A stretch of 63,000 bases of DNA, the filler included, from Nemertoderma westbladi (taxonomy: Eukaryota > Animalia > Xenacoelomorpha), in assembly GCA_032718475.1 (NCBI GenBank). It is 3 parts of 3 records of this genome, joined end to end, with 100 filler letters (N's around TTAATTAATTAA, not from the genome) between each part and the next. Parts side by side here need not be neighbours in the genome. Positions count along the whole stretch, not along the records: positions 20,132 to 45,084 come from JAUCBJ010003488.1; 2 more parts are not named here. One strand, written 5' to 3'. This document shows, piece after piece, positions 1 to 63,000 of the stretch. Below the pieces are notes generated by a model. The model was not told the origin of the DNA, searched no databases, and saw only the letters and a program-made list of their open reading frames with translations. The position numbers were made by a program, and so were the translations under genes. Each line of letters opens with the position of its first letter. Within the stretch, counting starts at the first letter, position 1.

Positions 1-222
1 CCACGACGAAGCTGTCGAGGCGTTTCGCACTGCTAACGAACCCATCGTGGTGCAAGTACTGCGGCGGGAACCCCGCTCACCTCCCGCGCTGCCCGCAAAG
101 AAACCCCACAAGATGGTCTCCATAGCGACACAGACCGACGCGGTGGAGCTGGACGGGGAGGACGATGTGATTAACTCCATGGTCCCGCTGTGGGCGACCA
201 ATCCGGGACAGCAGCCTAAATG
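1..222 (+). CDS. PDZRN3: PDZRN3/4 (LNX3/4)-family gene, exon (end of PDZ1), 5'-partial
   Basis: Frame from base 2 reads [22 protein letters not shown], as in PDZRN3/4 PDZ1; donor TG|gtgagc, phase 2. The symbol denotes the family (likely co-ortholog of PDZRN3/4). Confidence 0.85.
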
Positions 223-3200
223 GTGAGCTTATTCATTGGTTCATTGGGTTGGTATTACTTCGTGTAACTTACTCATTGGTTCATTGTGTTTGTATTACAG
301 GAAGTGACTTACTTGTTGTTTGTTGGGGGTTGAATTGCTTCGTTTAACAATCTGTGATTGGCTGATTTCGGTTGTATTCAATGCGTGCAAACAAACAGCT
401 GATTGATTGTTCTATTTTGCAGAGTATGTGGGCAATTGCTTGGAACTCTGGTGTCGATGGTGATATCCTATTGTGTTGATCTTTATTTAATTATTTGTTA
501 ATGGTAAAACAATGCGAATATTTTGGCTATGATTGTTACACAAAGCATGTAGATTTAGGCCGGATGATAACTGTATGCGTGGTTGGAAATATGTGATGTA
601 TCATTGTATTGCGTGTGTGACTCAGTGTCGGCGATTTGTTTAGAGCAACAATGATAGCGGGCGGTAGCGGTATGTTTATGGAATGCGACTCAATCAATAC
701 GTGATGGTCCGCTCGCTTTCCTTTCATCGTCCACTTTGTAAGGCGCGATCTAAATGAAAAACATATGACGCCATTTTCCACACTCTATTAATAAGGCTGA
801 AAGCTCGCTTCCATTGATTAGTTTGGAATTCGGCATAAACTATTTGTGATTGTGGTGGCGGCCTCCCTTTGATGTGATCCAGGCGGTTTATTTCTGTAAT
901 CGATTTCTATTTATTCAGCGTCGCTTCTGCTATTACTTCTTCCCCCCAGTTATCCATCTATGAGTGAGTAGTTGGGCTGTATGACCGAGTTAATCGAACG
1001 GAACTCCCTAGATCTTCTCGAAAGATGATCAATCATGCGACCGGGTTCCTTCTAATTTTACAAAATATTTTAAGTTCTCTTTAACAGTTCATTATCATTG
1101 ATAATTATTAACTTCGTTAATTCGCCGAGAGATTTATTTTAATCCGCAGAGGTGTGGTTTGCGTCAAGTTTCCACTACTTTCTTGGTGTTCTGGGAACCC
1201 GTTGGGAGTGATATTGTGCGACTGGGTGATTAATGTTGAATTAGTTCCTCTCCTAGACAAAATAGTCTGCGATTGCGATATCTGGGAATGAGACAGATAA
1301 CCGTCAGATTGGACGTCCCAGATGTATACTACTAGTCATACTACCTGCTTCCATATATATTCAATGTGACACATTTTGATTAGAAAGGTAGACAGACGAT
1401 TTTAGTGCCGGGTGGTATAAGCCTTTTATCTTTGTCCTCCTAAAAAAAAGCCATATACTTGACTCAACTTGCAATTATTATGTTAGTAGTTGTGGAAATA
1501 TTGATATTGTTCATTCTGATTCAATGGTTGTCAACTATATCAGCTATAAAAAAAAACCATCATGTATGCGTTGAGTCATTACTCTCAACTCATAGTATAT
1601 AAGTAATTGTCAGTATTCTACATCAACCATTACATAAAGTATATTTAATTGCTTGTGTTTTGTTCATTTGGTTATCGACAGCAATATTTCAGTGATTTCA
1701 TATGGTAGGTCGATTTTCAGTTCCCCCTGTTATTCTTTATATATATATATACTGTATGAGTCACAATCATTGTCCCGATAATTGCCACTCTCAATCAATT
1801 AATGTAGAATTCTCACAATGAGTGACATTTCGTTGCTTGTCCAGATTCAGTCAATGTAACATTAATTGGTGTTTTGCCTTTACAATGTAGCTTTTCCCAG
1901 TCTTCATACTACTCTACTAATTTGTTGGGACTATTCAGCTACTACGCTGCAGAAATTGCCATTTACATTCGATTTCTTCAATGGCTACTAACATTGGGAG
2001 ATATTTAAATGGTCGTGGCTATTCTATCTGCCACAATTATCGGATGACATGTTGAAATTACCCTTTCCTGTTGCAATTTTCTTTGGATAAACGACTTCGA
2101 TTACTCCAGCTCAGTTACATGTATTTGTTGAAAGCCAGGAAGACTGCATGACAGGCTGTTTTTGCATTTAGCCTTTACCAAGAGAAACTATCATTATTTT
2201 CTCTTCCTCGGATTGTCAGGCTCAGATTTCATTTCACAGCTGAGTGAATCCTGTCCTGTCCTGTCCTCGCAGGATTTCCTTGGGGTCCTATTATTATATG
2301 CTCGCGTTCTTCTCGTTAAATCCGGGGACTTTAGGAAGCCCAGGTTGTTTATCCAATCTGGAATAATATGAGGGATTTAATGTCGGTCTCTCTGGTGGTC
2401 AATTAATTCCGTTAGGGTCATAACCAACTTGTTAGAGAGCTTATCTTTGAACACTCAGTAACGCCTGTGCCTGCCTGTACCATGGAGCCCGCGGGTAAGG
2501 TGCCTACATTATGCCGCACGGGATATGCCGTCAATCTAATGTGAAGGACCCGCTGTGATTAAGTTCCAAACGCTTTAATCCGTGGAAACTATATGCGCGG
2601 ATATAATCTTTTCCTTACAATTCTACCCCCTCCCTTGTTGATCCAACAATGTGCTCCCTTTTTCCCCTGCAACACTTCACGTACACTATGTTATTGATGA
2701 TATTCCTGGATGTGCTATTGCGGTACAGATCCACTTATTCCGCAGTGTCTACATGAACACCATCAGTGGATGTGTGATTGTTATTTCCATTCTAGGGTGG
2801 ATAAGGACATAAGTAAACCTGCGGCATGGTTTTCCATGGCCGCCAATCTTTTTGTGTAATTTGTATACAATTTCTGGAAATGGTTTGATATTCCACATAT
2901 GCTCCTTCCCATTGATTTCAATGAATATTGACGCATGCTGTGGTTGATGTATGTTCCATTTTATATATGAGTGATTACAATAAGGCATGCCTGTTGTTTT
3001 CCCATGGGAACTTTGTCTAATCATTATGTTTTCCCTGATGTTTTCCCCTTTTGGTGAGGGTTTTTTACATGCTCTATTTATGCCATAGTTTCCTGAATTA
3101 TATCCGGCTAGCCGCGAAATATTATTGTTTGCCAGCCCTGTGGGGAGTTCTTATCTTGTATGTGGATTAAATACCCCCAAGTTCTGGAATCCTATTTTCT

Positions 3201-4643
3201 TGAATTTCGCCTTAGATTCGCAATATTTATCTTTTTGAGACAAATAATGTACTGGATTGGAACTGTGAATTTGGTAAATTCGTTCATCCGTTGGTCTGCG
3301 ATTAATTTTTGTCGTCACGCCAACATCTAAAGGTCATAACATTTGCCAGCACCTAAAGCCATTTATACAATTTGTCGCAATTTTAAATCATTCATATCAG
3401 ATGGAGCTCCTAAGGGGGGTTTGGTTACACAATTTAACATTTTCTAATTATTCGATCCATAACAAATATACCGTATTGTTTCAGTGCAATTATTATTCAC
3501 GTGGGATAACACTTTATCCCCGATACAAATTATAATAAAATAATTAGTATCATTTCCTACAACTTGATGTTCAAAGGACTTCGACGTAGCCTTTATGCAA
3601 GATTTTACTAACAGAAACACAACCCCCGCCCGGATTGTCTTTGGTCGTAACCGTCTTCTTAACACTTCCACTGTTAGTTCCTTTGCATCATTTGTATGTG
3701 TTTGGGAAGAGATAACCCTGATTGATTATTTCAGTGTTGGACATTCTTTGATGCCTTATTGCCCGAGGTGTTTCCGTAATCTGAATGCTGTTCACCCTCG
3801 GATTTTGACTTGGTAGTTATGTATTGGGAATCAAAGGCGACAAGACGACAGATCCGATTGTATTCGTCTCTTCCTTCTGACTACAAACTAAATTGCCTCG
3901 TAAAACACTAGGTATTCCATTCTTCTTCCGGGGCCTTTGGGCGAGCTGATGCGTGCCTGCGGTAGGACGCGGGATTTATGGGACTATGAATAAGGAAGGC
4001 GGATTACCCTATACCAGTTACCTGAGCCGAGCGTGAGCGTGTGTGTATAAATATTATCCCGGGAGTTGTATTATTATTATTATATGCGCCTGGAATGGTT
4101 AGTTACTGCTGATCTGCTGTGCATCCATACGCAGTGGTTTCGCCCCCCAACCTCGGCAGGGAACACAGTTGTGAGTAACGCATGACCGATGTAGCCTGTC
4201 GCCAACCCCATTAGGCCATCTTACTGTATTTGAGCTTAATAGATGAGGTTTATCTTGACAATGCGACTTTGAACATTATCTCAAAGGCTTTGTGTTGGTT
4301 ATGACAATTATATGATGTCGGGATCTTGTTGGAACTTTTGCGATCCGCGGTGGTCTCAAGTGGGCCATACAACCGAACTTCCTTTGTGTTCCAAAGATAT
4401 ATTCCAAATGATGTTTCCACTTGTAATGGTTGGGGTTTGCTCCCGATCCGCCAATTAATTTTATTGCTTATAACAAGATGATGTTGAATTCCTAATGTTG
4501 TTCGCGTTCCTTCACTATGCGGTAACTGTAACCATAGATATTTTTTCATGATTAAACCCAGAATTGTTAAATATTGCAACTGCCGGTGTTAATTTTGTAT
4601 TGCATAACTTTAATTTAATTTTTGATATTATATTTTTGTGCAG

Positions 4644-4872
4644 TTATTATGACGTGATGCCTGGTTGTCAGATGCTAACAGACTTCGATCTAGAGAGCGA
4701 TATACTGAGTCTCAACGAGCTGGACAATGCCGACCTACTCCTACTGGATGACCTCCCCTACACGATGGAGTACGAGGAAGTTCTCCTTCTCCGAAACAAC
4801 CCGGAAGAGAAACTCGGGCTGATTTTATGTCAGACCAACGAGGATGATATCAGTGGAGTGTTTGTTGGCGAG
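4644..4872 (+). CDS. PDZRN3: PDZRN3/4-family exon (start of PDZ2)
   Basis: Acceptor tttgtgcag, phase-compatible; MEYEEVLLLRNNPEEKLGLILC...GVFVGE; donor gtgagt. Confidence 0.85.
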
Positions 4873-5259
4873 GTGAGTTCAACCTTATCTTTTATACAGA
4901 TTTTAATGTCTCCTATCTAATTGTTGGTAACAAACAAACAATTATCTTAGTTTACAAAGTCTCTTTCTTTAGTTTTATGTGTATAGGAAACTGTTTGTGA
5001 TGCTCAGTGTGAATTCTGATGTTCTTTATAATTAGGTGGCCTGGGTTTTTTAGTATTTATTTGCCTTAGTTTCGGTTGTTAGTTGAAAAGGAATTTACTT
5101 TTTAATTATGTTTCTCGCTGTTTTTATTCAAAGTCGTTTGTTTCTAAGATAACTAGGCAATTCGAAAGGCCATAGTTGGGTGATTTCTAGCGCATCATAC
5201 CTCCCTGTTCTAAATATTAACTCTGTGTGGAAACTTAATTGTATTAATAATTGTTTTAG

Positions 5260-5424
5260 ATCGAGGCCAACAGTTTGGCTGGTAAGGACGGACGCGTTCA
5301 TGAGGGCGACCAAATACTGCAGATAAACGGAGAAAGTGTCAGTACCAAGGATGAGGCGGTGGAACGTCTGTCCCACAACGATCCACGTATCATACTCATG
5401 GTCGCTAGACCCGCACCGTTCCAG
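5260..5424 (+). CDS. PDZRN3: PDZRN3/4-family exon (PDZ2 C-half)
   Basis: ttttag acceptor; IEANSLAGKDGRVHEGDQILQING; donor gttggt. Confidence 0.85.
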
Positions 5425-6205
5425 GTTGGTAATGCAGTTACTCAGAGAATATTTAATTACTCAGATAGATAAAGTCACTATAGCGGATAAAAATGTTTCC
5501 GTGGAAAGTGTACCGACCGACACCGTAATTCTCCACCGAAAGATGCCCAGTAGCTTAGTGTCACCGCCCTACTTAAACATTCCTATTAACGTATTCCTTA
5601 TGCGATGTAGTTGCCATAGTATAAGGAGAGCTATCACAATAATGTTGATACTTTATATGACTAGAATAGGACACATACATTTGCTGGTGGCTTCAACCCA
5701 ATTAGGACGAGCAATGCCATCCTCTAAGAGATACATTAGGTAATCCAAGCTTTGTTAATGCATCCCGTGACATCCTGGCTCGGAGTAGTATTAATTATAT
5801 TCGACGGCGGTACCACTTTGAAGCCAGCGATTGTTAAGCGATACCCTACTCGGGAGAAAGCGGGAAGCACGTTATAATGTTGGAAGAATTTCATACGTCC
5901 CTTAAGGGTAATAGGATGGTACGTGTGTCTGTGTGTGCGCAGTATCCTGTGTACCAACCCGCACATCAGTAACCTGCTATTGAGTTAGTTTTTATCTTGT
6001 CTCGTAATTCATAGCTCCACTTTACGATTGAACGCACCGCTTCTGCTCTACCTGTTGCTCATAGTAGATCATGTTCTTTTTGATGAGCCAGTAATTGTAT
6101 ATCTATTGCATTTGAGGTTTGCGCTGAGAGAGAATTAACATGTTTTAGTAGAATTCCATTTAATTACTTGGCATTTCTAACTAACAATGTTTTATTGACC
6201 TGCAG

Positions 6206-6337
6206 GCGGACGACACATTTGTTGACGAGGATTATCTTTTCTACCAAGATTGCCCAAACTTTCTTAACGACATGTCTGACGGAACTGCGCCCCAGTATCT
6301 CAACGGTCACTACCGAAACGCCAACAGAGTCGGCTGC
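6206..6337 (+). CDS. PDZRN3: PDZRN3/4-family linker exon
   Basis: ctgcag acceptor, gtaagt donor, 132 nt, open in phase 0 with both neighbours. Confidence 0.65.
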
Positions 6338-6642
6338 GTAAGTATTTATTTAGCATTCTCAACCGCCCTACTCAATATATTGGGGTTTGTGGGTGGAATG
6401 CGGCACAACAGATGGAACTCCTTCCTCAATGATCCAGTTAGATTTGCTTCAACTCACACAAACGGATTATCATATTATAATTCCAGGGATCTGGTGCAAT
6501 TAAACAATGGAGGATATTCTTCATTGATCCTAAATTATACAATTAGGAATAACTTATGTGAGATATATGAGTTTCTATCTATTTAATGTAACATAAATTT
6601 CGCGGGAAAAATATTTTAATCTATTTTATTTCTATTTTGCAG

Positions 6643-8157
6643 GACACTCACGACGAAGATGGAGGTACTACGGACACCGCCACTTCCGAGAACACATCCA
6701 ATCACCATGGCGACAAGGACAAGGATTCCGGGGTGGGTCGGACGGACGGGTCGACCCGGAACGAGGAATCTTCCGAGTTCGGAGACGAGGCGCCCCCTAG
6801 CAGAGGCCCCTGCAACGAGTGCGACCAGGGTTACCATGGTAGCCAACCCTCGATAAACGACGTGTCCCTGTCGCGGGTCCTTCTGAGACGCCTTAGCAAC
6901 GGGTTGATCCACCCGACCGCCCCAACCGCGCGAGGCAGCGGCTCCGATACGTCATCCAATGACGTCACGATGCGAGCCGCTTCCTCCGACGATAAACTCT
7001 CGAGTAAGGACACCCTCGTCCCGGCTAATACCCCGTCGCTAAGCAACGTCCAATCGGGCGAGGAGAAGCGGTCGTCCGGGAGTGAGAAGTCCCGACGAAG
7101 TTCGCGTTCCTCGAAGCACAAGGATTCCTGCGGGACGGATTCCTCGTCGTCGCCCGGGAATACGGCGTCGCGACGGGAAAAACGCGCGTCGGAAGGTCGT
7201 CGGAGCGGGAAGGGGAAGCAGCGTAACCGCTCGAGCGAGAGTCCGGGTCCGGTGGACCGACACGGAGTTAAAGCGGAGGAGAACAGACACCCGGGCAAGT
7301 CCTCGACTTCCGATAAACAATCGCGAAGCCATTCGGAACCCCGGGTAGCCGCCATGTCGTTGAGTATAATCCCGGAGAACTGCCTCGGTTCCTCCAACGG
7401 AGTCGAATACAAGAAGGACTCCCCAAGCCCGCCAGACAGGTCAAACCGATCGAAAAACTCAGACTCCTACCACCGCTACTATAACAACCACTCCTCTCGT
7501 TCGAGTCATTGCCAGACTAACTCGGCTGTGCCCCCTCGTCTCCTCCCCGCCGCTAGCCAACTCTCCGTGGCCAGCTCCGTTATGAGTTACATTCCAACGC
7601 ACGCGAAGCACCACCGCAGTTACCTCCAGTTGGTGAAACAACAGGAGAAGCAGTTGTGCGACGGACTTCGCAACGCGGACGGGATGTACACTGGGGGGGA
7701 CCCGGGCGACGCCGGGGCCGTGGAGTGGAAGGTGAAGCGTCGGAGCGACGGGACGCGGTACATAACGCAGCGGCCGATGCGCAATAAACTCCTGCAGGAT
7801 CGCGCGAAACGCATCAACGAGGAGCGATCTGGGCTGACTACCGACGACGATATGTACTCGGAGATGAAAACCGGTCGCTACTGGTCCAAGGAGGATCGGA
7901 AACGGCAGTTCGTCATATCGAAAGAGCAGCGAAGGAGGAGAGAATTCATGATCAACAGTCGTATAAACTCATTACAAGAGAACAATCCACCAGCTGAACA
8001 AAAAGAAATTCTAGAACTCTCTAAAAAGAAACTTAGTAAACGGAAGAACAAGAAGGTATTGGACGGGTTTTATTCGATCCAGGAGATGTTAGCTCACGGG
8101 GACAGAGACACTAATGGACACGTTGTGCATCCCTTACTGTCAGTTACATACGTGTAA
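6643..8157 (+). CDS. PDZRN3: PDZRN3/4-family terminal exon
   Basis: DKDSGVGRTD, EWKVKRRSDGTRYIT, TTDDDMYSEMKTGRYWSKEDRKR and C-terminal PDZ-binding LLSVTYV are hallmark PDZRN3/4 motifs. Confidence 0.92.
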   Translation, partial: DTHDEDGGTTDTATSENTSNHHGDKDKDSGVGRTDGSTRNEESSEFGDEAPPSRGPCNECDQGYHGSQPSINDVSLSRVLLRRLSNGLIHPTAPTARGSGSDTSSNDVTMRAASSDDKLSSKDTLVPANTPSLSNVQSGEEKRSSGSEKSRRSSRSSKHKDSCGTDSSSSPGNTASRREKRASEGRRSGKGKQRNRSSESPGPVDRHGVKAEENRHPGKSSTSDKQSRSHSEPRVAAMSLSIIPENCLGSSNGVEYKKDSPSPPDRSNRSKNSDSYHRYYNNHSSRSSHCQTNSAVPPRLLPAASQLSVASSVMSYIPTHAKHHRSYLQLVKQQEKQLCDGLRNADGMYTGGDPGDAGAVEWKVKRRSDGTRYITQRPMRNKLLQDRAKRINEERSGLTTDDDMYSEMKTGRYWSKEDRKRQFVISKEQRRRREFMINSRINSLQENNPPAEQKEILELSKKKLSKRKNKKVLDGFYSIQEMLAHGDRDTNGHVVHPLLSVTYV

Positions 8158-10976
8158 CCAACACCAATGTACACTGTAATCCCTCTCTCTCCTCCTATTG
8201 GTGCATTTGTCCGTTAACCACAGAAAACTGGTTATTGTTGAGCTAAATATCTCTGTGTCTCGATTGATTTGGAACTATTTTATTATTATTATTATTATTA
8301 TAATTTAGTTATTATTATATTATTGGTACTAATTCCTATTTTCGAGTCCTTTAAATAGATTATTATTCGTTGAACTTGTGCAGTTGAGTACCTATCTCTC
8401 ATTGGTTGATGTGTTCACGCAATAACCGCTAAGTGCCAATTGCCCCTGGCAACCGTCGCTTCCCCTGTGTCCCTATTGGTTGCTAACCGGCGGCTTTGTG
8501 GCTCCGACGTTGTTTTTGCTCTCATTTAGGCTACTTATTTTAATTATTCATATTAATTTGTGCGGAGTTTTTGTTGGTGAGGTGGAGTATTTTTCTAATA
8601 ACTGTTTTTTTGGGAGTCTAGTTTGGGAGTCTAGTTGGGGAGTCTAGTTGGGGAGTTGACACACTGTCTCGGATCAGCTACAGGATTATTTAATGTAAAA
8701 TTTTTTAGGTAATTTATATTTGGCCTGATAGAGTCACCTAAATACGATTTGCGATTCCATCTCGAGCTGTAGTATTTGTGGAATTTAGAAAGGAACTATT
8801 TAGAAATATACGAATTTACCAATTTCCATCAACTTTTGGCAACTCTAACTAACATGCTGTTTTTACAATTTTGCAAACTCGCTGAATATAATTAATGTTT
8901 TACCTTCACATTTTGTTGTAAAGAAAGTAAAACATTAATAATTATATTCGATGAATTCACATAAATATTTCAGCTCTTGGGTTTAATAACCTATTTATTG
9001 TCTTTATGGCTTCCATATTATTTTATCTGTAAACATGCGACTAGGTTGGCTTTATTAGTATTCCACACCGTGCCGTGATCCCATTGGTTCACGCTAGTAT
9101 TCCACACTGTGATCCTATTGGTTCACGTCCCCCTATTAGATAGCCCCACTCATTCGTGCTTTTCGTATCATTTATTTGTGGTACAGTGAGTAGATAGCTA
9201 GTATTATGTAGTTGTATTTACATTAGTTTCATACGATTTATAGACATCGTGGATTCTAGAATGTCATGAAATTGGGTCTTTAAGTTTGTTTGAAATGGTT
9301 GTCACATGGGGTGTCATCATTTCCAACGAGATTTATCACAGATAACGTAGACTGTCCCTAGACCACTACAATATTACATTCTAGAATCTGCGACCGCTTT
9401 ACCCTTGCTCAATTCAATTTCCCCATTGACGGATTGTATCGATTTTGTCAATAAGTTTTCACTGTACTTTTTTTGCAATTTTTTGTTTAATTTCTACGTA
9501 GACTAGGTACGTAGGTACTGTATGTTTTTCTACTAAATATTTACCAATTTGAGCCGAATAAGTTTCTATTAATTTAGATAGATTATACAGTTTAGGTTCC
9601 TCGTTTAGTACCGTAATTTAACTACTTACTATCGTTGTCCCATTAAATCGTGAAATTAAAAACTTAATAAATCATAATATTTGTCCATATAAGTCTAACT
9701 CACTATTTTGTAAATGTAGGTTTCCTTTATTCCTCGATGTTTCTATGTGGAGATAATTATTATTATGAGAAAAATTCCAAAATTATAACAAAAGTTGACT
9801 AACAAGGTGCGATGGTGGCAGTGTGAATAACAACAGAGTTACCAAGTGAAATATTTTATAGTTTTAAATTGTATATCTGATGCAATCGAAATAATTTATT
9901 TGGTTTTTATTTATTTATAAATTATCGCCTAAATTTACACAGAAAGGTCAACTTCCTCATAAAAGTTGCGCTGTTTTTCTTGCCTCTTGAGAAAAAGACT
10001 ATCTGTTTGTAATATCTTATAGCTACGACTAGCCGACATAAAATAAAAAATTTCACTTATGAGCCACATTGCGACTTTTCAATTTATAGTACTGTCATTT
10101 CTTGTTATCTCAGATCCTATAGTATTTTGATTGAGATGTTTCTTATTTACTCGTGAAAGGTACACCTCTATTTGTGAGGGTTATTCGTAATTTATTATGG
10201 CTACAATTTGGACAATAATATTAAAAAAACATTGTGTTAGATATAAACTGAATGATTATTTTTATTTGTCAAATCTCTGCGAAACTCCCAAGTAAGAGTT
10301 CCAACCCGACCAGAACGTTAAAGAAACCGTCGCTAAGCTGTAATTACAAATATTCGCTTGTCCTGCTCTATAGTGCAATATGCTGGTCCCGTAAGCCCAG
10401 CTACAGCACTGAGTCACAAATCAAATTGTGACAAGAATTGACTGTCACGCGACGTCCGACACTCAAGTTGGGTCAACTGCCTGCTGGTTAGATTGAGGAC
10501 TGAAACATCCACATCGCAAATACTTAACTAAACAGTTAAACGATAGTTCTTTACCAGTTCAAACCATGCGAATGCTGGAAGCTGGATCGCTGTCTGTAGG
10601 TGCGTTGTTGTCCATTGTATTGTGAACTGCAGTGCCTAATAAGATACGCATTAAAGATTCGATTACATACGTATATTCGCATTTGCTTACCCTGAAATAA
10701 TAGCTAACATATTCTAGAACATGAACAATTGCAAAAATTAGCTAGTATGGTAAAACGATTTTAGAAAATGTTTATCTATAGGCACCCCAGCGTAATTATA
10801 TCATTTAGTGCTGCAACTACAAATCTAAAATTAGAATTAGCGAACAATATAAAATCCTTCCAGTTATTGAGACGAATTCCTGCTTGTAAGATCAGATAAG
10901 GGGAACTTTCGACGCAATGAAGTTAATCCGGCCCTCTAGATAAAATCGGCGCAAATAACAGCTGATTAATATATAA

Positions 10977-11105
10977 AATAAAACTGTAACCTGTTCAGTT
11001 GACTTTAGTTTATTGTTTTGGTTAAAATAACGTGCCACTGTAACCTGCTCCTTTCCCTTAATTGGTAATTTAACATTGAGACGAAATATTAATTCGCCTA
11101 GATAG
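10977..11105. repeat. Interspersed repeat fragment (possibly Kolobok-type end); other copies at ~17470-17645, ~59310-59445, ~59988-60080
   Basis: Shared core gggaaaggagcagg...gtggcacgttattttaaccaaaacaataaactaaa in both orientations; TTAA abuts GGGAAAGG in some copies. Confidence 0.6.
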
Positions 11106-11179
11106 GAATTGCGTCGAGTTTCCCCTCCCCTGTATCAGCGAGATTGAGATAGAAACTAAAAAGTAATTTGTAACTTAGT

Positions 11180-11587
11180 ATGAGAAGATCTACTAGAAGT
11201 GAGGTTAGCAATGTGGAAGGAAAAACTACAAAAAAACAAAATAAGGAGCAAATTAAAAAAAACACAGAACAGCAGAATGTGGAAGACGTTGAAGTGAAGG
11301 ACGAAACGTCATCAGGTTCCGAAACGGAACCTTCCAGCTATTCGGACGAGTTCTTTCCTGCTAGTGAGATAGAGATAAGAACAAAACCAAATCGATTTCG
11401 CCATTTGGATATGCGATACAGTATGAGAAGATCTACAAGTAATTTTAGCAATGTGGAATCTACCAAAAAACCAAAGAAACACCGAACTAAAAAACATATT
11501 GAAAATAATATGGAAGATGATAAAATGAAGGATGGTGAGGAACTAAAGTCCGGCTCAAAGATACATTTTGCGTTGACAGCTCTGTGA
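11180..11587 (+). other. Low-complexity K/E/S-rich ORF with internal repeat, coding status unknown
   Basis: ATG-initiated 135 aa; MRRST.S..SNVE occurs twice; no recognisable domain. Confidence 0.25.
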
Positions 11588-11892
11588 CAAAGTAGTGAAT
11601 ATCGGGTTTTGGTTTTTGGATACAGCATTGCAAGAACGCGGAGACAGTGCAGTCAATGTGCGTTCAAAATGCCACGCAAAACCACCGCGCTGTCACCGCA
11701 AAGTGTATCTGAGAACCGAACTCAACTCCCGAAGAAGCAAAACAACTGGCGGAGAGAGAGAAAAGAAAGTCATCTAAGATTTGCTGCGCAATTCTATAAA
11801 ATGTACACTATTTGAATATCAATTTATTTACCACAAACTGTTTATAAATAAAATGACATACTATAGGTAGATAAATAAATAAATTAGCATAC

Positions 11893-14800
11893 ACCAGAAA
11901 CACTGGCCGACTCGTCGCCTGCACCAGAGCTACGACTGGCCGACTCGTCCCTTGCACCAGAGCTACGATAGCCGACTGGTCGCCTGCACCAGAGCTACGA
12001 CTAGCCAACTCGTCGCCCACACCAGAGCTACCACTGGCCGACTCATTGCCCGAAACCAGAGCTATGACTGGCCGACTCGGTGCCTGCACCAGAGCTACTA
12101 CGACTGGTCGACTCGTCGCCTGCACCAGAGCTACGACTGGCCGACTTGTCGCTTGCACCAGAGCTAGAACTGACTGACTGGTCGCCTGCACCAGAGCTAT
12201 GACTGGCCGACTCATTGCCCGAAACCAAAGCTACGACTGGCCGACTCGTCGCCTGCACCAGAGCTATGACTGGCTGACTCGTTGCCTGCACCAGAGCTAT
12301 GACTGGCTGAATCGTCGCCTGCACGTTAGCTACGACTAGCCGACTCGTTGCCTGCACCAGAGCTACGACTGGCCGACTCATCACCTGCACCACAGCTATG
12401 ACTGGCCGACTCATCACCTGCACCAGAGCTACGATGGCCGACTCATCGCCTGCAACATAACTACGACTGGCCAACTCGTCGCCTGCACCAGAGCTACGAT
12501 GGCCGACTTATCGCCTGCACCAGAACTACGACTGGCCAACTCATCGCCTGCACCAGAGCTACGACTGGCTGACTCATCGCCTGCACCAGAGCTACGATGG
12601 CCAACTCGTTGCCTGCACCAGAGCTATGACCTGCCGACTCGTCGCCTGCACCAGAGCTATGACTGGCCGTCTCATCGCCTGCACCAGAGCTAAGACTGGC
12701 TGACTCGTCGCCTGCACCACAGCTATGACTGGCCGACTCATCACCTGCACCAGAGCTACGATGGCCGACTCATCGCCTGCACCAGAACCACGAATGGCCA
12801 ACTCGTCGCCTGCACCAGAGCTACGATGGCCGACTTATCGCCTGCACCAGAAATACGACTGGCCAACTCGTCGCCTGCACCAGAGCTACGATGGCCGACT
12901 CATCGCCTGCACCAGAACTACGACTGGCCGACTCGTCGCCTGCACCAGAGCTACAACTGGCCGACTCGTTGCTCGCACCAGAGCTACGACTGGCCGACTC
13001 GTTGCCTGCACCAGAGCTACGACTGACCGACTCGTCGCCTGCACCAGAACTACGACTGGCCGACTCGTCGCCTGCACCAGAGCTACAACTGGCCAACTCG
13101 TTGCTCGCACCAGAACTACGACTGGCCGACTCGTTGCCTGCACCAGAGCTACGACTGACCGACTCGTCGCCTGCACCAGAACTACGACTGGCCGACTCGT
13201 CGCCTGCACCAGAGCTACAACTGGCCGACTCGTTGCTCGCACCAGAGCTACGACTGGCCGACTCACCGCTTGCACCAGAGCTACGACTGGCTGACTCATC
13301 GCCTGCACCAGAGCTACGAGGGCCAACTCGTTGCCTGCACCAGAGCTATGACTTGCTGACTCGTCGCCTGCACCAGAGCTATGACTGGCCGTCTCATCGC
13401 CTGCACCAGAGCTAAGACTGGCTGACTCGTCGCCTGCACCACAGCTATGACTGGCCGACTCATCACCTGCACCAGAGCTACGATGGCTGACTCATCGCCT
13501 GCACCAGAACTACGACTGGCCAACTCGTCGCCTGCACCAGAGTTACGATGGCCGACTCATCTGCACCAGAGCTACGATGACCGACTCATCGCCTGCACCA
13601 GAACTACGACTGGCCAACTCATCGCCTGCACCAGAGCTATGACTGGCTGACTTATCGCCTGACCAGAGCTACGATGGCCGACTCATTGCCCGCACCAGAG
13701 CTATGACTGGCCGACTTTCCGTCTGCACCAGAGCTACAACTGGCCGACTCGTCGCCTGCACCAGAACTACAACTGGCCGACTCGTCGCCTGCACCAGAGC
13801 TACAACTGGCCGACTCGTTGCTCGCACCAGAGCTACGACTGGCCGACTCACCGCTTGCACCAGAGCTATGACTGGCCGACTCGTCGCCTGCACCAGAACT
13901 ACGACTGGCCGACTCGTTGCCTGCACCAGAGCTACGACTGACCGACTCGTCGCCTGCACCAGAACTACGACTGGTCGACTCGTCGCCTGCACCAGAGCTA
14001 CAACTGGCCGACTCGTTGCTCGCACCAGAGCTACGACTGGCCGACTCACCGCTTGCACCAGAGCTATGACTGGCCGACTCGTCGCCTGCACCAGAACTAC
14101 GACTGGCCGACTCGTTGCCTACACCAGAGCTACGACTGACCGACTCGTTGCCCGCACCAGAGCTATGACTGGCCGACTTTCCGTCTGCACCAGAGCTACA
14201 ACTGGCCGACTCGTCGCCTGCACCAGAACTACAACTGGCCGACTCGTCGCCTGCACCAGAGCTACGATGGCCGAATCGTCGCCTGCACCAGAGTTACGAC
14301 TGGCCGACTCGTCGCCTGCACCAGAGCTATGACTGGCCGACTTGTCGCCTGCACCAGAGCTATGACTAGCCGACTCATTGGCTGCACCAGAGCTACGATG
14401 GCCGACTCATCGCCTGCACGCTGCACCAGAACTACAACTGCCCAACTCATCGCCTGCACCAGAGCTATGACTAGCCGACTCATTGGCTGCACCAGAGCTA
14501 CAATGGCCGACTCATCGCCTGCACGCTGCACCAGAACTATGACTGGCCAACTCATCGCCTGCACCAGAACTATGACTAGCCGACTCATTGCCTGCACTAG
14601 AGCTACGATGGCCGACTCATCGCCTGCACCAGAGCTATGACTAGCCGACTCATTGGCTGCACCAGAGCTACGATGGCCGACTCATCGCCTGCACGCTGCA
14701 CCAGAACTACAACTGCCCAACTCATCGCCTGCACCAGAGCTATGACTAGACGACTCATTGGCTGCACCAGAGCTACAATGGCCGACTCATCACCTGCACG

Positions 14801-15117
14801 CTGCGCCAGAGCTACGATGGCTGACTCATCGCCTGCACCAGAACTACTACTGGCTAACTCATCGTCTGCACCAGAACTACGACTGGCCAACTCATCGCCT
14901 GCACCAGAGCTACGATGGCCGACTCGTTGCCTGCACCAGAGCTACGACTGGCCGACTCCTTTCCTGCACCAGAGCTATGACTAGCCGACTCCTTGCCTGC
15001 ACCAGAGCTACGACTGGCCGACTCCTTGCCTGCACCAGAGCTATGACTAGCCGACTCGTTGCCTGCACCACAGCTACGACTGGCCGACTCGTCGCACATA
15101 CCAGAACTACGACTAGC
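11893..15117. repeat. 33-bp minisatellite, ~95 copies
   Basis: Unit gactggccgactcgtcgcctgcaccagagctac with 32-bp variants. Confidence 0.95.
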
Positions 15118-16989
15118 GGCGTACTCTTATCTATCCGAATACCTCTCACACCACCTACTGACTCCCGTAACTCGATTCATTCAAATTTAATGAGGTCCAC
15201 TACAATAATGTAATGAATGGGGTTTAATTTCTCACCTATTTTGGCGTATTCGATGCAGGGTGGGTTTATGTTTATATTTGAAAGCATTCGGTGTAGTCAA
15301 ACACGACGTACTGGCCTATCCAGAGGCGGTTAATCCTGCCGAGACCCAACTGCCATGATGCCGATAACTGGCTAATAATAATACAAGAAATTTAATTACA
15401 TTAGATTTATTATAGAGATTGATCTTGAAATATATAAACATTTCCCCATCACACATTATCTTAGATAGGCCCTACACCAATAATGCTGAAAAGTGTATCT
15501 CCATTCATTCCATTATTGTAGTGTACCTCATGAATTTTTAATGAGTCTCTTACACATATAGAATCAAGGAATGCAATAGAGCCGGAACCACATTAGTGTA
15601 CTACCCCTGAGACCACCCTGATTTTTTTTTGCCTATGATGTAGATAGACATAAGAACTCGAATATTGATAAATGTAGTTTATCAAAAATGGGGGTCATTG
15701 TACTCGTTCAAGTGATATTCCCGTTTCCATGGCAACCAATTTTTTCATTTTCTTGGACTATATGTTGCGGCTTAATCATTGCTTGTATTTGTCAAACAAT
15801 AGTTTCAAATAAATATATCAAAGTATTAAAGTATATTGTTAAAAAAAAGAGAAGAATTTGTTGCCATGGAAACAGGAATTTTATGTGCAGTTTTCTGAGC
15901 GACTTTTTTTCATGCGCTTTTTTCATGCGCTTCTGCATGGTTAACTAATTTAGTTTGCAGAGCAAAGGAAATTTGTCTAATCATTTAATCTGTTTTATCA
16001 TTGGCTGCTACACTTACGATATATAGGAAGCTTTAAAACAAATTATCGCCCAAAAAACAAGGGAATGTAACCCAGACCATTAGGTTTGTTGGTTGCAAAT
16101 ACAACTATTCGCAAATAATATTGACAGGTATATCATAAACTATTTATTTAAAACATTTAGTGGAAATTATTAAATTTAACTGAAGTGCAATTGTATATTT
16201 TTTTGCATCAGTTTACCTTAAATATGTGGGGCAATTTTCGATACACTTAATATTGAAAACATATAAAATTAATGTGGGACAGGCCAGTGCAGTGTAGGCC
16301 TAAGTAAATTCTTATTGAATTACCATACAGCATATTGTATACAACAAGCCCCTAATATTATAGTCCCCCCCCCCCCGAATTTTTCTGCAAATCTTAATGA
16401 GGATCGTCACTTTCAATCTTTATCTACAAGCGCTTAAAAAAATGTCTCCGGTGATATTTCACCACCAGTTACTCTGAGAGTTATTCTTCAACTTATAGTT
16501 ATTTGTTGGTACTGATTGAAAGCTGGCCGAATAAGGATACCAAATATGTAAAAATACATTTAAATTTCATTGGGAAATAGTTGAGATATGGGATTTTGAC
16601 TCTTGTATGTATTTGCTTCCTATGCAGACCTATTTAATAAATTCACCATGTTCTAGAACATTTTCAGGTATTAATTATATCAGTTTATTTAAGTCTATTT
16701 GTATGGCCAAGACCATCATAAGTAGGCCTATATACCAGTAATGTTAGTATATATCATACATAGATTTAATATTGTTATGTTTAAGAATATTAATGGAATT
16801 CTTACCATTTTTATGCTAATTGAATTAAATAATACTAATACTGTAATACAGTATAATCTTACACTTAGTCTACAACCAACGGCTATTATCAATGAAGAAT
16901 ACTCATTTACGGAACAGAATTTCAACTTCTAGTAACTTTGCAGTGAATGCACCATTTACAACTAAATTTGGTATAATAATTAATTAAAC

Positions 16990-18206
16990 CAAGGACTTCT
17001 AGAACATAGTATATATTCAGGACGCGATGCTCGCATACAGTGTTAATTTTATTAGAGGCCGGTATTCATTATCTTAGTTTATAGATATAGTGTAGCTAAA
17101 TAAAAGAAATGCAGTTACAATACTACAGTCTTGGCGAAAATTATACTACAATACTATTACAAAAATTACTAATACAAAAACTAGCTATAGTAGAAAAAAT
17201 TCGTTTATGGGTACACACACATACAATTAATAGTATCGCCTATTACATAGTAAACAGAAACACAGTGGAAATTTCTCGCAAATTTAACAATCAAATAGTT
17301 TGGGACGCCTTGGTTTTATTCTTAACTTTTTATTCTAGAACTTATTTCATCAAGTTAAAAGATCATGTACATACGCTCTAGCTAGTTGTTGCTACTTTTT
17401 TTAAAACGTATTTTTTTTATTATTGAAATATTAAATTTAAAAAAAAAAATAATAAAAAAATTTATTATAAACCCGCCTTGGCGAATTAATATCCCGCCTC
17501 AATGTTAAATTCTCAATTTGGGGAAAGGAGCAGGTTTCAGTGGCACGTTATTTTAACCAAAACAATAAACTAAACACAATAGAACAGGTTTACAGTTTTA
17601 TTTTTGAGAGTAATAAACTGTTATTTGCGTCGAATTTTCCCTGGAGAGGGATGAATTTTAGTAAAATGTAAAGTTTTTCAGCCGTTAAGCCAGGGATTAC
17701 ATTACGCACAAAGTTCTTTGACTTATTCTCAGTAAATAAACAGTAAATTTCCAGTAAACAATAATAAGTCTAAAAAGTCTAACTATACTCTGGGATAAAC
17801 GTATATAAACCGCCTCCAGATTATACATATTTCGAAATATTGTGGCTCGTATATTTTATTAGGAGTTCGGTTTCAGTGGTAGATACAGTCAGTTATTTCA
17901 CACAACTTATTTCAAAGGTTATTTCAAATATCTTTCAACAGTTAGTTATTTTGTACTAATAAATTATCGCTAGCAAATTGTCGTAAAATATTTACATTAA
18001 AAGAAAGTACATTAGGTTGTTTCTCAATACAAATTAATAACATTAAAAACGTTCGCATTAAAAACAATGAAAGGAAATTGAGAAGTTTACTTCTGTAAAT
18101 TAAAGTAATTAGGCCTACACTGAATAGAAAAAACCGGCCTCTAATAAAATTAACACTGTATGCCAGCATCGCGTCCTGAATATATACTATGTTCTAGAAG
18201 TCCTTG
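16990..18206. mobile_element. Non-autonomous TIR element, P-superfamily-like
   Basis: ~70-bp TIRs caaggacttctagaacatag.../...ctatgttctagaagtccttg; 7-bp TSD ATTAAAC (16983-16989, 18207-18213). The same terminus recurs at ~58092. Confidence 0.8.
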
Positions 18207-19059
18207 ATTAAACTATCTACGAATTGAATAAAAAAAAAAAACTGAAAATTTCATTTTTGGGTGCAAAAAAATTTCGAGTTTCTTTACATTCGTTGCCCCA
18301 ATGAAATACAGTATAAATACTAATTTGCTGTTGTCAAACTCTTTAGCAAGGAATGTGCAAAATATTGAATTCAAGAAAAAACATTTAGTTTTTTTACCGT
18401 TTGTGGGCACGAAAAGTGTAAGTAACAAATAAGGCAAATTATTGAGATTTGGATACTATTACAAAATATTAAAAGTGCTGGCTACTTGTATTTTTCAACC
18501 ACTGATACCCCCGAAAAGTACCTTTCACATTGAAGCGTCAGTGTCTATATAAATAATTTCATTGAATACATCACATTCGAATACCTAAAAAGAACCCCCC
18601 CCCCCCCCCCCCCCCCCCCCTGGGGCAAATATAATAGATTTAGACACTATTACAAAATATGAATATGAGGTGCGATCTTTATAAGCCAAAACAATAAACC
18701 GATTATTTACATATTAAGAGTTACAGTACTCCAGAATTACCCACAGCACTGGTGTTTAGGGTATTCACATACGCCTTATTCCCACATATGTAAAAAAGGT
18801 AAAAAATAAACATAAACAACAATAAATAATAATTATTATTCCCGGATTACGCACCGGTGGCTGTTGTTATTATTAATCATGGTAGATAACCTATTAAGTA
18901 AAAAACGAATCAACAAAAAAAAGACAATAATTATTCACGAAGTTAATACAAGTTTTTTGAGACCCCCCTCCCCCCCCCCCCCCCCCCTTACTCTGCGTAG
19001 GTGCGCAATAGTCCAGTTCGAAATAATAATAGTTGGCTACAGTAAGTGGATGAATAAAA

Positions 19060-20031
19060 TTATAGTTCCCCATCTTCCTTAAGTTTCTGAGATGGTGGCT
19101 TTGGACTGGGGCTTCTTCTCGCTTTAGCAGGTCCTCTCCAAGCCTGCCGCTCCCTTTCCTTTTTCATTTCATCTGCTTCCTTCTGCATTTTCAACATGTA
19201 GACTTCAATTTCCATATCTTCCTTCACTTTCGCTGCCAGATCTTTCTCCCCTGCTTTTGTCAGTTTCTTGATAAGGTACTCCTGTACGTCAACGGTGGTT
19301 CTTTGTCCCGGGTAGACGTCTCTGCTGCCGCCGTTAGCGAACCACATGATGGTGGGATATCCATTGACTTCCGCCGTCACACAGACGTCGTTGTCAGTGG
19401 TGCAGTCAACCTCCGAGACGAATATCTTATCGGAAGTCGCAAACTTCCCCGCCAATTCCTGCCACATGGCGGCCATCTCTTGACAGTGCGGACACCAAGG
19501 CGCAAAGAACTTCACCAAATGATAACCTTTCTTGATGAAATTTTTGTAAGTGAATTCAGTAAGTTTGTAGAGACCATTCTTCTCCACAACAGCCATTTCA
19601 TCTTCTTCCTCCTCATCTTCATCTTCTTCTGTTTGATCAGTTATCGGATCGTCTTCTATATTGCCTGTGGCTTCTTCCAATGCAGCTTTCTTAGCTTCAG
19701 CTTCTTTCGCCTCAGCTAAACCAGCCAACGTATCATCAAGAAACTTAACGAGAGCATCGAATGTGCGAGCTCCGTTGTATTTAATAGCATCTTCGCTGGT
19801 TCCGTCAGCAGCGAGGAATAGTTTCAATGTTGGGTAACTCCGGATTCCGTAACTAGCGCATACCTCAGTGTCTTTAGTGCAATCAGTATTAGCTATTATG
19901 ACTGGACTGTCTTCCGTGTTCTTCTTTTCTGCTAGTTTTTGCCAGGTGGGTGCCAGGTTCTTACAATGACCGCACCACGGCGCATAAAACATAACGAAAT
20001 GATGAGATTCTTGAAGTGATTCGTTAAAGTT
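19060..20031 (-). CDS. TXNDC5: TXNDC5/ERp46-like protein disulfide isomerase, 5'-truncated at segment end
   Basis: HFVMFYAPWCGHC and HLVKFFAPWCPHC thioredoxin domains, GYPT-like motifs, KDEL-like end DGEL; frame open up to the gap. Confidence 0.8.
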   Translation of the reverse strand, partial: NFNESLQESHHFVMFYAPWCGHCKNLAPTWQKLAEKKNTEDSPVIIANTDCTKDTEVCASYGIRSYPTLKLFLAADGTSEDAIKYNGARTFDALVKFLDDTLAGLAEAKEAEAKKAALEEATGNIEDDPITDQTEEDEDEEEEDEMAVVEKNGLYKLTEFTYKNFIKKGYHLVKFFAPWCPHCQEMAAMWQELAGKFATSDKIFVSEVDCTTDNDVCVTAEVNGYPTIMWFANGGSRDVYPGQRTTVDVQEYLIKKLTKAGEKDLAAKVKEDMEIEVYMLKMQKEADEMKKERERQAWRGPAKARRSPSPKPPSQKLKEDGEL

Positions 20032-20131
20032 NNNNNNNNNNNNNNNNNNNNNNNNNNNNNNNNNNNNNNNNNNNNTTAATTAATTAANNNNNNNNNNNNN
20101 NNNNNNNNNNNNNNNNNNNNNNNNNNNNNNN
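20032..20131. other. Artificial contig linker
   Basis: N44-TTAATTAATTAA-N44, with stops in all six frames. Confidence 0.95.
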
Positions 20132-21427
20132 CACTTTTCTTTTCGCTTCTGCCTCTGCCGCTGCCGCTGCCGCTTTCCTTTCCATTTCGTCGGCTTTACT
20201 TTCCTCTTCAGCTGCTTTCCTTTCAGCTTCGGCAGCTGCTACTGCTGCTTTCTTTCTGTCTTCTATACGTTTTTTCTTTACTTGCTTTTCTTGGACTCGT
20301 GTGATGCGGAGTTGTTCATCAAATTTAGCCTGGTTCGCAGCCCTCATTTCCACATCGATTGCGTCCAGCACAAGCTTGGTTCCTTCACTATTAGGGCTAA
20401 GCCCCTCTAACCTTCTCCTCAACTCGTCATCACCTAAAAAACGTTGATAGTCTGACAGATAGATGTCAATGGCATCCCTCTTATGCGGCTTCTCTGCCGT
20501 CGCTTCACTTTCCACTTGGGAAAAAGTAGCGTCTGTTGATTCTCCATGGGTTGAGCGCTCCTCCAGCTGAGCTTTCCACTGAGCTGTTCCTTGAACCTGG
20601 CGACTCACCCGTTGAAACCAAGTCTTTACGGCAACTTGCAACGACGTGTCTTGTCTTCTTTTAGAAGCCTCTTCAAAGGCTGATAATATTAGCCTGATTC
20701 GCAGAATTCTTTCTCTAACTTGATAAAGCAGTTGTCCCTGCTCTTGAGGTCCTTGAGGTTGTTGTAACAGTTGTTTTTCTATTCGCTCCATAGAGCTGAA
20801 GAATCCCTGTGCGTATCCGGCTGCGGACCTCTTCCACACAGCTGGATCGATGGTTTCCTTGGCTACTCCCATCCGGTGTATGTCTTCCCAGGCAGCTTCT
20901 GATAAATCAAACGGGAGTCCGGGTCTGGGGAAGTTCCATTGCGACTCGACAATAGACTTCAGTTCTTCCCTCGTGTATCCCGCATAACTATCTTTAGTTG
21001 ATCGCTGACTTCTCGCCCAATCGATCTGGTGTTCTTCCACCGCAATCAATAACCTAGTGAGTACGGCTGCAGGAAGGATGAGAAGGGGATCCGAATAAAC
21101 CGAATCCATCATCTTTGCTCCGCGTTCGGGTGTCAGCTCTACAGTATCCTCACTACTGGAGCTGTTGGGCCGTTGAGAAATAAGTTCTTGGCTCGCGGGT
21201 TGTTGCTGTTCTGCTGCTTCTTGGTCCCGCTTGACCTGAGCTCGAGTGCCTATGATAGACCTACGATGTTGGACCAGCCTAGGTTCTGTTATTACTACAG
21301 GAGGGATGACCTTCCTCACAGTGGGAGGTGAACTGAACTTACGACTAGACGGTTCTACGCCTCTATCTGAGTCGCAGATAGTTACATCTAATAAACTGTC
21401 TGACAGGTTCTGCTTAGTATCAGACAT
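20132..21427 (-). CDS. Uncharacterised ORF (>430 aa, coiled-coil C-part), 3'-truncated; possibly retroelement gag/ORF1
   Basis: Long ATG-initiated intronless ORF with EAERKAA-type repeats; no domain recognised. Confidence 0.55.
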
Positions 21428-21841
21428 GTTTATGTGTACAGTTGAATGCCTACTGCTATATTACAGTCTGAGCAAGTCTAGTAACTCAGTATTAACTGCT
21501 AGCCTAGTAATTAATTACCGATACTGCTACTCGGTGTAGCGTGATATATATAATATATTAGAATACCGGTATGCTTATAGTATATATAAGTATTATTACA
21601 GACTAGATTTATCACAGAATACCGGTATAATTTTAGCACAAATATATATAAATATATAATAGGCCTATCGGGAATACCGGTATACAGCTTACAGTTATAG
21701 TATATATAAGTATAATTCTGGACTAGAATTAATTATAAAGTACCGGTATAATTTCAGCCTAAATTTATAGAAATAAAGATAATAGGCCTATCGTAAATAC
21801 CTACGGTGGCTGATTGCGGCCAATTATTTCCATTTTTTTAA

Positions 21842-22286
21842 TGTTTATCACCCGGGTGAAAAACATTTATCACCCGGGTGAAAAACATTTATCACCCGGG
21901 TGAAAAACATTTATCACCCGGGTGAAAAACATTTATCACCCGGGTGAAAAACATTTATCACCCGGGTGAAAAACATTTATCACCCGGGTGAAAAACATTT
22001 ATCACCCGGGTGAAAAACATTTATCACCCGGGTGAAAAACATTTATCACCCGGGTGAAAAACATTTATCACCTGGGTGAAAAACATTTATCACCCGGGTG
22101 AAAAACATTTATCACCCGGGTGAAAAACATTTATCACCTGGGTGAAAAACATTTATCACCCGGGTGAAAAACATTTATCACCCGGGTAAAAAACATTTAT
22201 CACCCGGGTGAAAAACATTTATCACCCGGGTGAAAAACATTTATCACCTGGGTGAAAAACATTTATCACCCGGGTGAAAAACATTT
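21842..22286. repeat. Left subterminal array, 20 x 22 bp
   Basis: Unit tttatcacccgggtgaaaaaca with palindromic core TCACCCGGGTGA. Confidence 0.95.
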
Positions 22287-23127
22287 AAATGCTTAAAGGC
22301 ATTTGAATATTTTTTGATGTAAATCATTACAGGGTTTTATTTTTTAAATGTTTTTACAGCATATTGTAATGTGCCGTAAATTTTCTGTTAATAAATGGGC
22401 CTGTCAAATTACTACAAAACAGTAGGCCTATACAGTGAGTGTGATGTCATAGTTACCGTAGATAAACTGAAACTGACTGTAGTACATCCTGTGTGTGTAT
22501 AAGCTTAAAGGGCTACATACCGCAAGGCGCAAACAGAAATTGGTCGATTTAGGCTGTTTTCCAATGTGACAGCGGATAATAGATTTGTTTGTGCGTGATT
22601 TGGCGAAACAATGCATATCCAGTGACAAGATATTTTGTAAAAGTTATTACGTTTTAATTAATGCACAATGAGTCTGTTCACGGTCTGACGGTCGTCTAAA
22701 TAACAGCGTCTGGCAACTGGCAACCACGTACAACGTCTCCCTAAAGAACAAATAAGGCCTACTGGAAACCGCTCTGTTTGCTATAGCACTACTGCATTAT
22801 AACGACACCCCTAGCGCCTAGTACTTCCCGGTATATCAGTATAATAACTGATATACTGTACTGTACATAATCTAGTAACACGTGTTAACTTTCGTGTATT
22901 GTTTTGGTTCCCCCAAGCAGTTATTATCAACCAGACACACAAATAGGCCTATACTTACTTCATACAGCTAATACAGTAGTAGCTAAGTAAATTAAAACTA
23001 AAACTACTGTAAAAGTAAAATTCAAACTCTTGACATAACTATATCCTTGTTTGTATAAGCCTAAGGTGGTTGTAGTCTACTGTGCATACAATAAACCAAT
23101 ATTAGTTCCTTTAGGAAATTTTCCAGA

Positions 23128-25221
23128 ATGGCTGATAGAGTAGTTGGTGCGAAAGTTGGTGAAACTGTATCCAGCAACAAGAGACGGCTAATATCGAACT
23201 TACGTCATGATTTAAACACACGTATTGAGGAAATTCGTTCTGCTGTTGGTACCAGCTCTGGAACCAGCAGTCGCCCAAATTCTGCAGGCTTACCCCAAGG
23301 CCGGCCATGTAAGGAATGTAACACAGTAATTGTGAAGATGAAAGTTAAAGTAAGCGGTGATAGTTTTAACCAAGCAGTTTTAGTTAAAAAGCCACTTGGC
23401 GAGTCGAATGGGATGTGTATGAAGTTGCCAATGACAGAGAATATTGATACTGTTAGAGTGCTAATTGAGGATAAGGTATTTCCAGAAGGGACCGCTAATG
23501 AGTCTTTAATAAGGCAAGATTTTCCTGGATATAAGTCTGAATATGCATCCTTTGATTTGACAAACATGCTTGGGGACTCCCTAAGCACTTTTAAACATTT
23601 ACGTGAATACACTATAACGAAGTGTATCCATGGTACTTTGAAAATTTGTCTGTTGGGGTTTCTAACTGACTCTAATAGAAGTAACTTTGATGAGGACCTT
23701 GAACAATTGCTCAATGGGATAGATCATGTAGATGACGCTGAGGATGTTGTTACGGTGGAATCGTGTCGTATTATTTGCTCAGGTTGTGGTAGATCGCGTG
23801 AGGAATCGGAGGTTGACTGCTTTTTTTGCCGAATCCAACATGAAGTGAATGAGTCTATTAGAGTAGATAACTTTCGTCAACAACATCCTCGGAACATTCA
23901 AAGACCGGTTCGTTATGTTCGTTCTCTCGGAGGAGATGTTGCTGATTCAGACAGCACAAAGGAGGACAGTTGTACTGAAATTAATTCGAATTCATTGCAA
24001 CCCATGGGCCGAGAAGAACTGGCCAGTTATCACTCATCATTTTTTGGTGATCACCGTAACCCCACTTCTGAAAGTATGGAAAATGATATTTCTTTTTTCA
24101 AAGTATTGAGCAGCAAATTTGAGAGCTTCAAATCCTGCAATACATCATATACCATGTTTGAGATACCGCGGGCTAGGGTAGTGGAAAGTATCTACGATAT
24201 ACTTGAAGAATCCGAAATGTCTACTCCCATCATTATGACTAAGTTTATCGGTGAAGATGGCGTTGACACAGGAGGTCTGACTCGTGATATGTTTTCGTTG
24301 TTCTTTTGCCATCAAAGTGGAGAGCTATTTCGTGGAACATATCCGAAATTTGCGTTTCGACACAATATTGGGTGTCTAGATAAATTTGAATTCCTTGGTA
24401 GAATGACTGCCCTAGCTTTGTTGAATGGCGCACCGGGGCCGCACTTCTTCTCCCCATCTGTAGCTTCATCCATTCTCGAGATTCCTTATTCGGTTAACAT
24501 TGATGAGCTACCTTTAGAAGAGAGCGATATCATAGAGAAGATTAAAGCATTGGATGACGTAAAGGATGAAAAAGCTTTCTCCGATTTAGTTGGAAACTTC
24601 AGTGAAAGGTTTGAAATGGGTTTAACATCAGCTCAGATTTCATTCGAAGAGAAGAACTCTGCAATAGAAATTCTTTGTCGCCATATTCTGATTAGCACAT
24701 GTATGGAGGAGATTCAAAGTTACAGGAAAGGCTTGCAATTCTTCAGTGTTTTGGATATTATGAAGCTGTATCCTGATGATGCTCTGAAAGAGCTCATCCA
24801 TGAGCTTGTTACAGTAGACGATGTTAAACGTTGCTTCAGTCCATCATACACATCGCCTGATAAATCTAGGGAGAGAGAAAAAGAACAAGAAATTGCTTTT
24901 AAGTTTAATATGTTCTTAACAAAGGTCAGTAAAGGATTACTCAAGGCCCAAGTTTATGACTACGAGTGCGATGCAACAGAAGAGAAAGTGCTAAGTCTTG
25001 GCGATATATTGCAGTTCGGTTCAGGATCTCGATTTCCCAACTTTAAGGGAACGTTGCAGTTTGATAGAACGGATGATAGTCAGCGACGAGTTAATTCGGA
25101 TACATGCGCAATGATTATTCATTTTCCGTTGAATGATAGATATCTCTTAGGGTCAACTAAAAAGTTCTGCCGTAACGTGGCTGACGATATTTTTGATGAT
25201 CTCGGATTCGGTCAGATATAA
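23128..25221 (+). CDS. Transposon-borne HECT-domain E3 ubiquitin ligase (G2E3-like)
   Basis: KFIGEDGVDTGGLTRDMF, FEFLGRMTALALLNG, SDTCAMIIHFP (catalytic Cys position), C-terminal GFGQI; CxxC..CxxC motif upstream. Confidence 0.82.
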   Translation: MADRVVGAKVGETVSSNKRRLISNLRHDLNTRIEEIRSAVGTSSGTSSRPNSAGLPQGRPCKECNTVIVKMKVKVSGDSFNQAVLVKKPLGESNGMCMKLPMTENIDTVRVLIEDKVFPEGTANESLIRQDFPGYKSEYASFDLTNMLGDSLSTFKHLREYTITKCIHGTLKICLLGFLTDSNRSNFDEDLEQLLNGIDHVDDAEDVVTVESCRIICSGCGRSREESEVDCFFCRIQHEVNESIRVDNFRQQHPRNIQRPVRYVRSLGGDVADSDSTKEDSCTEINSNSLQPMGREELASYHSSFFGDHRNPTSESMENDISFFKVLSSKFESFKSCNTSYTMFEIPRARVVESIYDILEESEMSTPIIMTKFIGEDGVDTGGLTRDMFSLFFCHQSGELFRGTYPKFAFRHNIGCLDKFEFLGRMTALALLNGAPGPHFFSPSVASSILEIPYSVNIDELPLEESDIIEKIKALDDVKDEKAFSDLVGNFSERFEMGLTSAQISFEEKNSAIEILCRHILISTCMEEIQSYRKGLQFFSVLDIMKLYPDDALKELIHELVTVDDVKRCFSPSYTSPDKSREREKEQEIAFKFNMFLTKVSKGLLKAQVYDYECDATEEKVLSLGDILQFGSGSRFPNFKGTLQFDRTDDSQRRVNSDTCAMIIHFPLNDRYLLGSTKKFCRNVADDIFDDLGFGQI

Positions 25222-26118
25222 CTCAACTTGTTAAACTTGGTTAGATATAGCTAAACTTGTATACTACAACCCAGAACTGCCAACCGAACTTTGAATACTT
25301 TGTTTATTACGTAGTGAAACTTTTAGAAGTTTTTCATTTTTAGTACAATTGATGTGTCTTAGTAAAGATTTAAATGTGTTTGAACGTTAAAATGTTTAAT
25401 TTATTAACAAGGGAGGGTGTGCAAGCAAAGGCGGGGTGGGTTGGGTGGGGCGATAAATCCTTTAGAGCAATAAATAAGCATAATAAAATAAAAATAAGAT
25501 AAAAAATATATGCATAAATTTGCAGCGCCACCTACTGTAGTGGTGCAGAATTATTTTCACAAAATTTCGCCTGATAATTATGTTGCCCCATCTTTGATCT
25601 ATCACATAAAAAACTTTAATTTGATTAGATTCAAAACTATAAAAGTACTAGTATTAACTAATATTAAATAGCGAAAAATAAAATTTATATGACCCCCCCC
25701 CCCCCCCCCCCGATATGGATCATATAAATTTTATTTGTTTATTTTAATATTAATAGTTAAATTTAAGAATACAATTAAATACTACGTGGGAAATAAACGT
25801 ATAACATTTAATTATATTACTGGGGCGAGGGGGGGGGGGGGGGGGGGGGGGGGTGCATGGATTTTAAAATAATTATTGGATTACACAAATCGATCAATCA
25901 AACATTAATAATTATTATTAAGGTCAACATTTTTAATTAGTAATTAATTAATTATTAATCATTAAATGCATATATATGCATTTTCGGTGGACTACTGTAT
26001 ATTGAATTGAAATTACCCCCCCCCCCCCCCCCCCCAACTTAAAGATTGAACCTTCCCGAGCAAAAAATGTCTGTAATACCTAAGAAAGTCTGTCAATATA
26101 TTATATTGATATTAGATT

Positions 26119-27267
26119 TTATGATCGTTCAATATTATTTAAAAGGTAACTACATGTGTTCTCACAGTCAGTCAAGTTCTGACAGTTAGCTGGTGTCTTG
26201 ATCGTTGGGGGCGCCTCATCTTCTGCAAGAATGTAGTCTCCAGCCAACTCCATAGAGCGAATGCAAGTTGGGTTTGAACTGGTAAATATGTTCAGTAGAT
26301 TGATATCATGATCACTAACAGTTTCTATATAGTTCGGTACGTCAAGGTATAACAAATCTGGTTTACCTCCCGGTGATATCAAACTACTAGTGCGAATTCT
26401 GTGGCTATTCCATCGTTGCTTTATAAGATTCAAGACACGCTGTAAGTAGTTCATATAAGTGAAGCGTACAACCTGCACATGAAGTTCGTCGTCGAAGTTA
26501 ATGACACCGTTTATTGCTAACTCGTTAAAGTGTGTTAACCATTCCGACATTCCCAAAACTGGGAATTTGGACCACCAGGCCTCAATTCTTTGATTCCTCG
26601 AACTCTTCCCCTGGATATATGCGCATCCTGCAGTACTTCTTATCCTGCAGAACTTCTGAATGATTTCTATGTTCACATTCTCTGTGCCACGATCTGTACG
26701 TACTATATGTGGGACGCCGCCAATATCTTTTATTGTTTCTAGGAAGTAACCGGCCACTACAAAGGGGTCGTTATTAGTACTCGAACACTTAAGCCATAAT
26801 ATACGTCTACTGTAACCGTCGATTGCTCCATGAACAGCAAATCCAAATGGTTTTAATTTGTCCCACCCATCAACGTGCATGAGAAAGTTGGGACCCTTCG
26901 CCTGGTAAGTCCTGCGAACTAGTTTCCTAGAAATTCTAGTCTGTAAAGCTTCAGGATTGAAAATCTCCAATAAACTAGCGATGAGTTTTCGAGGGACGAA
27001 TAATTTATGTTCAGTCATTAATATTTGCTGGAGTTGTCTGTATCCACATGTAGGACGACTATTGGCTTCCTCCTCTATAATTGAAAGTGTTTGTTCGAAT
27101 TGTTGAACATTTAGACGTCGTGATAGACCAAGGTTATGTACATATCGCCGAATAGTTCTATGAGATCGTATTATACTGTACTTTTCAAACAGCAATCGTG
27201 TGATCTCTTTATATGTGAAGCCATCCCAGAAAAAGTTTTGTATGACAGAGTGAATATCCAAATCCAT
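26119..27267 (-). CDS. DDE transposase/integrase core (IS3EU-type) with N-terminal HTH
   Basis: GPNFLMHVDGWDKLKPFGFAVHGAIDGYSRRILWL, VRTDRGTEN, SSRNQRIEAWW give the D-D-E triad. Confidence 0.9.
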   Translation of the reverse strand: MDLDIHSVIQNFFWDGFTYKEITRLLFEKYSIIRSHRTIRRYVHNLGLSRRLNVQQFEQTLSIIEEEANSRPTCGYRQLQQILMTEHKLFVPRKLIASLLEIFNPEALQTRISRKLVRRTYQAKGPNFLMHVDGWDKLKPFGFAVHGAIDGYSRRILWLKCSSTNNDPFVVAGYFLETIKDIGGVPHIVRTDRGTENVNIEIIQKFCRIRSTAGCAYIQGKSSRNQRIEAWWSKFPVLGMSEWLTHFNELAINGVINFDDELHVQVVRFTYMNYLQRVLNLIKQRWNSHRIRTSSLISPGGKPDLLYLDVPNYIETVSDHDINLLNIFTSSNPTCIRSMELAGDYILAEDEAPPTIKTPANCQNLTDCENTCSYLLNNIERS

Positions 27268-27404
27268 AAAAATTGCTAGTACTAAACACCTACACTATGA
27301 TGCTAGACAGGAACATTACAATGTAAAAACATTTAAAAAACAAAATAATTTATTGATTTACAACAAAAGATGCGAATTATTTTAAGCATTTAAATGTACC
27401 CTGT

Positions 27405-27910
27405 AATTTCACCCGGGTAATAAATGTTTTTCACCTGGGTGATAAATGTTTTTCACCCGGGTGATAAATGTTTTTCACCCGGGTGATAAATGTTTTTCAC
27501 CCGGGTGATAAATGTTTTTCACCCGGGTGATAAATGTTTTTCACCCGGGTGATAAATGTTTTTCACCCGGGTGGTAAATGTTTTTCACCCGGGTGATAAA
27601 TGTTTTTCACCCGGGTGATAAATGTTTTTCACCCGGGTGATAAATGTTTTTCACCCGGGTGATAAATGTTTTTCACCCGGGTGATAAATGTTTTTCACCC
27701 GGGTGATAAATGTTTTTCACCCGGGTGATAAATGTTTTTCACCCGGGTGATAAATGTTTTTCACCCGGGTGATAAATGTTTTTCACCCGGGTGATAAATG
27801 TTTTTCACCCGGGTGATAAATGTTTTTCACCCGGGTGATAAATGTTTTTCACCCGGGTGATAAATGTTTTTCACCCGGGTGATAAATGTTTTTCACCCGG
27901 GTGATAAACA
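27405..27910. repeat. Right subterminal array, 23 x 22 bp, inverted relative to left
   Basis: Unit tgtttttcacccgggtgataaa. Confidence 0.95.
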
Positions 27911-28944
27911 TTAAAAAAATTGAAATAATTGGCCGCAATCAGCCACCGTAAATACCGGTATACCAATTATTTTAAATAATTGAATTTCTGAATTTTAGGG
28001 TTACTTGGTTACTTTACTTACTTTATTACCGTTATTTGAGCAGTAGTCCAACTGATATTGAGACCTAATGGGTGTATGGCAGGCCTACTATTTATAAATC
28101 GTTTGAGTTGATTTATAATATATATATACCCGTTGAAATGGGTTTTTGTCAATGTTTGAAATAAATGTTATTATTTCTGGGGAGTAATCACTACACAAAG
28201 CGGTGCGCTTTCAGTGAAGTGTTACTTATAGGACACTAAAACAAATAATGCTAATTTACCTAAGTTACTTAATACTACAAATTACGTACAATTCGGGTGA
28301 GATTACAATCTCTAAATAAACACAAAAATTTACAAAAACACAAAATACAAATTTTCAGGGTAATTTTACAAGAAGTCTACAAACCAGCCTAACAAAGGGT
28401 TAGAATCTGGTTATTACAACGGACAGGGTACTGCGGTATTTGAAAATAATACGTAGTAGTAAATACACTGCGTTGTCCAGATAGGAAAATACCACCGCCT
28501 GACGACCTATAGCCGTATCGCTATAGGTACTACGTTATGTATCACGGAGTGTTCCTACCTAGAAGTTAATAGAGCTAATCGAACGTGCCTATCAACCACT
28601 TTACAACACAAATATAATGCCTATACTAATTACTTTCGGAAAGCACTGTACACTAAACCCTAAATTAGGTACGAGTACTTGTACAACATATAATCGGTAG
28701 TTAAATATACTTGAACAGCTAAAAGAACCACGGCATCTGCTGGAGTGACCGGTGCACAAAATCACCAGTCTTTACCTACGCCAAGCAGCCCGTGTAGTAC
28801 CGGGGTTAATTTAACTATAGCGGTATGTATAACAAACACAATTATTGTAGGAACAAACTTGGGGAATGAATGTTGCGAATAATCGCATAAACTCTGAATA
28901 ATAAATATTACACTACGCGTACAAACCACTCAAACAAAATGCAG

Positions 28945-29475
28945 ACCAAATACTGACAGACTACTATCAAGCCTAAATAAACTACAGGACATGCAGACTC
29001 CGAAATGGTTAGGTAGTACGCGTTCTAACCCAGTAGTACGACTTATTCTTTAGATGGGGGTTTACCTTACAGCATTGGCTGCCCCTACTTCCTAACCGTT
29101 CTTTATCGGACAGAGGCTCTACACACACTGCAATCCGTTCAGACCTAATAACAGCCAGACAACTATCCAGCCTACAAATTATCTAAATAAATATTATACG
29201 CTACCTGTACAGACTACACAAACAAAGTACAGACTAAACGATGGCAGACTACTCTCAAGCCTAAATAAACTACAGGACATGCAGACTCCGAAATGATTAG
29301 GTAGTATGCGTTCTAACCCAGTAGTACGACTTATTCTTTAGTTGGGGGTTTACCTTACAGCATTGGCTGCCCCTACTTCCTAACCGTTCTTTATCGGACA
29401 GGTGATCTACACACACTGCAATCCGTTCGGACTTAACAGCAATCAGACAACAGCCCAGCCTACAAATTGTCTGTA
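28945..29475. repeat. ~288-bp tandem duplication
   Basis: actacaggacatgcagactccgaaatg at 28981 and 29269, with collinear flanks. Confidence 0.85.
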
Positions 29476-29575
29476 CAATATGATCAGGCTTACACGCCTT
29501 CTGTTCAATACTGGCCTACAAATAAATAAAACTGACAGAAATAAGTAAGCTCCAAAAGAAACAAGGGGTGTACAG

Positions 29576-32327
29576 TAGGGTGTTACAAAAATCACTTTTT
29601 TGCCCCAATTGCTTGGAAACTTCGACATTTTTTGCCATTTTAATGTAGAAGTACAATGCAAAAAACCGTTTTGAAAAATATTTAGTGGAAGAGGTATCAC
29701 ACGAGTCACAAAATCTGAGAAATTTAACAAAATATAGCAGTTTTAATTTACCGATAAATCTAGCGATAGATGATTGCAATGATCTGAAACTCATGTTATG
29801 TAATGCATTTATCATGGGCTTTCCAATAACGTTTTTGGCATTGTGAAATTGACAAGATCAGATGTGTCACATTGAGTTTGAAAAATTGAATTTTTTTTAA
29901 AAATCTAAGAAATTTAACAAAATATAGCAGTTTTAATTTACCGATAAATCTAGCGATAGATGATTGCAATGATCTGAAACTCATGTTATGTAATGCATTT
30001 ATCATTTCTACAATTTCAAAATTGAAGATCAAAATGTATGAAAACTGAGTGTGTTCCTCTCCTTACCAGTACTATGTACTTATACTACTACTACTTCATC
30101 TACTACTAAGTTACTCCATGACCCTTTTGTTTTGCTTCATTCATAAAGGCCATGCAACAAAGTACTGAAGTAGGGCAGTAAGGTGTGTTACTACAACAAC
30201 AACAGTACAATAATATTAAATTGCAGCATTTGCACAATTACATATATTTTAAAATTACAAATTTAATAATAGGTGATTTTGTTAAATTCGTACAGTTAAA
30301 CCGATCCGGTAGGCCACTACCAATTTTTGGATGGAAAACTGCCAATGTCGGAAGACTGCTAAAGTCGGTAGGCTGGAAGGCAGTCGGTAAGCCCGACTCA
30401 ATGTGAGCAGACAATGAAGAGAACAAACATTTGGCTCATCAACGCGACATCACCAGGAAGAAACTTGAGATGGAACAACGCAAGGAGGCATTAATTCTAG
30501 AACAACAAAGACAGTTGGCTGCGGCCAAACCGCAACAGAAGGCCTATGAATTGGAGGATCGACAGCAACGGACTGCTCAAGAACTCGAGCTCAAGAACTA
30601 ATCAGCAGCCTGAACCATCGATTGTGCGCTTCAACGAGATACATGGAGCCGACACCATAGAAGCACATCAACATTATGCGCAATAAATCTATAGACTGGT
30701 TGCCAAGGATTGGGTGGACCCAGTGGATGCAGGGACTCCTGGAAACCAGGTAAGTCACCCCGGAGGTTGCCATGAGCCCGAACCTAGACACCAATTAGAA
30801 CCAACCACACCTCAGGTAACACTCTTTGTCTTGAATCCCATACGACCTCAAGTAGAGTCTCGATAAAGATTTGTGATTAACGAAGGTGATCAAGCCGAGT
30901 GGGATGGAGCTCGAGACAGTGAGCGGTTTAATCCAAGTCCTACTCCAGGTAAACCCAACATCCATATGTATCAATTAAATGTAGCAATTAGGGAAGGTAA
31001 TAAGGAGGTGTGGGATGAAGTCATCCATAGAAAAAGGTAAAGTCCAACATATTCAGTCACAAGTCCATCAGGTGCAGGGACAAGTTCAAACTGTATGTGG
31101 TGTTGTGCAAGAAGTGCAGCAAAGAATTCAGTACGTCAAAGTTCAGGTGGATAAGGAGTTCGACCATGTTAGGTGTAATATCCCTGAGGTCAATGACAAT
31201 GTAGAACGAGATCAACATGAGAATGAAAAGCTTAGAGTACAGGAACAACAGTACCAACGTCCTGAAGACCATCCCAAGTTTAAACCACGAATGCCCAGTT
31301 ATAAATATTCAGGCAGACTCAGAGTTTGAGACTGACTATAGATCACCAGTCAGTGAGAAGGTAACCTATCACGGGACGAATTCGCGTACTCGTCCACAGG
31401 TAAGTTATCCTACTCATCAGTTGAACCGATTCCAACTTATGTCCATCAACGGGTAGGAAGGGAAGACAATACTATGGTCAACTCAATCACAGTGGAGTTT
31501 TCTAAGTTCAGTCCGAGACACAGTCTTCCACCATTACATCCTCCGCACTTCACTGGTTTATCTAAACATTGGAGAACCTTCATCAACTATATCAAGACTA
31601 ATGTCGCTCAACAGGATTTCTCACCGACTGAGAAATTCAACTACTTATACCAACAGTTGAGAGGTCAACTGAAGGAATTGGTAAGTACGTTTATAGGTGA
31701 TGAGAATGCCTCTGAGGAGGCTTATGACAGGTTAGTTACTGTGTATCGCGGCAATGTAAAGATGGCCAGGTCAGTAATAGTTGAACTAACTCAAGGGGGA
31801 CCAGCACATTCCCATATAGAATTAGTTAAGTTTTCAAACTCAATTTGACACATCTGATCTTGTCAATTTCACATTGCCAAAAACGTTATTGGAAAGCCCA
31901 TGATAAATGCATTACATAACATGAGTTTCAGATCATTGCAATCATCTATCGCTAGATTTATCGGTAAATTAAAACTGCTATATTTTGTTAAATTTCTTAT
32001 ATTTTTTAAAAAAATTCAATTTTTCAAACTCAATGTGACACATCTGATCTTGTCAATTTCACAATGCCAAAAACGTTATTGGAAAGCCCATGATAAATGC
32101 ATTACATAACATGAGTTTCAGATCATTGCAATCATCTCTCTAGATTTATCGGTAAATTAAAACTGCTATATTTTGTTAAATTTCTCAGATTTTGTGACTC
32201 GTGTGACACCTCTTCCACTAAATATTTTTCAAAACGGTTTTTTGCATTGTACTTCTACATTAAAATGGCAAAACATGTCGAAGTTTCCAAGCAATTGGGG
32301 CAAAAAAGTGATTTTTGTAACACCCTA
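29576..32327. mobile_element. hAT-type non-autonomous element with long TIRs
   Basis: Ends tagggtgttacaaaaatc.../...gatttttgtaacacccta; 8-bp TSD GTGTACAG (29568-29575, 32328-32335); arms ~430-500 bp, each with a 190-bp internal repeat. Confidence 0.85.
30400..31830 (+). pseudogene. Degenerate BEL/Pao gag (DUF1759-like) fragment
   Basis: LPPLHPPHFTGLSKHWRTF...EKFNYLYQQLRG...EEAYDRLVTVY at 31474-31830, preceded by broken coiled-coil ORFs. Confidence 0.7.
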
Positions 32328-33974
32328 GTGTACAGTCCCTAATCTCTTAAACAGCCTACCGGTATACAATAATCAAATCGAATAATACTAATGTACTTAT
32401 ACGGGAAGTACCGGTTAGGACAGTTAGGCCTACGGACCTACAGAAGTACCGGTTCTGGCAGTTGGACCTACGGACCTACGGCAGTACCGGTTCTGGCAGT
32501 TGGGCCTACTGACCTACAGATGTACCGTTCAGGTTTACCGGTTGACCGGTACTTTCAACTTTATTGCTTACTGCAATAAAGAAGCTATATCCGTTATTGT
32601 TCGCGCTTTCAGACCTTTGGCAGTTTAACCCGACAAATTAGGATGTCTTCTAGATAATAAATTACTTTTAGCCTCTGACAAATATTTGATTCACTACACT
32701 AGTCGAAACCAATCTGTGCGCGATCATTCACCCGCTGGATATACCCGGGAGATTGGGTTCGACGGCTTAATCTTATTGCTAGGTAAGCCTAATGTATTAT
32801 TCGATTGACAGTATTATATAATCTCTGACAATATTATTCACCTTCGGGGAATATTAACAGTTCCTTTAGGACGTGGCGCTCTATCTATATAAACAGAGTT
32901 ATGACTTAAACTACTCACAACGATATGGATTAGTTATAATTCACATATATGGCGCATTCTTTAGGAAATGCTTCGTTATCAGTCTCACTCATACACAATA
33001 CTGCACAATACTGCACACTAATCTGCCGATCTTCACTGATTTTAGTCACATATAAAAGGAACACAGACAAACTCATGTAGGGTCTATCAAATAACATTAG
33101 ATTCACTTCAAACCACTTTAACATGAGTCACAATCGTTATATGTAACCTTTCTCTCTTACCTTCGGTATATCAAGAATATTGGGTTTCGGGGTTATTTCT
33201 CGTTATTCCAAATATAATAATTCATCAACAAATATAATGAATAACCGACAGCAAAGCAGTAATGTTAAGTTAAGTTGCACAGTATGGGCCAGTTAACCAG
33301 ATTTGTTATGTAGTGCAGTTATGTTATGTTTAGTTTGATAACGGATATATGTCCCTATAATTAAGCCTACTAGTGTTAGGCTAAAACAGAAAAGCACAAA
33401 ATATTCCCAAGCCGCTCTCTCCTGGCTCAGGACAGAATGTAAACACTGCACATAATGCATTGAGTGATTTCTAGGAAATCTCTGTACAAGAGCCATAAAA
33501 ATGCTCTGATTGGCTGACTGAACTGAGAGACGCCGTAGAACAAAGAAAATCGACACATATGAATATCAGCTGTTAACCGCCGTCATAGTAACTACTGTTC
33601 AAGAGTAGCTATCCCCTTTTGCGTCACGGAATTGCCATAGAATCATCAACTATGCCTTCCACAGTACACATACGGAGGAAATAGCTCTTAGATCCTCTAA
33701 AAAACACCGATACAGCAATAATACGGTCTCTTACACCTATTAAATCAACTACAGAGTATTTTAATGTAAAAATTAATAAAAATAACGGGGCAATTCAGCA
33801 AAGGCTTTTACAGTGTTGTCACCTTCATCAGAAAGCGTGAGAAAAGCGTAGAAAGGGATTAAGAACCCAGGAGAGATACTCAAGGACCTTGATTAGTTGC
33901 CTTATGAGAATTACTTCTTGTTGATATCCGTTTGGATTGTGAATTCTTTTTGGTGAGGCTGAGGTTAAGCGGAT

Positions 33975-34118
33975 CTTATCGATGTCTGATATCTTGGCAA
34001 TGTGGATTGGTTTCTTGTTGGGGCCAATCCGGATGAACACTGGACCATTGGATGAGTAGGCCGCAAAGACCCGCTTTGCCTTTTTTATTTTTACTGCCTC
34101 AGCTAATAGTACACCGCG
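33975..34118 (-). pseudogene. CR1/L2-type LINE ORF1 C-terminal fragment
   Basis: LLAEAVKIKKAKRVFAAYSSNGPVFIRIGPNKKPIHIAKISDIDKI resembles the FP-like C-terminus of LINE ORF1. Confidence 0.45.
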
Positions 34119-34599
34119 AGGAACCTTTTAATGGTTAGCTGGACTGTCAGGGCCCTAAACCGATTAGGTTCTCTGTTCGCAGAACACCGAACACTATTCC
34201 GGCCACGGAACTAGTCCAGCAGAATGCCTTTATAGAATCCTGGAATTTGTGGGACGAGAGGATCTCAGCAACTAAGCGAAAACGAACAATAGGATGTTCC
34301 TAGACCCCCCCCCCAAAATTTATCCAGAAGACTTTTCGCCATACATAATGTGTTAAAAAAGTCTACGGTTCTCCAGCTAGGGCCAATTTGAGTCAAAAAG
34401 TCCGCTTCCCTAGCAACCACGTTGCTATGGAGATAAGTCCAGAACCGCTAATGCTACGGACTTGGGACCGGCGCCAAACGATAGGCAGCATATGGGTTTA
34501 CATTCAAATGAAAAAGTTGAGAGTGTTCCGATCATGATCTTGACCATGATCAGCAAAGATCAGTTTTGATCAGCAATCGGACACTCAAGGCTTGCTCCA

Positions 34600-35760
34600 A
34601 TCGAAAAACTTAACATTACAAAAAGATTCAGCGACCCCACATTAGTCATGATTCCCGTTAAAAGATTTTAAAAAAAGTGAATTCTTCCCGGTCAAAACGC
34701 AAGATCATGATCGCGCAAAGATCGGACTTCGTAAAATCGTAACTAAGCATTTTGGATATAAACAATTACTGTAGGAAACGTTCAGAACACCGCCCTGAGT
34801 CGATTAAAAAAAAAATTGGCCCGATCGGACAGCCGGTTCTCGAGATCTGATACCTGATCATTAAAGATGATATTTTTCGGTTTTTTCAACTTTTCTCGAA
34901 AACTTTGTTTGAGACCCCCGATTTTTTTTTTACGAATCGACTTCTATGATGAAGGGGCAACTTTTGAGCATTTCGAAATTTTCAAAAAGCGATTTGATCA
35001 GGCCGCGATCAGAAAAGATCGTGTTTTCGGTTTTATTTTGAAGACCAAGTCCTGGGAGTTCACCGTATGGAAAAACTTAACATCACAAAAAGATTCCTCG
35101 CCCTCGAATTATGGGGGGTAGCCAAAATTTGGGCATAAAAAAGTTCAAGTCTAGTGGGTCAAAACTCAAGATCATGATCGCGAAAAGATCAGTATATTTA
35201 AAATCGAATCTAAGCATTTTTCTAATAAACATCCATTGTAAGAAATGTGCAATGGTCTATTCTGAGTTGATTAAAAAAAAAATTGGCTCGATCGGGCAAC
35301 CAGTTCTCGAGATCAGCTTCCTGATCATAAAAGATCGTGTTTTTCAGTTTTTCCCGATTTTCTCTAAAACTTTGTTTGAGACCCCCGATTTTCTTTTTAC
35401 TAATCGACTTCTATTAAGAAGGGGCAACTTTTGAGCATTTCAAAATTTTCAAAAAGCGATTTGATCAGGCCATGATCAGGAAAGATCATGTTTTCGGTTT
35501 TATTTCGAAGACCAAGTCCTGTGAGTTCACCGTATGAAAAAACTTAACATTACAAAAAGATTCCTCACCCTCGAATTCGGGGGGGTAGCCAAAATTTGAC
35601 CATAAAAAAGTTCAATTCTAGGGGGTCAAAAGATCATGATCGCGAAATGATCAGTTTTTTCGAAATTACTTCTGAGCATTTTGGGGCAAAACTTTCAAAC
35701 TAAAAACATTCACTGGAGTGTTCTAAGTAGATTAAAAAAAATTTCGACTCAATAGGCCTA
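34600..35760. repeat. ~467-bp tandem repeat (~2.5 copies), probably inside a non-autonomous element
   Basis: gagacccccgattttt at 34911 and 35378; aaaaacttaacat.acaaaaagattc occurs three times. Confidence 0.75.
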
Positions 35761-36785
35761 CCGGTACCGGAGATATGGTCGTCCAAAGTCTGCTTCCGGT
35801 AATTCGAAAATATTTCGAAAACCCTTGATCGACTTTTTTCCTTGAAAATATGTGAATGTACAGTTAGTGGACCCGCATCTAACGATATATCACAATCCAT
35901 ATTTCGGATGATAGGTACCGGTGAAATCAGACTTTACCAAAAAAATTCAAATTTTAGCTACTCATGTCTGACTATCTCGAAAACTATAATAGGTATGGAA
36001 ATACTTTCACTGCAAGAAATGTTCGCCTATCCAATGCGCTTCTAACTCTGTGCTCGTATTTTGCATAGTGTCAAAACCTACAACTTAACCCCCCCAGCGG
36101 AGGGAACGGAGTGACCGGAGCGCCAGTACTATCTTTCATTATTATGAAGTAATAAGGGCGGTGGGTGGGGTAGGTGGTGAACACTATTTATAGGGTGGAG
36201 GGTGGGTCTAGTATATTACTTTAGGATATTTGATTTCTTTGCAATACAGTTTAGCTGCCTCAGTCTTATTTGTAATATGTTATACATTATACCAAATTAT
36301 ATCAAGTTTTAACATACTACATTGTCTACCTGTAGGAGAAATATACAATGTAGGGCTCATAATATATTTATAAATAGATTTAGTATATTTACATTGTATA
36401 ACAGAGTTAATTGATACTATTACGGTATTATACTAAAGACGCCGCTTTGATATATCTGATCAAATGGCAATTTCTTGTATATTATCTATTTCACTATCTT
36501 GGGTATATCATTCAATTTCTAAAACTATAATAATAAAAATTTACTTCACTTCTTGTTTACTCGCATGGATATATTGATATAAAACACTTCAGTATAATAT
36601 CTTATAGGGCCAAACGCAGATTAATCGGAATAATATGTTTAATTATTGTTACAATTGGCACATTGAAGTAAGTAGTACATGAGTTTGATAAAATAATTAT
36701 GAATCTGTATCTTATTCTACTTTGTCTATATGATTATGTTATATAATAATGTTACTTTATCACTTTGGTTTAAACCGATCTCCTT

Positions 36786-36850
36786 TACTATTACTTACTA
36801 CTTATACTACTACTACTACTACTATTATTACTACTGCTACTGACTACTAC
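36786..36850. repeat. (TAC)n-like microsatellite
   Basis: Imperfect tactactac run. Confidence 0.7.
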
Positions 36851-38053
36851 AGAGTTATATATTATAAGAGGATGGGGTTCGTGATTATTAGTTATTATAC
36901 AAGTGCCCCTCGGCTATAGAGAGTCCACCCTCGGTTGCTTACTGGATAGACTCCTTTGGGGAATATCTTTGTTGAAATAGAATCTTTGTTGGAATATCAA
37001 GAAACAAGAAGATTGGCAGACGAAACGTATGACAATGGTACGATTTTTTTTCGCGTTCGGGATTCCTAGGTGATGCCACACGTCAATACTGTCATAACAG
37101 ATACCACATTTCGATAAAATCCATTCGATTTTGGCATTATTGGTATTGTGGTCCGATTTGACGAGCCCATGGAGTAGTATGTTGTTACATCTTCCATATT
37201 GTTCGAGCGAGTCACCAGGGTTTTCAGCTCTAAGGGATGCGTTTTTGTGTTAAATATCTGAGTTTTCACGTTTCATATCGGCCAGAGGTTTTAGAAGAGA
37301 ATTGCCATCGGAAGGGTTTAATTTGTTGTTTTAGGTCTCCAAGGCTGTTGCAAATTTGTTTCAGCCATTTTTCAACATTAGCAATTGGCCTTCAATCGGC
37401 CCTGTGGGGTCAGTTTTGAGACCCATGCTCACGTATGCGGTATATAAGTGTTTAGGTCTAAGGGAGTTTGGTGATTAATGAGAATGCAGAAATAACAGAG
37501 ATAGGAGCTTAGCTGTATTTCTTACCAGTACATCAGTTAGTATGTAGGCCATAACAGTAATAAGTCTACCGTAACTGATCGTAACTGAAAGAGTTATATC
37601 AGTATATTATATAGATAGTATATTTTATGATGGTATTTTATTAACGCTTGTGCATGTATTTATATAGATATATCCCCACTGAACACACTGTAGATATGAA
37701 AATCCAGGTACATAATGGCCACATCAGACATCCATGCATTCCTAAGGATTACTGTAATTAGTAGAATATTTATGATATGTATATTACATACGAAAATTGC
37801 ACATAATACAATGTTACTGGGGATGTTACTGGGGTGCATCAGAATCCAGTATTAATTACTGGCTAAATCAGACTAAAATAAAAACAAGAATAAATAATAT
37901 CTCACCCCATCTGTAACCTACTCTTTTACATATCCGAAGCTGTTTTATCAAAACGTAAAACCATACCAAGGATATATGCTAATAATATTATTAATTGTTG
38001 CAATAGTATACAATACAGCAATACAGTATATTATAATTCATCCAAATACCAAC

Positions 38054-38248
38054 CAGGGCATTCAGCAGAACACATTCCCCATTCCACTGAACCAGAAACG
38101 AAATTTCCACCACTGTCAACTTGAGTAGCACACCATGGCTGGTTATTAGGTTGAATTGGACATTTGGAGTACTCTATACCCTTGTAAATGAATGGAAACA
38201 CGCAATTCCAATAGGGTCGTGGCCCTGCCATTGTCTTGCATTCCTCAT
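38054..38248 (-). CDS. Fibronectin type II domain exon
   Basis: CVFPFIYKGIEYSKC...PWCATQVD...WGMCSAEC; attgcag acceptor, gt donor, 195 nt, phase 1-1. Confidence 0.75.
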
Positions 38249-38929
38249 CTGCAATCAGTATAAGAAATATTGACCCATTGCAAACGGTAAGCCACACTAC
38301 ACTGCATGCCCTGGGGAGACAAAAGTGCTGCTTGAAAAAATGTATAGATTCTTGGGTCTTGAAGCGGATGGAGCTAATGGAGCGGAGGCTATGCTGAGCC
38401 TTTACGGAGCCTCCATGTAGGTGAAAATAATTGTGTTTTGCTTATCTGAAATTTATAAGACAGTAAGCATAGGTAGCCAATAGCTTATATGCAAATCAGT
38501 GGGAATTTAGATTAATGAGACAAGAACTGTGGCAGCGGGCATGAACATACCACATGATGATGATAATAGTTTATTTATTTATTTATTCTTTAAGCCACAC
38601 TGGGGAGGCACTACTGAGCTTAATTCTACTATATAGACTACAAACTGCCTTATAGTGAATATGACAAAATAAGGGCAGATTTAACTTACTAAGGGAAAGT
38701 GGGATGTTCCTAGGCTCGTCATCAGTTAGACGAGGTATATTAAAGAACAAACGGGTACAATTATTATATGCTACCCTTATTTTGTCGTAAGCACGTTGTG
38801 ATTAATTCACAACGATAAAACTATACGGAAATACTGCTACATACCAACCAGCACAGCAAAGATCAATCAGAGGTATGTTCTAAAACGTATACCAACCCAT
38901 TCTGAGCTATAACAATGCAATACAGACAG

Positions 38930-39215
38930 AGCTATACCGATTTAAAATAAAAATATACCAGCCTATACCAACCTACACGAACTAACAGCGGCCTAGACCA
39001 AGCTAACACTGGCCTATACCGAGCTGATACCGACCTATACCGAGCTAACACTGACCTACAGAGCTAACAGTGGCCTATACCAAGCAAACACCAGCCTATA
39101 CTGAGCTAACACCGACCTATACTGAGCTAACACCAGCCTAACAGAGCAAACACTGACATATTACCAGATGCAGATGCTTCACAGAACTAACACCGACTTA
39201 TACCGAGCTAACATC
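38930..39215. repeat. Degenerate ~20-bp tandem repeat
   Basis: cctataccgagctaacactg-like units. Confidence 0.7.
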
Positions 39216-39239
39216 GGCCCCAATATGTACATACTACCA

Positions 39240-39778
39240 GTATCGGCATGCTGCATTGCAGCTGCATTTTTAAGAATGCTGTGCCGACTTGTCGACAAAA
39301 TTGCGCCGCCACAACTCCCTATCACCCATGACATTTGCTAGATCATCCGCATCTTCAAGGCCAGTGTCCTTTAAGATGAGTCTCAAGAAAGTCATGGGCT
39401 GTCCACCATGCTTATTCACTCCATGAGGCTGCCAAAGTACAAGATTATGGACTGGCTGGTCCTCACGGCGAAAGCAATGTCCTGCAAAGCGGAGGCGATT
39501 TTGTTCTAGTGTCAAGCTTGGGGGAACCAATGAGACACCTCCAGTGTTATATAGTGTCTGGTTGGAGATGTGTGCATTAGACTTGACACAATGAACCCGG
39601 CGTAGCATTCTTGTGAATGTGCCATCCAGAGATTTGGTGTCCTCAGCAGTTAGAGCCCAGCATGGACTCCCATAGAGGAGTACTGGAACTACTGCTGCTC
39701 TAAATAATCGGACCTTAAGTTTCCGATTAATTCTCGGTGACTTCCAAATCCTGGAAAGCCTATTCAAGGCTGCCCATG
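39240..39778 (-). mobile_element. RTE-clade LINE 3' fragment (post-RT region)
   Basis: WAALNRLSRIWKS...KVRLFRAAVVPVLLYGS...RLRFAGHCFR...DRELWR; homology stops at 39778. Confidence 0.85.
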
Positions 39779-41109
39779 AGTAGTAATGGTTTGCCCTATC
39801 CTTCGGCGACAGTTTGGACCCACTTCGCACCTTGGGTGTTAAGTAGGTCATTAATTAATTAATCAATTAATTAATTGGTCGATTAAACAATTAATTAATT
39901 GTTTAATCAATCGATTTGTATCAAATAATGTTGCCAAAGGCAATTTAATTTGATACAAATCAATCAGATAGGGACGCGAGATGAATAAATTGTACTACAG
40001 CAAATGAAATATACAATACAATAGGCACTGTACATTACAATATACAATACATTTGTATTATTTTTGCCGTACAATAGAATGATAGAATTAAATAAAAAGA
40101 CGCAATCGAGGCCCAAAACATAAATATACCCTTTCACGAAAATAAAGTGGCCCCAGTTTGGCCCCGAGTCATCCCTCAATAATCTGTGGCTGTTTGGGCT
40201 CTTATTAACCGTAGCATGACTAACCCAAACATCAATGCGTGAATGGGGCCTGCGTGAATGGGGCCTGCGACAGAGCTTAAATTATTCAAACCCACAGCTT
40301 CCCAAGAAATTAGAATAAACATCTGCTCTTGCAATAGATTGCATTCTTTCATATTGTACTTTATGAAGCAGTCCACGCGCGTCTGACCGCACATAATTAA
40401 ATAAGGCCCTCATTTAATACATAAGTTATATACAGTTTATCTTAAATTTATTGAATTTGTTTTTATTTACAACCCGAATTGTTCTACCGTATTATAATTT
40501 ATGTTTTATTATAACAAGCTATATCCTGTTAATCTTATTAATTTTATTTGTACTGAGGTTTTCGAGGGCGCTGTTTCCAATGGTCCTACTCTCAAAACGA
40601 TGTAACCTACTGTATAATTAATTACTTAAGTCTGCGAGGTATGCGTAAGTAACAAATCTCGTTTACCAGTTTTCCTTAAAAACTATGAAGCTATATTGCT
40701 TAAGAGTTCTGAGGGGCGAGCCATGAGGCAAGGTGTTTGATACTTTTTAGATATATTATTACTTAATTTTGACCCCCCAGTCGATATCTATTACAATATA
40801 GGCTATATCTTTTTGCGGAGTCACAGAGTAGTCTGAAGATCCGAGTCTGCTGCTAGAGGGTGAAATGTCTCAAAGTAAAAACCATACGGTAGCTATGAAT
40901 TGGTTACTAGGCAATAATACTACATTTTGTATAGTTAGGCCTATTGCCGATCGAACGAAAACTGCCCTGGTCCATGAGAGGATTGAACCCACGACCTATT
41001 GGAGATGTGAATTCAAAGCAACCACTACACCAAGGTGGAACAGTAACGTTTGAATTTGTTCGTTAACGTTCGAATTTGTAAGACTCTGATTTAAGACCTG
41101 AGGCACTCC

Positions 41110-42001
41110 CCACAACCACAGCCACAGCCACAGTCACAGCCACAGCCACAGCCACAGCCACAACCACAACCACAGCCACAGCCACAGCCACAACCACAGC
41201 CACAACCACAGCCACAACCACAGCCACAGCCACAACCACAACCACAGCCACAACCACAGCCACAACCACAACCACCACAGCCACAGCCACAGCCACAGCC
41301 ACAGCCACAGCCACACCACAGCCACAGCCACAGCCACAACCACAGCCACAACCACAGCCACAACCACAGCCACAACCACAGCCACAGCCACAACCACAGC
41401 CACAGCCACAACCACAGCCATAACCGCAGCCACAGCCACAGCCACAACCACAGCCACAGCCACAGCCACAACCACAGCCACAACCACAGCCACAGCCACA
41501 ACCACAGCCACAGCCACAGCCACAACCACAGCCACAACCACAGCCACAGCCACAGCCACAGCCCACCCAGCCACAGCCACAGCCACAGCCACAGCCACAG
41601 CCACAACCACAACCACAGCCACAGCCACAACCACAGCCACAGCCACAACCACAGCCACAACCACAGCCACAGCCACAGCCACAACCACAGCCACAGCCAC
41701 AGCCACAGCCACAACCACAGCCACAGCCACAGCCACAGCCACAGCCACAACCACAACCACAGCCACAACCACAGCCACAGCCACAGCCACAGCCACAGCC
41801 ACAACCACAGCCACAACCACAGCCACAGCCACAGCCACAGCCACAGCCACAACCACAGCCACAACCACAGCCACAGCCACAGCCATAGCCACAACCACAG
41901 CCACAACCACAGCCACAGCCACAGCCACAACCACAGCCACAACCACAGCCACAACCACAGCCACAACCACAGCCACAGCCACAGCCACAGCCCACAGCCA
42001 C
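41110..42001. repeat. (GCCACA/ACCACA)n microsatellite, left arm
   Basis: Hexamer run seen directly. Confidence 0.97.
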
Positions 42002-42323
42002 CACTTCTCCCCATAGGAGAATATTTGTTTATCTGTTGTCAAAATGTTTAACTAATTTGATGTTTTGGTTACTCATTCATTATGCATTTAAAATAGGATC
42101 AGTCAGGATTGATCATTTATAGTGGTTTATAATATATAATATATATTAGACCATTACACAAATTAAAATTACAAATACAATTACCCACCACCACACAAAA
42201 CGACTCAGAACTCAGGATCAAGTTGACTTTATTTGTTTAATTAAGCATATTATTATGAAATTACATAATTAATACGACTAAATATAATAAATATTTCAAA
42301 CATATACAATATTTCAGTTATAA

Positions 42324-43075
42324 TTAATGTCTCGCATTAACTGTACGACTGTTACTGTTCATAATCCTAGGTCGTAATACAACAGTTGCTGGAGATATAA
42401 CTTTTCCATTCCCTACTCTGATTTTCTGTCCATTTTCATTGTCATTCTCCTCTGATGCTTCCTCACTGTCATCGCTACTCTCCTTTGATTCTTCCTCACT
42501 GTCATCGCTACTCTCCTCCGATTCATCCTCATCACTCTCATTTCCATCATTATCACTCTCCTTATGCGAATGTTTCTGCATTTCATTCAATTGTCTAATT
42601 ATTTTCTGCAATTTATTTTTATTTCCTAATACATGTCTTAATATCTCCTCATTATCTGAGTCATTCTCCTCCCCACTTTCATGTTCCTCGACTTCTTTCT
42701 CGCTCTCATTTTCTTCACCACCACTCTCATTTTCTTCTTTCTCTATCTCACTCTCCGTTTCATCTTCTCCTCACTTTCCTCTGATTTATCATCTTCCTCA
42801 CTCTCATCGTCCTTTTCACTATGTGGCTGTTTCTGTATATTTTTCAAAATATTCATGATTTTCTCGAATTTATGTTTCATCATTTGTTTAATCTCTAGAA
42901 AATCACTCTCAACTCTCTTTTTGTTCTCTTCTTCACTAAAAATATCATCATTATTTTTTAATTTCTTTGGGGAAGGTTCCATTACACCTTCCTTTCTATG
43001 TATACTCATATGGCGGGATATACTGTCTCGTCTCATCTCTTTATCACAAACCATACATTTTTCATAACTAGGCAT
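42324..43075 (-). pseudogene. C2H2 zinc-finger plus acidic coiled-coil ORF with one frameshift (~42770)
   Basis: CMVCDKEMRRDSISRHMSIH; two abutting acidic frames share an internal repeat. Confidence 0.55.
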
Positions 43076-43326
43076 TATATAGCAATGTCAATTAATAGTA
43101 TTGAATTTTCGATAAATGATTTTACAAAATTTTAAATAAATAAAACTTTTATTAAAATAAATAAAACTTTTAAAAATGAAAATTAGAGAATGAATGAGAA
43201 TGCAGTGAATGGGGGCTATTATAGAGGGAGGCTAGAATGGAGTTGTGAAAAAGAATAATCTATTGCAAACCAGATGTTTCTTGAATTTTTCTCAGGCGTA
43301 TTTGATAATAAAGTGGCTGAAGGTGA

Positions 43327-43881
43327 GGCTGTGGCTGTGGCTGTGGCTGTGGCTGGGTGGGCTGTGGCTGTGGCTGTGGTTGTGGCTGTGGCTGTGGCTG
43401 TGGCTGTGGCTGTGGCTGTGGCTGTGGTTGTGGCTGTGGCTGTGGCTGTGGCTGTGGCTGTGGCTGTGGCTGTGGCTTGGTGTGGCTGTGGCTGTGGCTG
43501 TGGCTGTGGTTGTGGCTGTGGCTGTGGCTGTGGCTGTGGTTGTGGCTGTGGTCTGTGGCTGTGGCTGTGGCTGTGGCTGTGGCTGTGGCAGTGGCTGTGG
43601 CTGTGGCTGTGGCTGTGGCTGTGGCTGTGGCTGTGGCTGTGGCTGTGGCTGTGGCTGTGGTTGTGGCTGTGGCTGTGGTTGTGGCTGTGGCTGTGGCTGT
43701 GGTTGTGGCTGTGGCTGTGGCTGTGGCTGTGGCTGTGGTGGCTGTGGTGTGGCTGTGGCTGTGGCTGTGGCTGTGGTCTGTGGCTGTGGTTGTGGCTGTG
43801 GCTGTGGCTGTGGCTGTGGCTGTGGCTGTGGCTGTGGTTGTGGCTGTGGCTGTGGCTGTGGCTGGGTGTGGCTGTGGTTGT
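43327..43881. repeat. (TGTGGC)n microsatellite, right arm
   Basis: Hexamer run, inverse of the left arm. Confidence 0.97.
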
Positions 43882-43954
43882 GGGGAGTGCCTCAGGTCTT
43901 AAATCAGAGTCTTACAAATTCGAACGTTAACGAACAAATTCAAACGTTACTGTT

Positions 43955-44030
43955 CCACCTTGGTGTAGTGGTTGCTTTGAATTCACATCTCCAATAGGTC
44001 GTGGGTTCAATCCTCACATGGACCAGGGCA
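43955..44030 (+). promoter_or_regulatory. tRNA-like Pol III A/B boxes in TIR (mirror copy ~40962-41038, minus)
   Basis: TGGTGTAGTGG ... GGTTCAATCC with tRNA-like spacing. Confidence 0.5.
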
Positions 44031-45084
44031 GTTTTCGTTCGATCGGCAATAGGCCTAACTATACAAAATGTAGTATTATTGCCTAGTAACCAATTCATAG
44101 CTACCGTATGGTTTTTACTTTGAGACATTTCACCCTCTAGCAGCAGACTCGGATCTTCAGACTACTCTGTGACTCCGCAAAAAGATATAGCCTATATTGT
44201 AATAGATATCGACTGGGGGGTCAAAATTAAGTAATAATATATCTAAAAAGTATCAAACACCTTGCCTCATGGCTCGCCCCTCAGAACTCTTAAGCAATAT
44301 AGCTTCATAGTTTTTAAGGAAAACTGGTAAACGAGATTTGTTACTTACGCATACCTCGCAGACTTAAGTAATTAATTATACAGTAGGTTACATCGTTTTG
44401 AGAGTAGGACCATTGGAAACAGCGCCCTCGAAAACCTCAGTACAAATAAAATTAATAAGATTAACAGGATATAGCTTGTTATAATAAAACATAAATTATA
44501 ATACGGTAGAACAATTAGGGTTGTAAATAAAAACAAATTCAATAAATTTAAGATAAACTGTATATAACTTATGTATTAAAAGAGGGCCTTATTTAATTAT
44601 GTGCGGTCAGACGCGCGTGGACTGCTTCATAAAGTACAATATGAAAGAATGCAAACTATTGCCATACCAGATGTTTATTATAATTTCTTGGCGAATTGAT
44701 GTAATAACGAAGCTATAGGTTTGAATAATTTAAGCTCTATCGCAGGCCCCATTCACGCAGGCCCCATTCACGCATTGATGTTTGGGTTAGTCATGCTACG
44801 GTTAATAAGAGCCCAAACAGCCACAGATTATTGAGGGATGACTCAGGGCCAAACTGGGGCCACTTTATTTTCGTGTGAGGGTAATTTATGTTTTGGGCCT
44901 CGATTGCGTCTTTTTATTTAATTCTATCATTCTATTGTACGGCAAAAATAATACAAATGTATTGTATATTGTAATGTACAGTGCCTATTGTATTGTATAT
45001 TTCATTTGCTGTAGTACAATTTATTCATCTCGCGTCCCTATCTGATTGATTTGTATCAAATTAAATTGCCTTTGGCAACATTAT

Positions 45085-45184
45085 NNNNNNNNNNNNNNNN
45101 NNNNNNNNNNNNNNNNNNNNNNNNNNNNTTAATTAATTAANNNNNNNNNNNNNNNNNNNNNNNNNNNNNNNNNNNNNNNNNNNN
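45085..45184. other. Artificial contig linker
   Basis: N44-TTAATTAATTAA-N44. Confidence 0.95.
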
Positions 45185-45683
45185 ATGGTCCACTGCGGCT
45201 TTACTCATGTTATAGGAGATGACGCCGGAGAATGAGCGGATTCCGTTGACACTCGATACATTCACGATGCAACCGCGGGAGCTCACGAGATGCGGAATAG
45301 CTAACTGACTCAAACGGAAAGTCGACTTAACGTTTATATCAAATACCTGGTTGTATTCCTCGGGGGTTGTTGATTCTAAAGAACCGTAGAGTAGGATTCC
45401 AGCTGAGTTTACCAGAATGTCCAGCCTACCAAATCGGTCTACCACATCCACTATAAGTTTCTTGCACTCGCCATCGTCCGTAAGATCGCAGGTTCGCCGG
45501 AATACGTCGCCGGGTTCTCGGCATTCACTGGCTACGGAGTCCAGGTCGTTGCTAAGAAGGCCGGTTATGGCCATTCGGGCTCCTAATTGGCTGAATAAGA
45601 TAGCCGTGGCCGCGCCAATACCTGAACTGGCCCCCGTTACCAGAGCAACCTTACCTGATAATTCCACCAATTGGGGCAGACAT
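45185..45683 (-). CDS. Classical short-chain dehydrogenase/reductase (FabG-like), 3'-truncated
   Basis: GKVALVTGASSGIG, DILVNSAG, IVNVSS, YNMSK; start codon uncertain. Confidence 0.85.
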
Positions 45684-45788
45684 TTTTTCACAGGAGAAGA
45701 AACAAACACAACAGGGCTGTCTCGCTGTCTGGCTGTTGCCTGTTAGTCTTGTAATTTGTAATATATTATGGTATGTGGTATGTACCTG

Positions 45789-46576
45789 TATCTGAGGCCC
45801 CTATAGGGACATCTTACCATTTTTTCACTACAAAATTAGTCGGGATCCCGCAATAGTAACTCGAGATATTAATTCGGGATCCTGAGATAATAAGTCGAAG
45901 TCGGGATCCTGAGAGTAACTCGGGATTCCGAGATAGTATCTCGGGATTCCGAGATAGTATCTCCGGATCCCGAGATAAAAGTCGGAATCCCGCGATAGTA
46001 ACTCGGGATCCTGAGATAAGAAGTCGGGATCCCGAGTTAATAAGTCGGGATCTTAAGATAATAAGTCGGGATCCTGAGATAAGAAGTCGGGATCCCGAGT
46101 TAATAAGTCGGGATCCTAAGATAATAAGTCGGGATCCTGAGATAATAAGTCGGGATCCTGAGATAATTTGAACAACATTTGATTGGCTGGGTTGTGTTGG
46201 CTGGATTGTTTGGCGGCTTATAAGATTACACAGTTACATGTCAGATGGCCTACATACAGATACGCCATTACTGTCAGATTGTGCCTAAAACAAGAGTTAT
46301 GCACTGAACAATGTTGCTATGTAAATACAGAAGTACGAAGTATAGGCATGTCTGTATGTAGGGTAGGCTATAGTACACTAGATAATAATTTTACTGCACT
46401 GTGCTTCGCAATCATTTAACATTATAATCTTTTAAAAATCCCGCGAAAAACAACACAGCCAACCAACGCCAACACAACAGCCAATCAATGTTAATCATTG
46501 TTCAAAATATCTCGGATCCCGACCCGACTTATTATGTAGAACAAAATTGGCGAGATGTCCCTTTAGGGGCTCCGTA
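45789..46576. mobile_element. Degenerate MITE with palindromic tandem array
   Basis: Imperfect TIR gcccctatagggacatct / agatgtccctttaggggctccgta; ~21-bp units with core tcgggatcccga at 45838-46165; no TSD found. Confidence 0.55.
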
Positions 46577-47267
46577 GATTGCTACTCAGACACGCGTACC
46601 TTCCTTGTGGCGCTGCACTTTATTCACTTCCCATAGGTGTTAGGAAAATATAAACTATTTGCTTAATTTTGAGTAAAGTTATAAAAATATTGGTAAAGTT
46701 AAAAAGTTAATGGGTGAACGTGAAACGCGAAACACCTATCCGAAGGTTCCTCTCTTTTGTCTTTGATTGTTACCCAGAAGAATGGTGGCGCCACATTTTT
46801 ACTCATATAATGTTTGACACGACGCCCCCCCCCCCCCCCCCACCCCCCCCCTTCCCCCAGCACTTTGTGAGTGCAAATATGCCAATGAGGCTTTCACATA
46901 AACAACTACTGTACTAACTATAATTTGCAATAAGTTTGTATGTCATTTTATTCTAAAATTGTTATTTGAAGTCTTAAACTTTAGAGGAGAACTTGTCTTT
47001 CACTTATTTACAACTATTATTTTGTATGTGTGCGTAAATTATAATATATAATATGTTTAGTCGATGAAATAGCGTTATCGGTAAACAGGAATGGTGAAAC
47101 ACCGAAGGCTAACTCATGTTTTTCCGACTCAACACATTTCATTCAATCTGGTAGCTTTTTTAAGAAAATACAGTACTTATCTTACAGTAAACAATCACCA
47201 CATTATTATTCGATAATTCAATCAATTGAATACTTTTATTAAATAAAATAATAATATCGCAACTTAC

Positions 47268-50200
47268 GGGTGCATTCTTCAACACCATTTCCAACATAAT
47301 CCTCGTCGCATTGACAACCGTGGTATCCAGTACCCAATCCGCATGAGGCGTGAGCTACACACGGCCCGTAGTCGTTACATGAGACATCGTTGTTTCCGGC
47401 ACAAGAACACTCTTGCGTACAATCGGCGTTAATCCATTCTTCCCCATCCTGCGTTTATAGTGATGTAAATATTATGTAGAAAGACTGATAAAATAAATAA
47501 CCTAAAGGTGACGTGACGGGTATTAAATTCACCATCATCAGTATGCTTCCAACCCAAGTTAGGTTGATTATCCCGTGAAAGATGAAAGGGAAGGTCTGGT
47601 AGGTTGCAGCACGTAAAGTAATTGCTAAAACACTGCTTTTAATCGAAAATCGGCCTCGGAAGGGAAAGCCCATATTGCCACCACTACTACAAACCATAAA
47701 ATTGCATTAGGTAATAATAACGCAGAGGATAACCCGAAACCGCTGTTTGAAGACCGCTGTCCACGTATTGATTCCAGCAGAGAAAGTTAAGGAAACAGAT
47801 TCCACTGTTCCGAACTTAGCACTTTCTTTTATTATTTCTAAAAGTTTTCTGTTTGCACAGAGATTACAAGTGTATTGGAGAAGTACAATACATTTACTGC
47901 GCAAGTGAAATAACTTGAGAGTTTAATTAATCTGGAAGTAACTAAACGCGGATAACAGTAGTAGTTTTGCTAGTGTAAATTATACAATGTGTTCGAAGGA
48001 CAACCCCAGTCTCCCTCAGTCCTTGCAGTCTCTCATACGGACAACCCCAGTTTCCCAGTCATTGCAGTCTCTCATACGGACAACCCCAGTTTCCCTCAGT
48101 CCTTGCAGTCTCTCATACGGACAACCCCAGTTTCCCAGTCCTGGCAGTCTCTCATACGGACAACCCCAGTTTCCCAGTCCTTGCAGTCTCTCATACGGAC
48201 AACCCCAGTTTCCCAGTCCTTGCAGTCTCTCATACGGACAACCCCAGTTTCCCAGTCCTTGCAGTCTCTCATACGGACAACCCCAGTTTCTCAGTCCTGG
48301 CAGTCTCTCATACGGACAACCCCAGTTTCTCAGTCCTGGCAGTCTCTCATACGGACAACCCCAGTTTCCCAGTCCTTGCAGTCTCTCATGCGGACAACCC
48401 CAGTTTCTCAGTCCTGGCAGTCTCTCATACGGACAACCCCAGTTTCTCAGTCCTGGCAGTCTCTCATACGGACAACCCCAGTTTCCCAGTCCTTGCAGTC
48501 TCTCATACGGACAACCCCAGTTTCCCAGTCCTTGCAGTCTCTCATACGGACAACCCCAGTTTCTCAGTCCTGGCAGTCTCTCATACGGACAACCCCAGTT
48601 TCCCAGTCCTGGCAGTCTCTCATACGGATAACCCCAGTCTCCCTCAGTCCTTGCAGTCTCTCATACGGACAACCCCAGTTTCCCAGTCCTTGCAGTCTCT
48701 CATACGGACAACCCCAGTTTCCCAGTCCTTGCAGTCTCTCATACGGACAACCCCAGTTTCCCAGTCCTTGCAGTCTCTCATACGGACAACCCCAGTTTCC
48801 CAGTCCTTGCAGTCTCTCATACGGACAACCCCAGTTTCTCAGTCCTGGCAGTCTCTCATACGGACAACCCCAGTTTCTCAGTCCTGGCAGTCTCTCATAC
48901 GGACAACCCCAGTTTCTCAGTCCTGGCAGTCTCTCATACGGACAACCCCAGTTTCCCAGTCCTTGCAGTCTCTCATACGGACAACCCCAGTTTCTCAGTC
49001 CTGGCAGTCTCTCATACGGACAACCCCAGTTTCTCAGTCCTGGCAGTCTCTCATACGGACAACCCCAGTTTCCCAGTCCTTGCAGTCTCTCATACGGACA
49101 ACCCCAGTTTCCCAGTCCTTGCAGTCTCTCATACGGACAACCCCAGTTTCCCAGTCCTTGCAGTCTCTCATACGGACAACCCCAGTTTCCCAGTCCTTGC
49201 AGTCTCTCATACGGACAACCCCAGTTTCCCAGTCCTTGCAGTCTCTCATACGGACAACCCCAGTTTCCCAGTCCTTGCAGTCTCTCATACGGACAACCCC
49301 AGTTTCCCAGTCCTTGCAGTCTCTCATGCGGACAACCCCAGTTTCCAGTTTCCCAGTCCTTGCAGTCTCTCATACGGACAACCCCAGTTTCTCAGTCCTG
49401 GCAGTCTCTCATACGGACAACCCCAGTTTCCCAGTCCTTGCAGTCTCTCATACGGACAACCCCAGTTTCCCAGTCCTTGCAGTCTCTCATACGGACAACC
49501 CCAGTTTCCCAGTCCTTGCAGTCTCTCATACGGACAACCCCAGTTTCCCAGTCCTTGCAGTCTCTCATACGGACAACCCCAGTTTCCCAGTCCTTGCAGT
49601 CTCTCATACGGACAACCCCAGTTTCCCAGTCCTTGCAGTCTCTCATACGGACAACCCCAGTTCCCAGTCCTTGCAGTCTCTCATACGGACAACCCCAGTT
49701 TCTCAGTCCTGGCAGTCTCTCATACGGACAACCCCAGTTTCCAGTTTCCCAGTCCTTGCAGTCTCTCATACGGACAACCCCAGTTTCTCAGTCCTGGCAG
49801 TCTCTCATACGGACAACCCCAGTTTCCCAGTCCTTGCAGTCTCTCATACGGACAACCCCAGTTTCTCAGTCCTGGCAGTCTCTCATACGGACAACCCCAG
49901 TTTCCCAGTCCTTGCAGTCTCTCATACGGACAACCCCAGTTTCCCAGTCCTTGCAGTCTCTCATACGGACAACCCCAGTTTCCCAGTCCTTGCAGTCTCT
50001 CATACGGACAACCCCAGTTTCCCAGTCCTTGCAGTCTCTCATACGGACAACCCCAGTTTCTCAGTCCTGGCAGTCTCTCATAGGGACAACCCCAGTTTCT
50101 CAGTCCTGGCAGTCTCTCATACGGACAACCCCAGTTTCCCAGTCCTGGCAGTCTCTCATACGGACAACCCCAGTTTCCCAGTCCTGGCAGTCTCTCATAC

Positions 50201-53200
50201 GGACAACCCCAGTTTCCCAGTCCTTGCAGTCTCTCATACGGACAACCCCAGTTTCCCAGTCCTGGCAGTCTCTCATACGGACAACCCCAGTCGCCCAGTC
50301 CTGGCAGTCTCTCATACGGATAACCCCAGTCTCCCTCAGTCCTTGCAGTCTCTCATACGGACAACCCCAGTCTCCCTCAGTTCTTGCAGTCTCTCATACG
50401 GACAACCCCAGTCGCCCAGTCCTGGCAGAGGCAGTCTCTCATACACACAAACTTACTTGACGATAATTCCCGTCATCGTCTACGCATCCGCACTCTTCCT
50501 CCGGGATGCATCCTCCGTTGCTACGTACGTACCCGTCGGCGCAACGACAGCCCTCCTCGCACTCACTGGGATCCCCCAACTCACCCTCGGCGTTTGGTTC
50601 CATACACGAGTTCTCTTCCGGAGGTAGACATGTGGTGAACACTTGGTTGGTGGGGCATTCTGGAGCTGCTCAGTATAAACATTAAAAATATTACGAGAAA
50701 GTTCTACACAGTACTGTATAGAGCAGTCACAAGCTATAATGCACTGTAAGCAATGGATATCATTCAGCTGACTATGAGCTTCTTGCACCTATTACTAGGG
50801 CTGGTGTGCGAAAAAATTATTGGGCTAGAAACAAATGAATGGGAGAATCTTTTAGGCTCGTTAAGCCAAGGAATGCCTGTTCACCACCATGGGTGATCTT
50901 CCACAGTAAACCCTTCCACTCTGTTTCCCAAGTTGCCTTGGTTCCCATTTATCGACCACTGAAGGATGAAAGCCGGGGTTGGGCTAGGCTGCAGCATTTA
51001 AAGCACTGTGCCCAAACAGTGCTGCCCCATCTAGGGATCGAACCCGGGCTCCCTAATCGGAAGCACAGTAATGTCACCACTAGACCAAGCTGCATACGGG
51101 GTAAGAAGGTGCCCTGAATCTAGTGGCGGGGTGTGATTTAGGTAAAAACACGAGGAAACGGTCGAAATGGCGGGTTTAAGTAAGCGCGGGAAGCTGATTT
51201 TGAAAATCGGCTGTGATTTGCTGCTACATATTTGACGTCATTACGCAGTGCTCTAATAATTTTTTTATCTTGGTTTCTATGGATAGAGATTTTCGATCGA
51301 TTCAAATACACATTAAATCTCAATCATTTCACACGTGGCTTATATCAATTGAAAGCGGAGCGTCTTGCCCGTCTTTTGACGCCACAATTAATTAAATTCA
51401 TAAAGGGGAAGATTGATAAAATGGTGGTTAGAATTACAAACTCGGTAGATTTACTGACGGTTGGGCAGCACTTCCTTGCCTACCATTAAAAGTTTAATGT
51501 TATTTTAAACTTAATATCTGTTAGCCTTCCCGTCAGACCATACTCAAACAGCTTGGAATGTAGTATTGCTGCTGGAAATACTGCGGGAAACATCATTATA
51601 TCACCATGAATTTAATTAATTGTAGTGTTAAAAGTCGCGCAAGACTCTCCGCTTTCAATTGATATAAGCCACGTGTAAAATGATTGAGATTTAATGTGTA
51701 TTTGAATCGATCGAAAATATCTATCCATAGAAACCAAGATAAAAAAAATATTAGAGCACTGCGTAATGACGTCAAATATGTAGCAGCCAATCACAGCCGA
51801 TTTTGACTTCCCGCGCTTACTTAAACCCGCCTTTTAGACCGTTTCCTCGTCGTTTTACAAAAAACACACCCCGCCATACTCGTTTCAGAGCGCGTTGTTA
51901 CGGCCCTTATTCGATTGTTTCTAGCCCAAACAAATTTTTCGCGCATCTACCCTATTATGTTCGGTGTGAAACTTACAGAAGTATGTAAACTAAATAAGTA
52001 TGTAATGTATGTATACAGTAGGTTAAATAAGTTTGTTCTGTATGTAGCTAAATTGTAGCATTTTTTTATGTTCTGTGTGTCTTAATCTCATGTATGTTTA
52101 TGGACAATACTTTATGACCGAAGTACAGTACTACTGCTAAATCAGTGGGAATCTTACACTACAGCCTTCTACAGAGATGTATGAAAGTTTGTGGCAGAGG
52201 ATAACTAGTAGAGGTAGGTTCCGTTGGCTATTTTACTTACGACACAGATCATTGCTCCTCCAGGTACAGACGTCAGCTCCCCCTTCATCACAAGCAGAAG
52301 CGTAGTTGGCAATGGCTGCGCACAACATGTCTTGGTTAAAGTCGTAAGTGCAGTAGTCAAGAACGCAATCTTCAAAGCTAGAAAATTAAAAACACAGTAA
52401 AAATATATTAGAAAACGATAATAAGCAGCTGTCCTGATTGTTTTTAACGGGGCACATTGTATTTTAACAGTTAATTTATTGTTAAAAATTGTTCAATACT
52501 TTCTGGAATAATTTAGTGATATTAACATACAATGTATATTCTGTAGTAAAGTGAGGAAATATGAAGTGAAATAAAGTAAACAAAATTAATTCAGATAAAT
52601 GGTTTCGACATTTCTTATTACATGAGGTGCTTAACAAATATGAGGTAAAGTAATACAAATATTACAGGGAAATAAACTTATAATAATTTTATTTTACCAG
52701 CAAAACAATTTAATTATTGATATTAACTAAAAAATCGAAGCTTAATATTTATTATTATTATTATAAAAATAATAATATATATATATATATAATAATAATT
52801 ATTATTATATATATTATTTTTATTATAATTATTATTCTTCAATCAATCATATTTATTATGCACAAAATGTATATACTAACAATGGATGGGGATCAATTAT
52901 GTCATGGCATTGCTGGAATTGTCCATTTTGGAGAATAATTATGTTGCAACTCTGTGCGGCAATCAACCTGTTTTCTTCAGAACATTCCATCTCTGGTTCC
53001 TCTATGATACAGCTGATGGAATAAAATCACGAGTAAGTGAATTATGTAGTAAAAATAAACATTATGTACAATGATCTCCTTCCCCACCCACTAACCCAAA
53101 CCGCCTAGCTTCCACTCACCTATCTCCTTCCCCACCCACTACCCAAACCGACCAGCTTCCACTCACTTATCTCCTTCCCCACCCACTACCCAAACCGCCC

Positions 53201-56200
53201 AGCTTCCACTCACCTATCTCCTTCCCCACCCACTACCCAAACCGCCTAGCTTCCACTCACATATCTCCTTCTCCACCCACTACCCAAACCGCCCAGCTTC
53301 CACTCACCTATCTCCTTCCCCACCCACTACCCAAACCGCCCAGCTTCCACTCACTTATCTCCTTCCCCACCCACTACCCAAACCGCCCAGCTTCCACTCA
53401 CCTATCTCCTTCCCTACCCACTACCCAAACCGCCCAGCTTCCACTCACCTATCTCCTTCCCGACCCGCTACCCAAACCGCCCAGCTTCCACTCACTTATA
53501 TCCTTCCCCACCCACTACCCAAACCGCCCAGCTTCCACTCACCTATCTCCTTCCCGACCCGCTACCCAAACCGCTCAGCTTCCACTCACTTATCTCCTTC
53601 CCCACCCACTACCCAAACCGCCCAGCTTCCACTCACCTATCTCCTTCACCACCCACTACCCAAACCGCCCAGCTTCCACTCACCTATCTCCTTCTCCACC
53701 CACTACCCAAACCGCCCAGCTTCCACTCACCTATCTCCTTCTCCACCCACTACCCAAACCGCCCAGCTTCCACTCACCTATCTCCTTCTCCACCCACTAC
53801 CCAAACCGCCTAGCTTCCACTCACATATCTCCTTCTCCACCCACTACCCAAACCGCCTAGCTTCCACTCACCTATCTCCTTCCCCACCCACTACCCAAAC
53901 CGCCCAGTTTCCACTCACCTATCTCCTTCTCCACCCACTACCCAAGGTGCCCAGTTTCCACTCACCTATCTCCTTCCTCACCCACTACCCAAACCGCCCA
54001 GCTTCCACTCACCTATCTCCTTCTCCACCAACTACCCAAACCGCCCAGCTTCCACTCACCTATCTCCTTCTCCACCCACTACCCAAACCGCCCAGCTTCC
54101 ACTCACCTATCTCCTTCCTCACCCACTACCCAAACCGCCCAGCTTCCACTCACCTATCTCCTTCCCCACCCACTACCCAAACCGCCCATCTTCCACTCAC
54201 CTATCTCCTTCCCCACCAACTACCCAAACCGCCCAGCTTCCACTCACCTATCTCCTTCTCCACCCACTACCCATACCGCCCAGCTTCCACTCACCTATCT
54301 CCTTCCTCACCCACTACCCAAACCGCCCAGCTTCCACTCACCTATCTCCTTCCCCACCCACTACCCAAACCGCCCATCTTCCACTCACCTATCTCCTTCC
54401 CCACCAACTACCCAAACCGCCCAGCTTCCACTCACCTATCTCCTTCTCCACCAACTACCCAAACCGCCCAGCTTCCACTCACCTATCTCCTTCTCCACCC
54501 ACTACCCAAGGTGCCCCAGCTTCCACTGGGACTCTCACACGTCTACGTCCTTGAACGAAATCGATACCATCCAGATCGTTATCGGGGTCCATATTGTTAT
54601 CACCACACATACCAGCGACCTGTTCAATTATTAATAATAACTTGTTTAAAATATGAAAAGACAAATTCAAAAGTTTAGTGCGATTTATTATACGGAATTA
54701 ATACATAATAAAATAAAATATGTGGAATGCAGCTTATATTTGAGAAGATTGCCCACCTGTCCTTGGTACTGATCCCCACAAAGGAACATTTGAGCGCAAC
54801 TTCGCCCGTCGTACTGCATATGAATTCCATCTGGTGTGGATATGGTAATTATATTTCTAGTACCCCGGGCACAGGAGGTGATCTGAATGGGGCCCACGCT
54901 GCATGGTATGGATCTGGGAACCCGATTAACCTAAAAACAAACAAACATTACATAATAAAGAACCGGTTAGAATAGAATGCATCGGTAATGGTGACAAATA
55001 TCGGGACTTGAAAAATATCGAGAGTAAAAATAAGAGTATTGAAAAATGAGGCAATTAAAAAATATCGAGAGTAAAAATATCGAGAGTAAAAATAAGAGTA
55101 TTGAAAAATGAGGCAATTAAAAAATATCGAGAGTAAAAAAACGCGTGTTGAAAAATATCGAAATTATCGAGAGTAAAAATATCGAGAGTAAAAATCTCGA
55201 GTGTTGAAAAATATCGAGAGTAAAAATATCGAATGTTGAAAAATATCAAGAGTAAAGATATCGAGAGTAAAAATATACCTCAACGCCTACTTGGAAACTA
55301 ACATAGACCTGGTAATACTACCTGATACCTTGTATGTACGCAATTTACCTCCTCATGGCTTCCCATATGTCAATAAGGTGTTCGGACACTTCCCCCCCGG
55401 ACACTTCCCCCCCGGACAGTTCCCCCCCGCTCAAGTAGGACACTTCCCCCCCGGACACTTCCCCCCCAGACACTTCCCCCCCGCGGACACTTCCCCCCCG
55501 ACTGTTCTTAACTTCGCACATTCGTATTTTTCATTTTGTAAGGTAAACGGACCGCTTGTATCCAGATAAGTTGTATTCAATTTTCCTTTCGTAGCTCAGA
55601 AAGTGATCTTTTGCATCCCGATTTTACATTTTATATCCAAGTTTTATTTATGGGTTTTATCAATGCAATTACATCGTATTGTTTGCTAATCTTTAAACAA
55701 TTAATTATATTCGATGACGTATAAATTCCATCCCCGGAATGATATACTGTTTTTATTTACTATAGAATTATAATAATTAATTGTTTTAATTATAGGTATT
55801 ATTATGTAATAGTCTTCTTCAAATTGTAGCAGATGGGGATGAATATTATTGTTGCAATCAAAATTATACCTCTCCAGGGTAAAATCGACATGCGTCGACC
55901 TGTATTCTGTGTTCAGCATTACATATTGATATATATATTACTACTATACATACTATATAGATATTATACACACTACATATTAAATTTCCTGGTTACTTGC
56001 AATATTTTTAATAGGATTTTGTTGAATTATATAATATTGTAGTAATTTATATATTAAATTGGTTAACATTCAATACAGCTCCTACTTTAGGCTTAGTCAA
56101 TTTATTATCTGATGATACAAACATGAATTAATTATTTCAAAGTGGTCTTAAGTCTTTCACCACGGGCACTCAGGGAAATGCCGGGGTCTGGGGGCGATAA

Positions 56201-59200
56201 CCCCCAAGAAAAGAACGGGGGTTTGGGGGCGGCAGCCCCCAAGAAAAGAAGCGGGGGTTTGGGGGCGGTAGCCCCCAACAAAAGAAGCGGGGGTTTGGGG
56301 GCGGCAGCCCCCAATTAAAAGAAATTAAAAGAATTAAAGGAATTAAAAGAAAAACAAACAAAATTTGACTATAAAAATGTTTCTTTTATAATTTTGAAAA
56401 ACTTGTCTAGATACAACTTGTCCTGTAACCATCTTTAACTTTTGTTTATTGCTTTGAGGCACCCAGATTAATTTTAACACTTTAACTGGGGGGGAAGTGT
56501 CCGGGGGGCATGTGTCCGGGGGGGAAGTGTCCGGGGGGGAAGTGTCCTACTTGGGCGGGGGGGAAGTGTCCGGGGGGGAAGTGTCCGGGGGGGAAGTGTC
56601 CTAGATCCGTCAATAATAATCATCTGAAGCCAATGTGCTCAATCCTACTCTATACTTGGTCGTCCTTCTTGGTCTTACCGTAATAAAATAATATCAATAT
56701 GAAACCACTCATTCACCCAAAACACTAATCTTCACTAATCACCAAATAGTAATAATGAAATATCTATCAGATACCTACTGACTTGTTAATCACAACTTAC
56801 ATAAACGACGCCTCCTCTACCGATGGTTACGAGATGTCCGTACATGTGGAAGTAGACTCTCTTGACGAAGGAAACGGAAGTCTTTCCATTTCGGTACTCA
56901 TTTTCTACGTTAACAGCGAAACCTGGGATGTCTAAGGTGGAGTTGTGTGACCAGTCGTAGGTGCACGCGCCCTGGAAGTCAAAATGCAGACCGTCCAAAG
57001 TCTGGTAATGTGGATCCCCACAGGCCTTGCAACTCTGGCAACCTGGAATATATAATTGGGTAGTTTTTTTTAAGTAAAAGGGTTGGGTAGTGAGAGTTAT
57101 GGCGCCATATTATTATATATATAGTAGTATTATTGTAATTAAGGATAAACGCTGGATAAGTATGACAAGCGCTCCCTCAACAAATTGCAAAAAATATCGA
57201 ACCAGGAAAAAATTAATCCAAATGATTTCTATCCAAGAGACACCAAAGTTTACTCTTAGAAACAGCTAAAACGATACGCAATATTTTGCAGGTATACTCT
57301 ATGTTACATAAGGGGAACCTTCAGATTTCCCCTGGTGATTTGAATTACACTTCTGCAGTAGTTTGAAACAAAAGGTTTTCCGCAAAAGATATTGTTTTGT
57401 ACTTTTTATATAGCAATGGAATCTCGTCTGTAAAGTTAGACTTACCTCGGGTGTCGATACAGCATGGCTGAACGGGTCGGTTTCGTCTGCGACATGTGTA
57501 CCCGTCGCCTTGGTAACCGTCCTTACAGTAACACCGACGGATTCCTCGCTTCACGAGACATTCTGCGTTATCGTCGCATTGCGGTTTCGTTCGGCAATGT
57601 ATATCGTCTCGACTTCGACAGGTACAGACTTCGTTACAATCCTCCGACACCCATTTATCTCCAAGCTAAAAACAAACACGACAGGTTTGTTTGTCATGAT
57701 ACATAATAATAAAGAAGATTTGAGCCTCACGGCTTTTAAGAGGTTCTATAACTATATTGAAATATTGTATAGTTATATTCCCAATTCTCAGCGTGATTGA
57801 TACCGGTTAAGAGCGGCACTCCAAAAAATATCTATCGTTGGTATGGTTAACTTCAATCTACTGACCTATTATTATAGACAGGGACAATTTAAAGGTCGTT
57901 ATATTTGGGCAAATTAGTCTTATTGTGGGTTTTTACCACAAACACAATGTTGATAATCTTTCAGCATGTTAATCGGATATAACCATAATGGTCCCTAAGT
58001 AACTAATGAACACACAAGGAATAATTTTGTTCTAGAACAACATGTAGCAGTTGTTCTCTTTTAGAAACATTTCGAGTGAACAAAGAACAATCAAGGACTT
58101 CTAGAACATGGTATTTATTCGAATAATTACTCCCCCGAATAAGTTGTAGAAGGCACAATTGGCACAATTAAACAAATCTAACTTTCTAATAAGTTGTAAC
58201 TAGTCACCATGGCAACGTCACAAAATTCGGACATTACGGAAAATTTATTTTCAATGCTTTATCAATATCTATCAAGACAGACCAAAATTATGAGTTATTA
58301 TGAATTATGAATTATGAAATTATGAATTATTATAATAACAAATATTCCGATGAGATATTAAATAGATTATAGTTGTGTCAAATTTAAATGAACACCTGGT
58401 TTAATGTTTTGGTTTTACCTTTCTGTACTCATTATCTCCATCGCAGCAACCGCAGTTTTCCGGCCTCACGCACTCGTCGCCGCTCAACACGTAACCATCG
58501 TTGCAAACGCAGCCAGATGTGGGCGGCGAGTCGCAATCAGCTGGGGCGTTGGGGTCGAGGCAGGTGGCGGGACAGGAGGACGCCGATACCTCGTAGTGGG
58601 TATTAGCAGGACAGTCCATCGCTGTGGGGGTAATATAAAGGATAATATGTACCAGAATAATTCAATCAAATGTTGATTGTGGTTTTAAAGGCAACGAGGC
58701 TGCAGTGTTATTATATGAACAAACATGAAACGGAAAATTGTGGTCTTGACACTTGTTTATTGTTTTATTAGAATAACCTGGCCCCTTAACCTGCTCTTTT
58801 CCCTTAAAGTTTATAATTTATCTCGTCTGTGAGTGTTGGCTGTCGCTTATCTGTTGTTGGCTTTTAGCGTTATATTTACACCCGTTGAAAAGTAATTTTA
58901 CTGTGTTGTTTACTCAAATAATTGTACTACTCCAAAACATAATTTTCTATCTTTAACATAAAGATAATATCTGAGCAACTTACGACAGAAGGTGGGGGAT
59001 CTCCAGTCTATAGCCATATCGATACCGGCATCTTTCAACGCATCGTCACATTCTTCAACGTATCCCGCCACAGAGCTGCAGAACACACTGCAGCTGCCCT
59101 GTAAAATTATGTGAATAAAAAGTAATTTATACCGCACCGTGTAGGCATGGATGTACGAGTACAAAAAGATTTGAAGGAAGCAAGTATGGAATGATTCTGA

Positions 59201-62200
59201 ACTACGGTCAGCTTACTTGATGATCCATCTTAAAGAAAACTTAAAGAAAACTGTACGCTGTAAAAATCCATCCCTCTCCATGACGCTAAATAATAGTTGA
59301 TTACTCTCAAAAATAAAACTGTAACCTGTTCTATATTGTGTTTAGTTTATTGTTTTGGTTAAAATAACGTGCCTCTGTAACCTGCACCTTTCCCTAAATT
59401 GAGAATTTAACATTGAGGCGGGATATTAATTCACCAAGGCGGGTTTTGCGTCCAGTCCCCCCCCCCCTCCACCCCTGTCTCAAACATGAATAATTGTCCG
59501 TCGTGTTCGTCGCAAGCTCCCACACTAACATCATAGGCACAGACGTCGAATACACAGTCATCGTAAGCGGTGTTCTGGTTGAGGTGAGGATGACAGACTG
59601 CGAAGGGACCGTCAGACCGTCGGATAATATCGCACCAGTTGGATGCGGTCGCCATGACCTCGGGAGTACAACCGTCATTACCTGGCGGGTCGGGACCGCA
59701 ACTAGAAGAGAAAACGTAATTGACGATAGAGAATTCGCAGAAAGGTACTCATTATAGTATTTCTTAGAATATGCATGTACCGGTACAGAAGATAAATATA
59801 TGATAAATAAATATAGGCGTAGGCCAGGCCTAGGCCTACTGCATAGATAGTTAGGATAAAAAAGTCTGGCAATTTGATTAAACGATTTTATTATATAGAG
59901 CTTGAATCATATTAAAATAATTGTTTTAATTTAGGGTAGGTGTAAAACGCGGATCCGCATCCGGATCCGGATTCCAAAATTATTATTTAAGGGAAAGGAG
60001 CAGGTTACAACAGTGGCACGTTATTTTAACCAAAACAATAAACTAAAGTCAATAGAACAGGTTATAGTTTTATTTTTGGGAGTTATAAAAATGTAAAAAA
60101 AAATAGACTTCCGTAGGGACAATGTTAAATGTAGAACCGGGATCCGGATCCGCGTTTTACTCCGACCCTTTAATTTATAAGAGATATTAAGTATTATTAA
60201 TATATAATAAATAGACGTTTCAATCTCATTTAGTTGGTTTCAAAAGAGTTTCGATTATATATTTATATAATATCTCTGTGATATTAACAATTCATTTAAT
60301 TTAACTTACTTTTCCTCCACATTCCAGCAGTTACCCAAATCCACTGGGTTATCGTGATCAACACCGTCACAGACACCGTCATTGTCGTCATCACCATCGC
60401 AATCTCCGCACAATCCTTCGACCTACCGGGAAATTATTTAAAACAAAATCAATAAACATCTTAATAAATATAGGGCGTAGTAATATTGTACGAAAATCTC
60501 ACGCCGATAAACATTACTTATGAATCTACATAACTTATGTAGATTCATTATTTTTGTTATATTATGACGAGACAACAATAAATGTATGGTAAATGGTTGC
60601 ACATAAAATTACAATTAACTTGCACTGTAGTTGATTTTGTAAACCAGAACGGGATTTAATTAATATTAGATAAGTTACAGGTACGCTATTTTGCTTCGCC
60701 TAGGCCTCATATTTCTCATTTCATATGTGCACGACTGCGCAGTAAGAATTCCAAGCGTCCAGTTATTCCATGGCAGCCTCATGGAGTGAATAAGCATGGT
60801 GGACAGCCCATGACTTTCTTGAGACGCATCTTAAAGGACACTGGCCTTGAAGATACGGATGATCTAGCAAATGTCTTGGGTGATAGGGAGTTGTGGCGGT
60901 GCAATTTTGTCGATAAGCCGGCACAGCATTATTAAAAATGCAGCTGCAATGCAGCATGCCGATCCTAGTAGTTATTCCTAGTGTCCAGTTGAGCATTCCA
61001 GATGTTCAGCGTCCATCATAAGTAACGACGTTCTCTCCACAATAATGATGTAGGCCACTAAATAATTTCCACGCTTGCACATTTATTAAAATCTGCACAG
61101 CGATTAATTGTTCAACTTTGGGTTTTCTTTGATGTTAGATTTTGAGGGATGCTCTTTCCAAGTATAATCCTCATTGGTTCTCTTTCTTTACTGATATAGC
61201 TTTTCTTTTATGTAGATGCTGACGTATAATGCAGAAGGTGTGGCGGTCCCACTTACAAACTACACGTAGCTACGTAAGCGAATATACTGACTCGGGCTGA
61301 TCTCGGGATGAGTCACTAAATATACATACTTCTTACCGGTACCCAGACAGATGCTCGATTAATTATATTTTATGATTACGAGATATAGCAGTACGACAGG
61401 AATTTGCATACTGTTTGTTACAGAGGTGGTTTTTCGGAGACAAACGAGATTATGGGTAGAATTTTCCTATATTCCAGAAAAAGTAGCATTTGATATTAAA
61501 TACAAGTCACAAATTCATATCATAAAACTAGGAAAGTCAGCAAGGTGGTTGGCTGTATAACGCAACTGCCTAAACTTTAATTAGAAAAAGACCTCATCCT
61601 TATCCGGGGTCGAACCCAGTACTTAAGTCTGGAGATTTAATGAGTTAGTCAAAGATCTACCAGAGTTATCATCAACAACTAGAACAAGAATTACATGCTT
61701 TAAGGGGGCCTTCTTTCCTACAAGAGCCACCTCTACCTCTATAAAGAGGCAGTTTCTTTATAATCTCATTGAGTTATGTCTACAATACCATCTTCTTTTA
61801 TAAGAACACTGTGAACTAACCTTAGGCCTACTGTAAGTCTATAATAGGAGAACTAACCTTGTTTCTAAACTGTCTCGGTATATAGACGTAGGCCTTTGAT
61901 CGTCCATCGTATGTGACCCATAGACCGTAATCAGTTTGAACTATGAACTTTCTCTTGCAGTATTCAATGGTAATCCCTTCACATGTCCATGGTGTTGTTA
62001 TTTGTACTCCATCAACCTGCACAGGAAATACCGTGTTATTGCAAAGATGAAACTGCATTTTAGCAGTACCGTTTCATTTCTAATTAAACGTTCTTTGTTG
62101 GGCATAAACCATAATGTTACAATTTACAAACAACAGGAGTCGGTCTAAAATGTACATATGTTATATTTCGCAAAATCAACTCACAGTAATGTGACCACCG

Positions 62201-62911
62201 TAGGATATCTGTATCAGCAGTCCGTCAAGATTGATGTCTACCCTGTCAACCATGGAGACATGTGTCCTACCGTTACGGTGGGCGTTTTTGACATTGACAC
62301 TGAAGTTTGGAATACTGTCCACGATGTTCTTTGTCCATTGGTAAGTGCAGATTCCTTGGAAGTTAAACTTCTTTCCGTCGAAATTTTTATAATGTGGGTC
62401 ACCGGTTCCAGAGCACCGACAATGAGCTGGAAACATATATTATTATGCAAATAAAGCGATAGGAAATTGGAACTAATATTTTATATATGAATAAAAATTT
62501 GTGGAAATATGGCATGGAAACTGAGAGTTAACAACCTCTGTGTTACTAACATTACACAAGGATAAGGCTACATTTAATAATAACAACTGTGGCATTTAAC
62601 CTATGTTTAAAGTTTTCGAGATCAGCAAAGCGAGGATGTTACGAATGTTACTAAATCTCATTCAGAGTTTAATAACTTCAATCTTTCCTACTTTTTGAAC
62701 GAGGGATGTCACGATGTTCTGTAGTAGTAGACTTACATTTTGGTGGTTTGCCACACTTCGTCTTTGTTGGTCTCTTCGGGCAGCAGAATTTCACTTCGTA
62801 GTCGACGCATTTCGTACGACGCGGTGTCTGCTGACCGTCGCGACATAAGAATCCGTGCGTAGTATCGTAGTACATGAGAACCTGGCCTGACTGGTCTGCG
62901 GGAATGTGGCC
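47268..62911 (-). CDS. FCGBP/zonadhesin/mucin-like secreted protein (WxxW, VWD-C8-TIL-TILa/EGF x2), multi-exon, 5'-partial
   Basis: Phase-consistent GT-AG exons: 62737-62911, 62185-62426, 61858-62016, 60310-60422, 59530-59701, 58984-59098, 58419-58621, 57446-57665, 56801-57042, 54757-54930, 54483-54619, 52881-53012, 52241-52377, 50457-50665, 47268-47448. Two GDPHY motifs, GLCG/GMCG, DCVFDVC and TIL Cys patterns. Confidence 0.88.
47996..50442. repeat. 39-bp intronic minisatellite, ~62 copies
   Basis: Unit tcatacggacaaccccagtttcccagtccttgcagtctc. Confidence 0.97.
50796..51954. mobile_element. Foldback MITE interrupted by a SINE
   Basis: TIR taggg..gcgaaaaa..tgggctagaaacaa; ~51125-51395 is inverted relative to ~51610-51875. 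Confidence 0.7.
50845..51093 (-). mobile_element. tRNA-derived SINE (Meta-domain-like core)
   Basis: TGGTCTAGTGG and GGTTCGATCCC boxes followed by ctttcatccttcagtggtcgataaatg. Confidence 0.7.
53075..54527. repeat. 47-bp minisatellite (~31 copies) overlapping an exon 3' end
   Basis: Unit cccagcttccactcacctatctccttccccacccactacccaaaccg. Confidence 0.95.
54984..55288. repeat. aaaaatatcgagagt tandem array, probably MITE-derived
   Basis: Repeated 15-bp-like unit; no TSD found. Confidence 0.6.
55377..56608. mobile_element. Mutator-like MITE with tandem-repeat TIRs
   Basis: GG...CC ends, inverted (ggacacttccccccc)n arms, TSD GTCAATAA (55369-55376, 56609-56616). Confidence 0.85.
59934..60168. mobile_element. 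Mutator-like MITE
   Basis: TIR gggtaggtgtaaaacgcggatcc / ggatccgcgttttactccgaccc; 9-bp TSD TTTAATTTA. Confidence 0.85.
60770..60965 (+). mobile_element. 5'-truncated copy of the same RTE LINE
   Basis: Near-identical to the reverse complement of 39240-39435. Confidence 0.85.
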
Positions 62912-63000
62912 CTAAAGATGGATAGGAAACAAAATTTGAATGGAAATGAAGTGGTAGACGGTAGCCATGGGGGTGTGTGTTGGTTAGTGGGTGCTGGAAC

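Follow-up and report, generated by a model that had tools for sequence, protein, structure and literature searches.

The IS3EU superfamily of DNA transposons has been described as largely unexplored in structure and function (PMC11934779). In the available parts of two reports (PMC10045372, PMC6839031), IS3EU and GingerRoot elements have TA..TA ends, a 6-bp target site duplication (TSD) and an integrase-like DDE core, and a third report, likewise available in part, describes IS3EU as encoding two proteins (PMC10853768). In the fungal IS3EU elements covered by the accessible portion of PMC12730594, an alpha-kinase is encoded opposite the transposase, and some elements also have a TET/JBP dioxygenase, whose proposed role is to oppose methylation. 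HECT and ubiquitin are each mentioned 0 times in the text and supplement of that paper. No paper linking IS3EU with HECT was found in the literature searched, Repbase entries being outside the search. Other transposons carry parts of the ubiquitin system: Zisupton has an F-box and a SUMO protease, and Ginger1 and Helitron have OTU proteases. These proteins are proteases or adaptors and are often fused to the transposase.

The element described here comes from Nemertoderma westbladi and lies within a window, the whole stretch of DNA that was analysed, of 63,000 nucleotides. Like Zisupton, Ginger1 and Helitron, it would place a ubiquitin-system enzyme on a DNA transposon, but as a stand-alone ligase gene. 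It shares the ends, TSD length and DDE core of IS3EU/GingerRoot as set out above; it differs in that its second protein can be identified, probably as a HECT ligase, an identity absent from the searched literature, some of which was available in part. GingerRoot terminal inverted repeats (TIRs) are 100-150 bp in the available descriptions, whereas those of this element are 486 nt and contain tandem arrays. The rust-fungus elements, as presented in the accessible portion of PMC12730594, resemble it in having a protein-modifying enzyme opposite the transposase and cargo exchanged between lineages, but their transposase is paired with a kinase or dioxygenase, that of the present element with a predicted ubiquitin ligase.

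Element structure and transposase

Judged by its termini, TSD, DDE core and second protein, the element is an intact cut-and-paste IS3EU/GingerRoot transposon. It spans positions 21802-27950 (about 6.1 kb), starting with TACGGTGGC on the left and ending with GCCACCGTA on the right, and has the following features.

21796..21801, no strand: left TSD AATACC, read from the sequence
21802..22287, plus strand: left TIR, a terminus of about 43 nt from TACGGTGGC followed by about 20 22-nt units with a palindromic core
22866..22916, no strand: short fragment of an unrelated, very high-copy repeat lying within the element (depth spike, loose ends)
23128..25221, plus strand: ORF1, intronless, 697 aa, with an N-terminal part and a C-terminal HECT domain
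24130..25218, plus strand: HECT domain with both lobes, covering approximately residues 335-697 (AF2, Foldseek)
25105..25107, plus strand: codon of the predicted catalytic Cys660 (alignment of 21 domains; family profile)
25533..25647, no strand: fragment of a different very high-copy repeat, lying in the interval that separates the ORF1 and ORF2 stop codons
26119..27267, minus strand: ORF2, 382-aa IS3EU/GingerRoot DDE transposase (D133, D192, E229)
27465..27950, minus strand: right TIR, with the 22-nt array extending inward to about 27407
27951..27956, no strand: right TSD AATACC, with a very high-copy repeat as the flank

The TAC..GTA termini with TIRs are of the TA..TA type given for IS3EU/GingerRoot in the available part of PMC10045372, the TSD has the 6-bp length of these elements, and ORF1 supplies the second encoded protein described in the part of PMC10853768 that was available. 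The TIR arms are 486 nt each and differ by 6 mismatches (99% identity). Each arm consists of a terminus of about 43 nt and at least 20 copies of the 22-nt unit, a feature absent from the initial annotation and likely a transposase-binding array. The boundaries are independently supported, because in silico excision of the element with one TSD copy rejoins a local repeat unit that is also found upstream near 21620-21720. Both ORFs are open and convergent (23128-25221, plus strand, and 27267-26119, minus strand), and the longest stop-free run in 200 shuffles of the element interior was 165 aa. The near-perfect TIRs, TAC..GTA ends, exact TSD and two uninterrupted convergent ORFs reported in the initial annotation were all recovered.

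ORF2 matches the Pfam family rva_4 (E 5.5e-35). Its predicted DDE triad is D133, D192 and E229, with the first Asp inside the range given for IS3EU, 100-300 residues from the N-terminus, and its N-terminal part has weak HTH matches. By eye, the DDE motifs are the same as those of IS3EU-4_CGi and IS3EU-1_DR in a published alignment. Together with the termini and the TSD, these matches bear out the original assignment to IS3EU.

The HECT protein

ORF1 is likely a HECT-fold ubiquitin ligase encoded by the transposon itself. It matches Pfam HECT with E 4.8e-8 and a score of 33.4 bits, above the cutoff of 23.9. The AF2 model of the domain has a pLDDT of 90 and a pTM of 0.85, and the top Foldseek matches to this model are all HECT (best E 3.6e-14). 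The HECT family profile matches PDB with E 2.5e-24 across positions 24-357 and aligns the Cys660 motif with the catalytic motif of HUWE1. Both lobes are recovered by Pfam, the family profile, the AF2 model and Foldseek. Cys660, in the C-lobe, is the predicted catalytic Cys and is kept without exception in the 21 near-complete domains that were aligned. A Phe lies four residues from the C-terminus, as in HECT E3 ligases. The bilobed fold and catalytic Cys motif are common to ORF1 and to HUWE1, Rsp5/NEDD4, E6AP and G2E3, and identity to solved HECT domains is about 15-18%. Unlike these proteins, ORF1 has no WW, RCC1 or G2E3 PHD modules and is transposon-encoded.

Residues 1-334 match no Pfam family, including the G2E3-type PHD / zf-HC5HC2H and zinc-finger families, and Pfam finds no chromatin-reader domain in ORF1. 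The G2E3-like Atlas cluster bears PHD / zf-HC5HC2H modules. CxxC pairs are present in the N-terminal part at 61/64, 217/220 and 231/234. A weak match to the Cbl RING at 206-249 (E 0.71) was rejected. The N-terminus resembles the N-terminal module of relatives by eye only, profile tests being negative. The fold model of full-length ORF1, made from five sequences, is unusable (pLDDT 32), and the prediction of a transposase-ORF1 complex scored 0.00, a value computed without alignments that is no evidence either way.

Recurrence, selection and domain exchange

The pairing of transposase and HECT gene is recurrent and is not a one-off capture. Metagenome loci were fetched by the transposase alone; among the best 80 of 537, in which some families are repeated, 27 have a HECT gene. 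The gene is present in 14 of the 18 loci in this set that have at least 3 kb downstream of the transposase and missing from the other 4. All HECT domain matches (33/33) lie downstream on the opposite strand, always convergent with the transposase, and reversed-ORF controls gave 0 matches. A separate scan of 58 ORFs found Pfam HECT above the cutoff in 13 loci. The 21 aligned HECT domains of relatives are only 12-41% identical to the element's own. One locus (L076) holds a complete element: it has TIRs, its 6-bp TSD copies match, and both genes are present. Another (L075) belongs to the same family at a different site. The nearest HECT relative among the best 80 of 537 (L039, 41%) likewise lies inside a TIR-bounded element. 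The pair is not universal: one complete TSD-flanked element of 2.9 kb (L023) has no HECT gene, and a protein kinase occupies the HECT position in L052. UBX matches occur in five loci, two of them above the cutoff. Four database relatives, 99-99.9% identical, are on four Paramuricea contigs, and three scans of viral contigs found no relative of either ORF. The HECT fold, Cys660 and the recurrent pairing all favour the original proposal that the element probably encodes its own E3 ligase.

The HECT gene is under purifying selection in related elements. Its dN/dS is 0.20, 0.16, 0.20 and 0.06 in unsaturated pairs of relatives and 0.24 for an N-terminal exon; the transposase ranges from 0.09 to 0.15, compared with 0.06-0.24 for HECT overall. 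Since related transposons keep the pair under purifying selection, the ligase probably has a function in the element and is no chance passenger. The concern in the initial annotation that the HECT ORF might occur only here or evolve neutrally is answered by these values and by the 27 of 80 loci.

Transposase lineages have swapped catalytic domains with one another. Across seven elements the N-terminal module of the ligase follows the transposase, with rho 0.77 and a permutation p=0.012; the HECT domain of the same elements shows no such tracking (rho 0.12, p=0.23). Strict co-phylogeny was rejected: the Mantel test gives an overall rho of 0.45, but groups that are sisters by transposase are rejected as such in the HECT tree (AU p<1e-9). 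Matching of the TIRs at both element ends, leaving the middle exchangeable, may alone explain the N-terminal tracking. The N-terminus of ORF1 matches neither N-terminal profile of the relatives, and the tracking result does not extend to it because it has neither a profile match nor a Pfam match.

Possible roles of the ligase and variation among copies

The HECT gene is very probably a dedicated functional partner of the element. A host G2E3-like HECT gene captured once and carried as a neutral passenger is a highly improbable origin; databases label its relatives 'G2/M phase-specific E3', ORF1 is intronless and within-species variants look neutral, but the pairing recurs in fixed orientation, the catalytic Cys is invariant (21/21), dN/dS is at most 0.24, the nearest HECT relative is also within TIRs, and ORF1 has no G2E3-type PHD or zinc-finger family. 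As to its function, the ligase may serve transposition with the element's own transposase complex as its target, a tentative reading that falls a little short of an even chance. From what is known of these families, the transposase would bind the TIR arrays, cut, and integrate with a 6-bp stagger, and a host E2 would transfer ubiquitin onto Cys660. The ligase would then ubiquitylate its own transposase complex, which would be removed or turned over. The N-terminal module would choose the substrate; in relatives it follows the transposase lineage and is sometimes beside a UBX domain, which is a p97 adaptor.

Tracking of the transposase by the N-terminal module in the seven elements argues against a somewhat unlikely alternative, in which the ligase manipulates the host and frees the element from silencing by ubiquitylating host chromatin, piRNA or DNA-damage proteins. 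Low dN/dS in the pairs where it is measurable and the lack of a chromatin-reader domain by Pfam also weigh against it. Viral E3 ligases counter host defence, the kinase in the HECT position of L052 suggests that this position generally takes a protein-modifying enzyme, and a catalytic domain that diverges rapidly and is exchanged would fit conflict. The fungal alpha-kinase opposite the transposase and the TET/JBP enzyme proposed to act against methylation, in the accessible portion of PMC12730594, point the same way. Action at the break is less probable still: the ligase would edit host proteins of repair or checkpoints where excision takes place, or would tether integration to certain chromatin. 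Double-strand-break repair is controlled by ubiquitin, and the insertion sits in a very high-copy repeat, but this is a single insertion site.

The preferred reading, action on the element's own transposase complex, has a wider form that is speculative and rather doubtful. IS3EU would be a two-component superfamily whose own ligase tags the transposase complex and dismantles or times it. This ligase would combine an N-terminal adaptor matched to the transposase with a catalytic domain that can be swapped, and many of the 'G2E3-like' genes present in multiple copies in animals would belong to these transposons. Where animal genome papers describe 'G2E3-like' expansions, the genes may be copies of transposons; 20 G2E3 copies have been interpreted as a deep-sea adaptation in the available part of PMC9700323. 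The superfamily's second protein can now be named, as a probable HECT ligase, and a transposon-encoded E3 ligase is directly testable in a copy that is small, intronless and open in both ORFs.

The initial annotation called the element young and possibly active. Youth is plausible from the open ORFs and the 99% identical TIRs, but activity found no support in HECT variants between samples, which fit neutral change (7 of 29 synonymous among those listed, p=0.65). In one sample a conserved motif of the HECT N-lobe is altered. Run X5 has little coverage of the element interior, which is no proof of absence. Empty target sites were observed in contigs and are possibly paralogous. A TIR end with different flanking sequence is present in another sample, in answer to the concern that this might be the only TIR-bounded copy. 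TIR ends are seemingly far more abundant than full elements.

The IS3EU element and its two genes

The transposon in the window is a real, intact IS3EU element. The initial annotation described terminal inverted repeats (TIRs) with TAC..GTA ends, a target-site duplication (TSD) of AATACC and two convergent ORFs, and all of these are present.

21802-27950: element, TAC..GTA ends, exact AATACC TSD
23128-25221, + strand: ORF1, 697 aa, open, HECT protein
27267-26119, - strand: ORF2, 382 aa, open, DDE transposase

The TIR arms are 486 nt long with 6 mismatches. Each consists of a roughly 43-nt terminus and then a tandem array in which a 22-nt unit, built around a palindromic core, is repeated 20 times or more. 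When the element interior is shuffled 200 times, no stop-free stretch exceeds 165 aa. Excision in silico restores a repeat unit, and the same unit is present just upstream. The CGTA before the left TSD (21792-21795) equals the last four element bases (27947-27950), possibly by chance. Seven metagenome loci fetched by transposase alone (L002, L009, L020, L021, L024, L052, and L076) have subterminal arrays comparable to the 22-nt ones, in which short units of locus-specific sequence stand in tandem; contig breaks are frequent at these arrays.

ORF2 matches Pfam rva_4 (E 5.5e-35), with weak HTH matches upstream of it, and its conserved motifs contain D133, D192, and E229. Compared by eye, these motifs agree with the cores of Repbase IS3EU elements, IS3EU-4_CGi and IS3EU-1_DR among them, shown in the PMC10045372 supplement. 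The criteria for IS3EU in the same paper are TA..TA ends and, in most cases, a 6-bp TSD. The ends, the TSD length and the by-eye motifs thus bear out the IS3EU assignment. Relatives of ORF2 are numerous yet distant, with 855 at E<=1e-20, 2522 representatives at E<=1e-10, and 36-50% identity among the 120 matches listed.

ORF1 contains a HECT domain above the Pfam cutoff. A profile built from 27 family sequences aligns with both lobes of HUWE1, Rsp5, and E6AP (best E 2.5e-24). The model of the HECT domain is confident (pLDDT 90, pTM 0.85), and the Foldseek matches listed for it are HECT ligases only (best E 3.6e-14). The catalytic motif contains Cys660. Four direct homologues were found, at 41-44% identity. 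Four members of the homologue clusters have 99-99.9% mutual identity and lie on four Paramuricea contigs, which is what transposon copies would give. Relatives of ORF1 carry the name G2E3 in databases; orthology to G2E3 was rejected because residues 1-334 have no Pfam family in the Pfam scan. Host-like genes close by, together with named relatives in corals and a brachiopod, indicate a eukaryotic host that is probably an animal.

Recurrence of the pairing and selection on the HECT gene

The HECT gene is not confined to the window copy. The best 80 of 537 transposase relatives in metagenome contigs were collected with the transposase as sole query; one family recurs in some of these loci. A Pfam run on 58 of their ORFs (hand-chosen among those of at least 130 aa, plus two shorter) detected HECT at E<=0.05 in 20 loci, and in 13 of these it exceeds the cutoff. 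A profile seeded with those 13 loci, P0004, and the window detected HECT in 27 of the 80 loci. Where the contig extends at least 2 kb downstream of the transposase the count is 21 of 32, and where it extends 3 kb or more, 14 of 18. The 33 profile matches all lie downstream of the transposase on the opposite strand, and a reversed-ORF control for the profile gave no matches. L076 is a complete element with both genes and a matching 6-bp TSD, and L075 belongs to the same family with a different flank. L039, whose HECT is nearest to the window's (41%), has both TIRs with non-matching flanks.

Six loci count against generality of the pairing. HECT is absent from L021, L053, L056, and L064 despite at least 3 kb downstream, with a LINE insertion present in L053, and the 2.9-kb element L023 is complete yet lacks it too. 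The sixth, L052, has a transposase of window-like motif type and a convergent protein kinase gene (2956-4352, - strand) where relatives have HECT; its second TIR was not found.

The dN/dS values indicate that HECT is under purifying selection in relatives. Twelve pairwise comparisons were made. The four HECT pairs with dS <0.3 have dN/dS of 0.20, 0.16, 0.20, and 0.06, the first two being pieces of a single locus pair, and one N-terminal exon pair has 0.24. These five measurable pairs speak against neutral evolution; of the rest, one pair has a single change and six are saturated or nearly so. Transposase values are 0.09-0.15. The catalytic Cys is kept in 21 of 21 HECT domains from near-complete pairs (20 loci and the window; 17 groups at 70% transposase identity). 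Within the species, 40 of 162 sample variants in the element are listed, a non-random sample. Among these, the 29 in ORF1 comprise 22 replacements, 7 synonymous changes, and no stops, which meets the neutral expectation (21% synonymous, p=0.65), and one falls in a conserved N-lobe motif; four of the five in ORF2 are synonymous. The ORF1 variants, as a non-random list, fit ordinary decay of copies after insertion.

No description of an IS3EU-HECT pairing was found in the literature, covered mostly as titles and abstract openings; Repbase entries or subscription papers may record it. Term searches find no mention of ubiquitin in PMC10045372, PMC6839031, PMC12730594 (text and supplement), PMC11934779, PMC10853768, and bioRxiv 2021.09.26.461848, nor of HECT in those of them checked for it.

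Modular evolution and the proposed role of the ligase

The two genes have only partly shared a history. The correlation between HECT and transposase pairwise identities is only moderate (Mantel rho 0.45, p=0.001), and the two trees disagree. The transposase tree is a quick version in which the window transposase is a long branch. Two sets of transposase sisters are rejected as groups in the HECT tree, L012+L026 (p-AU 8e-69) and L020+L009+L005 (p-AU 6e-10), both named after inspection of both trees. The ligase N-terminal module tracks the transposase in the 8 elements where it was recovered (rho 0.86), and in 7 with a near-duplicate removed (rho 0.77, p=0.012); the HECT domain in those 7 does not (rho 0.12, p=0.23). 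The window HECT domain is sister to that of L039 (99/98), and the two N-termini are unrelated, so the window protein fits shuffling. The partner gene appears to be a conserved HECT ligase whose catalytic domain can be swapped between lineages. Two readings fit: a match between the N-terminal module and the transposase, or a constraint by which the need for matching TIRs at both ends leaves only the middle of an element open to exchange. UBX matches occur in the ligase N-terminal exons of L005, L006, L009, L017, and L020, two of them above the Pfam cutoff, and a SAM-like start of these exons was seen by eye only.

ORF2 would transpose the element by cut-and-paste, acting on the TIR arrays, and ORF1 would act as an E3 with host E1 and E2. 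The substrate may be the element's own transposase complex, a tentative guess favoured because the N-terminal module tracks the transposase and five relatives have UBX matches. UBX-bearing ligases would suit tag-and-extract by p97, and the remodeling of the MuA complex by ClpX is a parallel for p97 extraction. Host silencing factors are a less probable set of substrates, and a role of the ligase in repair or targeting is doubtful. That the HECT gene is a passenger is very improbable.

Copies across samples and other features of the window

The element interior is wholly covered by contigs of two samples. Summed depth over it is about 15-360, two nested repeats excepted, and reaches thousands at the TIR terminus; depth is not equivalent to copy number, and the difference hints that TIR ends far outnumber full elements. 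In a third sample one contig has a TIR end with different sequence on both sides. In sample run X1, nine contigs join the left flank directly to the right flank with the element absent. Given the very high copy number of the flanking repeat, these junctions may be paralogous sites. A 1.6-kb contig of run X3 suggests a mosaic of copies: its 13 listed differences all fall within 420 nt (window 23992-24413), and the preceding 1.1 kb has none.

The window has several other features. At 45790-46576 lies a non-autonomous element, decayed and about 0.8 kb long, with a worn left end and no clean TSD; its ends resemble another IS3EU family (L025 and L079 termini). Inverted repeats of 437 nt with 98% identity enclose 2.8 kb at 29569-32334, with a DUF1759 fragment between them (31357-31848) and an ambiguous TSD. 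An inverted duplication of 1.8 kb with 95% identity (39925-41694 and 43313-45084) has long simple repeats inside and between its arms. Just left of the IS3EU element, 19060-21460 contains two ORFs broken by N gaps, one thioredoxin/PDI-like and the other of 447 aa with no Pfam match.
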